The notes under the pieces are model-generated. The model worked only from the letters and a program-made list of their open reading frames with translations, had not been told where the DNA came from and ran no database searches. From Candidatus Kerfeldbacteria bacterium (lineage in GTDB: Bacteria > Patescibacteriota > Patescibacteriia > UBA9570 > XYC2-FULL-38-9), in contig JBDRKW010000020.1 in assembly GCA_043813585.1 (NCBI GenBank), forward strand, positions 1,185 to 65,184: a stretch of DNA of 64,000 nt, read 5' to 3'. The translations under genes were made by a program, and so were the position numbers. Below, piece by piece: positions 1 through 64,000 of the stretch (positions are counted from its first letter, which is position 1; each line of letters begins with the position of its first letter).

Positions 1-1
1 C

Positions 2-223
2 CACACCGACAGCTACGTGTGGGTGACGGGTCCGGATCGGTTCATGTATGACCTCGAGGCGTACGAGGTCCTGGTGGATCCGGGCGAGGCGATCTTCGTC
101 TTCCGGTTCCTGGATGGGACCACGGTGGAGCTCGTGCAGGTGGACGTCGTCACCCACCTGACCGACTGTACGTGGTGCGACCCGAACGGGTTCCACGACG
201 TGCAGATCCACGACGCCGAGTAG
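2..223 (+). CDS. 3' fragment of an acidic secreted (lipo)protein paralog; its start lies upstream of the window
   Basis: The in-frame ORF runs off the 5' edge. Its C-terminus (DLEAYEVLVDPGE..FVFRFLDGTTVELVQVDVVTHLTDCTW) resembles the C-terminal domains of the two downstream paralogs (GDLEAYEACVPNG..WRWLDGTWFEVYTVDVQTDMY). Its GC and codon bias match theirs. Confidence 0.6.
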   Translation, partial: HTDSYVWVTGPDRFMYDLEAYEVLVDPGEAIFVFRFLDGTTVELVQVDVVTHLTDCTWCDPNGFHDVQIHDAE

Positions 224-485
224 ACGGCGTCAACAACGAACACGGACCAATCTGCCCATGACACGGGTGGTGCGGTCCTCTTTTTTTACTGAAATACCGG
301 TGGGTCTTGACCAATCCGCCGGCGTTTACTAAGATTCAATGTCCCTTCAAAACAGCGGATGCAAAGCCACATTATGGCGGGAAAAAGCCTTAGGTTCGCA
401 ACGAACATAGTGCGTTTTCCCTTCATGGCAATAGCCAAGCGGTCCACTTAACGGATCCGAAGGGAGTGGTCGGAAGGAGACAACG

Positions 486-1130
486 ATGACCACCCGCTCT
501 TACTTGATGTCCCTCTTCGCGCTGCTCCTCATCGGAGCGGTGCCGCTGTTCACCTCTTCCTGCGTGCAGGACATCCCGCCGAGCGCCCAGTCGGACGACG
601 ATGCGGCCGATGATGATGCCGCAGATGACGACGCCAGCGACGACGACGCGGCCGGGGATGACGACATGGTCAACCCGCTCGACCAGGACGGCGACGGCTA
701 CATGGTCATGAACGACTGTGATGACGCGGATCCGGACGTCCACCCCGGCGCCGACGAGGTCCTGGGCGACAACGTCGACAATGACTGCGACGGTGAGGGC
801 GCGTGCCAGGAGGTCATTCCGTACGACCTCTGCCCGCCCGACGACGACTGCATCACGGTCGCCGGCCTGGTGCACGCCGCGCCCGGGTACTACCTGTACG
901 TCGCCGACCTCGAACAGATGTTCGGCGGCGAGTGCTACGAGGTGGAGATCCCGCGTGGGACCTCGCTCTGGGTGTGGCGGATCGTCGACTTCGGCACGTG
1001 GGTCGAGACCTACAACGCCGGGTACGACACCGACATGTACCAGTGCGACGACGCCGACCCGCCCGAGGGCTACGACGTCTGTCCCACCGGCGAGTGGGAC
1101 GAGCTCTGGTTCCACGCAGCCGCGATCTGA
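486..1130 (+). CDS. secreted acidic lipoprotein-like protein with a MopE-like putative metal-binding motif and a Trp-rich C-terminal domain
   Basis: An AGGAG RBS sits about 7 nt upstream of the ATG. The protein has an N-terminal hydrophobic signal with a lipobox-like FTSSC. It continues with a poly-acidic tract (DDDAADDDAADDDASDDD), then DQDGDGY..DCDD..PG..E..DNDCDGEG (the pattern of the Pfam MopE-type metal-binding motif). The C-terminal domain is conserved with the downstream paralog. Confidence 0.8.
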   Translation: MTTRSYLMSLFALLLIGAVPLFTSSCVQDIPPSAQSDDDAADDDAADDDASDDDAAGDDDMVNPLDQDGDGYMVMNDCDDADPDVHPGADEVLGDNVDNDCDGEGACQEVIPYDLCPPDDDCITVAGLVHAAPGYYLYVADLEQMFGGECYEVEIPRGTSLWVWRIVDFGTWVETYNAGYDTDMYQCDDADPPEGYDVCPTGEWDELWFHAAAI

Positions 1131-1263
1131 CCGTTCGGCCCTGTTCTACTGCAATCTCTGCACTAGGACCGGGCCTTCTTTTTTTACTAGATAATGGGCT
1201 AAAATTAGCGTTTTAGGCGTTTTTCGTAAGAAGTGGGTGATTATGCCGTATTTTAATTTACCC

Positions 1264-1291
1264 TTGACAAAACTGTATTTTTTGCTATAAT
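1264..1291 (+). promoter_or_regulatory. sigma70-like promoter (TTGACA-N16-TATAAT) upstream of the second acidic lipoprotein gene
   Basis: TTGACA is at about 1264-1269 and TATAAT at about 1286-1291, in the AT-rich intergenic region between the paralogs. Confidence 0.5.
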
Positions 1292-1460
1292 GGCGGGTCA
1301 ATTTTACGAGGAAGTAGAGTTGGCAATAGTGCTGCCAGAATGATTATGTGGCGGGAGAGTATCCTATTTTTTACTTAAAAAATAGCGTGTTCTCTCTTCA
1401 CATGAAGGGGCCTCAGTCAAAAGGTCCTGTGAAGGGATGGTCAAACCAATGGAGGACACC

Positions 1461-2276
1461 ATGACCAATAGCAGCGTTTTCTTCCTGTACTTCAGCCTAT
1501 CGCTGTCCGCCCTCCTCTTCGGAGGGGTGGTCGGGAGCGGATGTGTCTCGGACAACGAGGTCAAGGCCTCGGACGACGACTCCGCGGACGACGACGACTC
1601 CGCCGGGGACGACGACTCCGCCGGGGACGACGACTCCGCCGGGGACGACGACTCGTCCGACGACGACACCACCGGGGACGACGACTCCGCCGGGGACGAC
1701 GACTCGTCCGACGACGACACCACCGGCGACGACGACTCGTCCGACGACGACTCGTCCGACGACGACACCACCGGCGACGACGACTCGTCCGACGACGACA
1801 CCACCGGCGACGACGACACCACCGGGGATGACGACGATTCGACGCCCCCCGTGGACGCGGACGGCGACGGCTACACCGCCGACGTCGACTGCGACGACGG
1901 CAACGCCGAGGTCAACCCTGGCGCGCTGGAGGCGTCCAACGGCGTGGACGACGACTGCGACGGCAGCGTCGATGAGGTGGGCTACGTCCACTACATCGAC
2001 TTCTGCGGTGGCAGCCCCGACTGCTTTACGGCAGCCGCGCTCGTCCACACCCCGACGTACGTGTACATCACGGGCGTGGGGTTCATCGGGGATCTCGAGG
2101 CCTACGAGGCCTGTGTCCCCAACGGCACCGCGTTGGCCGTCTGGCGCTGGCTGGACGGCACCTGGTTCGAGGTCTACACGGTCGACGTGCAGACCGACAT
2201 GTACCCCGTCACCGACATCGACCCGGCCGACTACGGCTGGGACGAGGCCTGGTGGCACGCGGAAGCCATGCCCTAG
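1461..2276 (+). CDS. secreted acidic lipoprotein-like protein paralog with a long Asp-rich repeat tract, a MopE-like motif and a Trp-rich C-terminal domain
   Basis: The start was chosen at the ATG at 1461 because GGAGG lies 5 nt upstream; the track ORF starts at 1437. The signal peptide has a lipobox-like VGSGC. About 12 heptad repeats follow (DDDSAGD, DDDSSDD, DDDTTGD). The motif DADGDGY..DCDD..NPGA..E..DDDCDGS is present. The C-terminus (WRWLDGTWFEVYTVDVQTDMY..WDEAWWHAEA) is homologous to the upstream paralog. Confidence 0.8.
   Translation: MTNSSVFFLYFSLSLSALLFGGVVGSGCVSDNEVKASDDDSADDDDSAGDDDSAGDDDSAGDDDSSDDDTTGDDDSAGDDDSSDDDTTGDDDSSDDDSSDDDTTGDDDSSDDDTTGDDDTTGDDDDSTPPVDADGDGYTADVDCDDGNAEVNPGALEASNGVDDDCDGSVDEVGYVHYIDFCGGSPDCFTAAALVHTPTYVYITGVGFIGDLEAYEACVPNGTALAVWRWLDGTWFEVYTVDVQTDMYPVTDIDPADYGWDEAWWHAEAMP
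1580..1830 (+). repeat. in-frame tandem 21-bp repeat array encoding D-D-D-S/T-A/S/T-G/D-D heptads
   Basis: Near-identical 21-nt units (gacgacgactccgccggggac and variants) are repeated about 12 times inside the CDS. Confidence 0.85.
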
Positions 2277-2362
2277 TCGTCAGGGCGACCGGCGCATCAG
2301 CGGCATATCTGATGCACCATCAGAACGATCCGCCGCCTACCAGCGGCGCTCAAGTACGATGG

Positions 2363-2404
2363 ACGGGCCGGATCTCTCACCAGATTCCGGCCCGTTCTTT
2401 TTTT
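2363..2404 (+). terminator. rho-independent terminator after the acidic lipoprotein gene
   Basis: A perfect 10-bp stem ACGGGCCGGA...TCCGGCCCGT is followed by TCTTTTTTT. Confidence 0.7.
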
Positions 2405-2456
2405 ACGAAAAACGCGAACACGTGTAGAATACATGCGCAGGCAGCTTTCCGCTGCA

Positions 2457-2485
2457 TTGACAAAACGCAAAAAAACATGTAGAAT
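2457..2485 (+). promoter_or_regulatory. sigma70-like promoter (TTGACA-N17-TAGAAT) for the radical SAM gene
   Basis: TTGACA is at about 2457-2462 and TAGAAT at about 2480-2485, roughly 28 nt upstream of the ATG at 2513. Confidence 0.5.
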
Positions 2486-2512
2486 CCACGGTTTGATACT
2501 AACCATTCCACC

Positions 2513-3541
2513 ATGCCTACAGAGAACAACCCCACAACCACAACCAACGCGCCGCTGCCGGTCGATGCCGTCATCGGCATTACCTATAACTGCAACTCCA
2601 AATGCGTGATGTGCGACATCTGGCAGATGAAGCCGCAGGAAGAGATGACCTTGGCAGATTTTGCCAAAATCCCGACCACGCTCAAAGACGTGAACATCTC
2701 GGGTGGCGAACCGTTTTTGCACAAAGATATTGTCGGCATCATTAAAACCGTGCATGAACGCGTACCCAACGCGCGCATTGTCATCTCCACCAACGGGTTT
2801 GCCACCAAGCTGATCGAAATGCGCATGAAGGAGATCGTGAAGTTCATGCCGAATATCCGCATCAGCATCAGCATCGATGGCATGGAGAAGATGCACGACG
2901 AGATCCGCCGCATCCCGAACGGATTCCAGAAAGCGATGGCCACGCTCGACATGCTCAAGAACATGGGCGTGACCGACATCCGGCTGGCATTTACCGTGAG
3001 CACCATCAACGTTGCAGACCTGCCGAAAGTATACGACCTGGCAAACAAGAAAGGCGTGCAGTTCACCATGGCGTTTGCGCAAAGTTCGGATTTTTACTTT
3101 GGCGGGAAGCAAAACTACGAAAACCCGGACCCGAAACTGCTCAAGCAGGGGTTTCAATACGTCGTTACCTCTGAACTCAAATCGCCCGAACCGAAGCGCT
3201 GGGCGCGTGCGTATTTTGAACATGGCCTCTACCAGTTTGCCACCACCGGTAAGCAGCCGCTGGCCGCAAAACCGGGCACGGACTTTTTCTACCTGGACCC
3301 GACCGGCATCATCTACCCGTCGGTCGTGCATTTCCACAGCATGGGGAATATCAAGGACTATGACACCTTTGAAGAACTCTGGAATGCCGGACAAGCCGAA
3401 GAAGCGCGCGCAGAGGTTGAAAAAGACAAGAAACAATACTGGATGATCTGCACTGCACGGTCGGCAATCCGCCGGCATCCGCTGCAGGTTGGAAAATGGA
3501 TACTCAGGAACAAGCTGATGCCGGGCAACGTCTTAAAATAA
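2513..3541 (+). CDS. radical SAM domain protein
   Basis: A CX3CX2C motif (YNCNSKCVMCDIW) lies near the N-terminus, followed by a glycine-rich SAM-binding segment (NISGGEPF). The gene sits at the head of the glycan cluster. Confidence 0.75.
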   Translation: MPTENNPTTTTNAPLPVDAVIGITYNCNSKCVMCDIWQMKPQEEMTLADFAKIPTTLKDVNISGGEPFLHKDIVGIIKTVHERVPNARIVISTNGFATKLIEMRMKEIVKFMPNIRISISIDGMEKMHDEIRRIPNGFQKAMATLDMLKNMGVTDIRLAFTVSTINVADLPKVYDLANKKGVQFTMAFAQSSDFYFGGKQNYENPDPKLLKQGFQYVVTSELKSPEPKRWARAYFEHGLYQFATTGKQPLAAKPGTDFFYLDPTGIIYPSVVHFHSMGNIKDYDTFEELWNAGQAEEARAEVEKDKKQYWMICTARSAIRRHPLQVGKWILRNKLMPGNVLK

Positions 3542-3562
3542 CCCTGTCGGCAGAGCATCACC

Positions 3563-4969
3563 ATGATCATAAAAAACATAACAATATACCAGCCCGGCCG
3601 TCCGAGGGACCTCGCCATTATCGCGACCATCTTCTGGCTGGGCGGAATCGGCGCGCTCGCGTTCATCAACCCGCTCTACATGGTGTTTGCCGTTCTCGGC
3701 ACGGCAGCGGTTCTTGTATTCGGCGCCCGGCCTGTGGCTGCGCTCTATGCCATGGCTGCCTCGTACCCCTTCATCCAGCTGGAGATCGTCTACGGCGCCT
3801 TCAACGCGCCGATCGTAGACGTGATCGCCATACTGGCGCTGGCGGCATGGGCGTTCCGCATCCTCTGGTTTCTCATGGTGGACCGGGAGCGGTTGAAAGA
3901 GCTGCGGTTTCCGCTGGTCTGGTTTTACGCGGCATGGGTGATCATCGCCGCATTATCGCTCATTAACACCTGGGACATCGCGCTGAGCTTCAAATACCTT
4001 CTGCGGCCGCTCGCGTTTTTCTACCTGGCCTACGTGTTTGTCACAGTCAACACGATCCTGAACACCAAAACGCTGTGGCGCGTGCTATTCGTTTTATATA
4101 TTGTAGGCATTGCGGTGGCGCTCTACGGCCTGTACGGCTTCTTGACCGTGGACGTCAACTCCTTCCTGGACCGCCGCGTGGTCCCGCTGCCGATTTTCGG
4201 CATGAACCCGCTGGGTGGAAACCAAAATATCATTGCAGACGTGATGGTGACCACCATCCCGATCGGGTTTTTCCTGATGCTTCATATCCGCGGCACCAAG
4301 CGGCAGAAGATGCTGTTTCTGGGCCTGCTGCTGCTGATCGGCGTGAACCTGATGACTTTTTCCCGCAGCGGGTGGCTGGCGCTCATTGTCATGCTCGGCA
4401 CGCTGCTGGTGCTTCAGTACCGCCACTTCCTGAAAAACATTGCGCGCTATACGGTCATCGCATGCATTGTTGCGCTGCCGCTGTTCGGCTACATGTTCCT
4501 GTTTTCTACGCAGGAGCAGGTGCAGAGCTCGAACGTCAACCGCCTGATGCTTAACGACATTGCGCTTGAAATGGTGACCGAATATCCGCTGCTGGGGCAG
4601 GGGGCAGGCACGTTTGTTACGCGCGTAGAGAGCAACCCGCTCTATATCAGGGAATTCGGCGCGCCACTGGATGCGCACGGGTTCATTCAAAAAGTCGCAG
4701 GCGAACTGGGCCTGCTCGGGCTGGCGGCGTACCTGGCGTTCATCGGGGCGGTGCTTTGGTTCATTTACAAGGAATACAGGCGCCATGACCGCGCGGACAA
4801 CTGGTCGTATCTTTTGGCATCGCTGTTGGTGATGGTTGTCGGAACGGTATTTTTCCAGCTGTTCCAAACCTCTTATTTTGTGGCGAAGCTGTGGTTCCCG
4901 GTCGGCGTCGCGATCGCGGCCGTCTACCTGGCGCGGAGGAATACGAAACTTGATATGTCCGGCGTATGA
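3563..4969 (+). CDS. O-antigen ligase/Wzy-like polytopic membrane protein
   Basis: The protein has about 10-12 predicted TM helices and a Wzy_C-like segment (NLMTFSRSGWLALIVML). It is embedded among glycosyltransferase genes. Confidence 0.6.
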   Translation: MIIKNITIYQPGRPRDLAIIATIFWLGGIGALAFINPLYMVFAVLGTAAVLVFGARPVAALYAMAASYPFIQLEIVYGAFNAPIVDVIAILALAAWAFRILWFLMVDRERLKELRFPLVWFYAAWVIIAALSLINTWDIALSFKYLLRPLAFFYLAYVFVTVNTILNTKTLWRVLFVLYIVGIAVALYGLYGFLTVDVNSFLDRRVVPLPIFGMNPLGGNQNIIADVMVTTIPIGFFLMLHIRGTKRQKMLFLGLLLLIGVNLMTFSRSGWLALIVMLGTLLVLQYRHFLKNIARYTVIACIVALPLFGYMFLFSTQEQVQSSNVNRLMLNDIALEMVTEYPLLGQGAGTFVTRVESNPLYIREFGAPLDAHGFIQKVAGELGLLGLAAYLAFIGAVLWFIYKEYRRHDRADNWSYLLASLLVMVVGTVFFQLFQTSYFVAKLWFPVGVAIAAVYLARRNTKLDMSGV

Positions 4970-6045
4970 ACAAGAGAATTGTTCACATTATCGACAGCCT
5001 CGAAATAGGCGGCGCTGAATGGATCATGGCCGAGCTGGCAACAGGCATGGACCGGTCGGTGTTTGATGTTGAAGTGATATGCCTGACGCAGCCAAAGTCC
5101 AGGGTCATCATGGAGTACCTGAAAAAAGGCGGGGTGCCGGTGCGGATTATCGAGAAGAAGAACAAGCTCGGCATCGGCATGTTCGAGCACCTGACAGATT
5201 TATTGCAGAAAGAACACCCGGAGATCGTCCACACCCACCTGTTTGCCGCCGACGTCTGGGGCGGGATGGCCGCATCTTCTGCGCATGTGCCGGTGATTAT
5301 CTCCACGGAACACGGCGTGAATAAGGATTTCGGCTGGATGAAAAACCGCCTGAAGTGCTGGGTAAACGGCAAACGCGATGCGATCGTAGCAGTATCGGAA
5401 AGCGTGCGGGCGTACGCGCTGGATGCGTGTTCAACAAACACGCCCGACAAAGTGAAGCTCATCCCGAACGGTATTAATATGAAGCGCTTCTACCGCGAAG
5501 CACGCAAGCGTCCCGCGAAAACGCCGGTTATTGCGGTTGTGGGGCGCCTGGAACCGGTCAAAGGGCATGCAGAGCTGCTGGCCGCGCTGCCAAAGGTGAA
5601 AAATGATTACCGTTTGCGCATTGTGGGCAGCGGTTCGCTGCGCGAGAAACTGGAACAGCAGGTAGCAGACCTCGGCCTGCAGGGCCGCGTCACCTTTGAA
5701 AACGCGCGCGAGGATGTGGAGCAGGTCTACGCAGAAGCGGATATTGTGGCGGTGCCGTCATGGTGGGAAGGCCTCGGACTGGTCGCGATTGAGGCGCTTG
5801 CAAGCGGATGTGCAGTGCTGGCCTCTAATGTGGAAGGGCTGCACGACGTGGTGCACGATGAAGAAACCGGCCTGCTGGTGGACATGAACGATCCGGACGC
5901 AGTTGCCTCAAAGCTGGATCGGTTGCTCGAAGACGCGGATTTGCGGTTTGCGCTCACAACAAAAGGCCAACAGCATGTGAAAACGCTTTACAGCCTTGAT
6001 GCGATGGTGGGCGCCTATACAACCCTGTATAATGAGCTGACATGA
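4966..6045 (+). CDS. glycosyltransferase, family 4 (GT-B fold)
   Basis: The C-terminal motif EGLGLVAIEALASGCAVLAS is typical of GT4 donor-binding domains. There is a 4-nt ATGA overlap with the upstream gene. Confidence 0.85.
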   Translation: MNKRIVHIIDSLEIGGAEWIMAELATGMDRSVFDVEVICLTQPKSRVIMEYLKKGGVPVRIIEKKNKLGIGMFEHLTDLLQKEHPEIVHTHLFAADVWGGMAASSAHVPVIISTEHGVNKDFGWMKNRLKCWVNGKRDAIVAVSESVRAYALDACSTNTPDKVKLIPNGINMKRFYREARKRPAKTPVIAVVGRLEPVKGHAELLAALPKVKNDYRLRIVGSGSLREKLEQQVADLGLQGRVTFENAREDVEQVYAEADIVAVPSWWEGLGLVAIEALASGCAVLASNVEGLHDVVHDEETGLLVDMNDPDAVASKLDRLLEDADLRFALTTKGQQHVKTLYSLDAMVGAYTTLYNELT

Positions 6046-7241
6046 AAATACTCCAGGTCAACAAGTTTTTCTATGTGAAAGGCGGGTCAGAGCGCTATTT
6101 CTTTGACGTGAGCAGCGCGCTTGAAGAAGCCGGCCATGAGATCGTCCATTTTTCCATGCAGGATGACCGCAACGAGGAGTCGCCGTACGAAGAATACTTT
6201 ATCCGGAACATCGACTTCACCGGAAAGAAATCCATCAAGAGGGGGGTGCACTATATCTATTCGCTGGAAGCGTCGGAAATGATCAAGCGTCTGGTGAAAA
6301 AAACAAAACCGGACGTGGCGCACCTGCATAACATCGCGCATCAGCTGACGCCGTCGGTCATTGTGATGCTGCAGCAGCAGCAGATCCCCATCGTGCAGAC
6401 GCTCCACGACTACCAACTGATCTGCCCGAACTACCAGATGTTTACGCAAGGGTCGCCGTGCGAGCGGTGCAAGAAACACAAATACTGGAACGCGATCACG
6501 CATACATGCGTTCAGGACTCCAAAGCATCGTCCGCGCTTTCTGCGTTTGAGATGACCTTCCATAACCAGATACTCAAGTCCTACGAATGGGGCGTGAACC
6601 GGTATATCGCGCCGTCCAAGTTCCTCTACACGAAATTGCTGGAATGGGGGATCCGCAAGTCGCAGATCGCCTACCTGCCGCATTTTGTGGAGCGGGAACG
6701 CGATGCAAACATCAGGAAGAAGAACCAGGTCCTGTACGTCGGCCGCCTGTCAAAAGAAAAAGGCGTGCACGTTCTGGTTGATGCGGCAAAAGAACTTCCG
6801 GATGTTGAGGTATTGATAGCAGGCGAGGGTGAGGAGCGCGAAGCAATCGAAGCGAAGATCAAAAAAGACAAACTGAAGAACTGCAAGCTGCTCGGGTATA
6901 AAGTGAAGGATGAACTGGACTGGCTGGTGCAGGAATCGAAAGCAGTCATCGTGCCGTCGCTGTGGTGGGAAAACGCACCCCTGGCCGTGTATGAAGCGCT
7001 GGCGCTGGGAACGCCGGTGATAGGGTCGAATTTCGGCGGATTGGTTGAACTGATCCAGAACGGCAAGAATGGCTATACATTCGAACCGGGCAACCCCGCA
7101 GACCTTGCCAAAAAGGTAGAAATGTTGTTAAATAATGGGTCGATCAAAACCGGAAATAACCGGTTCGGCAGGGAGGAGCATCTACGGAAGTTGGTACGAA
7201 TCTATGAAACAGCCCAGGATCGCACAGCCCCGAAACTCTAA
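6042..7241 (+). CDS. glycosyltransferase, family 4 (GT-B fold)
   Basis: The protein has a GT4 motif (WENAPLAVYEALALGTPVIGSNFGGLVELI). It overlaps the upstream gene by ATGA. Confidence 0.85.
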   Translation: MKILQVNKFFYVKGGSERYFFDVSSALEEAGHEIVHFSMQDDRNEESPYEEYFIRNIDFTGKKSIKRGVHYIYSLEASEMIKRLVKKTKPDVAHLHNIAHQLTPSVIVMLQQQQIPIVQTLHDYQLICPNYQMFTQGSPCERCKKHKYWNAITHTCVQDSKASSALSAFEMTFHNQILKSYEWGVNRYIAPSKFLYTKLLEWGIRKSQIAYLPHFVERERDANIRKKNQVLYVGRLSKEKGVHVLVDAAKELPDVEVLIAGEGEEREAIEAKIKKDKLKNCKLLGYKVKDELDWLVQESKAVIVPSLWWENAPLAVYEALALGTPVIGSNFGGLVELIQNGKNGYTFEPGNPADLAKKVEMLLNNGSIKTGNNRFGREEHLRKLVRIYETAQDRTAPKL

Positions 7242-9285
7242 CCGCTCCATAGGAAGCGTTGTTGCTGTATGCATTTGTGCAGCAGCATTTTTTGGAATGA
7301 GCGCTTTTCCGGCTGCTGCTGCGCGGCCTGATGATGCGCCGAAAATCGTGAACTGGAATTTTTCCTGGGGGGTTGAATCCAAGGAGCAAGCCGAAGAGCT
7401 GGCGCAGTGGGACGTTTTGATTATTGATATTGAAGCTGCGCTCTATACGCCGAAGCGGCTGGAATACATCAAAGAGCTGAATCCAAATATCAAGCTGCTC
7501 GCGTATGTTTCCATATCGGATATCCGCAAGGACGCGCACACGCTGGACGCGGGAACATCTCGACGGTACCTCGGAACCATTCTCCAGGAGCACCCTGACT
7601 GGATCCTGCGCGACACCGGCGGCAACCCGGTGGAGTGGTGGCCTGGCAATTACATCTGCAACCTCTCCAACAAGGCGCCTGTGCATGACGGCGCCAGGAT
7701 CAATGACATCTTTGCGCGGTTTGTCCGCGACTGGGTCATAAAGGAAAAAATCTGGGACGGCGTGTTTATTGACAACCTCTATGAAGGCATCTCGTTTGCG
7801 GGCGCGCAAATAGACCTGGACCAGGACGGCGTGGCAGAGTCGGCAGCCGACGTGAACGCGAAATGGCGAAAAGGCGTGCGCTCGTCACTCAAGCAGATAA
7901 AAACCTACGCGCGCAACAACCGGAAGAAGTTCATCATCACCGGAAATGGCGGTGCATTGTATGACGAGCAGGTTAATGGCATCGGGCTGGAACATTTTCC
8001 AAAAACCACCTACGGCAAATGGACGAAATCCATGAAGAAATATTACTTCATCATGGAAAATGGCGTGCCGGCCCAGTACGCGTTCATCAACACAAACTCA
8101 AGTAACAAAGACGGTAGGACGCAGTACAAGAAATTCCGCTACGGACTGATGTCGTCGCTTCTTAACGACGGGTATTACAGTTTTGACAAAGGCGACCTAA
8201 GCCACGCGGAACAGTGGTGGTACGATGAATACGAAGTGTCGCTCGGCGACCCGGTCAGCGGCGCGTATAACCTGCTGCGGCCGGATGACCCGACTGCGCT
8301 GCGCAAAGGGGTGTGGCGGCGCGATTTTGAAAACGCAAGCGTGTTTGTGAACTCAACAAGCGAGAAGCAGACGATTACGCTGAACATGGGGTATGAGAAA
8401 ATCCACGGAACCCAGGCGGTAGATGTGAACTCCGGCGAAAACGTCGGTAGCATTACGATTAACGCTCATGACGGCATCATACTGCTGCGACGCCTGACGC
8501 AGGTGCGCGACGCAACGTTCATAAACGGCGCGTTCTCAAAAGTGTTCGGCTATAAGGGCCGGCAGCAGCGCAACAGCTTCTTTGCATACGACGGAAGTTT
8601 TGCCGGCGGAACGCAGATCCATAAAATTTCGCGCAACGGGAAGACGGTTGTCGCGGACAACACCTGGGTGCGGGTGTACGACAGCCGGAATAACCAGATT
8701 GCCGCCTTTGCGCCGTACGGCGACGGATACGCCGGCGGGGTGAATATCGCCGTGGGCGCGCTGTACGGCGGAAAGAAAAAATATGTCGTAACCGGGAATA
8801 AAACCGGCACAGCGTTTGTGCGCATCTGGGATTTGAAAGGGAACCTGGTCCACAGCGGCTGCGTTCCGTACGGTTCGTTTGCCGGCGGAGTGAATGTGGG
8901 CGTTGGCAACCTCAGCGGCAACAAGCAGCTGGAGATTGTAGTTGCGGCCGGCTATGGCGGCGGTCCGCACATTCGGGTACTGGATAATCATTGCAACCTG
9001 ATCAATCCGGGCTTTTTCGCGTTCCCCAGCGAATGGCGCATTGGCGTGAATATTGCGGTCGGCGACCTGGACGGAAACGGCACGGCTGAAATCATCGCGG
9101 CGCCCGGTCCGGGCGGCGGCCCGCACGTGCGCATCTTCGATAATAACGGGACGCTGTTGTCACCTGGCTTTTTCGCGTATGATGAATCTGACCGGAGCGG
9201 CGTACTCGTGACGACCGCGGATATTGACGGGGACGGGGACGACGAGATCGTGACGAACAGTTTCTCTATCTTTAACCAGCTGTAA
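7204..9285 (+). CDS. secreted protein with a glycoside-hydrolase-like TIM-barrel domain (tentatively GH114/GHL-type) and C-terminal FG-GAP/beta-propeller repeats
   Basis: The start was re-assigned to MKQPR at 7204 (track 7135), giving a signal peptide (..AAFFGMSAFPAAAARP). The C-terminal half has repeated FG-GAP-like units (GDLDGNGTAEIIAAPGPGGGPHVRIFD; GNKQLEIVVAAGYGGGPHIRVLD). The GH assignment of the N-terminal domain is tentative. Confidence 0.55.
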   Translation: MKQPRIAQPRNSNRSIGSVVAVCICAAAFFGMSAFPAAAARPDDAPKIVNWNFSWGVESKEQAEELAQWDVLIIDIEAALYTPKRLEYIKELNPNIKLLAYVSISDIRKDAHTLDAGTSRRYLGTILQEHPDWILRDTGGNPVEWWPGNYICNLSNKAPVHDGARINDIFARFVRDWVIKEKIWDGVFIDNLYEGISFAGAQIDLDQDGVAESAADVNAKWRKGVRSSLKQIKTYARNNRKKFIITGNGGALYDEQVNGIGLEHFPKTTYGKWTKSMKKYYFIMENGVPAQYAFINTNSSNKDGRTQYKKFRYGLMSSLLNDGYYSFDKGDLSHAEQWWYDEYEVSLGDPVSGAYNLLRPDDPTALRKGVWRRDFENASVFVNSTSEKQTITLNMGYEKIHGTQAVDVNSGENVGSITINAHDGIILLRRLTQVRDATFINGAFSKVFGYKGRQQRNSFFAYDGSFAGGTQIHKISRNGKTVVADNTWVRVYDSRNNQIAAFAPYGDGYAGGVNIAVGALYGGKKKYVVTGNKTGTAFVRIWDLKGNLVHSGCVPYGSFAGGVNVGVGNLSGNKQLEIVVAAGYGGGPHIRVLDNHCNLINPGFFAFPSEWRIGVNIAVGDLDGNGTAEIIAAPGPGGGPHVRIFDNNGTLLSPGFFAYDESDRSGVLVTTADIDGDGDDEIVTNSFSIFNQL

Positions 9286-9286
9286 T

Positions 9287-11125
9287 ATGCGCATGGAACA
9301 GCCACAACTTCCGTTCCACCACCGGCATTTCCCGCACTTCATCAAGTGGGGGAAGGCGTTCGGGTGGAAATTTGCGCACCTCTACCTGCCGTTCGTCATC
9401 CATTACATGACGGACAAGTATGAGGACAGGCGCCACCACGTTGTCATCGATACGATCTATGCCGTCATTACCTTTGTTCTTGTGGCAGCCAATATCGGGC
9501 TGGGTGTATGGTATTTGAACTATTTTACGCCGGCGGACCTCGACGTGCGCGTCTTCACTGCCGCAGAGGTCGTGAGCGGGGAGCCCACCGACGTCGTGGT
9601 TTCATATGTGAACGGCGGTCAGGTTATTGAGAATGTAAAAATCGATGTTTATCTGCCGGAGGGATTTGTTCCGGCAGCGCAAAACAACGCGCCGCTTCAT
9701 GCGGAGCTCGGAACCATGGATAAGGGTGATACGGGCCGGATAGACCTGAGCGGAGTTGTCTTTGGAAGTATCGGCAAGAGCTACGAAGTCCGCGTGCTGA
9801 CGACCTATACCTCGATCGGCCGGGAATGGCATGAGGTGACGGAGTACACCTTCATTGTGGTTGATTCTTCGCTTGTCGTGTCGGTGGAGTTTCCGGAAAC
9901 GGTCGCCTACGGCATGCCGGTGCAGGGCGTCATTACGTACAACAACAAGAGCCGCATCAGCCGCAAAGATACGCAATTTGAGTTCCGGCTGCCTTCGCAG
10001 TTTGTACTGACATCCATCACCCATAAGAAGCACGAGTTATATTATGATGCAGGAAGCAATTCCGTGAGCCTGCCGCTTATCAAGGGCAACAGCAAAGGCA
10101 CAATTCTGGTGAACGGTTATTTCCGCCAGGTCTATGGCGAAGATGAATCGGGCGACCAGTCAATTGAACTGGGTGTGTCCGTCACCAGCGGCATCGAGAG
10201 CGACCTGATAGAAACGATCGAACCGTTCTTTGAAGGCCAGAGCGGCGACAGTCTTGCAGTCGTTGAACCGCGGGTCTTTTTGGGGATGACGGGATCTTCT
10301 GCTTTGGATTTTGGCGAGACCGGGGTGTACACCGTATCTGTCCGCAACAGGGGGGATTGGGACATGGATAATGTGCAGCTTGTCGCAGACGTTATTGGTG
10401 CGGCTATGGTGCCGTCCGGTGCCACCGCAACACTGACGTCGCCTTCAGGCACGATCTACCATAGCGTGCCGTCTGCTGGTTCGCGTATTACGTTGCCGGT
10501 TATCAGTTCATTGAAGAAAGGGGAGGCGGCAACGATGACGCTTCGTATTCCAACCCAGGTTGTCGACGGGCAGCAGATAACGTCAGCCGTCACCGTTTCC
10601 GGGCAGGCGCATTCGCCGGATATTGATACGAATATTCCGATCGCGTCCGTGTCGGCAGAAACGCGCTTTAATTCAAGAACCGCATTTGCCGGCTACACAA
10701 TTTACTTTGGCCCGAACAATGAGCAGATCGGCTACGGCCCGTACCCGCCGCAGGCATGGCAGACAACAGCGCTGCGTGCGGCGTTCTCGCTGCAGAACCT
10801 GAACAACCGGCTGGAGAACGTCACCATCCGCACCACACTGCCTTCGCAGGTGGAATGGACCGGCTTCTTCAGCGTGACTGCGGGAACGACGCTGCATTGG
10901 GATCCGGCAGGCCGCACCGTTACGTGGAACATACCGGGCCTGGAACCGCAGCAGTCATCATACGGCGCCCAGTTTGAAGTCCGCTTTACGCCCAACCATG
11001 AACAGGTCGGTTTGCAGCCGTGGATCGTTGGCCAGTCGACACTCACGGCAACAGACAGCTTCACAGGGAAAGGAATTTCCCGGTATTTGGGACCAGTGGT
11101 GATTCCTGTTGCTGTAGTGGAATAA
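9287..11125 (+). CDS. membrane-anchored surface protein with repeated beta-sandwich (DUF11/CARDB-like) domains
   Basis: The protein has a single N-terminal TM helix (VITFVLVAANIGLGVWYL). Segments of about 100 aa recur, rich in T/S/V (e.g. GVYTVSVRNRGDWDMDNVQLVADV). No catalytic motif was recognised. Confidence 0.5.
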   Translation: MRMEQPQLPFHHRHFPHFIKWGKAFGWKFAHLYLPFVIHYMTDKYEDRRHHVVIDTIYAVITFVLVAANIGLGVWYLNYFTPADLDVRVFTAAEVVSGEPTDVVVSYVNGGQVIENVKIDVYLPEGFVPAAQNNAPLHAELGTMDKGDTGRIDLSGVVFGSIGKSYEVRVLTTYTSIGREWHEVTEYTFIVVDSSLVVSVEFPETVAYGMPVQGVITYNNKSRISRKDTQFEFRLPSQFVLTSITHKKHELYYDAGSNSVSLPLIKGNSKGTILVNGYFRQVYGEDESGDQSIELGVSVTSGIESDLIETIEPFFEGQSGDSLAVVEPRVFLGMTGSSALDFGETGVYTVSVRNRGDWDMDNVQLVADVIGAAMVPSGATATLTSPSGTIYHSVPSAGSRITLPVISSLKKGEAATMTLRIPTQVVDGQQITSAVTVSGQAHSPDIDTNIPIASVSAETRFNSRTAFAGYTIYFGPNNEQIGYGPYPPQAWQTTALRAAFSLQNLNNRLENVTIRTTLPSQVEWTGFFSVTAGTTLHWDPAGRTVTWNIPGLEPQQSSYGAQFEVRFTPNHEQVGLQPWIVGQSTLTATDSFTGKGISRYLGPVVIPVAVVE

Positions 11126-11142
11126 ACTGGGATAAAAAATAT

Positions 11143-11172
11143 AATACCGCTAATATTAGCGGTATTTTTAAT
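11143..11172 (+). terminator. rho-independent terminator after the surface protein gene
   Basis: A perfect 24-nt palindrome AATACCGCTAAT|ATTAGCGGTATT is followed by TTTTAATATTTT. Confidence 0.7.
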
Positions 11173-11226
11173 ATTTTGAGCTCATTTTGGACTGTTTTTA
11201 TTGCACTATTGTCCCACCGGCTCCTA

Positions 11227-11255
11227 TTGACAAAAACGTGATTCTATGCTAATTT
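11227..11255 (+). promoter_or_regulatory. candidate promoter (TTGACA-N17-TAATTT)
   Basis: A -35 consensus hexamer is present, but the -10 is weak. It lies about 90 nt upstream of the GT4 gene at 11348. Confidence 0.3.
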
Positions 11256-11347
11256 GTACGGTCTTGCTTATTGGGCAGACACTCGGGCGATGAATGCTAA
11301 AGCGCCTGAATGAACACATACACTTTATCTAACGAGAACCCACGCAT

Positions 11348-12517
11348 ATGAAAGTCGCAATGCTAGGACACAAAGGAATCCCTGCCACCTATGGTGGTGT
11401 GGAGGTCCACGTTGACCATCTCAGTCAGCGTCTTTCGGATATGGGGTACGAAGTGTTGGCCTATGCCCGTCCGTATTATGTAAAGAAGGACGTTGCAGAA
11501 CGGTTCAATAAGCAGAATAAGAATATTCGCGTTATCACGGTGCCGACCGTCAAGTCGAAGCACCTGGATACGATTGTCCATACCTTCCTGTCAACGCTGC
11601 ATGCAATGAAAGAGAACGTGGATGTGTACCACTTCCACAGCGTCGGCCCGTCGCTTCTGGCGTGGCTGCCGCGGCTGTTCCGTCCGCATGCCCGCGTTGT
11701 GTGTACGTTCCATAGCCCGGACCGTCTCCACCAGAAATGGGGAACGTTTGCCCGGACCGTACTAACTATCGGCGAACGCACCAGCCTTATCTTTGCGCAT
11801 AAGACCATCACTGTTTCACGCGACCTGCAGCGGTACTGCCGCGAGCGGTACTTTAAGCAGGCGGTCTACATTCCGAACGGCGTGGACGAGGTGCAGAACG
11901 TGAAGCCGTCGCTGATCTCTGCCGAGTACGGACTGAATGAAAAAGATTATATCGTGGTTGTCTCGCGCCTCGTGCGCCATAAAGGCATCCATTTCCTCAT
12001 CAAGGCGTTCAAGCAGCAGAATACGGAAAAGAAACTGGTGATTGTCGGCGACTCGGCCTATACGGACGATTACGTCGCTGAACTGAAACAGCTGGCCGGC
12101 AACGACTCGCGAATCATCTTCACCGGCTTCCAGTCGGGGAAGATGCTGACCGAACTGTTCTCGAATGCCTACCTGTATGTCCAGCCGTCAGAGTCCGAAG
12201 GGCTCTGCGTGGCGGTTCTGGAGGCGGGAAGCTACGGCCTGCCCGTGCTTGCCAGCGATATCCCGAGCAACGCAGAGGTTGTACTGGACCGCGGATTCAT
12301 GTTTGAAAACGCAAGCGTCCAGGACCTCTCGGAAAAGCTCGGATATGTGCTGAACCATCCGGAAGAGGCCGAAGAGGCCGGCAAGCAGCTGCGCGCGCAT
12401 GTTGCGGAAAAATACAACTGGGATCGCATCAGCAAGGAAACAACCCTTGTTTACGAAAGCGCAACCCCGAGCGTGATTGGCGCAGAAGCCGAAGAGGTGG
12501 CAGAATCAAACGCATAA
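11348..12517 (+). CDS. glycosyltransferase, family 4 (GT-B fold)
   Basis: The protein has a GT4 motif (ESEGLCVAVLEAGSYGLPVLASDIPSNAEVV). Confidence 0.85.
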   Translation: MKVAMLGHKGIPATYGGVEVHVDHLSQRLSDMGYEVLAYARPYYVKKDVAERFNKQNKNIRVITVPTVKSKHLDTIVHTFLSTLHAMKENVDVYHFHSVGPSLLAWLPRLFRPHARVVCTFHSPDRLHQKWGTFARTVLTIGERTSLIFAHKTITVSRDLQRYCRERYFKQAVYIPNGVDEVQNVKPSLISAEYGLNEKDYIVVVSRLVRHKGIHFLIKAFKQQNTEKKLVIVGDSAYTDDYVAELKQLAGNDSRIIFTGFQSGKMLTELFSNAYLYVQPSESEGLCVAVLEAGSYGLPVLASDIPSNAEVVLDRGFMFENASVQDLSEKLGYVLNHPEEAEEAGKQLRAHVAEKYNWDRISKETTLVYESATPSVIGAEAEEVAESNA

Positions 12518-12531
12518 ATAAATAGAGCGGA

Positions 12532-12563
12532 CCGTCGGTCGAAATGACCGGCGGTTTTCGTTT
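12532..12563 (+). terminator. rho-independent terminator
   Basis: A 9-bp stem CCGTCGGTC-gaaat-GACCGGCGG (with one G-U pair) is followed by TTTTCGTTT. Confidence 0.55.
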
Positions 12564-12606
12564 ACAGCAACCGGAGAATCTGGTAGAGTAATCACGATTT
12601 ACACTT

Positions 12607-13029
12607 ATGAAGAAAGCGTTTTTCCAGCTTATTCGGTTTGGCGTCGTTGGTACCGCCAACACCGCCATTGATGCCTTAGTCTATGTCGCCCTCACCCGCT
12701 CGGTCGGTTTTTTTGAGCAACACTATTTATGGGCCGCGGTCATCGCATTTATCGTTTCCGGGATAAACAGTTTTTTCTGGAACAAGAAATGGACATTCAA
12801 AGACCGGGTGAAATACACAAACAGAAAACTGCTGAAATTTTATATCGCCGCAGGCGTTGCGCTTGCCGTGAACGCCTTCTTTCTGTGGTTTTTTGTTCAG
12901 CTTGGCGTGTGGGATGTGGCGGCGAAGGTCATTGGCGGTGTTTGTGCCGGGCTCGTTAACTTCAGCCTGCAAAAATTTTGGACCTTTCCAGCAGTTGTAA
13001 AAAAGGATGAAAATAAGTATAATGATTGA
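12607..13029 (+). CDS. GtrA-family membrane protein (polyprenol-phosphate-sugar translocation accessory)
   Basis: The protein is 140 aa with 4 TM helices and the GtrA-like N-terminus FGVVGTANTAIDALVYVAL. It is immediately followed by, and overlaps, a GT2 polyprenol-phosphate glycosyltransferase gene; this is the classic GtrA/GtrB arrangement. Confidence 0.7.
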   Translation: MKKAFFQLIRFGVVGTANTAIDALVYVALTRSVGFFEQHYLWAAVIAFIVSGINSFFWNKKWTFKDRVKYTNRKLLKFYIAAGVALAVNAFFLWFFVQLGVWDVAAKVIGGVCAGLVNFSLQKFWTFPAVVKKDENKYND

Positions 13030-13735
13030 AGATCTTTCAATAATCATACCTGCGTACAACGAGGAGAAGCGCATCATGCCAACACTGCGCAAACTCCGCG
13101 AGTTTACTGACGAAAGCGGCATTGATACGGAGATTATCGTGGTGAATGACGGGTCGACTGACCGGACATCTGCGGTAATACGATCGCTAAACATGCCGTT
13201 GGTCCGCGTTGTGGAGCTTCCGAAAAACAGCGGCAAGTTCGCTGCGGTGAAACGCGGTTTTGAGGAAGCGGAAAAGTCGTGGGTGCTGCTGTACGACGCT
13301 GACGGTGCCGCGCCGATTTCTGCGCTTAAAACAGTGGAACCGCACACGGAAGAAGCGGAATGCGTCATCGGATCGCGTGCGATGGCTTCGTCAAAGATCA
13401 TGCAGACCCAGAAATGGTGGCGGACCGCTCTTGGCCGCATCGGAAACCGCGTTATCCGCGCGTTCACCGGACTGCCGTATGCAGACACGCAGTGCGGGTT
13501 CAAGCTCATTCGTTCTGATCTTGCCAAGCGGGCTGCCGATGTCATGTCTATTGACGGGTTTGCCGGCGATGTTGAACTGCTGCACATTATCAGGCTGCAC
13601 GGCGGGAGAGTGAGGGAAGTCGGCATCGAGTGGCACGATGTCCCGGTCAGCACGGTCACGTTTACGGATTATTTCAAGACGCTCGGAGAACTGCTTCGCA
13701 TAAAACGAAATATAAAAAAAGAAATTTACAAATAG
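13007..13735 (+). CDS. glycosyltransferase family 2, dolichol/polyprenol-phosphate sugar synthase-like
   Basis: The N-terminus reads LSIIIPAYNEEKRI...VVNDGSTDRT (GT2 DxD region). The protein is 242 aa and soluble, as in DPM1-like enzymes. Confidence 0.8.
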   Translation: MKISIMIEDLSIIIPAYNEEKRIMPTLRKLREFTDESGIDTEIIVVNDGSTDRTSAVIRSLNMPLVRVVELPKNSGKFAAVKRGFEEAEKSWVLLYDADGAAPISALKTVEPHTEEAECVIGSRAMASSKIMQTQKWWRTALGRIGNRVIRAFTGLPYADTQCGFKLIRSDLAKRAADVMSIDGFAGDVELLHIIRLHGGRVREVGIEWHDVPVSTVTFTDYFKTLGELLRIKRNIKKEIYK

Positions 13736-13738
13736 CAT

Positions 13739-14800
13739 ATGCAAACACGAGATGTCATATTTGAAAAAAGGAACGTACTTGTCATCGGAGGCGCGGGATT
13801 TATAGGGTCGCACCTGTGTGATGAGCTGATAAAGACATCAAAGGTGATCTGCCTGGACAATTATGCCAGCGGCAGCGTGGCGAACATCTCGCACATTCTG
13901 CAGAACCCGAATTTCATTTTCCTGCGCCATGATATTACGAAGCCCATTGACCTGGCGTCATTTAAAGAGCTTGAACTCTTTCAGATCAAATTCCAGGGCA
14001 TCCAGGAGGTCTATTACCTGGCGTGTCCGACCGTGCAGAAAGGATTTGAAGAATTTATGGTGGATACGGCAAAGGCAAATTCAGTCGGCGTGGTAAATGC
14101 GCTGGGCATTGCGCGCAAGTATAATGCGAAATTTTTGTTTACGTCGACGCGGTCCGTATATGGCGATCCGCTGGAAGGCCAGGACTCGTTCCAGGAAGAT
14201 TACTGGGGGTTTGTCGACGCGCTGAGCGACCGTGCGTGCTATAACGAAGGAAAGCGGTTCGCAGAAACGCTGGTGATGACGTACAACCGCACCTATAACA
14301 TGAATACGAAAATTGCGCGCATATTCAACACGTACGGGCCGCGCATGCTGCTGCAGTCCGGCCGCATGATTCCCGATTTTGTCGAAGCGGCGATTGAAAA
14401 CCAGGACCTTGAGATTTACGGAGACGGTTCTGCCGAAGACAGCTATTGTTATGTGGATGACATGATCCAGGGTATTGTCGAGCTAATGAACAGCGACGTT
14501 AACGACCCGGTTAACCTTGGCGACCCGCAGCCGTTTAAAATTATTGATATCGCAAAAAAAATCACAGAGCTGGTGGGCTCAAAATCGAATACTGTATTTG
14601 CGGAAGAGTTAACAGGCCTGGTGCGGTTCGCCCCGCCCGATATTGAGCGGGCAAAGAAGTACCTGGGATGGTTTCCGGTAACGGAGCTGGAAACAGGGTT
14701 GCAGCGCACGGTGGAAGACATGCAGGGTTCGCGCGTGCTGTCGTACCAGTCCATTAAGCAGGCGGGACAGGCAGAAGATACGCAACAGTCGGAAATATGA
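13739..14800 (+). CDS. uxs: UDP-glucuronate decarboxylase (UDP-xylose synthase), extended SDR
   Basis: The protein has a Rossmann motif GGAGFIGSHLCDEL and the UXS-type catalytic motif YNEGKRFAETL. ugd lies 1 kb downstream. Confidence 0.75.
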   Translation: MQTRDVIFEKRNVLVIGGAGFIGSHLCDELIKTSKVICLDNYASGSVANISHILQNPNFIFLRHDITKPIDLASFKELELFQIKFQGIQEVYYLACPTVQKGFEEFMVDTAKANSVGVVNALGIARKYNAKFLFTSTRSVYGDPLEGQDSFQEDYWGFVDALSDRACYNEGKRFAETLVMTYNRTYNMNTKIARIFNTYGPRMLLQSGRMIPDFVEAAIENQDLEIYGDGSAEDSYCYVDDMIQGIVELMNSDVNDPVNLGDPQPFKIIDIAKKITELVGSKSNTVFAEELTGLVRFAPPDIERAKKYLGWFPVTELETGLQRTVEDMQGSRVLSYQSIKQAGQAEDTQQSEI

Positions 14801-15744
14801 ACATACTCGTTACCGGAGGGGCAGGGTTTATCGGTTCGCATCTTGTTGATGCGCTGGTCAAGAACGGATCCCACAACGTCACGGTTGTCGATGATTTGTC
14901 GTACGGGCACAAGGAGTTCCTTCCCAAGGAGGCGGCGTTCATCAAGGCAAGCATCACCAGCACGAAGATTGAAAAGATCATCGGAAAAGGCAAGTTCGAC
15001 GCAATCTACCATTGCGCCGCGCAAAAAGGGGTCCGGCCGTCGCTGGAGAACCCGTTATTTGACGCTGAACAAAATGTTATTGGATTGCTTCGTTTGATGG
15101 AAGCGGCGCACACGCACGGCGTACGATCGGTGGTATTCACCTCTTCCGGCGGAACGGTGTACGGAGACGCGGAACAGATCCCAACGCCGGAATCGGCTCC
15201 GTTGAACCCGGAAAGCCCGTATGCCATCACGAAAGTTGCCGGCGAGCAGTATTTGAAATTCTATGCAAAGCGATATCAGATGAACTGCGTTTCGCTCCGG
15301 CTGGCGAATGTGTATGGCCCGCGCCAGGACCCGAAAGGGGAAGCCGGCGTTGTGGCGATTTTCTTCAATGCAGTGTTAAACGAACAGCCGATCACTATTT
15401 TTGGCGACGGTAAGCAGACGCGCGATTATATTTACGTCGATGACGTGATCAGCGCATTTCTTGCGGTACAGGCAAAACTGGAGCAGGGTTCAGTTTCCGG
15501 CGAGTATAATGTCGGGACAGGTGTTGAAACCGACGTCAACCGGATCGCGGCAGTAGTACAGGAAGCAGTGGGCGCAACAACTGAGCTCGTGTATGCAGAC
15601 GCGGTTCCGGGCGAGATTCGCAGGAGCGCATTGCTGGCCGGTGCCTTTGCGAGCGACTTTGCGTGGAAGGCAGAAACAACAGTTGAAAACGGCGTAAAAA
15701 AAAGCTACCAATGGTTCAACGAGCAGCACACAGCCGGGAGTTGA
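14797..15744 (+). CDS. NAD-dependent nucleotide-sugar epimerase (GalE-like, extended SDR)
   Basis: The protein has GGAGFIGSHLVDALV and a YxxxK motif (YAITKVAGEQY). There is a 4-nt overlap with the upstream gene. Confidence 0.8.
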   Translation: MNILVTGGAGFIGSHLVDALVKNGSHNVTVVDDLSYGHKEFLPKEAAFIKASITSTKIEKIIGKGKFDAIYHCAAQKGVRPSLENPLFDAEQNVIGLLRLMEAAHTHGVRSVVFTSSGGTVYGDAEQIPTPESAPLNPESPYAITKVAGEQYLKFYAKRYQMNCVSLRLANVYGPRQDPKGEAGVVAIFFNAVLNEQPITIFGDGKQTRDYIYVDDVISAFLAVQAKLEQGSVSGEYNVGTGVETDVNRIAAVVQEAVGATTELVYADAVPGEIRRSALLAGAFASDFAWKAETTVENGVKKSYQWFNEQHTAGS

Positions 15745-15854
15745 CTTTAGAGTGCAAATACAGTACCGTAATACTGCAAAAAAGGTTAAAAAATTGGGAT
15801 ATTCCCGTATTTTTTTGCGAAAAACGCGTTAGATAAAAAAATGAATATCAGGAT

Positions 15855-17162
15855 ATGAATATCGTAGTTGTAGGAACAGGATACGTCGGTCTCGTGTCAG
15901 GCACCTGCCTGTCGGAAGTGGGCAATGACGTAACATGTGTCGACATCGATGAGGAGAAAATCAGGAAATTGGAACAGGGGGAAATTCCGATTTACGAACC
16001 GGGCCTTTCGGCCATGGTTACAAGCAACGTAAAAGCTGGGAGACTTAAATTTACGTCATCTTTGGTCAGCGTATTGGATGACGCGGAAGCGGTCTTTATC
16101 GCGGTCGGTACGCCGTCGCGCGAAGACGGCCACGCTGATTTGCAGTATGTCTATGCGGTTGCCGAACAGATAGGGAAAAATATCAAGAACTACAAGGTGA
16201 TCGTCAACAAAAGCACCGTTCCGGTCGGGACGGGCGTGGAGGTTGAGGACATTATCAAGAAATATTATTCCGGAGAGTTCGACGTCGTATCGTGCCCGGA
16301 GTTTTTGCGCGAAGGGTCAGCAGTGGAAGATTTCATGAAGCCGGACCGCGTCGTGCTCGGCGTGCGGACGGACAAGGCGGCGAAAATCATGCTGGACGTC
16401 TTCCGCGGCATCCGCGGCGAGAAGCTGGTGACCACGGTGGAAAGTTCCGAGCTGATTAAATACGCATCAAACGCGTTCCTCGCGACCAAGATTTCATTTG
16501 TGAACGAGATTGCGCATATTTGCGAACGCTCTGGCGCCGACATTGAAGAAGTCGCCTACGGCGTCGGCCTGGACAAGCGCATCGGGCCGCGGTTTCTGAA
16601 GGCCGGCATCGGCTGGGGCGGTTCCTGCTTTCCAAAGGACGTCGAGGCGCTCGACCAGATGGCCGGCATATACGGGTATGACTTCAAGCTGCTCAAGGCA
16701 GTCATTGAGGTGAACAACCACCAGCGTGCTCATATGGTGGACCTGATCAAGAAGCACTTTGGCGGTTCTATCCAGGGCAAGACCATCGGCGTGCTTGGCC
16801 TGGCGTTCAAGAGCGACACGGACGATGTTCGCGAGTCGGCGGCGCTGGATATCATCAAGCTGCTGCGCAATGAAGGCGCGCACATCAAGGCGTTTGACTT
16901 TGAAGCGACAGAAACGGCAAAGAAAGTCCTTGGTAACGGCGAGATCGAATATATGCAGGACCCGTATGAAGTGACGACAGGCGCTGATGCGCTGTTGATA
17001 GCCACAGAATGGCCGCAGTTTGCCGAGTTGGACTGGGACAAGGTCAAAGCCGGTTTGAACGCTCCTGTCCTGTTTGACGGCCGCAACCTCCTGAACCCGA
17101 AACGGATGCGGGAGCAGGGCTTTACCTACTATTGCATCGGCCGGGCAAGCGGCGCGCACTAA
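15855..17162 (+). CDS. ugd: UDP-glucose 6-dehydrogenase
   Basis: The N-terminus VVGTGYVGLVSGTCLSEVG is NAD-binding, and the catalytic Cys region GGSCFPKD is present. The length is typical. Confidence 0.9.
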   Translation: MNIVVVGTGYVGLVSGTCLSEVGNDVTCVDIDEEKIRKLEQGEIPIYEPGLSAMVTSNVKAGRLKFTSSLVSVLDDAEAVFIAVGTPSREDGHADLQYVYAVAEQIGKNIKNYKVIVNKSTVPVGTGVEVEDIIKKYYSGEFDVVSCPEFLREGSAVEDFMKPDRVVLGVRTDKAAKIMLDVFRGIRGEKLVTTVESSELIKYASNAFLATKISFVNEIAHICERSGADIEEVAYGVGLDKRIGPRFLKAGIGWGGSCFPKDVEALDQMAGIYGYDFKLLKAVIEVNNHQRAHMVDLIKKHFGGSIQGKTIGVLGLAFKSDTDDVRESAALDIIKLLRNEGAHIKAFDFEATETAKKVLGNGEIEYMQDPYEVTTGADALLIATEWPQFAELDWDKVKAGLNAPVLFDGRNLLNPKRMREQGFTYYCIGRASGAH

Positions 17163-17167
17163 CCGAC

Positions 17168-18130
17168 ATGAAAAAACTCATCGTCACCATACCGGTTTAT
17201 AATGAAGAGGAGAACATCGCAGATGTCATCCGCGAGATTCCGCGCGAGATCCAGGGGGTCGGCAGCGTGGAGGTGTTGGTATACGATGACGGGTCAACAG
17301 ACAGAACGCGGGAAGCCGCTCGTGCGGCGGGCGCGACCCATGTGGTCGGGCGATCAACGAATAAAGGGCTGGCCATCACGTTTAAAGAGGCGTTATGGGC
17401 GGCGCTGGAGCGCGGAGCGGACATTATCGTGAACACGGACGGGGACAACCACTATAACCAGTCCCGCATCCCGGACCTGGTCAAGCCGATTCTGGAAGGC
17501 CATGCCGACATTACAATCGGTTCGCGCAAGGTAAACGACCTGGAAGAGATGCCATTTTGGAACAAGCATCTGAACCGGATCGGGAGCTATGTCGTAACAA
17601 AATGGATCGGCCTGCCAAATCTTGATGTCTCCACCGGATTCCGCGGGTATTCCAAGGATGCGGCGCTCAAGCTGGGCGTCTATTCGCTCCATACCTACGT
17701 GCACACGACGCTCTTGTCTGCGCAGGACCTGAACCTCACCATAACCGAAGTGCCGATCAAGGCGCGTGCGGTATCGCGCGAATCGCGGCTGATCAAGAGT
17801 ATCCCAAACCACCTGTGGAAAGCGGGCATTAACATCATCCGCAATATCGTGCTGTTCCGGCCGCTGCGGTTTTTCGGCGTTATCGCGTTTGTGCTGTTCC
17901 TCATCGGCGCATTGCCGGTGGGGCGGTTCCTCTATTATTATGCGATCGGCAATGGCGGCGGGCATATCCAGTCGCTCGTTCTTGCGGGTGTCCTGATTAT
18001 TTTAAGCTTTAACAGCCTGATGCTCGGCCTGCTCGGTTCATCAATCGGCTGGTCGCGGAAAGTCACCGAAGAGACGCTGTATTTTTTAAAAAAGAGGGAG
18101 ATAGAAAAAAAGAATCAACAAACCGAATAA
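17168..18130 (+). CDS. glycosyltransferase family 2, polyprenol-phosphate sugar transferase (GtrB/ArnC-like) with C-terminal TM helices
   Basis: The start was re-assigned to MKKLIV (track 17132 overlaps ugd). The protein has IPVYNEEENI..VYDDGSTDRT and two C-terminal TM helices (FFGVIAFVLFLIGALPV; LVLAGVLIILSF). Confidence 0.8.
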   Translation: MKKLIVTIPVYNEEENIADVIREIPREIQGVGSVEVLVYDDGSTDRTREAARAAGATHVVGRSTNKGLAITFKEALWAALERGADIIVNTDGDNHYNQSRIPDLVKPILEGHADITIGSRKVNDLEEMPFWNKHLNRIGSYVVTKWIGLPNLDVSTGFRGYSKDAALKLGVYSLHTYVHTTLLSAQDLNLTITEVPIKARAVSRESRLIKSIPNHLWKAGINIIRNIVLFRPLRFFGVIAFVLFLIGALPVGRFLYYYAIGNGGGHIQSLVLAGVLIILSFNSLMLGLLGSSIGWSRKVTEETLYFLKKREIEKKNQQTE

Positions 18131-18142
18131 ATATAAACACGC

Positions 18143-19300
18143 ATGATTGCACCGCATGGAAACAAACTGGTAGAACGCGTTCTGCCGGAAGACAAGATTG
18201 AAGAAGTTAAAAAAGAGGCCGCGTCGCTCGTCAGCATTACGCTCAATGAGGAGCAGATTAAAGATGTGAAAAATATCGCGCGCGGCGTTTTGAGCCCCCT
18301 GACCGGGTTTATGAACCGGGCGGATTTTGAGGGCGTTGTTGACAACATGAAGCTGGCAAGCGGCATTACCTGGTCGATCCCGTTCGTGCTGCATATTTCC
18401 GAAGAGGAGGCAGCCAAGATGAAGAGCGGCGACCGAATTGCGCTGGTGGGCGGAGACGGTGAGCTGGTTGCGCTGATGACGATCGGCGACATTTACGATT
18501 TTGACGTCGAGCACGTGGCAGAGAAGGTATTCGGCACGGCTGACAACGAGCACCCCGGCGTGGCGCGGTGGCGCAAAATCAGCGGACGCAAACTGGTGGG
18601 CGGCGACATTGACCTGGTCGACAACTCGAAAGAGCCGTTCTATGACTATAACCTGGATCCGGCTGAAACGCGGTACCTGTTCAAGCAATACGGGTGGAAC
18701 ACGGTTGCCGGGTTTCAGACGCGCAACACGCCGCATCGCGCGCACGAGTATTTGCAGCGGTGTGCGCTCGAGCTGGTGGACGGCCTCTTCATCAACCCGA
18801 TCATCGGCGAAAAAAAAGCCGGCGATTTCCAGGATGACCTCATTATCAAGACATACGACTACCTTATCAAGAACTTCTTTCCGAAAGAACGCGCCACCTT
18901 TTCGATTTTGCCGGCACGCATGAACTACGCCGGCCCGCGCGAGGCAATCCTGCACGCTATCATCCGCAAGAACTTCGGCTGTACGCATTTTGTCGTCGGC
19001 CGCGACCATGCAGGCGTCGGCAATTACTACGGTTCCTACGACGCGCAGGAAATTTTCGACCAGATCGAGGATATCGGGATTGAAATTATGAAGTTCGAAC
19101 ATTCGTTTTTATGCAAGAAATGCGACACGATGGCGACCACGAAAACGTGCGGCCATACGGACGCCGACCGCGTCTGCCCGTCGGGGTCGCTGATACGCGA
19201 ACTGCTCTCTGCCGGAAAGCCGGTTCCGGAAGATATCATGCGCAAGGAGATTGTTGACCTGCTTCTCGCGGAAAAAAATCTATTCGTTACGGAAGACTAG
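18143..19300 (+). CDS. sat: sulfate adenylyltransferase (ATP sulfurylase)
   Basis: The protein has the GFQTRNTPHRAHEYL (QTRN and HRAH) motifs of ATP sulfurylase. It is 385 aa. Confidence 0.9.
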   Translation: MIAPHGNKLVERVLPEDKIEEVKKEAASLVSITLNEEQIKDVKNIARGVLSPLTGFMNRADFEGVVDNMKLASGITWSIPFVLHISEEEAAKMKSGDRIALVGGDGELVALMTIGDIYDFDVEHVAEKVFGTADNEHPGVARWRKISGRKLVGGDIDLVDNSKEPFYDYNLDPAETRYLFKQYGWNTVAGFQTRNTPHRAHEYLQRCALELVDGLFINPIIGEKKAGDFQDDLIIKTYDYLIKNFFPKERATFSILPARMNYAGPREAILHAIIRKNFGCTHFVVGRDHAGVGNYYGSYDAQEIFDQIEDIGIEIMKFEHSFLCKKCDTMATTKTCGHTDADRVCPSGSLIRELLSAGKPVPEDIMRKEIVDLLLAEKNLFVTED

Positions 19301-19301
19301 G

Positions 19302-20321
19302 ATGCTTGAGATGGTGGATTTCAAAACGCACATCAAAGATGTCGCGCCGGCATCCGTGCTTATCATCCACCACTGGGACGCTGACGGTTTGAGCTGCACC
19401 GCGTTGCTGCTGAACTGGCTGGCGGAGCATGCGCCTGAAACAACCGTGCAGACCATGTACCCGCAGATCAACAACTATTTCCTGACCGAGAGCGAGTATG
19501 AATCCATCCGCGACGGCGGGTATGACGGTATCGTCTGTGCTGACCTGAATTTTTCCGTTGACGTCATCGAAGCGCTGGAGCAGATCGCATCGCCGGTATT
19601 TGTTTTTGACCATCATTCCCAGACAGAAGGCATAAACCGTCCCGGCATCCAGGACACATCGTATCCCGGCTGTTCCGCCCTGGTGCACGAATATTTATTC
19701 GGCGGAGAACCGTCGCTCCTTGGGGTTCTCGGAATGGTTGGCGATATGGAAGAGCGGCTGAAAGAACGCGCAGGCCACTACGAGGCGGTCGAGGCGGTCA
19801 TGGAGAAAGAATCGCTTTCGTTTAAGGATATTCACCACATGACGAGGCTCATTGATACGTCGTATATTATTAAGGACGAGGACGCCATCGCGCATGCGAT
19901 TGAGGTATTGCGAAAAGATCCGAAGGACGCGCTTACCGATGAACAGATGATCGCAAACGAGCAGCGCATTGCGGATGAGTTGGAGCGCGAAAGCGGCAAA
20001 GAGCTGGAGCGGGTGACGGACAAAGTGCTGTTCCTGCCGATTGAATCGGAGATGAGTCTGATTTCGGCAATCACGCGCACGCAGTCGCGCAAGCATCCGG
20101 AAGCGGTGATTGTCACCGAACAGCGGCGCGGAGATGATGCGAGTTTTTATGTGCGAAGGAAAGACGCGGAGATCGACCTGGGCTGCGTGGCAGAGCTGGC
20201 GAAAGGAAAAGGATATGTTGCCGGAGGAAAGCCGGAAGTGACAGGAATTGTTCTGCCGGCCGCTGATCTGGACGGGTTCCGCAGCGAAGTGTTTGAATTG
20301 TTAAAACAGGAGCTTGAGTAG
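19302..20321 (+). CDS. DHH-family phosphoesterase, candidate 3'-phosphoadenosine-5'-phosphate (pAp) phosphatase/nanoRNase (NrnA-like)
   Basis: The start was re-assigned to the ATG directly after the sat stop. The protein has DHH motifs (HHWDADG; FDHHSQ) and a DHHA1-like C-terminus. Its position between sat and cysC suggests pAp recycling. Confidence 0.6.
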   Translation: MLEMVDFKTHIKDVAPASVLIIHHWDADGLSCTALLLNWLAEHAPETTVQTMYPQINNYFLTESEYESIRDGGYDGIVCADLNFSVDVIEALEQIASPVFVFDHHSQTEGINRPGIQDTSYPGCSALVHEYLFGGEPSLLGVLGMVGDMEERLKERAGHYEAVEAVMEKESLSFKDIHHMTRLIDTSYIIKDEDAIAHAIEVLRKDPKDALTDEQMIANEQRIADELERESGKELERVTDKVLFLPIESEMSLISAITRTQSRKHPEAVIVTEQRRGDDASFYVRRKDAEIDLGCVAELAKGKGYVAGGKPEVTGIVLPAADLDGFRSEVFELLKQELE

Positions 20322-21714
20322 TATGAATAACAGGAAGGTCATCGTCATCGGACTGGATTGCGGAACGCCACAGCTTATTTTTGATCAGTATAAAAAAGAC
20401 CTGCCGAATATTTCGGCGATGATGGAGCAGGGAACGTGGGGCAGGCTCAAAAGCACCATACCGCCGATTACCATTCCGGCGTGGGCATGCATGACCACAT
20501 CAAAAACACCGGGCGACCTGGGAGTGTACGGGTTCCGTTCGCGGACGCCAGGCGCGCCGTATGACGCCATGGATATTGCGCACGCGGGCCTTATTAAAGA
20601 AAAACGCATCTGGGATTACCTGGGTGACGCCGGCAAGAAGGTCGGCATGCTCGGGGTGCCGCAGACCTATCCTGTGAAGCCGGTGAACGGCATGATGGTA
20701 TCGAGCTTCATGACACCGAGCACAAAGGAAGAGTTCGCCTACCCGGCAGAATTAAAACAGGAGATCCTCGACATGGTCGCGCCGGATGATTACATTTTTG
20801 ACTTTGCAAACCGGTCCGCAGAACCGCCGGAACAAGTGCTGGAAAAAATCTACACCATGACCGACCAGCGGCAGAAGATCTTCAAGCACTGGATACGGAA
20901 CAAGGAGTGGGACTTCCTCATGATGGTGGAGATGGGCGTGGACCGCATCCACCACTACCTGTGGCAGTACATGGATCCCACGCACAAGGATTATGAAGCC
21001 GGCAACCCTTTCGAAAACAAGATCCGCGAATACTACATGCACATCGACGCGTTCATCGGAGAGGTGCGCGAAATGGCGCCGGCCGACACCGTGATCTACG
21101 TCGTTTCCGACCACGGAGCAAAACGGATGGATGGCATGTTTGTCATCAACGAATGGCTGATTGAAAACGGCTACCTGGTGCTGAAAGAATTCCCGAAGGA
21201 ACCGACAAGCATCAACGCATGTGACGTGGACTGGAGCAAAACGAAGGCATGGGCCTGGGGCGGATTTTACGGGCGCCTGTTTTTGAACATTAAAGGACGC
21301 GAACAGCAGGGCATTGTTGATCCGGCAGACGCGGATGCGCTACTAGACGAACTGCGCTCAAAACTGATGGAAGTGAAGGGTCCAAACGGAGAAGAAATGA
21401 AGCATCTTCTCGTCAAACCGGGCGAATTGTATGCGGATGGGCGTGGCGATTCGCCAGACCTCATGATTTTCTGGGGCGACCTCTACTACAAACTGGCGGG
21501 CACGCTCGGGTACAACTCCTTGTATATCGAAAAGGACGACCGGGGCCTTGATTTCGGCGTCCACGACTGGTATGGTGTGTACTTGCGGCATGATCCGAAG
21601 GCCAAGGGATTGGGCGAAAAAGACGGCCTCAGCATCCTGGACATCACTCCAACCTGGCTGAACGACTTTGGCATGGATGTGCCCGGCGATATGAGAGGAA
21701 CAATTATTGAATAA
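20314..21714 (+). CDS. alkaline-phosphatase-superfamily protein, type I phosphodiesterase/nucleotide pyrophosphatase family
   Basis: The N-terminus [29 protein letters not shown] carries the metal-binding D and the T/S nucleophile typical of PF01663-type enzymes. Confidence 0.65.
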
Positions 21715-22336
21715 TATGAAACAGAAAGCGACAAACATTACATGGCATGAGGGCGACGTCACAAAGGAAGACCGGGAGAAGCTGCTCGGCCAAAAGGGCG
21801 TGGTGATATGGTTCACCGGCCTTTCAGGATCGGGCAAGTCAACGCTGGCAGTTGAGGTAGAGAAAAAATTGTTTACACAGGGCCGTGCGTGTTATCGTCT
21901 TGATGGCGACAACGTCCGCCACGGGATCAACAAAGACCTTGGTTTTTCAGATGAAGACCGCACGGAAAACATCCGCCGCATCGGCGAGGTGGCAAAACTG
22001 TTCGCCGACGCCGGCATCATTGTGATGACATCATTCATCTCTCCGTTCCGGGCTGACCGCGACATTGTTCGCGCGCTTTTGCCGGAAGGGGAATTTATTG
22101 AAGCGTACGTGCAATGTTCGCTTGAAGAATGCGAACGGCGCGACCCCAAAGGGCTCTATAAGAAAGCGCGTGCGGGCGAGATTCCCGATTTTACCGGCAT
22201 TGATTCGGCATATGAGGAACCGATGGACCCGGAGATTGTTGTGGCGACGGATAAAATGGGCATTGAAGAAGCGACCGATTTCCTATTAAAGGAGCTCGGA
22301 CGCCTAGGAGTACTCAATGGCGAAGTTCAACAATAG
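21707..22336 (+). CDS. cysC: adenylylsulfate (APS) kinase
   Basis: The protein has the P-loop [16 protein letters not shown], is 209 aa, and has a conserved APS-kinase core (DGDNVRHG..). Confidence 0.9.
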
Positions 22337-24053
22337 AGCAAAGGCGTTTGTTTTCAGCCTGATTATCTGCGCAGCGCTTGCGGTTGGTTTTGGCGTCATT
22401 TATTTCAACGACAGCGCCTGGGGTACCTGGGGCGATGACTCTGCCGGCTATATTTTCCTGGCCGGGCGCATGTGGGAAGGGGAGCCACTAGTGTACCTGG
22501 ATGAACTGGCAGCCAAAGGGCTGGAGTTTTTCGGCGACGAGAAGTTGGCGCGCTGGCTGACGCCGACGCACCACCAGTTTATTAACACCCGTGGCGTGAT
22601 CGCTTCAAAATACCCCGTTGGTGCACCGATGCTCCTGCTGGTCGGAGCGGCGCTTACAGGCAAGAGCGAAGGGTTTTATCTGGTAACGCCTGCACTGGCA
22701 GCCGCAAACCTTGTATTGTTCTATTTTCTGGCCGTTCTCGTCATACCCAGGCATCGGTACCGCCATTTTATCGGCTTGCTGTCTGCCGGAATGCTGGGAT
22801 TATCGGAACTGTATTACAACTACGCCATTGCGCAGCCGATGCGCGAGATCCCGTCCGTGACATTCCTACTGCTGATCGCCATCTTATTGCTGCGCGGCAT
22901 CCGGTTGCTGAAAAATACAGAACGTAAAAAGGCCGCAACGCCGTTTTATTTCATTTTCGCCGCCGGCTTGGCATTTGGCATGGCGTTCAATATCAGGGAG
23001 ACGAGCGCGCTCATCCTGCCCGGAGCCGCATTGTATGTCCTGTTGGCGCTGTGGCCGAAAAAAGAATCCACGCAGAAGTACATCAAGCAGCTGGCGCTGG
23101 TCGGGTTGTCATTTTTTATCGCGGCCGCGGTTGCCGTGATCCCCACAGCGCTGAATTCGTACAATATTTCACAGGACAAGGAGGTCTTCAAGGCCCGCGA
23201 CACAAGCAATGTGGTCGTACTGCCGAATATCGGCCATGTCGAATCATTAAGCGTGCAGAACCTGTTCGACAACCAGGGCAAGTTCCGCCCCGGCACCGGC
23301 TCGCTGCCGCACTATTGGGGCGTGATGCAGGATGTTGTTCCTGTCCCGTACTTCTTGGTGTTTGTCGCGCTTGGTATCTTTTTCTTGTGGAAGGAATCCA
23401 GGCCGAAAACGGCGCTCCTGGTCGGCTGGGCCGTCGGCATTCTTATCATCTTTTCCATTTGGGTGAACCCGTACTCGCGCTACATTATACCGATGTTCCC
23501 ACCGATGATATTCCTGGGCGTATACGGCTTGTTCGGTTTTTTCCAGGAGCTCGTGCCGAAATTGATTAAGAAACGATGGGCAATGACCATCCTTGCGCTG
23601 GGCGTGTCAGCCACCTTTTTGGTGGCCTACCAGCCGGTGTTTGCGGACGTGAAAGAAAATCTTAAAATCGATGTCCATCGGTATAAAGCGATATCTCACA
23701 AGGATTTGGAAACGTTAATCGATCTGGGCGACGAGCTGGTGCTTTCCGACCAGCCGGTGCTGATGTTTTCCGGCGTCTGGCAGTACGGAACGAGCGAAAC
23801 GCTGGAAGCTCATACCGGTTTAAAGACCGTCCGCTTTCCGCTGGAACAGCGGTTTGATTTTAACGAAGGCCGGGTAAACGAATTCTTCGTTTCAATGCTT
23901 TCGGACGGGTACACGCTCTATGTCTGGGTGGACGAAACATCCTCGCCAGAGCTGTTTACATGGCTTGAGATGTATGATACGAATCTCGTGGACACGCTGG
24001 ACTTCACCTTCCAGCCGCAGGTCCGCATTTACGAGGTCAGAGCTCAACGATAG
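22317..24053 (+). CDS. GT-C family membrane glycosyltransferase (ArnT/PMT-like)
   Basis: The protein has more than 10 TM helices and a DD motif in the first extracytoplasmic loop ([10 protein letters not shown]). It has a C-terminal soluble domain of about 130 aa. Confidence 0.6.
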
Positions 24054-24058
24054 CCGCT

Positions 24059-24739
24059 ATGCATGAAATAAAGAAAATTGCAGACGTCAAACCGTTCCAG
24101 AAACCGCAGGACTCTGTTTTTTCAATGCTATTCACAAGAAGACTTTCCCGCATCCTGACGTTCATCCTGGTCAAGGCGGATAAGGGCGTAACGCCCAACA
24201 AGGTTTCGACTTTTTCATTCCTGCTCGCGGTCATCGCGTGCGTGCTATTTGTATATGAAGATTATTGGGCGCGGTTTGCCGGCGTTATCCTACTGCAGCT
24301 CAGCTTCGCGTTTGATTGTTCGGACGGCGAGATCGCGCGCATCAAGAACATGAGTTCCAAATTCGGGGCGTGGCTGGATTCTGTCTACGACCGCATCAAA
24401 GAGGTGCTCATGTTTGCGTCCATGACGCTGTACTGGTTCCTGTACGAGGAGCGCGCGGTGTGGGTGCTCCTGGTCGGCTTTTTTGCAATCATCGGTTTGC
24501 TGCTTGTTTCTTACCTGCGCGAAGCGAAGAGAAGCTCCTGGCCGTCGAACCGCGTATCCGAACTGTTTATTGCAAAAGATATCTACGTCGGCACCGTGGA
24601 TGTCACGATCTACCTGGTCAGCTTTGCCGTGCTGTTTAACTTTCAAGTCTACATCCTGACGGTATTTTTACTTGTCAGCATACCGTTGCTGGCCAAGCAG
24701 TTCCTTTCTGCCTACCGGCTTTCGAAAAAAGAAATATAA
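24059..24739 (+). CDS. CDP-alcohol phosphatidyltransferase family protein
   Basis: The protein has the signature DCSDGEIAR..G.WLDSVYDRIKE (D-G-x2-A-R...D-x3-D) and multiple TM helices. Confidence 0.8.
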   Translation: MHEIKKIADVKPFQKPQDSVFSMLFTRRLSRILTFILVKADKGVTPNKVSTFSFLLAVIACVLFVYEDYWARFAGVILLQLSFAFDCSDGEIARIKNMSSKFGAWLDSVYDRIKEVLMFASMTLYWFLYEERAVWVLLVGFFAIIGLLLVSYLREAKRSSWPSNRVSELFIAKDIYVGTVDVTIYLVSFAVLFNFQVYILTVFLLVSIPLLAKQFLSAYRLSKKEI

Positions 24740-24740
24740 A

Positions 24741-24770
24741 ATGCCGCATGAAGCGGCATTTTTCTTATTT
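24741..24770. terminator. bidirectional rho-independent terminator between convergent genes
   Basis: A hairpin ATGCCGC-atgaa-GCGGCAT is flanked by an A-run on one side and TTTTTCTTATTT on the other. Confidence 0.7.
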
Positions 24771-24778
24771 GAGGCGCT

Positions 24779-26404
24779 CTAGAGTTTAATGCTGCCGAGC
24801 GCGCTTTTGATTGAGTCGCGCTCCGACTCCTTTTCTTCTTGTTTGCGCGAAACCGGGCCGATCTCTACCGGCTTCTTTTTGGCATCAGAATCTTCCGTAA
24901 ACAACGCCTTGGAAACGCGGCCGTCGCAGTCAGAAGGAACCGGCAGGCCGAACAGGTGAAGGATAATCGGCGTAATGTCCTGCATCTTCAAATTTTTGAC
25001 CTCGGCGTTGGTTTCAAAGTCCGGGCCGTAGGCCATGAACACGCCGTATTTGCCGTGCTTGTTGCTGACCTCTTCGCCAAACAGGGAGCCGGAATGGAAA
25101 TGGCCGGTGAGCCAGTACTGGTCCAGTTCAAAGAAGATATCCGGCGCCTGGTCAGGCGCATCGCCGCCGTACACCTCGTCGCGCGTCATGACCTTTTTCA
25201 CGACAGGAACGCCCTGCGGGTCCTTGAGGTTGCGGAGCTTATCGATAATTTCGGTTCGCAGCGGCAGGTATTCAGCGCTGGAGACCGTACCGTCCGTGTA
25301 GACCCAGTCCTTGTTGATATAGGCATTGGTGATATAGGCGCCTTTCGGAAAGCAAACGTTCGTTTCGTTGAAATCGATGCCCACGTTCACTTTGATATGG
25401 ACGGGGAAGTATTTCTTCACGATATGGTGGTAGCTCCATTTTGCCGCGCGCTCGGCAACGGGAATCTTCGACAGCGCGTTAATGGCTCCGGTCCCGATAT
25501 TCAGCTTCTTCTTTTTTGCGCGCAGCGTGTCTGTTTCTTTTGCGCGCCTCGTCACCGCGCCGCGGAAGTCGTCGCCCTGCTTGTTTGTCTTCAAATAGCC
25601 CTGCTGTTCAAGCCATCGGTTCAAGTAGAAGATCTTATCAAACGCCGCAAATCCGTGGTCGGAGAGTACAATCAGGTTCGCATCTTCGGGAAGGTTATCT
25701 ACAAACCATTTCAGGTGTTCGTCTATCTTTTCAAAGACGCGGCGGGGGGATTCAGCTTGCTGCTCTTCCAGCTCCTTGAACGCCATGTGTGAAATCCAGT
25801 CGGAATGCGAGAAGAGGTAGAAGAAAAAATCCCACGGCTTCTTTTTGAAGATCGCTTTCACTGCCTCGACCTGCTCTTCCATATGGTTCAATAGGTCTTC
25901 CGTATATTCATCCTGCCGCGACGTGATGCGTAGGCTCTCATCCGGCGTGAGCCGCCATTTCTTCAGCTCCGGGAACTCTTCAACGAGCGATGCGGGATAG
26001 ATGAACTGGTCGCCCTGCGTGAGCAAGCTGGTGATGGTCGGCGTATCCTTCAGTTTCGGCGGCCAGGTAGCAGGCAGGTTCAGCAGAATGGACTTGAGCC
26101 CGCGTTCATGCAACAGCTCATAGATCGTCTTATCCTTGATGTCTTTACTCGTCACGAACTTCATGTTGCCGAGCGAATCAGTCGGAAGCATAAAATCAAA
26201 TACGCCGTGCTTGCCCGGATGCTTGCCGGTGGCAAAGGTCGTCCACGCGGTCGCGGTCATGTTCGGGATGGTCGATTCCAAATCGCCGGACACGCCCTGC
26301 TCCATGAGCTTTTTCACGGTCGGCATGTATCCCTTGTCTGCAAGCGGCTTCAACAATTTCCATGTGGCGCCGTCAAGGCCAATGGCAACAATTTTCCTGT
26401 TCAT
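24779..26404 (-). CDS. alkaline-phosphatase-superfamily protein, type I phosphodiesterase/nucleotide pyrophosphatase family (paralog of 20314-21714)
   Basis: The N-terminus KIVAIGLDGATWKLL..TIPNMTATAWTTFATGK matches that family. The protein is 541 aa. Confidence 0.65.
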   Translation of the reverse strand: MNRKIVAIGLDGATWKLLKPLADKGYMPTVKKLMEQGVSGDLESTIPNMTATAWTTFATGKHPGKHGVFDFMLPTDSLGNMKFVTSKDIKDKTIYELLHERGLKSILLNLPATWPPKLKDTPTITSLLTQGDQFIYPASLVEEFPELKKWRLTPDESLRITSRQDEYTEDLLNHMEEQVEAVKAIFKKKPWDFFFYLFSHSDWISHMAFKELEEQQAESPRRVFEKIDEHLKWFVDNLPEDANLIVLSDHGFAAFDKIFYLNRWLEQQGYLKTNKQGDDFRGAVTRRAKETDTLRAKKKKLNIGTGAINALSKIPVAERAAKWSYHHIVKKYFPVHIKVNVGIDFNETNVCFPKGAYITNAYINKDWVYTDGTVSSAEYLPLRTEIIDKLRNLKDPQGVPVVKKVMTRDEVYGGDAPDQAPDIFFELDQYWLTGHFHSGSLFGEEVSNKHGKYGVFMAYGPDFETNAEVKNLKMQDITPIILHLFGLPVPSDCDGRVSKALFTEDSDAKKKPVEIGPVSRKQEEKESERDSIKSALGSIKL

Positions 26405-26435
26405 ACTATCAGTTAATGTCCGCTTAACCTCTCCC

Positions 26436-26519
26436 GTGCATTTCCATCGCGTGCTATTCTCGTCTTCGCTCGACGCACGCTACATGGAAATGCACTCGCG
26501 AGGATTCGCGGACAGTATT
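26436..26519. repeat. structured inverted-repeat element, copy 1 (12-bp outer stem, 6-bp inner stem, 20-nt loop, conserved 3' tail)
   Basis: The outer stem is GTGCATTTCCAT...ATGGAAATGCAC. The conserved core is cgcgtgctattctcgtcttcgctcgacgcacgctac, and the tail is tcgcgaggattcgcgga. The same core, with a different but perfectly complementary stem, occurs at about 53803-53885. Confidence 0.7.
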
Positions 26520-26524
26520 TTTTA

Positions 26525-26737
26525 TTAATCAAGGTAACCGAGGTCTTCCAGCCGCTTCTTGACGGCTTCCTCCTGTTCCTTGGTGTAGGTCGGTTCTGCG
26601 GCCGGTTCATTGCCGGTCTGCTTAATGACCTCCTCCAGTACATAGTTCACGTACGCTTCGACAGAATCGAATTCGTCGGATGCGTTGACGCGCTCTTCGA
26701 GTTTCTTTGTAAGGTCGTCGTTCAGGTTAATCTGCAT
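26525..26737 (-). CDS. small ribbon-helix-helix (CopG/Arc-like) DNA-binding protein candidate
   Basis: The protein is 70 aa. Its N-terminus MQINLNDDLTKKLEER fits a beta-strand-helix RHH pattern, and it has an acidic C-terminus. No cognate toxin gene was seen. Confidence 0.4.
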   Translation of the reverse strand: MQINLNDDLTKKLEERVNASDEFDSVEAYVNYVLEEVIKQTGNEPAAEPTYTKEQEEAVKKRLEDLGYLD

Positions 26738-27491
26738 GGTTTTGGTTTACTTGTTTTTTATCGTATCGATGGAACATCCGGTAGGCAAGTACGGCGGATG
26801 ATAGTGCGTAAAAAGTTTCCAGAACAGCATAAACGATCACCCCGACATGCGCAAGATTCAGCAGGCCGAACACCGTAAAGAGCAGTACGCGATCCGAAAG
26901 CTTGAACAGCACCGAGTGTTTCAGCGTCCGCATCAGCTGGCTGCCCGAATCGGATGCAATAGGCGAGTGCGCGGCATCTTTTTGGCCTTCCTGTTCCAGT
27001 TTGAAGTTGTCGCGGTTCAGCGCGGTGATGTTGCGCATAAACTGGAAGGTGATTGCCGCAAATGCCGCAATAAATATCCACCAGATCTGCTTGTCGGAAA
27101 CAATAAATGCGCCGTAGGCAAATCCAAACAGGACGGCGGCGTCCTTGAGTTTGTCGCTATGGTAGTCAAACCAGTGGCCCATTTTTGACTGCAGCCCTTT
27201 CAGCCGCGACAGCTGCCCGTCGCAGCAGTCGAATATGAATGAAACATGCAGGGTTATTATGCCGGCAACCAGGTATTCATAGGTCCCCACGGAAAAAAGG
27301 TACGCCGCGCCCAGGCCGAGCACGAGCGACGCTGCGGTAAAGTGGTTCGGCTTCAGCGGCAAACGCCGTGTTGCGCGCACAATCAGGTTTGCAACCTGCG
27401 CAGAAAAGTAATACGCAAGAACACCGTCCTCCTTTTTGATGACGCTTCTTGGATTGATGGGAGTTTGCGCCCGGTTATCCATTGTCTGCAT
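26727..27491 (-). CDS. CDP-alcohol phosphatidyltransferase family protein
   Basis: The protein has the signature DCCDGQLSRLKGLQSKMGHWFDYHSDKLKD and is a polytopic membrane protein. Confidence 0.8.
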   Translation of the reverse strand: MQTMDNRAQTPINPRSVIKKEDGVLAYYFSAQVANLIVRATRRLPLKPNHFTAASLVLGLGAAYLFSVGTYEYLVAGIITLHVSFIFDCCDGQLSRLKGLQSKMGHWFDYHSDKLKDAAVLFGFAYGAFIVSDKQIWWIFIAAFAAITFQFMRNITALNRDNFKLEQEGQKDAAHSPIASDSGSQLMRTLKHSVLFKLSDRVLLFTVFGLLNLAHVGVIVYAVLETFYALSSAVLAYRMFHRYDKKQVNQNHAD

Positions 27492-28551
27492 TCTTGATTG
27501 CTTGGTTGAGCTCCGCCACGCGCTGCTCCGCCTCTTTCTTATTCATATTCAGCTTCTCCAATATTGTATACCGCTCCGGGCGCGTCTCCGGTGCCTTGAG
27601 CAGCACCTCGACGAACTGTTCATCCGACAAGCCGAGCTTTGAATGGTGTGCCGGCATATCGACCGCGTGCAAAAAATTCAGAAATTCTGCTATCGGCTCG
27701 TCGCGCAGGAATGCGGCAACAAGCGTGCCGTAGCAGACCTGAAGCCCGTGGAGCGAGCTGCCGGGATATAACAAGTCGATCGCGTGCGAGATCTCATGCT
27801 CTGCTCCGGAACAGGGACGGGAATTGCCGGCAATGTTCATGGCGATACCCGAAAGGATCAGGCCGTGCACCAGTTTTTCTAAAAAGTCCCCGCTCCGAAG
27901 ATCAATAGAGGACCCTCTGCAGGTGTCAAAAATGAGCTCTGCGCTGGAATACGCCATTGAAGCGGCAAAGTCATCCATGCGCTCTTTCCCTTGTGCATAG
28001 GCGAGTTTCCAATCCGCGATTGCGGAATAATTCGATACCAGATCGCCGATGCCCGCTTTGATATTATTGACCGGCGCAGTGGTGAGGAGCTTCGTATCAA
28101 CAAGGATGCCGATCGGCATGTTCACGCCAATGCTTTCCGTTTTCCCTTGCTCATTCACGAGTACGGCAACAGGGGAGCAGATACCGTCATTGGACGGCGA
28201 GGTCGGTATGGAAATATAGTTCACGCCCGCTTTGGTTGCGGCATACTTGCCGAGGTCAATGACGCGGCCGCCGCCGATGCTGACCACGAGGTCGTTGCCT
28301 TTGTCGCGGATTTCCGCGGCAAGGTTGTTGCCCTCTTCAATGGAGCTTTCCGAAAACAGGACGGTTGCCGGGTCGCCGAGCGCATGGACCGCATCATTGC
28401 CGCCGAGTTCAAGGATATGTTCTTCGGAAATGACCAGCGGCTTCTGGAAATGCAGGTGATGCTCGTCCAAAATCGAACGGATCATCGAAAGCGAACCGGT
28501 TTCGATCTTGATAAACAGCGGAATCTGGATTGTACGGAGAATCGTTGCCAT
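27475..28551 (-). CDS. glycerol-1-phosphate dehydrogenase (G1PDH/AraM/EgsA family; DHQS-like Fe-ADH superfamily)
   Basis: The protein has GGGRVIDLGKYAA (the NAD(P)-binding GGG motif), IPTSPSNDGICSP (the G1PDH-type PTxxSxDGxxSP substrate/metal motif) and SGAEHEISH (a metal-binding His pair). It is 358 aa. Confidence 0.65.
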   Translation of the reverse strand: MATILRTIQIPLFIKIETGSLSMIRSILDEHHLHFQKPLVISEEHILELGGNDAVHALGDPATVLFSESSIEEGNNLAAEIRDKGNDLVVSIGGGRVIDLGKYAATKAGVNYISIPTSPSNDGICSPVAVLVNEQGKTESIGVNMPIGILVDTKLLTTAPVNNIKAGIGDLVSNYSAIADWKLAYAQGKERMDDFAASMAYSSAELIFDTCRGSSIDLRSGDFLEKLVHGLILSGIAMNIAGNSRPCSGAEHEISHAIDLLYPGSSLHGLQVCYGTLVAAFLRDEPIAEFLNFLHAVDMPAHHSKLGLSDEQFVEVLLKAPETRPERYTILEKLNMNKKEAEQRVAELNQAIKNADNG

Positions 28552-29282
28552 TAGAAATCGTTGATCAGCGAATTGGCTCGCTTTAAATCCTCATGCGTAT
28601 CAATTTCCATGCAGGGCATGCCGTTGGTCGACAGCGGCTTTACGACAACGCCATGGTCTTCAATCATGCGCTGGATGCCGTCTTCATAATATAGTGAATC
28701 ATCGTCAGAGATCGTCTTGTCGAGAGCATCGAGCAGCTGGTCCTTGATATCTTTCGTCAGCTTCATGACGCCGATATACTCGCCGTGCGACTCATCGGGC
28801 GAAAGGCTCTTATGGATATGGGCGATCGATTCCTCTTCATTGGTGATGACTTTCATCTCTTCGTCTCCCAGCTCCTTCACGTCGTCCACCACCATCGCAT
28901 TGCCGTATTCAGATTCGATCAGCCGGCGCAAAATATCAGCATGGAAAATCGTGTCAGAATTAATCAGGATAAAGTCCTCGTCAAACACCTCGTGCGCGCA
29001 TCGCATCGAAACAATGTTGCCGGCCGCATCAAACTTGTCGTTATAGATCAGGTTGATATTGATGTCAGGGTATTTCTTTTGGTACTCGGTCGCAAATTCT
29101 TCAATAGCAGGATGCCCGTGGCCGGTGACAATATCAAAATGGTCCAGCCCGGCCTCGCGCGCTGTATCCAAAATATGGTCAAGAATGGTCTTTTCACCGA
29201 TTCGAAGAAGGGTCTTTGGGATGTCCTTGGTGAGCGGGAGCAGCCGCTTGGCGCTGCCGGCCGCCATGATTATTGTTCTCAT
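28551..29282 (-). CDS. sugar/alcohol-phosphate nucleotidyltransferase (NTP_transferase family)
   Basis: The N-terminus is IMAAGSAKRLLPLTKDIPKTLL (GxGxRLxPLT). The protein is 243 aa. It overlaps the G1PDH gene by 1 nt. Confidence 0.75.
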   Translation of the reverse strand: MRTIIMAAGSAKRLLPLTKDIPKTLLRIGEKTILDHILDTAREAGLDHFDIVTGHGHPAIEEFATEYQKKYPDININLIYNDKFDAAGNIVSMRCAHEVFDEDFILINSDTIFHADILRRLIESEYGNAMVVDDVKELGDEEMKVITNEEESIAHIHKSLSPDESHGEYIGVMKLTKDIKDQLLDALDKTISDDDSLYYEDGIQRMIEDHGVVVKPLSTNGMPCMEIDTHEDLKRANSLINDF

Positions 29283-30724
29283 GAGCTTTTCTTGCTTAAC
29301 GCCTCCTTAAGGATGTTTTTGTCATACGGCGTAAAAAAGCGGAACAACCAGAGCAATCCGGTGTATGCCGCCATGCCGAAAATCACGAGGACTATAACAT
29401 GAACGTACGGTTTTATCAAGGCCAGTAAACCGAGCATTCCGGCGGTTGCAAGGAAGACGGGAATGAACGAACGCATACTTGCAAACAGCGATTCCCGCAG
29501 GTAGCGTCCTGACAGGTAAATATACGAACCGGCGATAAGGCATTCAGTGATAAGGGTTGCAATTGCAGCGCCCCGGGCGCCGTATTTTGAAATAAGATAT
29601 ATATCAAGAACGATGTTGACGCCCACTGAAGCGATCTGGATGCCCGCGCGCAGGCCCTGGCGGTCAGTAGTAGTCATGGAATTGCCCTGGCTGATGCCGA
29701 AGAACCGAATCGCCATGAACCATCCCATGATTTGCAGCACGACCACGGACGCAAGATATTCTTCCCCATAGACGAATCCGGTGATTTCCGGCGCCAATAA
29801 CCACAACCCGACTCCCGCCGGCAGGCCGAATGCGGCAAGGTACCGCCAGATCGTGCGGTTGATGCGCTTGTATTTTTCAATATTATCCCTGCTGTAGCGG
29901 TACATGATCGGCATCGTGACCTGGAAGACCATGAGCGGGATGAACAAAAATGCGGATACCAGCTTTGCAGATGCGGAATAGATGCCCACTTCGGTCTTGT
30001 CGCGCATGATCGAGAGGATGATCTGGTCGATCTGGAAGTAGAGCATGAAGAACATGTTGTACAGGGTGAACACGTACGACTGTTTTATCATGGGCCAGAT
30101 CTGGCGCGCGGAAAATGCCGGCCGGACGAATTTGAACGTATAGAGCAGAAGCGCTATGACGATAAACACGTCGATCCACAAGCGGGAATGGGCGATTGCC
30201 AGCAGGCCGGTGTCCTTATCGGCGACTGCATAGATAATCCACGCCGTTATCAGGAAATAGAGCACGCCATTGAGGATCTCGAGTAGCGCAACCGTTTTCA
30301 GCTGAAGGAACACGCGGAAGATGCCGCGCGCGACCTTGCGGAATTCGAACGCAAGTCCGGCCGCGCCGAGGACCGCCATGAGCGTGATAGTGGTAGCGTC
30401 GTAGTGCAGCCCAAACCCAATGCCGATAATGGCGGCATATAATACGAGCGAACAAAGCACTTCAACAACAAGCGTATTGCCGAAATAGACCGCCATCTTT
30501 TTTTCGTCGCGCGCCGCCTCGCGCACGATCAGCGTGCTCATCCCGATGTCATTCAGCGCCAAAAATGCGTTTGCCCATGCAAGCGCCGTTTCGAACATGC
30601 CGAACCGGTCCACGCCAAGGTAGCGCGCCGCATAGATCATGACCGCGGCCGTCAGGAAGCGGAACACAACGCGCGCGACCATGAGGTACGAAACATTCTT
30701 AAAGACCTTTTTTGTAAGGCTCAT
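29279..30724 (-). CDS. polysaccharide/oligosaccharide flippase (Wzx-like, MOP superfamily)
   Basis: The protein is 481 aa with about 12-14 TM helices, as in the polysaccharide-biosynthesis-protein family. It overlaps its neighbours by 4 nt. Confidence 0.7.
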   Translation of the reverse strand: MSLTKKVFKNVSYLMVARVVFRFLTAAVMIYAARYLGVDRFGMFETALAWANAFLALNDIGMSTLIVREAARDEKKMAVYFGNTLVVEVLCSLVLYAAIIGIGFGLHYDATTITLMAVLGAAGLAFEFRKVARGIFRVFLQLKTVALLEILNGVLYFLITAWIIYAVADKDTGLLAIAHSRLWIDVFIVIALLLYTFKFVRPAFSARQIWPMIKQSYVFTLYNMFFMLYFQIDQIILSIMRDKTEVGIYSASAKLVSAFLFIPLMVFQVTMPIMYRYSRDNIEKYKRINRTIWRYLAAFGLPAGVGLWLLAPEITGFVYGEEYLASVVVLQIMGWFMAIRFFGISQGNSMTTTDRQGLRAGIQIASVGVNIVLDIYLISKYGARGAAIATLITECLIAGSYIYLSGRYLRESLFASMRSFIPVFLATAGMLGLLALIKPYVHVIVLVIFGMAAYTGLLWLFRFFTPYDKNILKEALSKKSS

Positions 30725-31803
30725 TAATATTTGAGTAGTGAATCGAATACGGACCGGTATGATTCAGCGACGTCGTCCCATCGGAAATGGCTGACAGTGT
30801 ATTCCCGCGCGCGCTGTCCGAATGCGCGGCGCTCTTCCACATCTGCCGCCCATTCGCGCAGTACCGCAGCAAACTGTTCCGGCTGTTCCGCATCTACGAG
30901 CCTGCCGTTTTGTCCGTCGTAAATCGCGTCAGTGATCCCTTCAAGCCGGGAGGCCACAACAGGAAGGCCGGCTGCTGCCGCTTCCACTGCAACAAAGCCG
31001 AAACCCTCGACATCGTCCTTCTCGTCAATATTCGGCATCACGAATGCGTCAGCTCCGGAGTATAAGTTTGTGAGTAATTCGTTATCAATGCCGCCCAGCA
31101 GCGTAACTGACTGTTGCAGTTTTGTTTCCTCTATTGCCCGTTCGATCGATTCGCGCTCCGGACCGTCAGATGCAATGACAAACAGTGGAGAGAGATTATC
31201 AAGCAGCGGCATTACCGACCGGACAAACCATTCAATGCCCTTCCGCCGCACCAGGCGCCCGACAGAAAGAATAATAAACTGGTTGTCGCAGCCGTCATCC
31301 GTGCTCATCATCCTGCAGAGCGCGCTGCGCGCTTCATTCCGGTCGCGCATCTGCGGTGGGGTGACGCCATGGGGAATGCACTTAATTTTTTCTTCGGGAA
31401 CGCCTCGCTCCATTAACAGCGAACGCGTGTTTTCGCTTACGCAGACAAACCGGTCCACTGAAGGCAGGGAAGCATTGATCATCCATGTGTACAACGGCCC
31501 CATTTTTTTATAGGTGAGTTCAAGTCCGTGAACGGTGGCAACCACCGGTCTTGGGGTGAACACCTTTAGTATTCGTGCAACCGGTGCAAGGACCAGGTCG
31601 CCCAAGTGGTACGCGTCCGCTTTTTTACGGAGCCCGATCGCCTTAATCGCTAGCAGGGGGATAACCCATATGATGTCTGCCTGGCGCTTCCCGCGTGCAA
31701 TAACAGTTTTTTCATCGCTAAAATGGCGTATCAGCTCGTAGCTAAACGTCTCCATGCCGCCCTTTTGAGGCGGGTATTTGCGGGTGAGAAAAACGATATG
31801 CAT
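30724..31803 (-). CDS. glycosyltransferase, family 4 (GT-B fold)
   Basis: The protein has an N-terminal GT4 domain (IVFLTRKYPPQKGGMETF) and a C-terminal motif EGFGFVAVEAAAAGLPVVAS. Confidence 0.85.
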   Translation of the reverse strand: MHIVFLTRKYPPQKGGMETFSYELIRHFSDEKTVIARGKRQADIIWVIPLLAIKAIGLRKKADAYHLGDLVLAPVARILKVFTPRPVVATVHGLELTYKKMGPLYTWMINASLPSVDRFVCVSENTRSLLMERGVPEEKIKCIPHGVTPPQMRDRNEARSALCRMMSTDDGCDNQFIILSVGRLVRRKGIEWFVRSVMPLLDNLSPLFVIASDGPERESIERAIEETKLQQSVTLLGGIDNELLTNLYSGADAFVMPNIDEKDDVEGFGFVAVEAAAAGLPVVASRLEGITDAIYDGQNGRLVDAEQPEQFAAVLREWAADVEERRAFGQRAREYTVSHFRWDDVAESYRSVFDSLLKY

Positions 31804-31821
31804 ATGCGGTCTATCCGTGAA

Positions 31822-31849
31822 ATTCTACCAAAAATCGCCAAAAATTCAA
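31822..31849 (-). promoter_or_regulatory. sigma70-like promoter on the minus strand (TTGAAT-N16-TGgTAGAAT) for the GT4/flippase/NTase/G1PDH operon
   Basis: The reverse complement of 31822-31849 reads TTGAAT..16 nt..TAGAAT with a TG at the extended -10 position, about 20 nt upstream of the ATG at 31803. Confidence 0.5.
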
Positions 31850-31921
31850 GTGTAGGGGGATCATGCAAGTGAAGTGGCTGCTGTCTTGAGAAACCGGAGA
31901 TCATCTGCTACACTATGTCTG

Positions 31922-33988
31922 ATGAAATTCAAGGAACTATCCTACAACATCAGTATAGCGGCAGCCGTTGTCAGTGCCATTGCCCTGGCTTGGTTGGCGC
32001 TTTTTCCGACCCCGTTAGACCTGTTTTCATGGACCGTACCCGCCTGGCTGCTTGTGGCATTCCTCGCCGCACTTTGTTCCGGAAGCATAGGGCTGGTGGC
32101 GCGGCAATCGGACCGCCGTTTTGGTTTTCTCCTCGCGTTGCATATTGTCCCTGCGCTCAGCATCAGCCAGGCCAGGGGGATGCTCAGCCCTGGAACCGAC
32201 GGCCAGGAGCTCGTGCTGAGCGTGCTGTGGGCTGTTGCGGTGGTGGAGCTGGCGTACGAAGCGCGCCCGCAGTTGTTTGAAGGCCTTACTTGGAAAGCGC
32301 TGACCGCGTTTGCCGTATCGCTAACAGTCATCTGGAGTGTGTTTGTCCATCTTGCGAGGTTCAATGCCGACTCCATACTCATTAACGGATTCCTGGTGCT
32401 TGCCTGGGCTGCCGTTGTCCGCTGGATGCCCGATAGGGGCGAAGGAAAAGATAATAAAAAACAATTCATCCATTTGGTCTGGACTGCGTGCATCGGGATC
32501 ATCGTCTTATGGGGCGCATGGCTGCGCATTGCGGCGGTGGATACGTTCGCATTCCAGAATGACGAGTACTACCACGTTGAAGCGGCTGCCGGCTACCTTG
32601 AAACAGGGGAATACAAATTATGGAATTTCGTTTTCAATGAGCCGGAGGAGGAATACGATCGCGCATGGGTCTACACATGGCAGGTTGCGCAAAGCTTTAA
32701 ATTATTCGGCTTTTCAGAAGTAAGCGGACGCCTGCCGACGCTGTTATGGGGGCTGTTTTTTCTGGCGCTGGTGCCGCTGTTGGCCTATTCATGGACACGA
32801 TCACGAGGTGTGGCATTCTTGGCAACCGCAATCGCGGCATTTGATAACGGATTCGTATGGGCATGTACCTACTCGCGCATGTATACCATGCTCCAGGTGC
32901 TCATACTGGCGGGCGTGTGGTGTTTCTGGATGGCGCTGCGCAATGTCAAGCGCAAGCGGCCCTGGACGCGATGGCTCTGGCTTGCCGCAGCCGTTCTACT
33001 TGTTCTGGCAGCTGCGTACATTCATGCAAGCGGCCTCCTCATCTTCGGGGGCATGGCCGTAGCGATATGGCTGTTATATTTCTTCAACAGAACAAACACA
33101 TGGTACAGATTGTTGTCCATTCTTTTTATCGCGGGCTCGTTTGCGGCAATTCTTTACAGCAAACTCCAGTCGCAGATTTGGCTGAATCTCATCACTGTAC
33201 GCAAAGAAGCGGCCGTGCAGTATCTCGCGTATCCGTTCCAGGACCTGGTCATCACCATACTCGGCATGATCCTGTTTATCGTGGCATTCATTGCGTACAA
33301 AAAAGAGAAGCTCCCGACATGGCTTATCATCGCCGGTTCCACAACAATCCCAGCAGTGATCTATTTCACCTACTTTGCCGGAAGGTATGGCGCCAGAAAA
33401 TACAGCCTCTTTTTCCTTGTCTTCATCTACATCGCAATCGCATGGGTATGGAATCGGGTACTGCGTCAGTGGACCGCACATTCATGGAAACGATTGGTTA
33501 TTGGTACGTTCATTACAGTATGGGTATTTGTTCCGATTTCCATCCCGGGCGTGGAGGGATCGTTCGTGACGCGGACGGCGCGTGCCGACCTGACCTATAG
33601 AGATGTAGGCCTGCATGATTACAAAATCGCCTATGCAGCTGTTCAGGAAGAGGCGAAGACAGATGACGCCATCGTCATTCTTGCGCCGCGGTCCTATTAC
33701 CTCTACCGGACGGATGTTGATTATTTCATCATGCCGGTGAACAACGCCATGACAGTGGAGATGCTCGAAGAGGTGATGACGCAGAAAGCACGCGGCTGGG
33801 TTATTTGGCCGCGGTTCAAGGAGTTTCACCTCTCCAGGAAATTCACCAATTATGTCAAAGACAACCTGCACCCCTTTGAAGGCACAAAAGGAACGCAGGT
33901 TCGCGTCTATTACTGGGACCGCGTCCAGGACGCGCTCGATCAGATTGATCAGATTAAAGAGCTGGAATCGGAACGCACTGAAGAATAG
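31922..33988 (+). CDS. GT-C family membrane glycosyltransferase (ArnT/PMT/GT39-like)
   Basis: The start was tentatively set at the ATG at 31922; the track has a GTG at 31874. The protein has more than 12 TM helices and a DE motif in the first periplasmic loop (AFQNDEYYHVEAAAGY). A large C-terminal soluble domain follows. Confidence 0.65.
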   Translation: MKFKELSYNISIAAAVVSAIALAWLALFPTPLDLFSWTVPAWLLVAFLAALCSGSIGLVARQSDRRFGFLLALHIVPALSISQARGMLSPGTDGQELVLSVLWAVAVVELAYEARPQLFEGLTWKALTAFAVSLTVIWSVFVHLARFNADSILINGFLVLAWAAVVRWMPDRGEGKDNKKQFIHLVWTACIGIIVLWGAWLRIAAVDTFAFQNDEYYHVEAAAGYLETGEYKLWNFVFNEPEEEYDRAWVYTWQVAQSFKLFGFSEVSGRLPTLLWGLFFLALVPLLAYSWTRSRGVAFLATAIAAFDNGFVWACTYSRMYTMLQVLILAGVWCFWMALRNVKRKRPWTRWLWLAAAVLLVLAAAYIHASGLLIFGGMAVAIWLLYFFNRTNTWYRLLSILFIAGSFAAILYSKLQSQIWLNLITVRKEAAVQYLAYPFQDLVITILGMILFIVAFIAYKKEKLPTWLIIAGSTTIPAVIYFTYFAGRYGARKYSLFFLVFIYIAIAWVWNRVLRQWTAHSWKRLVIGTFITVWVFVPISIPGVEGSFVTRTARADLTYRDVGLHDYKIAYAAVQEEAKTDDAIVILAPRSYYLYRTDVDYFIMPVNNAMTVEMLEEVMTQKARGWVIWPRFKEFHLSRKFTNYVKDNLHPFEGTKGTQVRVYYWDRVQDALDQIDQIKELESERTEE

Positions 33989-35103
33989 AGTGCAAGATAT
34001 TGGTCAGCTACAGCCTTCCATGACAATGAGCGCGCTGCTGCAAGGCCTTTTTTTGAAAGCTCGGTCCGCAGATCAGGATTTTCAATAAGGCGCACGAGCG
34101 CAGATGCAATTACTGAGGACGATGCGGTTTCAACGATAATTCCGCAGTCCCCGACTAATTCTCGTGCTCCGGTATTTGTCGTTATGACGGGCACGCCGCT
34201 TGCCATTGCTTCCAGCACAACATTGCCCAGCGCTTCAGTGAGTGACGGCAGAACAATTACGTCTGACTGGCGGTAGAGCGCCGGCAGCTGATCATAGGCG
34301 ACGTTGCCATGGAATATCACCGATCCTTCAATGCCGAGGGTTTGGACTTGTATCTGTAACTTTTCTTTATCCGGACCGTCACCTGCAATATGCAGCCGAC
34401 TGTTGGGATGCTGCGCTGCAACAGAAGCAAATGCATCCAGTAAGTAGCGTAAACCCTTGCGTTCAACCAAACGGCCGACGTAGAGAATGTTGAAATCGTT
34501 CTTATTCAAGATTGGCCGTTGTGTCATTTGGAACGTGGCACCATCTACGCCGTTTCTGATAATTGAAATCTTCTGTTGCGGAGCGGTCTTGACGGCAAGG
34601 GTGCACAAGCTCTCACTGACCGCAGTAACAGCTTCTGCAGACCGCCAAACCCGGCGGCTCAACCGACGGAAGAGCAGCCGGTCGGGCAACCGAAAGCGAT
34701 CGTTATAGAACGGCACATCGCTTCCCCGGAGAGAAACGATATACGGCAAACCGAGCTTCATTGCGATATACCCGCACGGTATGCCAAAAAAGGCATGCAC
34801 AAGGTCATACTGCCGTTCACGCACTAGCGCTGAACAGTAACGATGCGCCTTGTATGAATAGGCAAGCAGATCCCGGTTGCTTTGGTAATGGAGGCTGCCT
34901 CGTTTTCCAATATCGAGATAGTGTATCGTAATGAATCTGCCCAGATTTTCTGTTTTGAAGTGACCAGTAGAGGAGGTAACGAGATCAACGGTAAGTTCCG
35001 GGTGTGATGCGTATTCCTTCAGTAAAAAATGGTTCGCGGTCGCCGCGCCGCCCCCGAGTGGAGGGTATTCGTAATTAAGAAAGAGGAGAGACAGCGGGCG
35101 CAT
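33949..35103 (-). CDS. glycosyltransferase, family 4 (GT-B fold)
   Basis: The N-terminus LNYEYPPLGGGAATANHF is paralogous to the product of 37145-38278. The C-terminus reads PSLTEALGNVVLEAMASGVPVITTN. Confidence 0.8.
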   Translation of the reverse strand: MRPLSLLFLNYEYPPLGGGAATANHFLLKEYASHPELTVDLVTSSTGHFKTENLGRFITIHYLDIGKRGSLHYQSNRDLLAYSYKAHRYCSALVRERQYDLVHAFFGIPCGYIAMKLGLPYIVSLRGSDVPFYNDRFRLPDRLLFRRLSRRVWRSAEAVTAVSESLCTLAVKTAPQQKISIIRNGVDGATFQMTQRPILNKNDFNILYVGRLVERKGLRYLLDAFASVAAQHPNSRLHIAGDGPDKEKLQIQVQTLGIEGSVIFHGNVAYDQLPALYRQSDVIVLPSLTEALGNVVLEAMASGVPVITTNTGARELVGDCGIIVETASSSVIASALVRLIENPDLRTELSKKGLAAARSLSWKAVADQYLALYSSVRSDSSSLI

Positions 35104-35112
35104 ACACAAAGT

Positions 35113-36165
35113 TCACGTTGATTTCAAATATGCACGCACCTCGACACTCGGATCGCGGGTAAACCGTTTCATGCTGTCCTTCATGTCGCTTTTTTTACGC
35201 GTTGAGTAGATCACGCGGCGTTTGCGGAGCATTGTTGGCGCAAGCAGGAACGCTGCCCCGTAGCCTCGCATTGCCGTGAGAATCATCATCGGCTTGCTCA
35301 GTTTTCTGCTGTGTGCGGCGTTGGCGCCGGCGCTTTTCTTTCTATTTCCTGCATACTGCATATACGCAAAAAAACGGCGATAGAGCAGGGCGATTTTTTT
35401 CAGAAGAACCGTCCAAGGGAAGAGCTTTATAGCGATTAGTAGCTGGTTGCGCGTGATATAATAGGTTTTAAACGCAGACATGGCGCCGGAGGATTGCGAA
35501 TGGAAGTGGTACACGACCGATTTCGGCTCATACATCACGTTCCAGCCGTACAGATGCGCGCGCATTCCCCATTCCGCGTCTTCCCCGTATGAAAAAAGCG
35601 TTTCGTCAAACGCGCCGCACTCTTCAATAACTTCGCGGCGGACGATAAAGGAAGCGCCGCACGGAGCGAATACTTCATTTGCCTCATTCATTTCATCCGG
35701 CTTCATACCGGTTCCGCGGTGGAATCCGCCCAGGTCCGGAGCGGAGAACATGCCGGTGGACTGGATAACCGGAGGGTTGTCAAAGAGGATTTTCGACGTG
35801 ACCATTCCGGTTTTCTCATTCGCTTCAAGGCGCTGCACCAGGTGATGCAGCCAGTTCGGCCTGATCTCCGTATCAATATTGAGGCAGGCGATATATCGTA
35901 TGTGCGGGTTCCTTAATGCCGACTCAAACCCGATATTATTCCCGCGTGCAAACCCGGTATTCTCCTTCAGCGGAATGAGCTGTACATCAGGATATTTCGA
36001 CCGGATGAATTCCAACGATCCGTCAGTCGAGCCGTTATCAACAATCACAACAGTGAACGGAGTGCCGGCGTTTTTATACAGTGCATCAATGCAGGATTGG
36101 AGGAATTTCCTGCCGTTCCAGTTCACTAGAATGACCGCTGTTTCGGCCGCTTGTTGCGTTTTCAT
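35113..36165 (-). CDS. glycosyltransferase, family 2 (WbbL/rhamnosyltransferase-like)
   Basis: The start was re-assigned to MKTQQ, giving an ATGA overlap with the upstream sulfotransferase. The protein has VILVNWNGRKFL..VVIVDNGSTDGS (GT2) and a DxD-type GED/DAE region. Confidence 0.75.
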   Translation of the reverse strand: MKTQQAAETAVILVNWNGRKFLQSCIDALYKNAGTPFTVVIVDNGSTDGSLEFIRSKYPDVQLIPLKENTGFARGNNIGFESALRNPHIRYIACLNIDTEIRPNWLHHLVQRLEANEKTGMVTSKILFDNPPVIQSTGMFSAPDLGGFHRGTGMKPDEMNEANEVFAPCGASFIVRREVIEECGAFDETLFSYGEDAEWGMRAHLYGWNVMYEPKSVVYHFHSQSSGAMSAFKTYYITRNQLLIAIKLFPWTVLLKKIALLYRRFFAYMQYAGNRKKSAGANAAHSRKLSKPMMILTAMRGYGAAFLLAPTMLRKRRVIYSTRKKSDMKDSMKRFTRDPSVEVRAYLKST

Positions 36166-37037
36166 GACAATGTAGATTTTCTGAGCCAGAACCACTGGAT
36201 CGGATAGATGAGGATGGCTGCGATTGCACGTTTCCATAACGGTTGCTCTGTTTTCCACGTTTCGTCGCAGCGGATGCCGGAAAATGCTTTCCGCCGCTCC
36301 GGCAGCGCCAGCCGGTTGCCGCCGATATTATGGTAGTCATCCATCGTTCTCACGCGCTCGGCATAATCAGCGGGTATTTCAATATTCAGGAAGCGCGCAA
36401 TCGATTCCAGATGGGCCTTCGGTTCCCGGCAAAACTTCTCATAATGAATAAACAGCGTGGGCACGCCGGACTTGCGCACGTAACGCATGATGAGAAAATT
36501 CATCAGCAACCACTTGCCCAGTGAAAGGAAGTAGCTCTTGCGCGGCCCCTGCTTGCCCGAATTGAACGAATTGGCCACCGCGCGCGCGTCGCGGATGACG
36601 AAAATGTTCGTGACCTTCAGGGACGGGTCTGAATGGAGCTCCGCCAGCCGCCCAACCTCTTTGGAAGAATCCAGGAAATATTTGACGCCGGAAGTGCATT
36701 TGCCGGACAGTTCGGAAAGCAGCGCGGCGTTGTCGGATGTATGCGCAAAGCGAAGGTTGCGGTACAGGGGATTGAGCGCGTAATGCAAAATCTTCAGGTA
36801 GTCGCGGACATTCATCCTGTTCTCTATATGGAATTGTTTCTGGTTTGCCGCCGCATCAGACCAGAACGGACATACAGTCATCGCTCTGCCGCAGCTGCAG
36901 GGCACGCCTTCCTCGGCCATGGCATTGAACTTATACATTTCGCCGACGCTGCAGACGCTTGTGCTGCTTGAGATCACCAAATCGAGCAGGGTGGACCCGC
37001 TCCTGCCGATGCCTGAAATATAGATTATTTCGTTCAT
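36162..37037 (-). CDS. PAPS-dependent sulfotransferase
   Basis: The protein has a 5'-phosphosulfate-binding P-loop ISGIGRSGSTLL and a 3'-phosphate-binding region IRDARAVANS. It is 291 aa. Confidence 0.7.
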   Translation of the reverse strand: MNEIIYISGIGRSGSTLLDLVISSSTSVCSVGEMYKFNAMAEEGVPCSCGRAMTVCPFWSDAAANQKQFHIENRMNVRDYLKILHYALNPLYRNLRFAHTSDNAALLSELSGKCTSGVKYFLDSSKEVGRLAELHSDPSLKVTNIFVIRDARAVANSFNSGKQGPRKSYFLSLGKWLLMNFLIMRYVRKSGVPTLFIHYEKFCREPKAHLESIARFLNIEIPADYAERVRTMDDYHNIGGNRLALPERRKAFSGIRCDETWKTEQPLWKRAIAAILIYPIQWFWLRKSTLS

Positions 37038-37061
37038 GCGTTTGTCGTAAAAAGCGTCCAG

Positions 37062-37090
37062 ATTATACTAGATAATAACTCTAATATCAA
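37062..37090 (-). promoter_or_regulatory. sigma70-like promoter on the minus strand (TTGATA-N17-TATAAT) for the sulfotransferase/GT2/GT4 transcription unit
   Basis: The reverse complement reads TTGATA..17 nt..TATAAT and ends about 25 nt upstream of the ATG at 37037. Confidence 0.55.
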
Positions 37091-37094
37091 GGAA

Positions 37095-37123
37095 TTGACG
37101 GTATTATAGGCCTTCTATAGAAT
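37095..37123 (+). promoter_or_regulatory. sigma70-like promoter (TTGACG-N17-TAGAAT), divergent from the one above
   Basis: TTGACG is at 37095-37100 and TAGAAT at 37118-37123. The predicted TSS lies just upstream of the ATG at 37145, giving a short leader. Confidence 0.55.
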
Positions 37124-37144
37124 GAAGTGCGAACAACCGCAATC

Positions 37145-38278
37145 ATGAAGATATTAATAGTCAATTACGAATTCCCGCCGCTTGGCGGCGGCGGCGGAGT
37201 GGCGGCCAAGGATTTGGCGCGCGGTTTTATGAAAAACGGCCATAGCGTGGATTACCTGACCACGCGGTTTAAGGATGCACGCCGGACAGAAACCGTTGAC
37301 GGCATCCGCGTGCATCGCGTTCGTGTGCTTGGACGCCGGCACCAGTCCCACGCCTCGTTGCCTTCGCTCCTTTCCTTTCCGTTTTGCGCTCTATGGAAAG
37401 GCATCCGGCTGTGCCGCACGCACCGGTACGATCTGATAAATACCCATTTTGTCATCCCGTCCGGTCCGCTCGGCTGGTTGTTATCCGTACTGTTCCGAAT
37501 CCCGAATATCCTGACCGTTCACGGGGGAGATATTTATGATCCCACAAAATCGCTGTCGCCGCACCGCCATTGGGGGTTGCGCGCGGTCGTCCGGTTCCTC
37601 CTGAACCGCGCTGATGTCGTCACTGCGCAGTCCTCGAATACGAAGGAAAATACGCTGGAGTATTACAGGCCGCGGAAGCAGATACAGGTGATTCCGCTGG
37701 CGTACGAAACAATACCGTATGCACCGGTGCCGCGCACAGAGCTGGAGCTTGACCCTAAAGCGTTCGTCCTTGCCGGCATGGGCCGCATGGTCAAGAGAAA
37801 ACGCTTTGCGGATATCGTGAGGGCGCTGCAATTGCTGCCGGAACAGGTGCGCGCCGTAATTATCGGCAAGGGCCCGGAATCGGAAGCGATCAAATCGCTG
37901 GCCCGGGAGATGGACGTGGCCGACCGGCTGCTGCTGCCCGGGTTTGTCAGCCAGGAGCGGAAGATGCAGCTGCTTAATGCATCGGACGCCTTTGTCCTCA
38001 GTTCCGAACACGAAGGGTTTGGCATCGTATTGCAGGAAGCGATGCAGGCCGGGTTGCCGATTATCGCAACGAACAACGGCGGCCAGACCGATCTGATTAC
38101 ACAGTCAAAGAACGGCTACCTCTACAAACCTGGCGACGTACAGGCGCTCGTCGAATCGATCCGTGCGCTGATGGCGAACGCGGATCTTCGGCGGGAGATG
38201 GCAGAGGAAAACAAACAACGTGTCAGGGAGTTTTCACCCGAAAGCATTGCGCAGCGGTATCTGGAACTGCTCGGTTAG
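37145..38278 (+). CDS. glycosyltransferase, family 4 (GT-B fold)
   Basis: The start was re-assigned to MKILIV, downstream of the predicted promoter. The N-terminus is NYEFPPLGGGGGVAAKDLA, and the C-terminus reads SSEHEGFGIVLQEAMQAGLPIIATNNGG. Confidence 0.8.
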   Translation: MKILIVNYEFPPLGGGGGVAAKDLARGFMKNGHSVDYLTTRFKDARRTETVDGIRVHRVRVLGRRHQSHASLPSLLSFPFCALWKGIRLCRTHRYDLINTHFVIPSGPLGWLLSVLFRIPNILTVHGGDIYDPTKSLSPHRHWGLRAVVRFLLNRADVVTAQSSNTKENTLEYYRPRKQIQVIPLAYETIPYAPVPRTELELDPKAFVLAGMGRMVKRKRFADIVRALQLLPEQVRAVIIGKGPESEAIKSLAREMDVADRLLLPGFVSQERKMQLLNASDAFVLSSEHEGFGIVLQEAMQAGLPIIATNNGGQTDLITQSKNGYLYKPGDVQALVESIRALMANADLRREMAEENKQRVREFSPESIAQRYLELLG

Positions 38279-39141
38279 AACGACCAGCTGTCGATTGTCC
38301 GGCCAAGCAGGTGTTCCAGCTGCCGTTTGTCGGCCGTAAAGCGGGAGACAAGCTCATTCCTGGTCGAAGATGCGACCTCATAGTGGGATGTGTCAGGAGC
38401 CAGGTACAGCCGTTCCAACAGCTGCTTTGCCGTCGTGTGCGACAGCTTGCGGACCAGCCATAAGCCGGCGGCAGAACGTTTGATCATATTTTTTGCGTTG
38501 CGGGCGGTTTCGCGCTTCACGGCCTGTTTGGCATTCACTTTCCTGTGCAGCGCTTCAGGAGGGAAAGACGAATCAACACCCAGGAACGAATAGACGCCCC
38601 CGATAACGCGTTCCGGGTCCTCTTTCAGATCTTCAAACAGCACCACCTTGATTTGTTCAGCCGGGAACAGGTCATAATATCGTTTCAGCTGCTCATAATA
38701 AAAACCTCGCTCGATGAATTCCGGGAATTTCTTCGAAGCCTCTTCAAATGTGTCTGGGACCGGGATGAGCTTGCGCGTATGGGCGTATTGCGACAAGGCG
38801 CGGTAGACCGGGTCGCGCAGGATCGCGATGATTTTCACCGACGGGCTGTATTCATGGATCAATTTGGCCGATTCGGGATCATAGATATAATGCGTGCTGA
38901 ATTCGCCCAGTAACTGGCCCGGCTTTGCGCCTGCAAACTGTTGTTTGTATTCATCAAAACCGCTATACTGCCGTTGACGCGTTGCCGGACAGTGCTTGAT
39001 GCGGTTCCAATAATCCAGCTCCTTCTTCTTCGGAACATAAATCTGCGGGTGTTCCATCAGGCATTCCGCAAGCCAGGTCGTGCCGGCTTTTTGCGCGCCG
39101 ATGCCGATGAAGTCAATTGTGAACGGGCGTTGTGCGCTCAT
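38275..39141 (-). CDS. PAPS-dependent sulfotransferase (Sulfotransfer_1/3-like)
   Basis: The protein has the 5'-PSB motif FIGIGAQKAGTTWL (PKxGTTW-type) and the 3'-PB motif ILRDPVYRALSQY (RDPxxRxxS). Confidence 0.8.
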   Translation of the reverse strand: MSAQRPFTIDFIGIGAQKAGTTWLAECLMEHPQIYVPKKKELDYWNRIKHCPATRQRQYSGFDEYKQQFAGAKPGQLLGEFSTHYIYDPESAKLIHEYSPSVKIIAILRDPVYRALSQYAHTRKLIPVPDTFEEASKKFPEFIERGFYYEQLKRYYDLFPAEQIKVVLFEDLKEDPERVIGGVYSFLGVDSSFPPEALHRKVNAKQAVKRETARNAKNMIKRSAAGLWLVRKLSHTTAKQLLERLYLAPDTSHYEVASSTRNELVSRFTADKRQLEHLLGRTIDSWSF

Positions 39142-39146
39142 TTTCT

Positions 39147-40628
39147 ATGAAAGACGTAAAAAAATTATTGATAAAGGGGTCGCTTGCCGTGTTCGCGGGC
39201 TACGTTGGTTTTAAGGCCATCGACCTCCTCATGAAGATCCTGGTCGGCCGGTTGTTCGGGGAGGAGACACTGGGCCTCTTCAACCTGTTCATCAGCCTGT
39301 TTTTTGTCCTGTCCCCGCTGGCCCTGATCGGCATGCACATGGGTACGAAACGCTATATTGCAGAAGCGCACCCGCAAAACAAGGACATTGTAGTCCAAAT
39401 CGTGAAAAAATCAACTGCGTTTATCGCTGCGAACGCAGTCATCATCTCCTGCCTGCTCTTCGCCGGCAGTTCGTTTATTGCGCGGTTCCTACTGAAGAAC
39501 CCGGATCACGGAACGATCATCCGGTGGTTTGCGGTCGGCCTGCCGTTCTACGCGCTGATCATGATGTTTACGCATTATCTGGAGGGGATGAATATCGTGC
39601 GATACACGGTGTGGTATGAAAAGATCATCCGGCCGCTGGTTCCGATGGCCGGCGTGGCAGCTGTCGCCGTATTTAGCATGGATATCCGCTGGCTCTATAT
39701 ATTTTACAATGCAGGGCTCGCGCTTACCGCCATGCTGTTTATCATCGAGCTTCGCCGCCGCGGGTTGTTTATGCGCATGGCCGGGTCGGCAGCAGGCGTA
39801 TCGCTGAAAAAAATGCTGTCGTATTCCTGGCCGCTGATGTTCCACAGCATGCTGTATATCCTGCTGGCGCAGTCGAGCCTGTTCGTCATCCAGTATTTCA
39901 TGGGGGAAAAGGACGTGGGTCTGTATTCCGCAGCCGCCGAAAACGCCAAGCTGATCCCGTTTTTCCAGGCATCGCTCGCTCCGCTGTTCTTTACCATCAC
40001 GTCGCGGATGAATGCGTCGAAGCAAAAGGAAGAAGCGAAGTCGCTATACCTGTTCTCCAGCAACGCAGTGTTCGTCATTACACTTCCGGTGGTCATTATT
40101 TTTTTCCTGTTCGCGCGGGACGTCCTGTACGTCACGTTCGGCAGCGCCTTCACGTCAACAGTTTTCCTGCTCCAGGTACTGGCGGTCGGATACATGGTGG
40201 ATGTAATCATCGGACCGGTTGACCTGTTTCTGAATTCGCTCGACAAGACGCGCCTGGTCATGATGAATTCGCTCATTGCGCTCACCATCGGGATCGTCCT
40301 GAGCATTATCCTTGTCCCGCGAATCGGGCTGACCGGCGCGGCCGTCTCGACTGCGCTCGCGATCGCCCTGCAGAACGTCATCGGCGGAATCGAGCTGTGG
40401 TGGATCCGCAGGCTGAACGTCTTTACCAGACAAAAAATAGTTGCCTTAAGCACGGCTGTCGGCCTGTCTCTTCTGACGCTGCTTATCCTTCCGCAGCTTC
40501 CGGATGAACTCTGGATCCGTACGGCGACGGCGCTGGCAGTCCTTGCATGCTATGCGGCGGTGCTCCACCGCTTTATCAGGTCCGCGCTGCGTTCGGCGTT
40601 CGGCGCGGTCATGAACCGTTCTGCCTAG
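39147..40628 (+). CDS. polysaccharide/oligosaccharide flippase (Wzx-like, MOP superfamily)
   Basis: The protein has about 12-14 TM helices. The start was placed at MKDVKK to avoid a head-to-head overlap with the divergent sulfotransferase; the track has 39132. Confidence 0.65.
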   Translation: MKDVKKLLIKGSLAVFAGYVGFKAIDLLMKILVGRLFGEETLGLFNLFISLFFVLSPLALIGMHMGTKRYIAEAHPQNKDIVVQIVKKSTAFIAANAVIISCLLFAGSSFIARFLLKNPDHGTIIRWFAVGLPFYALIMMFTHYLEGMNIVRYTVWYEKIIRPLVPMAGVAAVAVFSMDIRWLYIFYNAGLALTAMLFIIELRRRGLFMRMAGSAAGVSLKKMLSYSWPLMFHSMLYILLAQSSLFVIQYFMGEKDVGLYSAAAENAKLIPFFQASLAPLFFTITSRMNASKQKEEAKSLYLFSSNAVFVITLPVVIIFFLFARDVLYVTFGSAFTSTVFLLQVLAVGYMVDVIIGPVDLFLNSLDKTRLVMMNSLIALTIGIVLSIILVPRIGLTGAAVSTALAIALQNVIGGIELWWIRRLNVFTRQKIVALSTAVGLSLLTLLILPQLPDELWIRTATALAVLACYAAVLHRFIRSALRSAFGAVMNRSA

Positions 40629-42963
40629 AAAGGTAGTCGTTGTGGATGTAGATTTTAACCTTGCCGATGTTTTGAATCAGCGAATAGTCCGCCTCTAGAA
40701 TAGATTCCAATTCGGCGTTCTGGCCGTTCTTTTTCGACTGGAAAAATGTCCGGAAGGTCATACGCGCGCTTCCCATGATGAATTTCGGCTTTTTTTTGCG
40801 GATGAGCTGCGCGTAATCGACAGCGCCGTACTGGATGTAACCGCCAAAGGTGTCAAGACGGTCATCCCAGAACGCGGGACGCCGCAAATCGATGCGGTAG
40901 ATCCATGGCGTGCCAACCTTCAGCAGGTTTTCATTGGTGATCATTGACGCCAGCACATAGTCGCCGGTGAAGAAGGTGTCATCCGGCTCCAGCTCAATAC
41001 TGTCCACGACGCGCTGCAGGTTTTTGTAGGTATAGAGCGTATAGTCGGTCGGATAAAAATTACTTACGAAGTTGGCGATAAACAGCGAAACCACGATAAT
41101 GCCGAAGACGCTGTACCGGATCGCCTTCCTGAACGTCCTCGTCGACTGTACGACGGCAAACAGGACGAGCGGAAAGAGATACAAAATGTACTTGAAGCGG
41201 GACGGCATAAAGACCGCGCCGTACATCATCCCAAGCAGAAAGGTATTTGTCGAGAAGAGGATAATCTCCGTCTTCCGGTCGATGGCCGCATCGCGAATGT
41301 CGCGGGCAATCAGAATGGCCAAAATAATACTGACAATGATGCAGCCGGCAATGCTGACGTGGAGGAACGGGTGGACATCGCGGAAAAAGCCGCTGGAGCC
41401 GAACTGGACGGCAAACACGATGAAATAAAAGGCGATAAACAGGAACAGAACCCCGTACCCCAAAAGCGCGCTCCGCTTCAGGAGGTAGATGTAATTCAGG
41501 AGCGATATGCTGATGAACACGAAAAGCGATTCCATCAGCAGCGGCCAGAATTTATTGATCTCGCCGGACGACAGGAAGCTCCCGAACACGATAACGAAAA
41601 ACAGCGCAATGGACGCGGCGTTCGCCGCGACGAATAGATTCGCGTCAAGCCACCGGATCAGCGTTTTTATGCGCCGAATAGCGAGCAGTCCGAGCCATCC
41701 GGCTGCCAAAGAGGCGCCAAGGCCTGCATACAGCCATATGACTTTTTTCAGAACAAGGACATACACATGTTCAAAGGTCGACTGCATGCCGAACACGAGC
41801 CAGAACAGCGCGATCGGAAGAAAACTGACGACATACGCCGTGACAAGCTCTTTGCTGATGCGTTTGTGTTGGAGTACGAATACCACGATAAGGAAAACCA
41901 GAAACGCCTGTGAAGCCTTATAGATGAGAATGGAAGAGCCGATCAGCAGGCCGATAACGGCCCATTGGCGGAGGCGGGTTCTCGGCAGGGTCAGCAGTTC
42001 AATGCCGTATGCAGTCATGCCGATCACAAACGGGAACCACACGATATTAAACAGTCCCCAGGTGGAGCGCATAAATACCCCGCTGAACAGGACCAGGATA
42101 AGCACGGTCGCAAGAGCGGCTTGTGAGGAAAAAAGCCTCCGGATGAATGCATACGACACGGTCAGAATCAGAAATTGCATAGCGACGACAAAGAGCCGCA
42201 AACCCAGCAGCGGGTCAGAGAAGAGGAATGAAACCGGATAATACATATAGATGGCCAGGGGCTCCCGATACCAAAAATCCTTATACATCACCAGCCCCTC
42301 ATTAAGCATTTTGATGACATATAGCGTATTTCCCTCATCCGTGCCGATGCCGGTTGAATAAATGCTGAATACCTGGTAGCTGATGAAGATGCCGATCAGT
42401 CCGAGCAGGATGAGTACATGGGGCCACCCGACCGAATCTTTCCAGCACAGAAGGTCGGATACCGGCTTAAGGCGGGATAACATGGGCAGATGCAGCTTCA
42501 CCCGCTGCCGCTGTTCTGACGACGTCGCTATGTCGCGCGCGCGGGAATTTTCAAAGAGAGTCCATTTTCGAAGCGCGTCGTCAATAGTGCGCAGGCTTTG
42601 TATGAACGATTCACGGACCTGATAGCTCATCACAGCAAGCAGAGCAATGTAAAACGGGAATTGAAAGTTGTAGAGTTTCGGGTTGTGGATTTCGGCAAGC
42701 GCCGCAATGATCGAGAACAGCCAAAGAATAATGACTGCCGCGAACCAGCGTCGCTCATGGTAGAGCCCGTGGGCGCTGAATGTCCGGTTCAACAGCAGGG
42801 ATTCAAAAAAGAACAGGCCGATGAGAAATGGGTCAAGATACGAATAGGCGGGAGATTCAGGCGGCAGGAATATCCATGCGACAAAAACGGCCACGCTCAG
42901 CGCCAGCGGGATCCACGTCATCTTATAATAAACGGTTCGGCTTCTTGATTGGTGCGCGGGCAT
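40609..42963 (-). CDS. GT-C family membrane glycosyltransferase (ArnT/PMT-like), large
   Basis: The protein has more than 13 TM helices and a DE motif in an early loop (GIGTDEGNTLYVIKMLNEG). A C-terminal soluble domain of about 180 aa follows. The start is uncertain; candidates are 43017, 42963 and 42921. Confidence 0.6.
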   Translation of the reverse strand: MPAHQSRSRTVYYKMTWIPLALSVAVFVAWIFLPPESPAYSYLDPFLIGLFFFESLLLNRTFSAHGLYHERRWFAAVIILWLFSIIAALAEIHNPKLYNFQFPFYIALLAVMSYQVRESFIQSLRTIDDALRKWTLFENSRARDIATSSEQRQRVKLHLPMLSRLKPVSDLLCWKDSVGWPHVLILLGLIGIFISYQVFSIYSTGIGTDEGNTLYVIKMLNEGLVMYKDFWYREPLAIYMYYPVSFLFSDPLLGLRLFVVAMQFLILTVSYAFIRRLFSSQAALATVLILVLFSGVFMRSTWGLFNIVWFPFVIGMTAYGIELLTLPRTRLRQWAVIGLLIGSSILIYKASQAFLVFLIVVFVLQHKRISKELVTAYVVSFLPIALFWLVFGMQSTFEHVYVLVLKKVIWLYAGLGASLAAGWLGLLAIRRIKTLIRWLDANLFVAANAASIALFFVIVFGSFLSSGEINKFWPLLMESLFVFISISLLNYIYLLKRSALLGYGVLFLFIAFYFIVFAVQFGSSGFFRDVHPFLHVSIAGCIIVSIILAILIARDIRDAAIDRKTEIILFSTNTFLLGMMYGAVFMPSRFKYILYLFPLVLFAVVQSTRTFRKAIRYSVFGIIVVSLFIANFVSNFYPTDYTLYTYKNLQRVVDSIELEPDDTFFTGDYVLASMITNENLLKVGTPWIYRIDLRRPAFWDDRLDTFGGYIQYGAVDYAQLIRKKKPKFIMGSARMTFRTFFQSKKNGQNAELESILEADYSLIQNIGKVKIYIHNDYLSRQNGS

Positions 42964-43064
42964 TCGGATAATGGGAAGTAACCCTAAAATGGTACTTGAA
43001 CCGGGGCACTGCGTCAACGTCAGTTGGAATGCGCGCGCTCAATCTGTTATAATTAGTAGCTGTT

Positions 43065-45089
43065 ATGGAATATTCAAACGCTTCTCTATCAATCAGCTCG
43101 CGGGTCTTGCCCGGCGTCATCGCCTATATCTGTTTTTTTGCGGCTGCAACGCTCGCGTGCGCCCTGTATTTCAGCATGAAAGGGCAGCTGTTTTCCAGCG
43201 GAATTTTGTATTACCAAATTTCGGCGTTTCTGGATTGGTTCACCCCGTCCATTACCTATTTATTTATCGGATGCTCCTGTATCATAGCCGCAAGCGCAGT
43301 GTATGCGTCATTGCTTCGTCTGGGTGCGGATTCATGGTTATCATGGACCTTCGGGATTTTGTATGCGCTGGCGCCGGTAATGATGCAGGATGCGTTTTCC
43401 CTTCCCGCATCCATGTTTTTCATGATCGGCTTCCCGGTTTCATTTTTTTTGATTATATCAGCGATACATTCCTGGTACGGGATCGCTTTTTCCATCATCT
43501 GGGCAATGGCCTGGACAATTGTGCTGCCGGTCGGGGGCGTTGCGCTGATACTGACAATCGCATCCGGGTATTGGTGGTTTGACCTCGTGCTTTCGGACCA
43601 GAAAGGAACGAGGCTGAACAGGTTTTTTACGACCGTATCGTTGGTTGGGTCCTATATCGTGTTCATTGTGCTTGCAATCATGCTTTCGCGGTTTGTCGCG
43701 CCAGTGCTGGAACGTTTTAATATTAACGCCTACGACCGCCTCATTGAGGTCGCCAAACACGCGTCCGTTGATTTTAGCTGGGCGCTGGACTTTCCTTTGA
43801 GCGCCCTTTTTTCAATTTATTTCCCGGTTGAACCGACAAGCGTTCCGGAATACTCAATTCCCGCCTTTGCAATGCTGTTAGCGCTCGCACTGTACGCCTG
43901 GCTGTCAAAAAAGTATATCAGCGGTATTTTTTCACGGGCCATGCTCGTGTGGACCGGCCTTGTTTCCTTGCTCTGCCTCGTGGTCAGCCTCGGTCCTCTC
44001 TTGAAATTCGGCTCGCAAATTGTAGAACCGTACATCCCGCTTCCCGGCGCATTTTTGATTTGGTTCAGCAGCTTTGAAAAAGCGCCGTATTATTTCATTC
44101 TCCCTGCGCTTTTTTTCGCCCTCCTTGCGGCCGGCATGCTTATATCGAGCTATGTCAGGAAACACCAGTATAAGTATTTTACGGCAGTTATTACGGTGGG
44201 GTTCATATTTTTCATCGGCCAGTACGCGACCGGTGCGGTTCCGCGGACCTACCTGTACATGGGCCAGGATTACAGCGGGATCACCGAACGCCCGCAGTCA
44301 ACCCAGGTCTTTGAAATCCATTCGGGGTATATTCTGGAGAGCTATTTGCGCTACCAACGCGCGGCCCAGCACGGCCAGCTGGTGGTAGACGACTCGTCGG
44401 AATTCGGCCAGCAGATATACCACATCATCGCCACCAGCGGCGTCCCGTTCATTCCGCAGCAGAACGCAAACGCGACCGGCGCCATATTATCGTATTATAA
44501 TATCCATTACGTTGACCTGATCAAACAGACGGTCAAGCCGGGAAAGAAAAAGCTGATTGACGCCGCAGAGAACCTTGAGGCGTACGAGGCAATCCCGTTC
44601 GCGCAATTACTCAACAGCAACCACGCGTTCGTTCCGCTGGCGAAGGATGAATACCACAATCTCTACGCGGTTCAGTTTTCGGAGCTGCCGGAAGCCCATA
44701 TCAGCTTTACCCAGACCTCGCCGCCGACCGCACGCGTCAAGATCGACGAGTCCAGCGAGGCGCAGGAATTCAAGTATATCCAGTTCATCAGCGGTGGGAA
44801 GCTCAATTATATGAATTTTACGCAGGACCGGCAGCAGGCGGAAGTCCGCATCAACTACAGCAGCAAGCGGTTCATACAGCTCCACGTCATGTTTGACAAC
44901 CAGCTCGTCAAGATGTTCACGATTCCGAAAAAGACAAACAACGCGCAACTCGAATTCACGCTCGAAAACATTGAGCCGGGCGAGCACAGTATTGAATTTG
45001 TCATACTAAAGAGAAAAGGAGCCGTACTCGACAACATCAATACAAAAAGCGGACTTCGGGTCCGCTCGCTGGAGTATTCATTAGATTAA
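43065..45089 (+). CDS. polytopic membrane protein with a C-terminal soluble domain, possibly GT-C/YfhO-like
   Basis: The N-terminal 400 aa hold about 10 TM helices, and a soluble C-terminal region of about 250 aa follows. No DD/DE motif was recognised. A candidate TTGGAA-N18-TATAAT promoter ends about 10 nt upstream, which suggests a very short leader. Confidence 0.45.
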   Translation: MEYSNASLSISSRVLPGVIAYICFFAAATLACALYFSMKGQLFSSGILYYQISAFLDWFTPSITYLFIGCSCIIAASAVYASLLRLGADSWLSWTFGILYALAPVMMQDAFSLPASMFFMIGFPVSFFLIISAIHSWYGIAFSIIWAMAWTIVLPVGGVALILTIASGYWWFDLVLSDQKGTRLNRFFTTVSLVGSYIVFIVLAIMLSRFVAPVLERFNINAYDRLIEVAKHASVDFSWALDFPLSALFSIYFPVEPTSVPEYSIPAFAMLLALALYAWLSKKYISGIFSRAMLVWTGLVSLLCLVVSLGPLLKFGSQIVEPYIPLPGAFLIWFSSFEKAPYYFILPALFFALLAAGMLISSYVRKHQYKYFTAVITVGFIFFIGQYATGAVPRTYLYMGQDYSGITERPQSTQVFEIHSGYILESYLRYQRAAQHGQLVVDDSSEFGQQIYHIIATSGVPFIPQQNANATGAILSYYNIHYVDLIKQTVKPGKKKLIDAAENLEAYEAIPFAQLLNSNHAFVPLAKDEYHNLYAVQFSELPEAHISFTQTSPPTARVKIDESSEAQEFKYIQFISGGKLNYMNFTQDRQQAEVRINYSSKRFIQLHVMFDNQLVKMFTIPKKTNNAQLEFTLENIEPGEHSIEFVILKRKGAVLDNINTKSGLRVRSLEYSLD

Positions 45090-46033
45090 CTGGCGTCGTC
45101 TGGAGCCGATGTTTTGGAAATACGCTTAATGCTGTAGGGCATGTGCTTTTTTCTGTGATACGTTCGTATGCCGATGTCGGCAAGGATACCGGAGACGAAA
45201 AATTGCACGCCCAGTACAACGCAGAGCACTGCCACGAGCGGGAGGTTGGAATTTGCGAGTCCCTGAGCGAGGAAGAACCAGCGCACGGCCAGAAACGCGG
45301 CCAACGCGACGCCGCAAAAAATCAGGATCATGCCGAGTCCGCCAAACAGGTGGAGCGGGCGGGCGGAATACCGGCGCCAGAACCAGACGGCAAGCATGTC
45401 AATAAAGCCTTTGACAACGCGCTTCCAGTTGTATTTCGTGGTGCCGTGCCGGCGCGCGCGGTGCTCAACAACAGCTTCGCCAACCGTGAACCCGGACCAT
45501 CCGAGCACGGCAGGGATAAACCGGTGCATTTCGCCGAACAGGTCAACATCTTCAAAACATTCCCTCCGGTATATTTTCAGTGAACAGCCGGAATCATGGA
45601 TATGGTCTTTTACCAACAGGTTTCTCATTCTGTACGCGCCTCGGGAAACAATGCGCTTGAAGAACGGGTCCTGGCGGTGTTTCCGCCAGCCGCTGACAAT
45701 ATCAAAATCACCCTGTTTCTGGACCTCGATCAGTTTTGGTATCTCCGACGGCGGATTTTGACCGTCTCCGTCCAGCGTGATGAAGAACTCACCGGCTGCG
45801 TGCTTGAACGCCGCATCCATTGCCGCGGTTTGCCCGAAGTTCTTCCGCATCTGGATGATGGTGAGCGGTGATAGGGTGCGCATGACCTCCACAGTGTTAT
45901 CGTCGCTTCCGTCATCGATAAAAATGATTTCATATGGTTCGCCGATGGAGTTCATCGTCTCCGTGATTTCCCGGTGAAGGGGAGCAATGTTTTCCGATTC
46001 GTTGTAGACCGGAACAATAATGGAATATTTCAT
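45086..46033 (-). CDS. glycosyltransferase family 2, polyprenol-phosphate sugar transferase (GtrB/ArnC/DPM-synthase-like) with C-terminal TM helices
   Basis: The start was re-assigned to MKYSIIVPV. The protein has VPVYNESENI..IIFIDDGSDDNT and two C-terminal TM helices (LGMILIFCGVALAAFLAV; LPLVAVLCVVLGVQFFVSGIL). Confidence 0.8.
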   Translation of the reverse strand: MKYSIIVPVYNESENIAPLHREITETMNSIGEPYEIIFIDDGSDDNTVEVMRTLSPLTIIQMRKNFGQTAAMDAAFKHAAGEFFITLDGDGQNPPSEIPKLIEVQKQGDFDIVSGWRKHRQDPFFKRIVSRGAYRMRNLLVKDHIHDSGCSLKIYRRECFEDVDLFGEMHRFIPAVLGWSGFTVGEAVVEHRARRHGTTKYNWKRVVKGFIDMLAVWFWRRYSARPLHLFGGLGMILIFCGVALAAFLAVRWFFLAQGLANSNLPLVAVLCVVLGVQFFVSGILADIGIRTYHRKKHMPYSIKRISKTSAPDDAS

Positions 46034-46034
46034 A

Positions 46035-46997
46035 TTAGAATGGGCTATTTTGGCGTTGTTTTTTATACCAGGCAATAAATTTGGTTAGGCCGGCTTCCAG
46101 ATCGGTGGTCGGCTCCCAGCCCAGCAGCTTTTTTGCCTTGGAAACATCGGCAAACGTTTTTTTTACGTCGCCGGGCTGCAGCGGGTGCTCTTCGATTACG
46201 GCTTTTTTATCGCATACCTTTTCAAACATGGCAATATAATCATTCAGCGTCACCGAGTTCGAATTGCCGAGGTTGATGATCTCATAGCTGAGCTTTTTCC
46301 CGATGCACGCAATTACGCCGTCTGCGATGTCATCGATATAGGTGAAGTCGCGCTCCATAGATCCGTCGCCGTACCGGCGAACCGGTTTTCCGTTGAGCAC
46401 CATGTCGGCAAACAGGTACGGGGACATGTCCGGGCGGCCGCGCTCGCCATAGACGGTGAAAAAGCGGAGGCCGATGCAGTTCATGCCATACAGGTGATGG
46501 TAGGTATACGCGATCAGTTCGCAGGATTTTTTTGATGCCGCATACGGGGAGATCGGATGGTCGACCGGATCGCTTTCAGAAAACGGCGTTTTTTCCTGAT
46601 TACCGTACACTGATGAAGAAGAGGCGAAGATGAAATCATGCACGCCGAACTCTTTCGCCAGTTCAAGCAGGTTGTAGGTCCCTTCGATATTCACTTTCTG
46701 CGCTGTCAGCGGATGCTCGATGGAAACACGGACGCCGGCCTGCGCGGCCAGATGAATAATCACGTCGATATCATTGTTTAGGAATAGTTTCCGCAGTTCA
46801 TCAAGATCGGTAATGTCCGTGCGACTGAGCAGGTACCGCGGATTATCCAGATGGTGGGCGATATTGTATTCCTTGAACGCGGGATTGTAGTAATCAGAAA
46901 AATTATCAACGGCAATGACCGTATGATCCAGATTAATGAGCCGGTCTGCCACGTGCGAGCCGATAAAGCCCGCGGCACCTGTAACTAATACATTCAT
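46035..46997 (-). CDS. NAD-dependent nucleotide-sugar epimerase (extended SDR, UDP-GlcA/UDP-Glc 4-epimerase-like)
   Basis: The protein has GAAGFIGSHVADRL and a YAASKKSCE (YxxxK) motif. Confidence 0.8.
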   Translation of the reverse strand: MNVLVTGAAGFIGSHVADRLINLDHTVIAVDNFSDYYNPAFKEYNIAHHLDNPRYLLSRTDITDLDELRKLFLNNDIDVIIHLAAQAGVRVSIEHPLTAQKVNIEGTYNLLELAKEFGVHDFIFASSSSVYGNQEKTPFSESDPVDHPISPYAASKKSCELIAYTYHHLYGMNCIGLRFFTVYGERGRPDMSPYLFADMVLNGKPVRRYGDGSMERDFTYIDDIADGVIACIGKKLSYEIINLGNSNSVTLNDYIAMFEKVCDKKAVIEEHPLQPGDVKKTFADVSKAKKLLGWEPTTDLEAGLTKFIAWYKKQRQNSPF

Positions 46998-47063
46998 GAA
47001 AAACGCCGTTTTACCAATAAAAGCAGCGGTTACTATACCATAGATCGCTCCACAGTCAATGAG

Positions 47064-47092
47064 TTGAACAGTGGCGAAAGGCCTGATATACT
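47064..47092 (+). promoter_or_regulatory. sigma70-like promoter (TTGAAC-N17-TATACT)
   Basis: The hexamers are at 47064-47069 and 47087-47092, 10 nt upstream of the ATG at 47102. Confidence 0.5.
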
Positions 47093-47101
47093 GATTGCGC
47101 T

Positions 47102-48580
47102 ATGAAATGGGAATTTTCGGTTGTACCAGTGGCAAAAGCGATTCTGTTCGCTCTGCCGTTTGTCGTACTTATCTGGCTTCTGGGCCAGTATTTTTCTTTT
47201 TTCGGCGAGTTGAGCGTGACTCATGATTTCAGGTATAAGTCGCCGGTGATCGGCGAATTCCAGCCGGTTGGACGCGCGTTGGACCGCGAGAAAAATTTGA
47301 AAACAGGGGATGCGGTGCAGCGCATTGTCGGCGATCCGGTTTATTTTTCGGCAACAGTGCCGCGGTCGTTTGATTCTGTTGATCTTGAGCTCGGCTACGC
47401 CAACCCGGATCAGCAGCTCATTGAACTGGGCATTGTCACCAGCGAAGAGCCGTGGAACGTTCGCCTGTACCAGTTCGAGAATAAAGTTATCGATGAGGCA
47501 ATGGCGGAGTGGGAGTCAGTCGAAAGCAACGGCACTGTTCTGCTGCAGCGCGAACCGACATTTGGATCTGTTGAAGAATTCACAGCCAACCTTCCGCTTG
47601 AGAAGCGTATAGGAACGCAAAACGTTACTCTGGAGTATGAATACCGCGATGATTTGTATGAAGTTCAGGAGGAAGATCTGCTGATTGACCGAATGCTGCG
47701 CGGCCGCCACGAGTTTTTGGTGTACGGCGGGGGAGAGGATATTCACATCGAATTCGACATCGCCGATCTCAATACTGAAGACGGCGAGGATCCGGTGAAG
47801 ATTGAAATCCATAAGGACGGCGTACTGATCCATGAAGAGCTGCTGCCGGACGACGGCGTCACCGACGCAAGTTCCGGCGTTTTGCCGGTGCGGACGTTGG
47901 CGGTGAATATTCCTGCGCCCGGCGAAGGGCTGTTCCGCATTGTCGCATCAGTGAACAACGACATTGTCATCAAGCAAATCCGAACCCGCCAGCACAAATT
48001 TGTCATGAACAAGAATGCATACATCATCAATAACGCAGAATACGATGAGCTCGGCAGTTTCAATACCGATCCGACGTCGCTGGTGTTCCAGGGCCGCAAG
48101 CTGATGCTGCGCACGGAACATTCAACCGGCGTGCAGACAGCGGAGATTGACGGCAGCCCATTTGCAGTCGAAGAGGTGAATACCCCATTCTGGTGGGACC
48201 AAGACGAGCCGAAGCAGTGTCATTCACTTACTCTGCCGAAAAACGATCTCGTTTTGTCGACAACCGGCGTATTCGCGTTTTCTCCGGAAAGTTTCTTTGA
48301 TCCGGATTATTTCATTGACGAGGTTGATGAAACTACTTCAATTGACGATTTTGATTACATTATCGTGCGCGACTATCTTTCCCCGGCAACCGACGCTGAA
48401 GGAATGCGGCAGTCGGTTCATATCCCGCTGGATGGCGTTGCCGGCGACAGGAAAGAGCTGCTGTTCGTTCTATCGGCACCGGGGATAGAGCGCAACCATT
48501 ACACGCTCCAGCTGCACGAAATTAACCTGCTGTTCCACCGCGAGCCGCTCACGACGCGAATAACTGATTTCTTCAAATAG
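47102..48580 (+). CDS. hypothetical membrane-anchored extracytoplasmic protein
   Basis: The protein has an N-terminal TM helix (AILFALPFVVLIWLLG) and a 460-aa domain with no recognised motif. It sits at the distal edge of the glycosylation island. Confidence 0.5.
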   Translation: MKWEFSVVPVAKAILFALPFVVLIWLLGQYFSFFGELSVTHDFRYKSPVIGEFQPVGRALDREKNLKTGDAVQRIVGDPVYFSATVPRSFDSVDLELGYANPDQQLIELGIVTSEEPWNVRLYQFENKVIDEAMAEWESVESNGTVLLQREPTFGSVEEFTANLPLEKRIGTQNVTLEYEYRDDLYEVQEEDLLIDRMLRGRHEFLVYGGGEDIHIEFDIADLNTEDGEDPVKIEIHKDGVLIHEELLPDDGVTDASSGVLPVRTLAVNIPAPGEGLFRIVASVNNDIVIKQIRTRQHKFVMNKNAYIINNAEYDELGSFNTDPTSLVFQGRKLMLRTEHSTGVQTAEIDGSPFAVEEVNTPFWWDQDEPKQCHSLTLPKNDLVLSTTGVFAFSPESFFDPDYFIDEVDETTSIDDFDYIIVRDYLSPATDAEGMRQSVHIPLDGVAGDRKELLFVLSAPGIERNHYTLQLHEINLLFHREPLTTRITDFFK

Positions 48581-48582
48581 GA

Positions 48583-48813
48583 ATGAGTACTCTCAAGAAA
48601 CAATGCATTTTTTACACCGAACAGCTGCTGCCGTTTGCGTTCAGGCTGCTCCTGGTGTGGTATGTTATTGCAGTATTGCTGGAAGTCATATTTCCCGGTT
48701 TCATATCGCTGTCGATCAACCTTGATCTATTTCTTTGGATTGTTATAATTGTTGCGGTTTTTTCTTTTAGTTTAGAACGTCGAATCCGCGCTAACCAGAA
48801 TAGGCAAACATGA
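48583..48813 (+). CDS. small hypothetical membrane protein (2 TM)
   Basis: The ORF is 76 aa, with hydrophobic segments FAFRLLLVWYVIAVLL and LFLWIVIIVAVFSF. It is tightly packed between neighbouring genes. Confidence 0.35.
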   Translation: MSTLKKQCIFYTEQLLPFAFRLLLVWYVIAVLLEVIFPGFISLSINLDLFLWIVIIVAVFSFSLERRIRANQNRQT

Positions 48814-49883
48814 AAGCTTTGATCACTGCCGGAGGCCATGGCACGCGACTGCGTCCCATCACGTACTCCATGAATAAGCACCTGATTCCGATCGCGAACA
48901 AGCCGATGATTGTTCATGCACTCGAAAAGGTTGCAGAGGCGGGGATTAAGGAAGCCGCGATCAATGTCAACGAAGGAGACCATTCGATCCAGGAGGCGGT
49001 CGGCGACGGATCGCGCTGGGGCCTTAAAATTACCTGCATTGAACAGGTCGGTGGAGCGCTCGGACTCGGACATATCATAAAGAACGCGCAGGACTGGCTT
49101 GGTGATGATGATTTTGTTTTTTATCTCGGGGATAACATTATTTTAGGTTCAATAAAACCGTTTGTGGAAAATTTTAAAGCAAGCAAGGCAAACGGATATC
49201 TTGCGCTGTCAAAAGTGCCTGATCCAGAACGGTTTGGCGTGCCGGAGATCAACGAAAACGGTGAAATTGTCCGCGTGCTCGAAAAACCGGAGAACCCGCC
49301 GAGCGATTTTGCCGTCACAGGCATCTACTGCTACGACAAGAGCGTGCATGACGCGGTGAACAATACGAAACCGAGTGCGCGCGGCGAGCTGGAGATTTCT
49401 GACGTGCATACCTATATGATTGAAAACGGCGGTACGCTAAAATACGAGGTCGTGGAAGGCTGGTGGAAAGATACCGGAAAGCCAAGCGATCTTATTGAAG
49501 GGAACGCGCTCATGCTGGATACGCTGAATGCAAGCAATGAAGCCCGAACAGTTGACGATCGAGTTGTAATCGAAGGCGACGTTGAGATTATGGAAGGCGC
49601 GCAGCTCCTGGGCAGCACCTATTTGAAAGGACCGGTCAGCATCGGCCGCGGTGCAATCATCCGCGATAGCAGGATTTTACCGCATACGTCGGTCGGCCAT
49701 AACACGGAAGTGAGCGGGGCAGAGATCGAACGTGCTATTATAATGGACGAAGCGGACATCGACTGCGACAAGCGCATTGTCGACAGCATCATCGGCCATA
49801 ACGCGACGATCACGAACGCCCACGACACCAAGCCGAACGGCCATCGGATGATTATCGGCGAGAATGCCCAAGTAGAACTGTAA
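48810..49883 (+). CDS. rmlA: glucose-1-phosphate thymidylyltransferase, long form with a C-terminal left-handed beta-helix
   Basis: The N-terminus is ALITAGGHGTRLRPITYSMNKHLIPIANKPMI. The protein is 357 aa with C-terminal hexapeptide repeats. rmlC, rmlB and rmlD are nearby. Confidence 0.75.
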   Translation: MKALITAGGHGTRLRPITYSMNKHLIPIANKPMIVHALEKVAEAGIKEAAINVNEGDHSIQEAVGDGSRWGLKITCIEQVGGALGLGHIIKNAQDWLGDDDFVFYLGDNIILGSIKPFVENFKASKANGYLALSKVPDPERFGVPEINENGEIVRVLEKPENPPSDFAVTGIYCYDKSVHDAVNNTKPSARGELEISDVHTYMIENGGTLKYEVVEGWWKDTGKPSDLIEGNALMLDTLNASNEARTVDDRVVIEGDVEIMEGAQLLGSTYLKGPVSIGRGAIIRDSRILPHTSVGHNTEVSGAEIERAIIMDEADIDCDKRIVDSIIGHNATITNAHDTKPNGHRMIIGENAQVEL

Positions 49884-49898
49884 ATTAAACATATTTCC

Positions 49899-50843
49899 AT
49901 GAACATCGTACTCACAGGATCACTGGCCATCGACCGTATTATGAGTTTTCCGGGCCATTTTAAGGAGCATATCCTGCCGGACAGCATCCACGCCATCAAC
50001 GTATCGTTTAATATTGACCGGCTGGAGGAAAAGCGCGGCGGAACTGCGGGAAATATCGCGTATACATTAAAATTGCTGGATAAGAAGCCGAAGATTGTTG
50101 CGGCTGCAGGGAACGACTTCAACTTGTATATGGACTATATGAAAGGCCTGGGTCAGGATGTAAGCGGCATCGAAGAGCAGGAAGACCTGACTACAGCCAG
50201 CGCCTATATCATGACAGACCGCGACGACAACCAGATTACCGCGTTTTTCATGGGAGCGATGGCGCGCGAGACGCATTTTGACATGACCACGCTGAACAAG
50301 AAAGATTCTATCGTCATGCTGTCGCCGGGGAACAAAAGTGATATGCTCAGGTATTCAGCAGAATGCAAAATAGCCGGTGTGAAATACGTGTTTGATCCGG
50401 GCCAGACGCTGCCGTTTATAGAACCGGATGAAATCAAAACGCTATTGGACGGCTCGTATATGATGATGGTGAATGATTATGAACTGCAGATGATCATGAA
50501 GCGTACCGGGCTTAGCCGCGGCGATGTGGAGTCAATGACCGAAATGCTCGTCGTTACGCTTGGAAAAGAAGGATCAACCATCACGACGAACAATATCACA
50601 GTTGAAGTCCCTGTCTGCAAGGTGGAGGATATGAAAGACCCGACCGGAGCAGGCGACGCCTACCGCGCGGGATTCCTGACTGGCCTGGACAACAACCTGG
50701 ACCTGGACGTGGTCGGCCGCGTTGCGGCAACGACAGCAGCATATGCGTGCGAGCACTACGGCACCCAGGAGCATAATTTCTCATTAGATGAATTCTGTGC
50801 ACGGTTTAAAAAGAATTTTTCTCAATCGTGTCCAATAATATAA
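49899..50843 (+). CDS. PfkB-family carbohydrate/nucleoside kinase (candidate adenosine kinase)
   Basis: The C-terminal motif DPTGAGDAYRAGFLTG is the PfkB anion-hole/catalytic Asp. The adjacent ahcY suggests an adenosine substrate. Confidence 0.7.
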   Translation: MNIVLTGSLAIDRIMSFPGHFKEHILPDSIHAINVSFNIDRLEEKRGGTAGNIAYTLKLLDKKPKIVAAAGNDFNLYMDYMKGLGQDVSGIEEQEDLTTASAYIMTDRDDNQITAFFMGAMARETHFDMTTLNKKDSIVMLSPGNKSDMLRYSAECKIAGVKYVFDPGQTLPFIEPDEIKTLLDGSYMMMVNDYELQMIMKRTGLSRGDVESMTEMLVVTLGKEGSTITTNNITVEVPVCKVEDMKDPTGAGDAYRAGFLTGLDNNLDLDVVGRVAATTAAYACEHYGTQEHNFSLDEFCARFKKNFSQSCPII

Positions 50844-50865
50844 ATAAATAATTTTAACTTACAGC

Positions 50866-52122
50866 ATGAAGTACGATGTGAAAGATTTAAAGCTCGCCCC
50901 GCTCGGCAAACAAAAGATTGAGTGGGCCGAGTCGCAGATGGATGTCCTCCGCGGTATCCGCAACCGTTTTATCAAACAGAAGCCGCTGAAAGGGGTGCGC
51001 ATTGCCGCATGTCTTCATGTGACGACTGAAACAGCCGTTTTGGCGCAGACTCTAAAAGCAGGCGGCGCAGATGTAACGCTTGTTGCGTCAAATCCGCTAA
51101 GCACGCAGGACGAGACTGCTGCCGCGCTGGTGAAGCACTATGGAATTTCGGTTAATGCCATTCGGGGTGAAGACCGCGTGACGTATTACAAACACCTCAA
51201 CATGGCCATAGACAAGAAGCCGCACATCACCATGGATGACGGTGCAGATTTAGTGTCGCTTCTGCATGGCAAACGCAAGAAAGATTCAGGAGAGGTATGG
51301 GGTTCCACCGAAGAGACAACCACCGGAGTCATCCGCCTGAAAGCGATGGAACGCGAAGGCAAGCTGCTGTTCCCGGCTATCGCGGTAAATGATTCCAAGA
51401 CCAAGCATTTCTTTGATAACCGTTACGGAACCGGCCAATCTACGATTGACGGCATCATCCGCGCAACCAACATGCTTCTGGCTGGAAAGAATATCGTTAT
51501 CGCCGGATATGGCTGGTGCGGCCGCGGCGTGGCCAACCGCGCACGCGGCATGGGAGCGCGCGTTGTCGTCACGGAAGTGGATCCAATGGTTGCCCTTGAG
51601 GCGATCATGGACGGCTTTACCGTCATGCCGATGATTAAGGCGTGCGTTCATGCAGACGTCATTGTTACGCTGACGGGCAATATGCACGTTATCGACAGGC
51701 AGCACTTCCTGAAGATGAAAGACGGCTGCGTTGTGGCAAATTCCGGTCACTTTGATATCGAAATCAACCTTGTTGCATTGAAAAAACTTTCAGTATCCAA
51801 ACGGGAAGTCCGCCCATTCACGGTCGAATACAAGCTGAAGAGCGGCAAGAAGGTCCGTGTACTGGGCGACGGCCGGCTGATCAACCTTGCCTCTGCCGAG
51901 GGACACCCGGCTTCCGTTATGGACATGAGCTTCGCAAACCAGGCGCTTGCTGCAGAATATATTGCAAAGAACCATGAATCCATGGTACCAAAGGTCTATT
52001 CATTGCCTGAAGAAATGGATAATAAGATTGCGGAGCTGAAGCTCAGGAGCATGAAGATCACGCTCGATACGCTGACGCCAGAACAGCAGGAATACCTTTC
52101 ATCTTGGCAGGTAGGAACATAA
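50866..52122 (+). CDS. ahcY: S-adenosyl-L-homocysteine hydrolase
   Basis: The protein is 418 aa with an NAD-binding GYGWCGRGVANRARGMGARVVVTEVDP and a conserved N-terminus (LGKQKIEWAESQM). Confidence 0.9.
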   Translation: MKYDVKDLKLAPLGKQKIEWAESQMDVLRGIRNRFIKQKPLKGVRIAACLHVTTETAVLAQTLKAGGADVTLVASNPLSTQDETAAALVKHYGISVNAIRGEDRVTYYKHLNMAIDKKPHITMDDGADLVSLLHGKRKKDSGEVWGSTEETTTGVIRLKAMEREGKLLFPAIAVNDSKTKHFFDNRYGTGQSTIDGIIRATNMLLAGKNIVIAGYGWCGRGVANRARGMGARVVVTEVDPMVALEAIMDGFTVMPMIKACVHADVIVTLTGNMHVIDRQHFLKMKDGCVVANSGHFDIEINLVALKKLSVSKREVRPFTVEYKLKSGKKVRVLGDGRLINLASAEGHPASVMDMSFANQALAAEYIAKNHESMVPKVYSLPEEMDNKIAELKLRSMKITLDTLTPEQQEYLSSWQVGT

Positions 52123-52140
52123 ATCGCTTAACACACCATT

Positions 52141-52695
52141 ATGAAACCGCTGTCACAAGACGACATAGCAAAAGAGGTTCGTAAGGACTACAACGTTCAG
52201 GATTATTCCAAGAAACCTGTTATTGAAGGAGTTGAGCTGAACAAGCTGCAGTCGTTTAGTGATGACGGCGGTTACTTTGTTGAGCTATCACGTTTCGTCA
52301 ACGAACGGCTAAAGGAGTTTCAGGATTTCTCAATCGAGCAGATGAATTTCTCGCAGATGCTGCCGGGCGTAGTGAAAGCCGCGCACCTGCATCTGAAACA
52401 GGAAGACATCTGGTTTGTACCGCTTTCTGATCGATTACTCGTCGGCCTGATGGACTGCCGTGAAGACTCACCAACTAAGGGTGAAAAAATGCGATTTGTC
52501 ATGGGTGGCGGCAGGGCTGAATTGCTCTATATCCCGCGCGGCGTTGCGCATGGTGCTGCAAACCTGTGGGACAAGCCGGCACATGTCATCTATTTCGTGA
52601 ACAATCCATTTGATCCGGATCCGGAAAAGACAGACGAAGGACGTCTGCCGTGGGACACATTTGGCGAAGGGTTTTGGGAATTATCCAAGGAATAG
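52141..52695 (+). CDS. rmlC: dTDP-4-dehydrorhamnose 3,5-epimerase-like cupin
   Basis: The protein is 184 aa with a cupin fold pattern (FSDDGGYFVELSR). It lies directly upstream of rmlB. Confidence 0.65.
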   Translation: MKPLSQDDIAKEVRKDYNVQDYSKKPVIEGVELNKLQSFSDDGGYFVELSRFVNERLKEFQDFSIEQMNFSQMLPGVVKAAHLHLKQEDIWFVPLSDRLLVGLMDCREDSPTKGEKMRFVMGGGRAELLYIPRGVAHGAANLWDKPAHVIYFVNNPFDPDPEKTDEGRLPWDTFGEGFWELSKE

Positions 52696-52775
52696 TGCAT
52701 CAGGAGCATTGACGAATCACGTGAAATCAATACAATAAGGGCTGGCAATCAGCCCTTATTTTGTAACAATTACAG

Positions 52776-53783
52776 ATGAATATTCTTCTTACAGGCGGAG
52801 CCGGTTTCATGGGTTCCAATATGGTGCATTATTTACTGAGGCAATACCCGGAGTACAAGGTATTGAATTTTGATAAATTGACTTACGCTGGCAATCCGGC
52901 AAATGTGAAGAATATCGAAAAAAACCCCAACTACACCTTTATGCAGGGCGACATCGCAGACGAAGAAGGGGTGAACAAGGCCTTTGAAGAATTCAAGCCT
53001 GATGTGGTCATTAATTATGCGGCAGAAACGCATGTGGATCGTTCCATTCTGGACCCGAAAGCATTCCTGATGACCGATATTATCGGCACGTACACGCTGC
53101 TGGAAGCGATGCGCAAATACGGAACAAAGAAGATGGTGCAGATCTCTACCGACGAGGTGTTCGGGTCAATCGAGGAAGGAGCGTTTACGGAAACAAGTCC
53201 GTTTGAACCGAATAGTCCATACTCAGCGTCCAAAGCAGGAGGAGACCATCTTTGTCGTGCCTATTGGGTGACGTTTGAAACGCCGGTGGTCGTGACGCAC
53301 AGCTGCAACTTTTACGGTCCAAATCAATACCCTGAAAAGCTGATCCCGCTGTTCATCACGAATCTTATAGAGGGCAAGAAAGTTCCGGTATACGCAAAAG
53401 GGGAGAATGTCCGCGAGTGGATCTTTACCGAAGACCATTGCCGCGCGGTCGACCGTATTTTGCACGATGGTAAGCCGGGCGATGTCTACAACATCGGTAC
53501 CGGCAAAGAGCTGACCAATATGGAGATTACAAACATGATTCTGAAGGCGCTTGGTGTTGGTGAAGAGATGATCGAGTACGTTAAAGACCGTCCCGGCCAC
53601 GATTTCCGCTACGCCATCGACTGCAGCAAGCTTACGAATGATCTGGGCTGGAAACCGTCTGTCGAATTTGAAGAAGGCCTGCAGCAGACGATCGACTGGT
53701 ACAAGAACAACGAAGACTGGTGGAAGCCGCTCAAATCCGGCGAGTACATGGAGTACTACAAGAAGCAATACCAAGACCGTTAA
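52776..53783 (+). CDS. rmlB: dTDP-glucose 4,6-dehydratase
   Basis: The protein has GGAGFMGSNMVHYLL and YSASKAGGDHL (the YxxxK of RmlB). It is 335 aa. Confidence 0.85.
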   Translation: MNILLTGGAGFMGSNMVHYLLRQYPEYKVLNFDKLTYAGNPANVKNIEKNPNYTFMQGDIADEEGVNKAFEEFKPDVVINYAAETHVDRSILDPKAFLMTDIIGTYTLLEAMRKYGTKKMVQISTDEVFGSIEEGAFTETSPFEPNSPYSASKAGGDHLCRAYWVTFETPVVVTHSCNFYGPNQYPEKLIPLFITNLIEGKKVPVYAKGENVREWIFTEDHCRAVDRILHDGKPGDVYNIGTGKELTNMEITNMILKALGVGEEMIEYVKDRPGHDFRYAIDCSKLTNDLGWKPSVEFEEGLQQTIDWYKNNEDWWKPLKSGEYMEYYKKQYQDR

Positions 53784-53802
53784 TATTCGTTCGCTTCATC
53801 CC

Positions 53803-53885
53803 TTCAGAATGTTTGCACCGCGTGCTATTCTCGACTCCGCTCGACGCACGCTACGTGCAAACATTCTCGCAGGGATTCGCGAATG
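53803..53885. repeat. structured inverted-repeat element, copy 2
   Basis: The outer stem is GAATGTTTGCAC...GTGCAAACATTC, a different sequence from copy 1 but also perfectly complementary. The core matches copy 1 at 34 of 36 positions. A second long hairpin (CGTATTGCTCG...GAGCAATACG) follows at about 53890-53960. Confidence 0.7.
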
Positions 53886-53978
53886 CCCGTAAGCGTATTG
53901 CTCGTACGAGCGATTGGCCCGCCAGGGTTGTCAGCGAGTGAGCAATACGCGTAGGGCATACGCAACTAACACGATAAT

Positions 53979-54836
53979 ATGATTAAGACTCCAATAGTCA
54001 TAACAGGCGCGAAAGGGATGCTGGGGCAGGATCTGGCACGGGTTTTTGCTGAATTCAGTCCTATTCCGTTGGATCGTGAAGAGTTGGATATTACGGATGC
54101 GGAGGCAGTGAAGAAAAAGTTCGAAGAGTTGAAGCCGGGAACGGTGATCAACGCGGCAGCATATAATGCAGTTGATGAAGCGGAAAATGATGGGGGAAAG
54201 CGGCTGGCAGACCTGGTCAATGCGAACGGACCGAAGAATCTTGCGGAGGCGTGTAAAACAATAGGCGCAACATTCGTGCATTACAGTACGGATTATGTTT
54301 TTGATGGTGAGAACCAGGCAGGATATACGGAAGACGATGAACCAAAGCCTCAAAGTGCCTATGCTTTATCCAAGCGACTTGGAGAAGTGCACGCATTAGA
54401 GACAGAAGGAAATGTGTATATCGTCCGAACTTGTAAGTTATTCGGAAAACCTGGAGTGAGTGAAGCGGCTAAGGAGAGTTTTATTGAGCTGATGCTCCGT
54501 CTGGCACAAGAGAAAGATGAACTGCAAGTGGTTGACGAGGAACTCGCGTCACCGACTTACACGCCAGACCTGGCGCAGCAGACAAAAGTATTACTGGAAG
54601 GGGATTATGAACCAGGGATTTACCATATTACGAACTCCGGTGCCTGCACTTGGTATAGGTTTGCCCAGGAAATATTCGAACAGTCGGGTATCGAGATTAA
54701 ACTTAAGAAAGTTAAAGCAGAGGATTTCCCGAGGCCGGCGGCACGTCCAAAATATTCCATTTTGCTGAATACAAAACTGCCTCGCATGCGTTCATGGGAG
54801 CAGGCATTGGCTGATTATCTTAAGCAGCGCAATTAA
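53979..54836 (+). CDS. rmlD: dTDP-4-dehydrorhamnose reductase
   Basis: The N-terminus is ITGAKGMLGQDL. The protein is 285 aa with a YxxxK motif (YALSKRLGE). Confidence 0.8.
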   Translation: MIKTPIVITGAKGMLGQDLARVFAEFSPIPLDREELDITDAEAVKKKFEELKPGTVINAAAYNAVDEAENDGGKRLADLVNANGPKNLAEACKTIGATFVHYSTDYVFDGENQAGYTEDDEPKPQSAYALSKRLGEVHALETEGNVYIVRTCKLFGKPGVSEAAKESFIELMLRLAQEKDELQVVDEELASPTYTPDLAQQTKVLLEGDYEPGIYHITNSGACTWYRFAQEIFEQSGIEIKLKKVKAEDFPRPAARPKYSILLNTKLPRMRSWEQALADYLKQRN

Positions 54837-55744
54837 TCGATGTCGAGGTCGTAATAGATTCCGTCAGAAGCAAACGTCACTTTGCTTCCATTTGATGCAA
54901 CAGAGATGTCTGATGGTGACGGCAATTCGCTTAATTGCCAGATTTGCCGCGAACCGCGAGGGTCAATTTCAATAACAAACAATCCATTCTTGTCGCTGTA
55001 AACGACATATCCGCCGTCTGGGTGCCAGGAAACATCGAGAATCGGAGTGCTCTGTCGGTTCAGCAGGATAAATTCACCTGTTCCGCTATTAAGTACCCAT
55101 AACTCTACACCGACAGCATAGGTCAATGCATCATCTTTATTCCATACTGCAGCAGTAACCACCCCGTTAATTCGATGCTTATCATCAAAGTCGTTGAGTG
55201 ACGGCACGATGTAGGAAGATTTCTGCATCTCATCAACAATCAGATCCATCGGGCCTTCCTGCACCATCAGCTCTTTTGGCGCGTCCCACCCAAGATCACG
55301 GTAGTATGTACGGTACTCCTGGCTCAACGCAACAAAGTCCAGGACTACAGATGACGGAGCGGCATCGCGCTGGCGCGGCGTATGCTCGCCAAATAAGACG
55401 ATATCCGGGAATATAACAGATCGTGTCGCATCAAAGTTCAGTGCTTTTTTCCATGAGCGGTAGCCTTCCTTCCGTATTTCAATGGAATATTCGCCGGGGA
55501 GTAACGTTTCAATAAACGGCGTCGTACTACTCTGAGGCTCCCCATTCAAGATGACAATGGCATCCTTTGGTTCAGTATGGAGTGCGAGCGCAGAAGTCCC
55601 GATAACAGAGTTGGTTTGCGAATCAAACCGGTATCCGGCCGTGTATGCGATTAAAAAAATGGCGATCGGCAGGGAAATAATAACAAAAAACCAAAATAAC
55701 ACTGATCGGCGTCGCTGTTTGGCGGATTGACTGGACTGAACCAT
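54833..55744 (-). CDS. membrane-anchored PEGA-domain protein with a beta-propeller-like C-terminal region
   Basis: The protein has an N-terminal TM helix (VLFWFFVIISLPIAIFLIAY) and a PEGA-like segment (LHTEPKDAIVILNGEPQSSTTPFIETLLPGEYSIEIRKEGYRSW). TolB/WD-like repeats follow downstream. Confidence 0.55.
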   Translation of the reverse strand: MVQSSQSAKQRRRSVLFWFFVIISLPIAIFLIAYTAGYRFDSQTNSVIGTSALALHTEPKDAIVILNGEPQSSTTPFIETLLPGEYSIEIRKEGYRSWKKALNFDATRSVIFPDIVLFGEHTPRQRDAAPSSVVLDFVALSQEYRTYYRDLGWDAPKELMVQEGPMDLIVDEMQKSSYIVPSLNDFDDKHRINGVVTAAVWNKDDALTYAVGVELWVLNSGTGEFILLNRQSTPILDVSWHPDGGYVVYSDKNGLFVIEIDPRGSRQIWQLSELPSPSDISVASNGSKVTFASDGIYYDLDID

Positions 55745-55778
55745 TTGAGTATAGTAATGAAGTTATCAATTCTATGTT

Positions 55779-57053
55779 ATGGATACATTTGTCATCAACG
55801 GAGGCACACAGCTAAAAGGTGAATTGCGCGTAAACGGGGCAAAAAACCACGCGTTGAAGTTGATTCCCGCAGCTTTTCTGACAGCTGAGGAAACAATTAT
55901 TCAGAATGTGCCGAACATCGAAGATGTGGCACGAATGCTAGAAATTGTAGAGAAGATCGGCGGCACGGTCAAGCATCAGGATGAGCACACGGTTGCACTT
56001 ACGCCGCCGCGGGAATTTGACGGGAGGCTGCCTGAAGACCTCGTTCCAACGCTGCGCGCATCCATTGTGTTGCTTGGTCCGGTGCTTGCGCGGTATGACG
56101 CAGTGCGTCTGCCGCTGCCTGGCGGCGATAATATCGGCAAACGGCCGATTAATTTCTTTTTAGATGGGTTTGAGGCGCTTGGCGCAACTGTTAAGGAGGA
56201 AAAAGAGACATATGTATTCACTGCGCCTAACGGATTGCAGGGAGCAACGATTGTCTTTCCGCGAATTACCGTAACAGGGACAGAAACATTGATGATGGCT
56301 GCTACTCTGGCAACAGGAACGACTATTCTGCGCAATGCAGCCTGCGAGCCGGAGATAGAAGCTCTGGCAGAATATTTAAACAGCGTCGGAGCCGATATTT
56401 CCGGCGGAGGAACGCATACCATCACCATAAACGGCACCGACAGGATCAGCGGCGGAACTGCCACCGTTATTCCCGATAGGATCGAAGCCGGCTCATTCGT
56501 GCTCATGGCAGCTGCTACGCGAAGCAAATTAACAATAACCAATTGCGATCCGACGCATCTGGAAATCCCGCTTGCGCTTCTGAACGAAATGGGAATACAA
56601 ACGGAGACAACTGCAGAGTCGATTGCAATTACGAACATTGCAGATACTATCCAGCCGCTTGACCTGGTAACGCATGAATACCCCGGCTTTCCGACAGACC
56701 TGCAGGCTCCGATGGCCGTTCTGCTCACGCAGGCAACCGGTGAGAGTAATGTGCGCGAGACGATATACGATGGCCGTCTGCTCTATGTAGACATGCTCAA
56801 TAGCATGGGCACGAATATTAAAATGATTGACCCGTATCGCGCGACTATTACCGGTCCAACACCGCTTCACGGCATGAATGTCGCCAGCCCGGATATTCGA
56901 GCCGGCATTGCCATGGTTATTGCGGGGCTGCTTGCAGAAGGAACTACAACGATTGATCACATTTATCAAATTGACAGAGGATATGAAACCATCGAGAAGC
57001 GACTACAGTCCGTCGGTGCGCAAATCAAGCGTGTCGGGCAGGAGTATGTATAA
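55779..57053 (+). CDS. murA: UDP-N-acetylglucosamine 1-carboxyvinyltransferase
   Basis: The N-terminus FVINGGTQLKGELRVNGAKN is conserved, the length is 424 aa, and the active-site region LPGGDNIGKRPI is present. Confidence 0.9.
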   Translation: MDTFVINGGTQLKGELRVNGAKNHALKLIPAAFLTAEETIIQNVPNIEDVARMLEIVEKIGGTVKHQDEHTVALTPPREFDGRLPEDLVPTLRASIVLLGPVLARYDAVRLPLPGGDNIGKRPINFFLDGFEALGATVKEEKETYVFTAPNGLQGATIVFPRITVTGTETLMMAATLATGTTILRNAACEPEIEALAEYLNSVGADISGGGTHTITINGTDRISGGTATVIPDRIEAGSFVLMAAATRSKLTITNCDPTHLEIPLALLNEMGIQTETTAESIAITNIADTIQPLDLVTHEYPGFPTDLQAPMAVLLTQATGESNVRETIYDGRLLYVDMLNSMGTNIKMIDPYRATITGPTPLHGMNVASPDIRAGIAMVIAGLLAEGTTTIDHIYQIDRGYETIEKRLQSVGAQIKRVGQEYV

Positions 57054-58356
57054 TTCGGCGCAGGGGACCCCGCAGCCATCACGGACGCTGTTTATAACAG
57101 TGGTTATGATTATCGTATTAATTGTCGGAGTTGGTATTGGCTATGGAATGTCCTCATATGACTTCTCAACTAACGGTTCAGGCAGATTCCTTGGTTTGGA
57201 CCGTGGAACTGACCACAGCTCTGAAGAAGCCAATTTTAGATTATTTTGGGATGTCTGGGACGAAGTTGTCCAGCGTCATGTCGACCAGCCGGTAAACCAG
57301 GCCGATATGTTGTACGGTGCGATCGCAGGCATGGTTGCAGGTGTTGGTGATCCTTATTCTAGCTATTTTGATCCGGAGCAGTCAGAAAAATTCCTAAGCG
57401 AGATCAACGGAAGTTTCGAAGGTATTGGCGCAGAAATCGGAATCAAGGACGATGTATTAACAGTAATCGCGCCGCTGCCCGGCTCTCCCGCCGAACTAGC
57501 CGGACTGATGGCAGGCGATAGAATACTGGCTATAGACGGCCTTGATACCACATTCATGTCCCTGAACCTTGCGGTGCAGACGATCCGGGGAGAGCAGGGA
57601 ACGACTGTCATGCTCACTATCGAACGCAAAGGTGAAGACAAACCATTAGATATTGAAATCACGCGCAACGTGATCCAGATCGTCAGCGTTGAATGGGAAA
57701 TGATTGAACAGGATGATGCGCGCATAGCGATGATAACGGTTTCGCATTTTAACAGCGATACTGCTGCAGCGTTTAAAGAAGCTGTCAATGAAGTGATTCT
57801 TCAGCAGCCGGACGGCCTTATTCTGGATTTGCGCAATAACGTGGGCGGGTTTCTGGATGCCTCAATCCAGATAGCATCACAATTCATAGAAGAAGGCAAT
57901 GTGGTCGTGTATGAGCAGGATAGCCAGAATGAACTCAAACCATATTTTGCAGAAGGGGTATCTCCGCTGAATAGTATCAACACAGTTGTCATGATTAATG
58001 GCGGGTCGGCTTCTGCGTCAGAGATTCTTGCCGGAGCGTTGCAGGACTATGAGCATGCGATTTTGGTGGGAACAACATCGTTCGGAAAAGGAACAGTGCA
58101 GGATTTTCAAACCTTTGAAGATGGATCATCTCTTAAACTGACCGTTTCCCGCTGGCTGACCCCGTATGAAAATCTTATCGAAGAAATTGGCATTGCTCCG
58201 GATTATTATGTAGATCGTACGGCCGAGGATTTCTCTCTGGATCTCGACCCGCAGCTTGACGCAGCCGTTCTCTATTTCTCTGACGTTGTGGCATTCACAG
58301 CGAGCACGCCAACAGAAGTTCCGGAAGAGGAAACTAGCGAAGATAACAACAATTAA
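57046..58356 (+). CDS. carboxyl-terminal processing protease (S41 family) with a PDZ domain
   Basis: The start was re-assigned to MYNSAQ; there is an SD-like GGCAGGAG and an 8-nt overlap with the murA end. The protein has an N-terminal TM segment, a PDZ segment (GSPAELAGLMAGDRILAIDG) and the S41 catalytic region (TTSFGKGTVQ). Confidence 0.8.
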   Translation: MYNSAQGTPQPSRTLFITVVMIIVLIVGVGIGYGMSSYDFSTNGSGRFLGLDRGTDHSSEEANFRLFWDVWDEVVQRHVDQPVNQADMLYGAIAGMVAGVGDPYSSYFDPEQSEKFLSEINGSFEGIGAEIGIKDDVLTVIAPLPGSPAELAGLMAGDRILAIDGLDTTFMSLNLAVQTIRGEQGTTVMLTIERKGEDKPLDIEITRNVIQIVSVEWEMIEQDDARIAMITVSHFNSDTAAAFKEAVNEVILQQPDGLILDLRNNVGGFLDASIQIASQFIEEGNVVVYEQDSQNELKPYFAEGVSPLNSINTVVMINGGSASASEILAGALQDYEHAILVGTTSFGKGTVQDFQTFEDGSSLKLTVSRWLTPYENLIEEIGIAPDYYVDRTAEDFSLDLDPQLDAAVLYFSDVVAFTASTPTEVPEEETSEDNNN

Positions 58357-58371
58357 TAACTGAACACGCAT

Positions 58372-58794
58372 ATGAAAGTTATCATGAACGACACCGGAGA
58401 GGTTACAAACGTTGCCGAGGGGCATGCGCGCAACTATCTCCTACCCAAGAAACTGGCAGTCATCGCAACAGACGCGGCAATAAAGGAAGCTGAGCGAACG
58501 CAGGCGGAAAAAAAGACAAAGGAACAAGCAACGCAGTCAGAGTTAACAGAAGCTGCAGAGAAGATCAATGGCCAGACACTATCCCTTAAAGCGCAGGCAA
58601 ATGAAGACGGCACGCTCTTTGGGGCTGTTCAGGAATCTGCTATAATCGACTTATTGAAGGAGCAAGGACATGTTGTCGAAGCGAATTGGCTATCAATAGC
58701 GGAACCGGTAAAAAAGACCGGTAAGCATGAAATAACAGTCACATTCCCTAACGGCGCATCAGCGACCTTCACGCTAAGCGTTTCAAACGAATAA
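58372..58794 (+). CDS. rplI: 50S ribosomal protein L9
   Basis: The N-terminus is MKVIMNDTGEVTNVAEGHARNYLLPKKLA. The protein is 140 aa. Confidence 0.85.
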   Translation: MKVIMNDTGEVTNVAEGHARNYLLPKKLAVIATDAAIKEAERTQAEKKTKEQATQSELTEAAEKINGQTLSLKAQANEDGTLFGAVQESAIIDLLKEQGHVVEANWLSIAEPVKKTGKHEITVTFPNGASATFTLSVSNE

Positions 58795-58798
58795 ACAT

Positions 58799-60505
58799 AT
58801 GGTAAAAAATCCAAAATACATTTTTGTTGTTGGCGGCGTAATGTCAGGCGTGGGCAAAGGCGTTTCCACTGCATCGATTGCGATGATTCTCAAGTCAAAG
58901 GGGTATACCGTCACTGCGATAAAGTCGGATGCGTATATTAACGTGGACGCCGGCACAATGAATCCCACGGAGCACGGCGAGGTGTTTGTGACTGATGACG
59001 GCGATGAGACTGACCAGGATATCGGCAACTACGAGCGCTTTATTGAACAGAATATTACGTCGGAAAATTACATGACAACAGGCCGCGTCTACCAGACCGT
59101 CATCGACCGCGAGCGAAATCTCGAATATAACGGCAAATGCGTTGAAGTCGTGCCGCACATACCGGAAGAGATCATTCGCCGCATTAAGCTGGCTCAGCGC
59201 AAGAATAAGGCGGAGATATGCGTGATAGAGATTGGCGGCACAGTCGGCGAGTACCAAAACATTTTATTCCTGGAAGCTGCGCGCATGCTAAAGAGCAAGA
59301 ACCCGGATGATGTCGCTTTTGTATTGGTCAGCTATCTCCCGATTCCGTCGCACCTGGGAGAGATGAAAACCAAGCCGACGCAGCATGCAGTGCGGCTTAT
59401 GAACGAAGCCGGCCTGCAGCCTGATTTTATTATTGCGAGAGGGGAACAGGCGCTGGACACAGTGCGCAAGAAAAAGCTGGCGCAGTTCTGCAGCGTTGAC
59501 CCCGGCCATCTCATTTCCGCACCGGACGCGGATTCCATTTATGAAGTTCCCGCGATTTTTGAGAAGCAGCAGCTCGGCAATGAGCTTCTCGATGCTCTTA
59601 TGTTGAAGCCGAAAAAAATCGATCCGAAAAAAAACCGCGTGAACGAAATGAAAAAATTGGTCCGCACCATTAAAGGGGTAAACAAAAAAGTGCGCATTGC
59701 GGTTGTCGGCAAATATTTTCATATTGGCGAGTATGTACTGTCAGATTCGTACATTTCGGTTATCGAAGCGCTGAAACATGCATCCTGGCATTTCAAGCAT
59801 GAGCCTGAGCTTGAATGGCTGGATTCCGAAGTTTATGAAAAAGACAAACGCAAACTGAAAGAGCTGTCCAAGTTCGACGGCGTGCTCATTCCGGGCGGTT
59901 TTGGGTCGCGCGGAGTCGAAGGAAAAATGCTCGCGATCCAGTACGTGCGCGAGAATAAAATTCCATACTTCGGCCTGTGCTACGGCATGCAGCTGGCATC
60001 GATTGAAGTTGCGCGCAATGTCGCCGGCCTGAAAGGCGCAAACACTGTAGAGATCGACGAAGATCCGAAGCATCCAATAATCATCGTCAACCCGAACCAG
60101 AAAAAAAATATCCAGGAAAAACACTTCGGCGGAACGCTCCGTCTTGGCGCATATGATTGCGCGCTGCTCAAAGGCTCCAAAGCACGGGCTGCATACGGGA
60201 AAGACAGGATTTCAGAGCGCCACCGCCATCGGTATGAATTCAACAACAAGTATCTTGATCGGCTGAAGAAAGCCGGCTTGATCGTCTCCGGTGTTAATCC
60301 GCAGCAGGACCTTGCAGAAATTGTAGAGCTTAAGGGTCATCCTTGGTTTGTCGGCACGCAGTTCCATCCGGAGTTCCTGTCCCGTCCGCTGGATCCGCAT
60401 CCTTTGTTCAAAGGATTTATTAAGGCTTCAATCGCCAATCATGAGTTGTCTGCAAAGAAGCCGGCGCCAAAGAAGAAGCGCAAAACGACAGCCAAGAAGA
60501 AATAA
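58799..60505 (+). CDS. pyrG: CTP synthase
   Basis: The N-terminus is KYIFVVGGVMSGVGKGV. The glutamine amidotransferase region is GLCYGMQLA..HPEF. The protein is 568 aa. Confidence 0.9.
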   Translation: MVKNPKYIFVVGGVMSGVGKGVSTASIAMILKSKGYTVTAIKSDAYINVDAGTMNPTEHGEVFVTDDGDETDQDIGNYERFIEQNITSENYMTTGRVYQTVIDRERNLEYNGKCVEVVPHIPEEIIRRIKLAQRKNKAEICVIEIGGTVGEYQNILFLEAARMLKSKNPDDVAFVLVSYLPIPSHLGEMKTKPTQHAVRLMNEAGLQPDFIIARGEQALDTVRKKKLAQFCSVDPGHLISAPDADSIYEVPAIFEKQQLGNELLDALMLKPKKIDPKKNRVNEMKKLVRTIKGVNKKVRIAVVGKYFHIGEYVLSDSYISVIEALKHASWHFKHEPELEWLDSEVYEKDKRKLKELSKFDGVLIPGGFGSRGVEGKMLAIQYVRENKIPYFGLCYGMQLASIEVARNVAGLKGANTVEIDEDPKHPIIIVNPNQKKNIQEKHFGGTLRLGAYDCALLKGSKARAAYGKDRISERHRHRYEFNNKYLDRLKKAGLIVSGVNPQQDLAEIVELKGHPWFVGTQFHPEFLSRPLDPHPLFKGFIKASIANHELSAKKPAPKKKRKTTAKKK

Positions 60506-60510
60506 ACTAA

Positions 60511-60540
60511 AAACCGCGCATCAAGCGCGGTTTTTGAACT
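60511..60540. terminator. bidirectional rho-independent terminator between pyrG and rpmA
   Basis: The sequence is AAAAACCGCGC-atcaa-GCGCGGTTTTT. Confidence 0.75.
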
Positions 60541-60548
60541 ATTGAGTA

Positions 60549-60827
60549 TTACGCTTCAACAACAGAGACAACCTTCACCTGTTTGAGCTTTCCGGTAAAC
60601 CGGCTCATTTTTTTTGCGGTAAATTTCACAATACCTTTTCTGGTTGCACAGATCGTATCGTCTTTGCAGAGGTTTGTGCCCGGGCCGGGCCGGAATTTCG
60701 TACCGCGTTGGCGAATAATAATATTTCCGGGGATCACGGTTTGACCGCCGAACTTCTTCACACCAAGACGTTTTGATGCTGAATCGCGGCCGAGGTTTGT
60801 CGATCCGCCTGCTTTTGTATGCGCCAT
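60549..60827 (-). CDS. rpmA: 50S ribosomal protein L27
   Basis: The protein reads [37 protein letters not shown]. Confidence 0.9.
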
Positions 60828-60882
60828 ATCGTTATACTATGAATTTCAAGCAGAATGATACTACCAAGCAGCCAGAAAAACG

Positions 60883-62409
60883 TCAAGGTTGTGAGCGGCG
60901 TGCGATTCGAACTGCCTCTTCTATGCTTGTCAGGCCGTGCTTCGCCTTTAAAAGCGCATCTTCAGCTACGGTACGTCGATCCGGTTCATCCACAAGCGTT
61001 GCATGCTCTGATACTGCAAATACGCCCAAAGAACCGTAATATCCGGTATTTTCGCACCGCGCGCACCCTGATCCCGTGTAAAACACCAAATCGTTCAGCG
61101 TCTGTTCATGAGAAAGCTCTCCGCAATCGCGCAGCAGCTGCTTTAACTGCCGTCTTCCGTATGCCTTTTCAAGCGCTGAAATCTGCTCAGCTGAAGGATG
61201 AATGGAAATTCGGCATTCTTCGCAAACTGCGCGCACCAGCCGCTGGCTAACAGTCAGATGCAACGCCGCATTAATCATCTCTGCGGTTGCACCATTGTCT
61301 TCCAGCGTAAAGAATGCTTCATTGCCGTTCGGTTGCTCCATGCCTGCGACCACTAATCCGGAATGCACCGCATATTGAAGCACCCGCACCATCGCTTTTG
61401 GGTCGCGAAGCGGATCGATCACAATAATGTCCTGATCCTGGTCCAATGCCGTTGCCGCAGCCGCCTCCTCGCTCAAACCGCCGGGCTGGCTGATCTGCAC
61501 CTGTGTCGCGCCTCCAAGCCGGGCCTCCGCATAATGCTCCAGCACGGTAATGGCGACGGACGGCGATGTCATTATCCGCACCATGGTATACAGCGTCGTT
61601 GTCACGCCTGAACCAGCCGGTCCTGTGACGATAATCATTCCGTCAGGCCGCTCAAGCGCCTGCTCGACTGCGCATGCCTGCCGTTCTGACATACCAAGTT
61701 GTTGCAATGACTGGAAGCTGCGCGAACCGTATTCAATTTTCAATACAGCCGACTCCATTGGGCCGGAACCATATACTGAAAGGCGCATATTAACCGTTTT
61801 GCCGGCTAATGTCGTGTCGAATACTGCCGTTTGCGTCGCGGAAGAGCTGTTCAGCGGCAAGCGTGCGAGCGATTTAAGGTGGCCAAGCAATATCGCGTGA
61901 ATAGAGATAGGAAGCCTCGTTACGTCAAACAACTCACCTTGTATCCGGTAACGGACATGGATAGTGTCCTCGTTTGGTTCAATATGAATCGAAGATGCGT
62001 TGCGAAAAATTCCATACGCGAATAAATCGTCAATTAATCCCTGAATAGCCCCTTCAGCTACAATTCGCTGTAATTCAGTTAAGCCGGTGGAGGAGTTAAG
62101 ATCAAGTGGGGACCCGCTAAGATCGCGCGCTGCGTGGTCAAGTGCTGAATAGTAGCTGTTTCGCAGGCGCTCCAGATGCGGACGCGGCGCATGGATAAAC
62201 TCCGGTTTCAGCCCGGTCCGTTCCTGGAGAAAATCACCGTGTACCATCGTCTCCGGGTTTTCAGTGGCCACCACAACCCGTTTTCTCTTGTTATCAACGT
62301 CTACTACGACAAAGTCGTCCGTATGCAGGAGTGAAAACTGCGCTTCACCCGTCAACATGTTCTCTGACGGGTAGTCGTCAATTGAAAATTCTTTTTTCTT
62401 CTCTGCCAT
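60883..62409 (-). CDS. GspE/PilB-family (type II secretion/type IV pilus) ATPase homologue with degenerate catalytic motifs
   Basis: The start was re-assigned to MAEKKK; the track start is a TTG. The protein has a GspE N-domain-like N-terminus, a Walker A region VTGPAGSGVTTTL (Val in place of the invariant Lys) and a C-terminal tetracysteine motif CEEC...CARC. DIIVIDPLRD and VVAGMEQPN replace the usual Glu- and His-containing boxes. Confidence 0.6.
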   Translation of the reverse strand: MAEKKKEFSIDDYPSENMLTGEAQFSLLHTDDFVVVDVDNKRKRVVVATENPETMVHGDFLQERTGLKPEFIHAPRPHLERLRNSYYSALDHAARDLSGSPLDLNSSTGLTELQRIVAEGAIQGLIDDLFAYGIFRNASSIHIEPNEDTIHVRYRIQGELFDVTRLPISIHAILLGHLKSLARLPLNSSSATQTAVFDTTLAGKTVNMRLSVYGSGPMESAVLKIEYGSRSFQSLQQLGMSERQACAVEQALERPDGMIIVTGPAGSGVTTTLYTMVRIMTSPSVAITVLEHYAEARLGGATQVQISQPGGLSEEAAAATALDQDQDIIVIDPLRDPKAMVRVLQYAVHSGLVVAGMEQPNGNEAFFTLEDNGATAEMINAALHLTVSQRLVRAVCEECRISIHPSAEQISALEKAYGRRQLKQLLRDCGELSHEQTLNDLVFYTGSGCARCENTGYYGSLGVFAVSEHATLVDEPDRRTVAEDALLKAKHGLTSIEEAVRIARRSQP

Positions 62410-62497
62410 GGAAACAGCATACCATTGAACAAAGGAGAAATAAAGGTTAGCCATATCGCATGGACGGGCAGGAAATTCTGTGATATAACAGGTCAAT

Positions 62498-62845
62498 ATG
62501 AAATTAAAACTGATCTCATTTGATCGCGTTTCAGCCGTTCTGCTGGCCGTGGCCTTGGTGTTGAACGCAGGAGCATGGGCCGTTATTCTGTGGAAGCTGC
62601 CGTATACCAGCGACCCCGTGTTTCTTCACTATAATATCTATTTCGGCATTGATCTTACTGGCAGCTGGTATGAATTGCTTTGGATACCCGGCTCCGGATT
62701 GGCTGCACTCGTAATAAATTCGGTTATCATCGTATTAAACAAACGTATGGATGCTGTGGTCAGAATCAGCAGCATGGCTGTAACAGCCTCATTTCAGGCC
62801 ATCCTGCTACTTGCATCTGTGCTCGTAGTATTGTTAAATAAATAG
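62498..62845 (+). CDS. small hypothetical membrane protein (3-4 TM)
   Basis: The ORF is 115 aa with hydrophobic helices. It lies 2 nt upstream of mraY. Confidence 0.4.
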   Translation: MKLKLISFDRVSAVLLAVALVLNAGAWAVILWKLPYTSDPVFLHYNIYFGIDLTGSWYELLWIPGSGLAALVINSVIIVLNKRMDAVVRISSMAVTASFQAILLLASVLVVLLNK

Positions 62846-62846
62846 T

Positions 62847-63911
62847 ATGGAACTGACATCGATCGCTGTTGTCAAAATATTATTTTTATTTGCGCTGGCT
62901 TTTGTCGTTACATCTGTGTTAACGCCTGTCCTGACGCATTTTTTATATAAATACAAGCTTGGCAAGAGTATCCGGGACGACAATAATAAAACACCGGTAT
63001 TTTCAAAATTACACAAGCACAAAGAGGGGGTACCAACGATGGGAGGCGTACTGATATGGGGTGCGGTTCTGATATTAATTGTCATATTCTATTATTTGCC
63101 AAAGATCATGCCCGGCATTGTTCCGCCGGATTTCAATTTTTTGTCGCGGCCGGAAACATTGCTGCCGCTGGGAGCACTGCTGGCGTCAGCTGCCGTAGGC
63201 CTGATAGATGATATATTCAACGTAAAAAAACTCGGGGTAAACGGAGGCGGACTAACCATGAAGTATCGATTGATGGTATATACCGGCATTGCAATGGTCG
63301 CGGCATACTGGTTTTTCGTCAAACTCGATTGGTCGATCGTGAATGTTCCGTTTTATGGAGCTGTTGATATCGGGTTCTGGGCGATCCCATTTATTATCAT
63401 AGTTATCGTAGCAACATCCTTTTCAGTAAATGAAACAGACGGTCTGGACGGTCTGGCCGGAGGCGTATTGCTGTCCGCGTTTGCTGCGTATGTCGGAATC
63501 GCGTACCTGCTCGGCCGTTATGACCTGGCAACATTCTGTGCGGTCATCTGCGGGGCACTGCTGGCGTTCCTGTGGTTTAATATCCATCCTGCGCGGTTTA
63601 TCATGGGCGATACCGGGTCAATGTCGTTGGGAGTTACTCTTGGAATAGTCGCAATTTTAACGAATACCGTATGGCTGTTGCCGCTTATCGGCTTCATCCT
63701 GGTTATGGAATCCGGTTCGGTAATCCTGCAAATGTGTTCAAAAACACTGCGGAAAGGAAAAAAGCTCTTCTTATCATCGCCGATTCATCATCATTTTGAA
63801 GCAATCGGGTGGGAAGAGCCGAAGATTGTAATGCGGTTCTGGATCATCTCCGCCGTCATGACGGTGATGGGTATGGTGTTCTTTCTTATTGACCGGAACC
63901 TTGCCGGTTAG
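62847..63911 (+). CDS. mraY: phospho-N-acetylmuramoyl-pentapeptide transferase
   Basis: The protein has GVPTMGGVLIW, DDIFNVKKLG and MGDTGSMSLG signatures and a 10-TM topology. Confidence 0.85.
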   Translation: MELTSIAVVKILFLFALAFVVTSVLTPVLTHFLYKYKLGKSIRDDNNKTPVFSKLHKHKEGVPTMGGVLIWGAVLILIVIFYYLPKIMPGIVPPDFNFLSRPETLLPLGALLASAAVGLIDDIFNVKKLGVNGGGLTMKYRLMVYTGIAMVAAYWFFVKLDWSIVNVPFYGAVDIGFWAIPFIIIVIVATSFSVNETDGLDGLAGGVLLSAFAAYVGIAYLLGRYDLATFCAVICGALLAFLWFNIHPARFIMGDTGSMSLGVTLGIVAILTNTVWLLPLIGFILVMESGSVILQMCSKTLRKGKKLFLSSPIHHHFEAIGWEEPKIVMRFWIISAVMTVMGMVFFLIDRNLAG

Positions 63912-64000
63912 CTAATACGAGCTCTGGCTGCTGAGGAATGGAATGATTGTAAACACCAGCATCGCTGCAATCGCGATAATACTGATACCGATCCATACCT

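Follow-up and report, generated by a model that had tools for sequence, protein, structure and literature searches.

We interpret a minus-strand operon in a 64,000-nucleotide stretch of Candidatus Kerfeldbacteria DNA (the window) as a glycerol-phosphate (GroP) decoration module for an envelope glycoconjugate, a reading whose probability we put somewhat above even (about 0.55). Five of its genes overlap end to end, a single terminator closes the operon, and the context of its enzyme cassette is always envelope-glycan machinery; all three observations argue for such a module. The operon and its surroundings comprise the following features.

30724-31803, minus strand: GT4 glycosyltransferase, 359 aa (Pfam Glycos_transf_1 1.2e-33, Glyco_transf_4 3.8e-15)
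29279-30724, minus strand: Wzx-type (MOP family) flippase, 481 aa (Pfam Polysacc_synt 1.2e-22)
28551-29282, minus strand: NTP-transferase-fold nucleotidyltransferase (NTase), 243 aa (Pfam NTP_transferase 4.4e-12, NTP_transf_3)
27475-28551, minus strand: G1PDH-family (EgsA/AraM-like) NAD(P)H dehydrogenase, 358 aa (Pfam Fe-ADH_2 5.9e-30)
26727-27491, minus strand: CDP-alcohol phosphotransferase 1 (CDPOH1), membrane protein, 254 aa (Pfam CDP-OH_P_transf 2e-12)
26525-26737, minus strand: conserved acidic ORF, 70 aa (61% identical to a 75-aa ORF in locus L008)
26417-26514, minus strand: extended, stable RNA hairpin, in the intergenic spacer 5' of PDE541 (MFE -52.4 kcal/mol)
24779-26404, minus strand: PDE541, Phosphodiest/NPP-like enzyme of the alkaline-phosphatase superfamily, 541 aa (Pfam Phosphodiest 4.2e-36)
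24738-24762, both strands: bidirectional intrinsic terminator (10-bp stem, T-runs on each strand)
24059-24739, plus strand: CDP-alcohol phosphotransferase 2 (CDPOH2), 226 aa (Pfam CDP-OH_P_transf 3.5e-18)
22317-24053, plus strand: GT-C-like polytopic membrane protein, 578 aa, ~10 TM (weak PMT_2 match, 4.9e-5, below the cut-off)
18143-22336, plus strand: sulfate-activation cassette of ATP sulfurylase, DHH phosphoesterase, PDE466 and APS kinase (Pfam ATP-sulfurylase 3.2e-87, DHH 1.2e-7, Phosphodiest 1.1e-45, APS_kinase 4.3e-71)

Transcription runs through GT4, Wzx, NTase, G1PDH and CDPOH1 in that order; these genes are translationally coupled, with overlaps of 1 nt (GT4/Wzx), 4 nt (Wzx/NTase), 1 nt (NTase/G1PDH) and 17 nt (G1PDH/CDPOH1). 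The ORF list bears out the coordinates and the 1-nt and 4-nt overlaps that a first-pass annotation had given for this operon, and the membership it proposed stands, but CDPOH1, which it had placed ahead of the G1PDH gene, lies downstream of it when transcribed. The end that it set at 26727 was wrong: the operon, whose first gene is GT4, runs on through the 70-aa ORF to PDE541, its last gene, and halts at the terminator at 24738-24762, common to two convergent operons. A promoter-like site is found before GT4, at 31849-31822. The order GT4-Wzx-NTase-G1PDH is conserved in loci L001 and L008, and the 75-aa counterpart of the 70-aa ORF, for which a family search gave no match, occupies the equivalent position in the latter, a Kerfeldbacteria locus. 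The hairpin (z = -7.3 against shuffles) is the only one of its kind in the window. For GT4 no NCBIfam model scored above its cut-off. The flippase has about 12 hydrophobic segments in a hydropathy scan; its gene lies directly 5' of the NTase gene in all CPR loci, and also upstream of it in a Fusobacterium locus (L054).

The dehydrogenase is predicted from its sequence to convert DHAP to sn-glycerol-1-phosphate (G1P). It carries the motifs quoted in the first pass (GGGRVIDLGK, PTSPSNDGICSP and SGAEHEISH), and its metal ligands are conserved, as are the SRPxSGxEH and TRPxRYT motifs. The earlier assignment to G1PDH, rather than to glycerol dehydrogenase or DHQS, agrees with the NCBIfam scores: 282.8 bits over the full length for G1PDH (NF002022), against 97.5 for GldA and 34 for AroB. 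The G1PDH score is below the equivalog cut-off of 413, which counts against the decoration module. The best solved relative is the M. jannaschii G1PDH (PDB 4rgq, 1.6e-44), followed by 5fb3 (1e-39). In a tree of homologues that does not resolve the deep branches, the CPR sequences form a clade (bootstrap 98/100) and the archaeal group stands apart (71/100). Enzyme family, metal ligands and conserved motifs are shared with archaeal EgsA and B. subtilis AraM, whereas the bacterial homologues (CPR, actinomycete and other) differ from archaeal EgsA by their coupling to both an NTase and a CDP-alcohol phosphotransferase; neither gene was found near the archaeal EgsA loci (L065, L078 and L081). Membership of the G1PDH family, and a Kitasatospora cassette that lies beside isoprenoid (HpnC/D-like) genes, would suit an archaeal-type ether lipid synthesis in which G1P feeds a GGGPS/PcrB-like prenyltransferase, as for B. 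subtilis AraM. We give that explanation hardly any chance, since neither the window nor the flanks examined yielded a GGGPS, PcrB or UbiA-type gene and it leaves the tight coupling to the NTase unexplained.

For the NTase, sequence comparison points to a putative CTP:glycerol-phosphate cytidylyltransferase. Its N-terminus, AAGSAKRLLPLT, reads GxAxRLxPLT, a small deviation from the GxGxRLxPLT quoted in the first pass, the remainder of which holds. In NCBIfam, sugar-1-phosphate models (91 and 87 bits) slightly outrank IPCT (69.5 bits), an observation against the decoration module, all of these scores being far under cut-off; no sugar-1-phosphate NTase model is passed. The best PDB relatives are PntC (6pd1, 4.6e-14) and LicC (1jyk, 1e-10), cytidylyltransferases that act on small phospho-alcohols. 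The LicC/LicD phosphocholine and PntC phosphonate systems have other substrates, and LicD belongs to another transferase family. These systems, and a route to phosphatidylinositol (PI) proposed for an NTase and a CDP-alcohol phosphotransferase in Bacteroides/Prevotella, itself unproven, share one logic with the module proposed here: a small phospho-alcohol is made, cytidylylated and passed to an envelope acceptor (PMC9246714).

CDPOH1 is predicted to be a GroP transferase that uses CDP-glycerol. Across 27 homologues its motif, D88-x2-D91-G92-x2-S-R96-x8-G105-x3-D109-x3-D113, does not vary. Archaeoglobus fulgidus AF2299 is its best sequence match among structures (4o6m, 2.5e-13, 23% identity) and the top structural match of its AF2 model (pLDDT 82; TMq 0.68). 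CDPOH2 carries the canonical DxxDGxxARx8Gx3Dx3D motif, matches best the DIPPS domain in NCBIfam (83 bits, cut-off 580), and clusters with AF2299 when placed on a rough NJ tree; in CPR loci its gene invariably has the GT-C-like gene as partner. In actinomycetes the upstream paralogue is built like AF2299, with the CDP-OH domain behind an N-terminal domain. An identity as housekeeping PgsA or PssA was rejected for both window proteins (20-33 bits in NCBIfam against cut-offs of ~107-109); their synteny with the G1PDH gene extends across phyla.

AF2299 and IPCT/DIPPS are CDP-alcohol phosphotransferases that act on soluble CDP-alcohols, and they are the closest solved or curated relatives of both window transferases. 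This would fit synthesis of a soluble phosphodiester (diglycerol phosphate or glycero-phospho-inositol), as in Archaeoglobus or Aquifex, with CDP-glycerol transferred onto G3P or inositol-1-P and a terminal phosphate stripped by the Phosphodiest enzyme; a cytoplasmic phosphatase-superfamily gene does come after CDPOH1, and the L001 and L025 variants carry an extra GpsA (G3P supply) and a second NTase. We regard it as highly improbable: the DIPPS and AIPS scores are all far under cut-off, the genes sit between flippase and glycosyltransferases in every lineage, in a context of glycan export rather than solute synthesis, linkage to TagGH-like or Wzx exporters would be senseless for a cytoplasmic solute, and CPR hosts occupy non-thermal, low-salt settings.

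Characterised CDP-alcohol phosphotransferases have lipids or small soluble alcohols as substrates, and we know of none that decorates a glycan, a further point against the decoration module. They are classically lipid enzymes, and a Kennedy-type head-group synthesis would place CDP-(sn-1)-glycerol onto diacylglycerol or a GT4-made glycosyl-diacylglycerol, yielding phosphatidylglycerol directly, or a glycerophospho-glycolipid, without the PgsA/PGP-phosphatase route. The head group of phosphatidylglycerol has the sn-1 configuration, the stereochemistry of G1P. The nearest curated models and structures (AIPS, PIPS, DIPPS, AF2299), the glycolipid-anchor and MGlcDAG synthases among the GT4 relatives (far under cut-off) and the analogous PI route of Bacteroides/Prevotella agree with this alternative, which could suit lipid-scavenging CPR bacteria. 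We consider it unlikely, with an appreciable but minor chance of being right, given that, beside AF2299, the diacylglycerol-using CEPT1/CHPT1 are poor matches for the CDPOH1 model (E 0.1-1, rmsd 8.6-10.7), that the regular neighbours of the cassette are Wzx, TagGH-like exporters, GT2 and GT-C, not lipid genes, and that two CDP-alcohol phosphotransferase paralogues and the Phosphodiest enzymes would be superfluous.

The first-pass view that this is not a standard arrangement does not survive comparison with other genomes. Among 87 related loci (CPR, many Actinomycetota and others), 66 encode both an NTase and a CDP-alcohol transferase no more than 4 kb from the G1PDH homologue, and in roughly 70 of 80 genome loci the NTase gene is its immediate neighbour. 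The companions are Wzx, GT4 and GT-C in CPR, GT2 and a TagG/TagH-like ABC-2 exporter in Kitasatospora, and an exosortase and Wzy in L007; a Streptomyces synteny survey likewise places the cassette beside tagG/tagH (PMC13118837). This uncharacterised three-enzyme cassette is widespread in actinomycetes and so, though real and interesting, is no peculiarity of the Kerfeldbacteria genome. As in the TagD/TarD and TagB/TagF wall teichoic acid pathway, next to whose TagG/TagH-like exporter type the actinomycete cassette lies, CDP-glycerol would be cytoplasmic and GroP placed onto a lipid-linked glycan that is then exported. That pathway draws sn-G3P from GpsA/GlpK whereas the window has a G1PDH, so opposite stereochemistry is expected; TagD has the CTP_transf_like fold and the window enzyme the NTP_transferase fold, and TagF is peripheral whereas the window transferase is a polytopic CDP-alcohol phosphotransferase.

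The closest characterised system appears to be pneumococcal Gtp1-3/WchX, by way of the Fusobacterium locus, whose order (TagF-like, Wzx, G1PDH-like, NTase, HAD-IIA, rml) mirrors the pneumococcal wzx, wchX, gtp1, gtp2, gtp3, rml (PMC5581491). The pneumococcal genes direct synthesis of CDP-2-glycerol for capsule Gro-2-P (PMC1391919, PMC5581491). The pneumococcal system and the window both combine a G1PDH/AraM-like dehydrogenase with an NTP_transferase-fold cytidylyltransferase (putative in the window) in a Wzx-dependent polysaccharide locus (types 15, 23 and others in S. pneumoniae), which supplies, or in the window would supply, CDP-activated glycerol for a GroP side group. We take Gtp1 to be G1PDH/AraM-like, Gtp2 to have the NTP_transferase fold and Gtp3 to be a HAD protein. 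In the CDP-2-glycerol pathway of Wang et al. 2010, Gtp1 reportedly reduces dihydroxyacetone rather than DHAP, so the substrate of the window dehydrogenase could differ, which also counts against the decoration module. There is a slim chance that the window enzymes act as Gtp1 and Gtp2, with a HAD-type Gtp3 encoded elsewhere and glycerol-2-phosphate as decoration. The identities to the Fusobacterium proteins (37% for G1PDH; 29%, 3e-31, for the NTase) and a Woesearchaeota NTase-HAD fusion beside a CDP-alcohol phosphotransferase accord with this; against it, the window ORFs covered by Pfam scans gave no HAD gene, CPR and actinomycete loci have none within 4 kb (3 of 87 loci overall have one), and the HAD-linked proteins form their own subclade (100/100 for L054 with L046), separate from the CPR clade. 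Absence of HAD, and a CDP-alcohol phosphotransferase in place of the TagF-like (Glyphos_transf) WchX, lead us to predict that GroP would be sn-1-linked, not 2-linked.

For the decoration module, we infer the chemistry, the product stereochemistry and the acceptor (glycan or lipid) from the observed gene content, family assignments and cassette conservation. The dehydrogenase would reduce DHAP with NAD(P)H to sn-G1P, as expected of its family; the NTase, judging by gene coupling and homology to small-phospho-alcohol cytidylyltransferases, would combine this with CTP into CDP-glycerol, the enantiomer of the TagD product. On the cytoplasmic side, CDPOH1, perhaps with CDPOH2, would then pass GroP from CDP-glycerol to a hydroxyl group on a membrane-bound acceptor, freeing CMP. 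The likeliest acceptor would be a polyprenyl-phosphate-linked oligosaccharide made by GT4 and other glycosyltransferases of the island. Wzx would flip the decorated unit, and Wzy-like and GT-C-like proteins may polymerise or attach it. With a G1PDH-like dehydrogenase, an NTase that passes no sugar-1-phosphate model and transferases distinct from PgsA/PssA, the chain from G1P through CDP-glycerol and GroP transfer to Wzx flipping, already suggested in the first pass, is the best-supported reading; its stereochemistry and choice of acceptor did not gain support.

PDE541 has neither TM segment nor signal peptide and is thus cytoplasmic; homologues lie directly 3' of CDPOH1 in L003, L005 and L008, and in actinobacterial MAGs (L032, L053, L079) paralogues come after the G1PDH gene. 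It may act on the product as a phosphatase or phosphodiesterase, or serve as a second transferase for GroP. The other Phosphodiest enzyme, PDE466, is likewise cytoplasmic and is encoded inside the sulfate cassette, which forms one transcription unit with the GT-C-like gene and CDPOH2, gene ends overlapping. Synteny of the latter two is kept in L003, L005, L008 and L009, and the sulfate-activation block also occurs in L003 and L005. CDPOH2 and both Phosphodiest enzymes are not accounted for by the decoration module, which counts against it. Elsewhere the window encodes Wzy_C, a second Wzx, many glycosyltransferases, Rml proteins and a WecA/MraY-like initiating transferase. Enzymes of PAPS synthesis and sulfotransferases are likewise encoded in the glycan island (~55 kb), so a poly-anionic glycan bearing both GroP and sulfate is the probable product. 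The cassette matters for two wider questions: the bacterial G1PDH clan in the "lipid divide" debate, and glycerol-phosphate polymers made independently of LtaS.

The glycerol-1-phosphate dehydrogenase (G1PDH)-like gene lies in a translationally coupled minus-strand operon, and the ORF positions of the first-pass annotation matched our ORF coordinates exactly. The operon extends further than was first described, as an acidic ORF, an RNA hairpin and a phosphodiesterase-like gene (PDE541) were added at its end. The motifs quoted at that stage were found in the translations, except that the P-loop of the nucleotidyltransferase (NTase) reads GSAKRL rather than GxGxRL. Two CDP-alcohol phosphotransferases are present, CDPOH1 in this operon and CDPOH2 in the convergent one.

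Features of the two convergent operons, and a second NTase, in the window
30724-31803, minus strand: GT4 glycosyltransferase
29279-30724, minus strand: Wzx flippase, overlapping the GT4 gene by 1 nt
28551-29282, minus strand: NTP-transferase (NTase), overlapping the Wzx gene by 4 nt
27475-28551, minus strand: G1PDH-like Fe-ADH_2 protein of 358 aa, overlapping the NTase gene by 1 nt
26727-27491, minus strand: CDPOH1, overlapping the G1PDH-like gene by 17 nt
26525-26737, minus strand: acidic 70-aa ORF, downstream of CDPOH1 and before PDE541
26417-26514, minus strand: long, near-perfect RNA hairpin (-52.4 kcal/mol, z = -7.3)
24779-26404, minus strand: PDE541, Phosphodiest family, 541 aa, end of the operon
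24738-24762: bidirectional terminator, common to both operons, separating the G1PDH operon from the convergent one
18143-24739, plus strand: operon of ATP sulfurylase, DHH, PDE466 (466 aa, like PDE541 a cytoplasmic Phosphodiest-family enzyme), APS kinase, a GT-C-like membrane protein and CDPOH2 (24059-24739)
48810-49883: RmlA-like NTase (NTP_transferase 2.6e-51), distinct from the NTase beside the dehydrogenase

The dehydrogenase matched the G1PDH model NF002022 end to end (residues 5-347) at 282.8 bits, against 97.5 bits for GldA and 34 for AroB, and Pfam Fe-ADH_2 at 5.9e-30. The first assignment to G1PDH was borne out by these profiles, and identity as a glycerol dehydrogenase or dehydroquinate synthase was rejected on the same scores. 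Since 282.8 bits does not reach the curated equivalog cut-off of 413, the protein counts as divergent within the G1PDH family and not as an EgsA equivalog or orthologue. Among solved structures it comes closest to G1PDH from M. jannaschii (4rgq, 1.6e-44) and P. calidifontis (1e-39), with GldA entries of the PDB at 1e-21 or weaker. The metal ligands (Asp of GDxxSN, His of SGxEH and His of LHG) and the GGGxxxD motif for NAD(P)H are all present, align with those two enzymes and are invariant in our alignment (A1); the PTxxSxDG, SRPxSGxEHxxSH and TRPxRYT motifs likewise align with the archaeal enzymes. A conserved C-terminal R-x2-R-(Y/W)-T motif, common to the window protein and archaeal G1PDH, may have a role in phosphate binding. 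In a rough neighbour-joining (NJ) tree with bootstrap, the dehydrogenases of the candidate phyla radiation (CPR) formed a clade at 98/100 and archaeal EgsA grouped apart at 71/100; a single bacterial G1PDH clan received 11/100, the deep backbone being unresolved.

The NTase fell far below the cut-off of every curated NCBIfam model, the best being Arch_glmU (91.3 bits, cut-off 292), AglF (87, cut-off 400) and IPCT (69.5, cut-off 580), and the same pattern was obtained with the window, gtp-type and actinomycete NTases, so that these models do not discriminate among them. The RmlA, GalU, GlmU and AglF cut-offs were all missed, and a sugar-1-phosphate NTase, the identity that would have spoken against the initial reading, was rejected on this ground. 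The window has a separate gene for a true RmlA-like NTase. The nearest solved structures are those of PntC, a phosphonate cytidylyltransferase, and LicC, a CTP:phosphocholine cytidylyltransferase, both of which act on small phospho-alcohols. Pfam matches were limited to the NTP_transferase and NTP_transf_3 families; the TagD-type CTP_transf_like fold (PF01467) with its HxGH motif was absent from them.

Both CDP-alcohol phosphotransferases matched the PF01066 superfamily (2e-12 for CDPOH1 and 3.5e-18 for CDPOH2). Both are polytopic membrane proteins, and CDPOH2 has the canonical D-x2-D-G-x2-A-R-x8-G-x3-D-x3-D motif. In CDPOH1 the Ala of this motif is replaced by Ser, at a position that varies among 27 homologues, while the four Asp, the two Gly and the Arg are invariant in them. 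Housekeeping functions as PgsA or PssA, raised earlier as a possible objection, were rejected for both enzymes, with 20.2 bits against PgsA TIGR00560 (cut-off 109.1) and 21.1 and 33 bits against PssA TIGR00473 (cut-off 107). The AF2 model of CDPOH1 is all-helical (pLDDT 82) and matches AF2299 of A. fulgidus, PIPS and DIPPS. AF2299 is the best match in sequence (2.5e-13) and in predicted structure (TMq 0.68), followed by PIP synthases and DIPPS. The window proteins missed the IPCT/DIPPS NF041135 cut-off of 580 (41, 69.5 and 83 bits), no MIPS gene was found among the window ORFs scanned, and a soluble product of the diglycerol-phosphate type is a much less likely outcome than a membrane-bound one. 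In solved CDP-alcohol phosphotransferase relatives the active site faces the cytoplasm.

The pathway initially proposed for the operon withstood the profile comparisons of all three enzyme types. The dehydrogenase would reduce DHAP to sn-glycerol-1-phosphate (G1P), the NTase would convert G1P and CTP to CDP-glycerol, a CDP-alcohol phosphotransferase would move the glycerol-phosphate to a membrane-bound acceptor, and Wzx would flip the glycerol-phosphate-bearing product. The main rival differs in the acceptor, which would be diacylglycerol or a glycolipid, giving a Kennedy-type PG or a glycerophospho-glycolipid. The diacylglycerol-using CEPT1 and CHPT1 match CDPOH1 poorly, and the glycan context found in every lineage favours a lipid-linked oligosaccharide.

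This context is evident in the window, where the cassette of NTase, dehydrogenase and CDP-alcohol phosphotransferase is located within a polysaccharide island of about 55 kb. The island carries Wzy_C, a second Wzx, many GT4 and GT2 glycosyltransferases, several GT-C-like proteins, two sulfotransferases, UDP-glucose dehydrogenase, epimerases, Rml genes and a WecA/MraY-like initiating transferase. A Pfam scan of window ORFs turned up no gene for a TagF-like, HAD, LtaS-like or GGGPS protein, and searches of the window for tRNA genes and Rfam families were negative. Three large island ORFs gave no Pfam match (2297-3478, minus strand, 393 aa; 43065-45089, plus strand, 674 aa; 47102-48580, plus strand, 492 aa). 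Just downstream of the island lies a CTP synthase gene (58799-60505, plus strand); CTP is the predicted co-substrate of the NTase, and the proximity is possibly a coincidence.

The translationally coupled plus-strand operon joins PAPS synthesis genes to PDE466, which sits inside this sulfation cassette, and to the GT-C-like protein and CDPOH2. The block is conserved in three related loci (L003, L005 and L008), as is the pairing of CDPOH2 with the GT-C-like protein. Homologues of PDE466 also occur directly 3' of the G1PDH gene in some actinobacterial MAGs (L032, L053 and L079); the two Phosphodiest proteins of the window gave only weak PhnA and ENPP6 matches in NCBIfam and PDB sequence searches. 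The 70-aa acidic ORF of the minus-strand operon had no match in a family search; a 75-aa ORF of Kerfeldbacteria L008 (11853-12080) shares 61% identity with it and occupies the equivalent position. The hairpin is unique within the window and lies in the 120-nt spacer 5' of the PDE541 gene, where L008 has an additional NTase gene. It might be an element of mRNA processing or stability, or a scar of gene loss.

The distribution of the cassette was examined by scanning a single genome for each GTDB species, which returned 80 loci whose ORFs were searched with the window proteins. The two closest genome loci are, like the window, from Kerfeldbacteria. The gene order of the window block recurs in Kerfeldbacteria L008, and the whole two-operon block is also found in other Patescibacteria (L003 and L005), with dehydrogenases 47-56% identical. 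The genes for the NTase and the G1PDH homologue are neighbours in about 70 of these loci. Both an NTase and a CDP-alcohol phosphotransferase were found within 4 kb of the G1PDH homologue in 66 of the 87 loci analysed, which span Kerfeldbacteria, other CPR, some unclassified MAGs and many genera of Actinomycetota (Micromonospora, Salinispora, Kitasatospora, Streptomyces, Nonomuraea, Microbispora and others). Neither partner was present in the archaeal loci L065, L078 and L081, whose dehydrogenases group with archaeal EgsA. A Woesearchaeota locus (L006, 6333-12454) harbors a CDP-alcohol phosphotransferase, an NTase-HAD fusion (499 aa), a G1PDH-like gene and Wzx beside B12-binding radical SAM genes; this DPANN archaeon has a "bacterial-style" glycan cassette.

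In actinomycetes the order is an AF2299-like protein (N-terminal and CDP-alcohol phosphotransferase domains), DUF5941, NTase, G1PDH, a second CDP-alcohol phosphotransferase and GT2. As this cassette also has two of the transferases, two paralogues recur per cassette in both phyla (rough tree). DUF5941 is a conserved member (for example L026, 8485-9150) and in one locus (L024, 6655-9273) is fused to the AF2299-like transferase in a single 873-aa ORF; it is a candidate functional partner of that enzyme. Kitasatospora adds a TagG/TagH-like ABC-2 exporter after GT2. In that locus (L027, 9258-18639) the run from NTase to exporter is followed by a pair of squalene/phytoene-synthase-like genes and one for an amine oxidase, all resembling hopanoid genes of the HpnC/D/E type. 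The cassette genes are listed beside tagG and tagH in a 2026 synteny survey of Streptomyces (PMC13118837). In two variants (L001, 11099-12789, and L025) a GpsA glycerol-3-phosphate dehydrogenase with its own NTase is inserted in the cassette, and L008 (12083-12766) has an extra NTase without GpsA; the inserted NTases are of the NTP_transf_3 type. A G1P and a G3P dehydrogenase, each beside its own NTase in one operon, suggest that some relatives activate both enantiomers of glycerol-phosphate.

Debates about how the archaeal/bacterial lipid divide arose draw on bacterial G1PDH homologues as evidence (PMC6431249, PMC5059525). An ether-lipid AraM/PcrB system was rejected here, as neither the scanned window ORFs nor the examined flanks yielded a GGGPS/PcrB partner gene. 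In the sample examined, the bacterial homologues are nearly always coupled to a cytidylyltransferase and a CDP-alcohol phosphotransferase in loci for glycan export, which speaks for a role at the cell surface; an ether-lipid one is much less likely.

A characterised cousin of the cassette is found in pneumococcal capsule loci. Wang et al. reportedly assigned Gtp1 as a reductase, Gtp2 as a cytidylyltransferase and Gtp3 as a phosphotransferase in 2010. A Fusobacterium locus (sp. SB021, L054) carries RmlD, a TagF-like Glyphos_transf protein, Wzx, a G1PDH-like protein, NTase and a HAD-IIA hydrolase, an order that mirrors the wzx, wchX, gtp1, gtp2, gtp3, rml of pneumococcal cps (PMC5581491). The gtp genes are held to give CDP-2-glycerol for the glycerol-2-phosphate of the capsule, with WchX as the transferase (PMC1391919). 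The window dehydrogenase shares 37% identity with its Fusobacterium counterpart and the NTase 29%, and as in the Gtp1-3/WchX system the dehydrogenase adjoins an NTP_transferase-type cytidylyltransferase in a Wzx-dependent glycan locus. No pneumococcal or "Gtp1"-named entry was among the best 120 homologues of the Fusobacterium Gtp1-like protein, and the presumed link to Gtp1-3 therefore draws on gene order and on the roles reported for these proteins. The window cassette differs in having CDP-alcohol phosphotransferases in place of HAD (Gtp3) and TagF-like genes. HAD-IIA was not found among the Pfam-scanned window ORFs, no CPR or actinomycete locus had a match to the Fusobacterium HAD within 4 kb, and Glyphos_transf occurs in only two of the 87 loci (L054 and L073). 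The HAD-linked dehydrogenases form their own subclade in the NJ tree. These gtp1-like proteins (L054, 10001-12556; L046, 8432-11009) retain the C-terminal R-x2-R-(Y/K)-T and all other archaeal-G1PDH motifs, which raises the question of whether they might use a phosphorylated substrate, with HAD as a mutase, rather than free dihydroxyacetone.

The arrangement had been called non-standard, a description that fails given the wide distribution of the cassette and its pneumococcal cousin. We would class the cassette with systems for CDP-polyol-phosphate decoration of surface glycans. The literature searched contained no experimental study of the version with CDP-alcohol phosphotransferases. We would put at about one in five the chance that the cassette, in which two transferase paralogues are common, represents a route not yet described to envelope polymers containing sn-glycerol-1-phosphate, independent of TagF and LtaS, in which CDP-(sn-1)-glycerol is used at the cytoplasmic face by membrane CDP-alcohol phosphotransferases that either prime and polymerise glycerol-phosphate or serve as a decorating enzyme.

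If the cell-surface role holds, bacterial G1PDH genes should not be counted as lipid capacity. For the bacterial clan of G1PDH (PMC6431249) the cassette provides a hypothesis at the level of function. The envelope-polymer route, if true, would explain the purpose of this deep clan as surface polymers rather than membrane lipids, and how actinobacteria lacking LtaS make poly(glycerol-phosphate) lipoteichoic and teichoic acids. The cassette is a concrete candidate for the unexplained synthesis of glycerol-phosphate polymers in these organisms (PMC3196553), with orthologues in culturable and genetically tractable Streptomyces, Kitasatospora and Micromonospora. For CPR bacteria the prediction is a surface glycan both sulfated and glycerol-phosphorylated, which bears on how episymbionts present themselves to their hosts. 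This reading would also add glycan or teichoic-type acceptors to those used by CDP-alcohol phosphotransferases.

Follow-up and report, generated by a model that had tools for sequence, protein, structure and literature searches.

Genes in the 64-kb window (the whole stretch of Kerfeldbacteria DNA analysed here) mostly overlap or lie a few bases apart in a greedy ORF map, and the other intergenic gaps of the rml cluster measure -4, 15, 22, 18, and 80 nt in the same map. The rmlB-type gene and rmlD are separated by 195 nt, from the rmlB stop codon to the ATG of the rmlD ORF at 53979, which confirms the preliminary description of a long gap in an otherwise tightly packed region. Both flanking genes are intact. 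The rmlB-type product matches Pfam GDP_Man_Dehyd (5e-82) and Epimerase, and its C-terminus (...YYKKQYQDR*) matches that of a relative, L003 (...YYKKQYSDR*), while RmlD is 100% identical to NCBI MFH1426585.1, a protein of a Candidatus Kerfeldbacteria MAG (CPR/Patescibacteria). The spacer holds no ORF of its own, only ORFs running in from rmlB in other frames. Its main features, and those of a related element elsewhere in the window, are as follows.

26416-26514, plus strand: copy 1 of the A-type palindromic element, 120.7 bits with covariance model R1, DNA fold z about -5.9
52776-53783, plus strand: rmlB-type dTDP-glucose 4,6-dehydratase gene, 335 aa, intact, stop codon TAA at 53781-53783
53778-53786, no strand assigned: left direct-repeat copy CGTTAATAT, including the rmlB stop codon, a candidate target-site duplication
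53784-53978, plus strand: rmlB-rmlD spacer, 195 nt, RNA fold z = -7.8
53789-53884, plus strand: hairpin A, the second A-type copy, scoring 115 bits with model R1
53819-53854, plus strand: apical module of hairpin A, CGCGTGCTATTCTCGACTCCGCTCGACGCACGCTAC, with inner helices GCGTGC/GCACGC and TCG/CGA
53876-53883, no strand assigned: palindrome TTCGCGAA, common to the 3' base of A and the 5' base of B
53879-53963, plus strand: hairpin B, DNA fold z = -4.9 and -4.5 on the two strands
53972-53980, no strand assigned: right direct-repeat copy CGATAATAT, overlapping the AT of the rmlD ATG
53979-54836, plus strand: rmlD, dTDP-4-dehydrorhamnose reductase gene, 285 aa, intact, Pfam RmlD_sub_bind 6e-83

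Folding of the whole 195 nt, which the preliminary description had proposed, gave a minimum free energy of -88.8 kcal/mol as RNA, compared with -58.2 +/- 3.9 kcal/mol for 200 dinucleotide shuffles, none of which (0/200) was as stable as the real sequence (z = -7.8). The minus strand also folded stably as RNA (z = -5.3), and, when folded singly as DNA, hairpins A and B were each significant whichever strand was used (z between -4.5 and -6.1). Hairpin A consists of a perfect 13-bp stem (53806-53818/53855-53867) around 36 nt, extended outward by ATCCCT/AGGGAT and TTCGC/GCGAA, and folds alone as DNA with z = -6.1 on both strands. Hairpin B, the second extended hairpin that had been reported after copy 2 and is confirmed here, has 17-nt arms (53887-53903/53940-53956) that are 88% complementary and include a perfect 11-bp stem (53893-53903/53940-53950) around an apical part of 36 nt (53904-53939), with an extension at the base by GCGAATGCCC/GGGCATACGC. 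The two hairpins overlap by 8 bp within the palindrome TTCGCGAA.

In architecture, hairpin B resembles A, with 36 nt at the apex of a perfect stem of 11-13 bp and a base of the GGnATTCGCGAA type, and it appears inverted relative to A, as judged by flank similarity. Sequence alignment of the two hairpins reached a z of only 2-3, and model R1 did not find hairpin B at E <= 10, so that B is not counted as a proven member of the A family; it is possibly an inverted, distant relative of A.

Like an intrinsic terminator, the hairpins lie after a stop codon, but they differ from one in their composite stems of about 30 bp, their 36-nt apical parts, and the lack of a T-run, the sequence continuing as GCGAATG... 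past A and AACTAACACG past B. The preliminary description was therefore right that the spacer is not a simple terminator and that no T-run follows its hairpins, and no terminator-like site was called in the spacer. Three terminator-like hairpins found elsewhere in the window (24738-24762, 60509-60535, and 11143-11166) have stems of 10-11 bp, loops of 4-5 nt, and A/T runs; they lie shortly beyond the ends of genes, two in gaps between converging genes, and look like the ordinary, partly bidirectional terminators of this organism. An attenuator or terminator was rejected for the spacer because T-run, promoter, and leader ORF are all lacking. Searches for other known features within it were likewise negative, with no plus-strand promoter-like site, no tRNA or tmRNA, and, against Rfam at E <= 10, only chance miRNA and snoRNA matches (18-21 bits, against cut-offs of 42-100). 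Across the whole window, Rfam 15 gave 0 matches at the gathering score.

A second copy and its pattern of conservation

The spacer had been described as holding copy 2 of a structured element. This is correct, and the other copy lies at 26416-26514. Three inverted repeats with 36 nt between their arms occur in the window, namely A, B, and the repeat at 26414-26517, which corresponds to copy 1 and whose 34-nt arms (26414-26447/26484-26517) are 79% complementary, with 13/17 matching positions in the terminal inverted repeats by manual count. The two A-type copies, 27 kb apart, align over 96 columns with zero gaps and form the only non-coding interspersed repeat within the window. With covariance model R1, which was built from these two copies, no third A-type copy was found in the window even with filters off. 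Repeats of other kinds are present near the start of the window: ORF 1437-2276 carries internal direct repeats (1569-1827 and 1656-1911, 77% identical) and has a 170-nt repeat in common with ORF 423-1115, which is oriented divergently. Neither ORF has a Pfam match, and the divergent intergenic region contains a 28-nt inverted repeat (1346-1403).

Conservation between the two A-type copies is markedly uneven. The 36-nt apical module of copy 2 is identical to its counterpart in copy 1 (26448-26483) at 34/36 positions, whereas the remainder of the element reaches 38/60 (Fisher p = 5e-4). Directly below the apical module, the 12-bp stem retains 6/12 identical positions in each arm, and the basal flanks retain 12/18 and 14/18. 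All of the stem differences (6/6) are compensated, as is one more in the outermost helix, so that 100% of cells are paired in both copies over all 29 pairs of the model, and 7 pairs are changed on both sides; when the structure was slid by 1-3 columns as a control, only 0-1 pairs were doubly changed. One-sided changes are limited to two pairs, both giving G-U on the plus strand, which is weak at n = 2. These compensated changes indicate that the hairpin itself is maintained, with the apical module under the tightest constraint. The A-type stems are Watson-Crick and the DNA folds equally well on both strands, and the stems therefore carry no strand information.

We also considered whether the variable stem could be a guide or a copy of a target. 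The stem of copy 1 has one exact 12-nt match, CGTGCATTTCCA, at 3325-3336 inside the minus-strand ORF 2297-3478, which we judged a chance match, and nothing matches the stem of A or that of B at <=1 mismatch; this idea was rejected.

Copy 1 fills a 120-nt gap between a minus-strand 70-aa gene (26525-26737) and a phosphodiesterase-family gene (24779-26404). It has plus orientation, while the operon around it, unrelated to rml, is transcribed from the minus strand. Copy 1 is thus antisense to the local transcript, and its apical sequence as mRNA would be the reverse complement of the version in the rml transcript. The two A-type copies are hence oppositely oriented relative to local transcription. 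This setting bears on the idea that the spacer embeds one or two independent small RNA genes, with the A-type element expressed from the plus strand and the apical 36 nt as its functional part. Such genes would account for the same plus orientation of both copies, for the far better conservation of the apical module, and, weakly, for the two plus-strand G-U pairs. Neither copy, however, has a plus-strand promoter-like site before it or a terminator after it, copy 1 sits between two minus-strand genes, and the element has neither an Rfam family nor a homologue in the collections searched; we regard this possibility as very improbable.

Orthologous junctions in relatives

We compared the syntenic rml loci L001-L007, from five distinct relatives (L003/L004/L005 and L006/L007 being grouped). 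In four of the relatives the two genes overlap or are 1 nt apart, and the closest relative differs. The rmlB-rmlD junctions are arranged as follows.

L001 (closest relative): two extra genes between rmlB and rmlD, at L001 8035-10004
L002: rmlB and rmlD overlap by 4 nt
L003/L004/L005: rmlB and rmlD 1 nt apart
L006/L007: rmlB and rmlD overlap by 14 nt

Neither the spacer nor a hairpin of its kind is present in any of the relatives' rml loci L001-L007, and R1 matches nothing in 128 kb of relatives' DNA. Conservation in related genomes had been one half of the test that the preliminary description set for its own proposal, and on this half the proposal failed, the spacer being absent from every relative examined. 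This absence points to a lineage-specific insertion. After the identical RmlD entry, the next best protein matches are 70-71% identical, so presence and absence are seen here between species only. In L001, the two extra genes encode a 308-aa protein without a Pfam match and a 348-aa GT2 glycosyltransferase, which implies that the same junction has been struck independently by different insertions. A remnant of these two genes was rejected as the origin of the spacer, as there is no similarity between them. At the junction that holds copy 1 in the window, L008-L011 have gaps of 30, 51, or 868 nt from which the element is absent; L008 has an extra phosphodiesterase paralogue there, and the 868-nt gap of L010/L011 holds another ORF. 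The flanks of copy 1 could not be aligned with the relatives' junctions.

The comparison with relatives weighs on a second RNA-based explanation, in which the spacer is a cis-acting element of the rml mRNA and controls the rmlB:rmlD expression ratio through processing, attenuation, or differential stability. A very stable structure (z = -7.8) inside a co-directional gene pair would suit this role, as would the missing T-run, which implies read-through, and the compensated stem changes that maintain the hairpin; moreover, ERIC and REP are known to alter mRNA decay (PMC3184786), and the spacer hairpins could resemble ERIC in such an effect. Yet the element is missing at rmlB-rmlD in five distinct relatives, where the two genes are coupled or separated by other genes, and copy 1 would present the reverse complement of the apical sequence to its own operon. 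The pure Watson-Crick stems show no strand-telling G-U pattern, Rfam offers no match, and it is the rmlC-rmlB gap that represents the conserved structured spacer in this cluster. We consider a dedicated cis-acting element unlikely, although mRNA processing at the spacer hairpins is possible as a side effect of an insertion. The earlier suggestion, whether of an embedded small RNA or of a site devoted to RNA processing or attenuation, is accordingly unsupported, given the absence in relatives, the antisense position of copy 1, and the lack of an Rfam match or promoter.

The rmlC-rmlB gap (52696-52775) is, at 80 nt, smaller than the rmlB-rmlD spacer. It contains a promoter-like TTGACG-16-TACAAT (52709-52736) leading into a hairpin of 11 perfect base pairs (52734-52760) and, after it, TTTTG, and L001 has the same layout at 6919-7009 (GTTGACG...TACAGTAGGGGCTGGCTAACAGCCCCTATTTG) with one compensated pair.

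A further long hairpin (fold z = -4.1) was observed in another Kerfeldbacteria genome, at L010 18372-18440 (GCA_016182555, JACPGJ010000002.1). It has an 11-bp perfect stem, a 49-nt apical part, and a GATCC/GGATC base, with a sequence unrelated to A or B, and it fills a 165-nt gap between DHH-family and ATP-sulfurylase genes that overlap in the window (19251-19300). This hairpin suggests that operon junctions in other Kerfeldbacteria harbour separate hairpin insertions of their own.

The variable gene content of both junctions raises the question of whether the palindromes are instead recombination sites, or scars, of the gain or loss of gene cassettes in surface-glycan loci, marking or promoting the breakpoints. 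Both junctions do vary in gene content among relatives (L001; L008; L010/L011), but the extra genes of L001 and L008 are not flanked by such hairpins, the spacer shares no sequence with the relatives' extra genes, no recombinase gene is found nearby, and glycan loci are variable anyway. Integron attC sites carry R'' (RYYYAAC) and R' (GTTRRRY) core sites at the ends of an imperfect palindrome with a variable centre. The A-type element has no such cores, since its ends carry GTTAAT, in which the third R is a T so that GTTRRRY does not fit, and no RYYYAAC. Its conservation is also inverted relative to attC, with a conserved centre and a variable stem. A cassette site or scar hence seems very improbable.

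A probable palindromic repeat insertion and its known counterparts

The spacer is probably a lineage-specific insertion of non-coding palindromic repeat DNA of a MITE/ERIC-like or REP/BIME-like kind. The insert would comprise one A-type element of about 96 bp and a second palindrome, B, overlapping the end of A by 8 bp, and it would have entered a junction at which the rmlB stop and the rmlD start once abutted. The edges of the spacer are consistent with this origin. The direct-repeat copies CGTTAATAT and CGATAATAT are identical at 8/9 positions, with a spacing of 194 that brackets a 185-bp insert (p about 0.03 when both 27-nt flanks were shuffled). Both copies resemble the uninterrupted L003 junction AGATAATATG: L003 reads GAC AGA TAA T ATG, and the spacer edges in the window read GAC CGT TAA TAT on the left and CAC GAT AAT ATG on the right. 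A direct join without the insert would give the empty-site junction CGTTAATATG. The flanking repeat is suggestive of, though no proof of, a target-site duplication. Copy 1 is flanked on both sides only by TTAAT, which is not significant.

MITEs are about 50-400 bp long, without coding capacity, with terminal inverted repeats (TIRs), a target-site duplication of fixed length, multiple dispersed copies in one genome, and a cognate autonomous IS or transposase with matching ends. Among the known families of small palindromic repeats, ERIC/IRU (about 127 bp) is found in Enterobacteriaceae, Correia/CREE in Neisseria, and bcr1 (about 155 bp) in the Bacillus cereus group. The A-type unit (about 96 bp) and the insert (185 bp) are of MITE size and non-coding, both copies have TIR-like ends and are palindromic over their whole length, a direct repeat flanks the rml insert, and presence or absence differs at orthologous junctions between species. 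As with MITEs, the copies occupy short gaps between genes of one transcription unit and are found in either orientation. A review of such elements lists sizes under 200 bp, TIRs, direct repeats, and long stem-loops, together with co-transcription at gene ends, compensatory changes in bcr1, and an effect of ERIC on mRNA decay (PMC3184786). The compensatory changes that keep the A-type stem parallel those of bcr1. In other respects the A-type element stands apart from ERIC, Correia, and bcr1: it has no sequence similarity to any of them, is seen as two copies in 64 kb, and resides in a CPR (Patescibacteria) bacterium. It also departs from the usual MITE pattern, as its apical 36 nt are more conserved than its stem, whereas MITEs usually combine conserved TIRs with a variable core.

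REP sequences are GC-rich imperfect palindromes of 20-40 nt with a conserved GTAG at the foot, present in tens to hundreds of copies. The spacer hairpins share with REP and BIME elements their position between the genes of an operon, and with BIMEs the juxtaposition of two units of different type (A and B) in inverted arrangement. On the minus strand, the apical module of A reads GTA|GCGTGC...GCACGC, i.e., GTAG plus an imperfect palindrome of about 35 nt, which we take to recall the REP signature recognised by RAYT transposases. At about 96 nt, the A-type unit is nonetheless about three times longer than a REP and has two copies in the window, the G of its GTAG is part of the stem, and, unlike in a REPIN, its REP-like part forms the tip of a longer palindrome rather than pairing with a second REP.

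Several observations count against the insertion reading. Only two A-type copies and one B hairpin are seen in the 64-kb window, which leaves the family at n = 2, the rml repeat is weak (p about 0.03) and copy 1 has no significant duplication, and the element sequence was found nowhere else searched: the apical module of A had 0 exact-pattern matches in GTDB representative genomes, JGI metagenomes, and IMG/VR, the apical part of B had 0 in genome, metagenome, and viral collections, and blastn of the spacer against phages and plasmids gave no match. Among the approximately 58 window ORFs, Pfam revealed no transposase, recombinase, Cas, or reverse transcriptase domain and no RAYT (Y1 HUH) gene. 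Literature searches returned no paper on such palindromic repeats in Kerfeldbacteria or in CPR/Patescibacteria.

The Pfam content of the window consists of glycan and teichoic-type biosynthesis, sulfate activation, ribosomal proteins, and a T2SS-type ATPase. Genes for ATP-sulfurylase, APS kinase, a DHH-family protein, and sulfotransferase (18143-22336 and 38275-39141) are embedded among glycosyltransferases, flippases, and CDP-alcohol phosphatidyltransferases, which, from gene annotation, points to a putative surface glycan of this CPR bacterium that is sulfated or phosphodiester-linked.

Proposed mechanism and significance

Under the insertion reading, the DNA would have arrived through a transposition- or recombination-type event catalysed in trans, and the hairpin would since have been maintained by selection or by self-correction of the palindrome, the conserved apical module perhaps being the part recognised by a protein. 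In the rml transcript, the element would simply be read through, and its two hairpins would be expected to uncouple translation of rmlB and rmlD on the read-through mRNA. As a by-product of insertion, the hairpins may also act as an RNase III/E site or as an exonuclease barrier. Such an insertion is tolerable and need not harm expression, given that rmlB and rmlD are both intact and that a Shine-Dalgarno sequence is missing from most genes in the window. The start of rmlD is preceded by an A-rich leader, AACTAACACGATAAT, like the leaders of other genes that lack a Shine-Dalgarno sequence.

Most of the about 55 genes in the window have no Shine-Dalgarno-like sequence, and many of them start behind an A-rich motif, for example AACACGCAT or AACACGATAAT. 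These starts suggest Shine-Dalgarno-independent initiation in this CPR genome.

An apical identity of 34/36 beside a half-diverged stem, a further point against the insertion reading, is unlike the outcome of simple neutral decay of a selfish repeat and hints at a function. Along these lines, and with little probability attached, the A-type unit could be a structured module of the CPR lineage, in which an invariant, REP-like apical hairpin of 36 nt serves as a protein recognition site displayed on a fast-evolving but always perfectly paired stem of 12-13 bp. The putative partner would be an HUH/RAYT-type or other recombinase recognising the hairpin as single-stranded DNA, cruciform, or RNA. 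Such a module might be connected with how genes are gained and lost in surface-glycan loci, both copies being located at variable junctions.

Taken together, the spacer element is most likely a lineage-specific addition, in a CPR host, to the palindromic interspersed repeats already known as a class. The genomes of CPR/Patescibacteria are small and leave little room between genes, and, if the family is confirmed, it would represent repeat DNA invading the coupled gene junctions of a streamlined genome while leaving the genes unbroken. Its pattern of a conserved apex on a covarying stem would point to a hairpin recognised by a protein. For genome annotation, the element is a reason for caution, as even a conspicuous structure between two genes of an operon is not necessarily regulatory.
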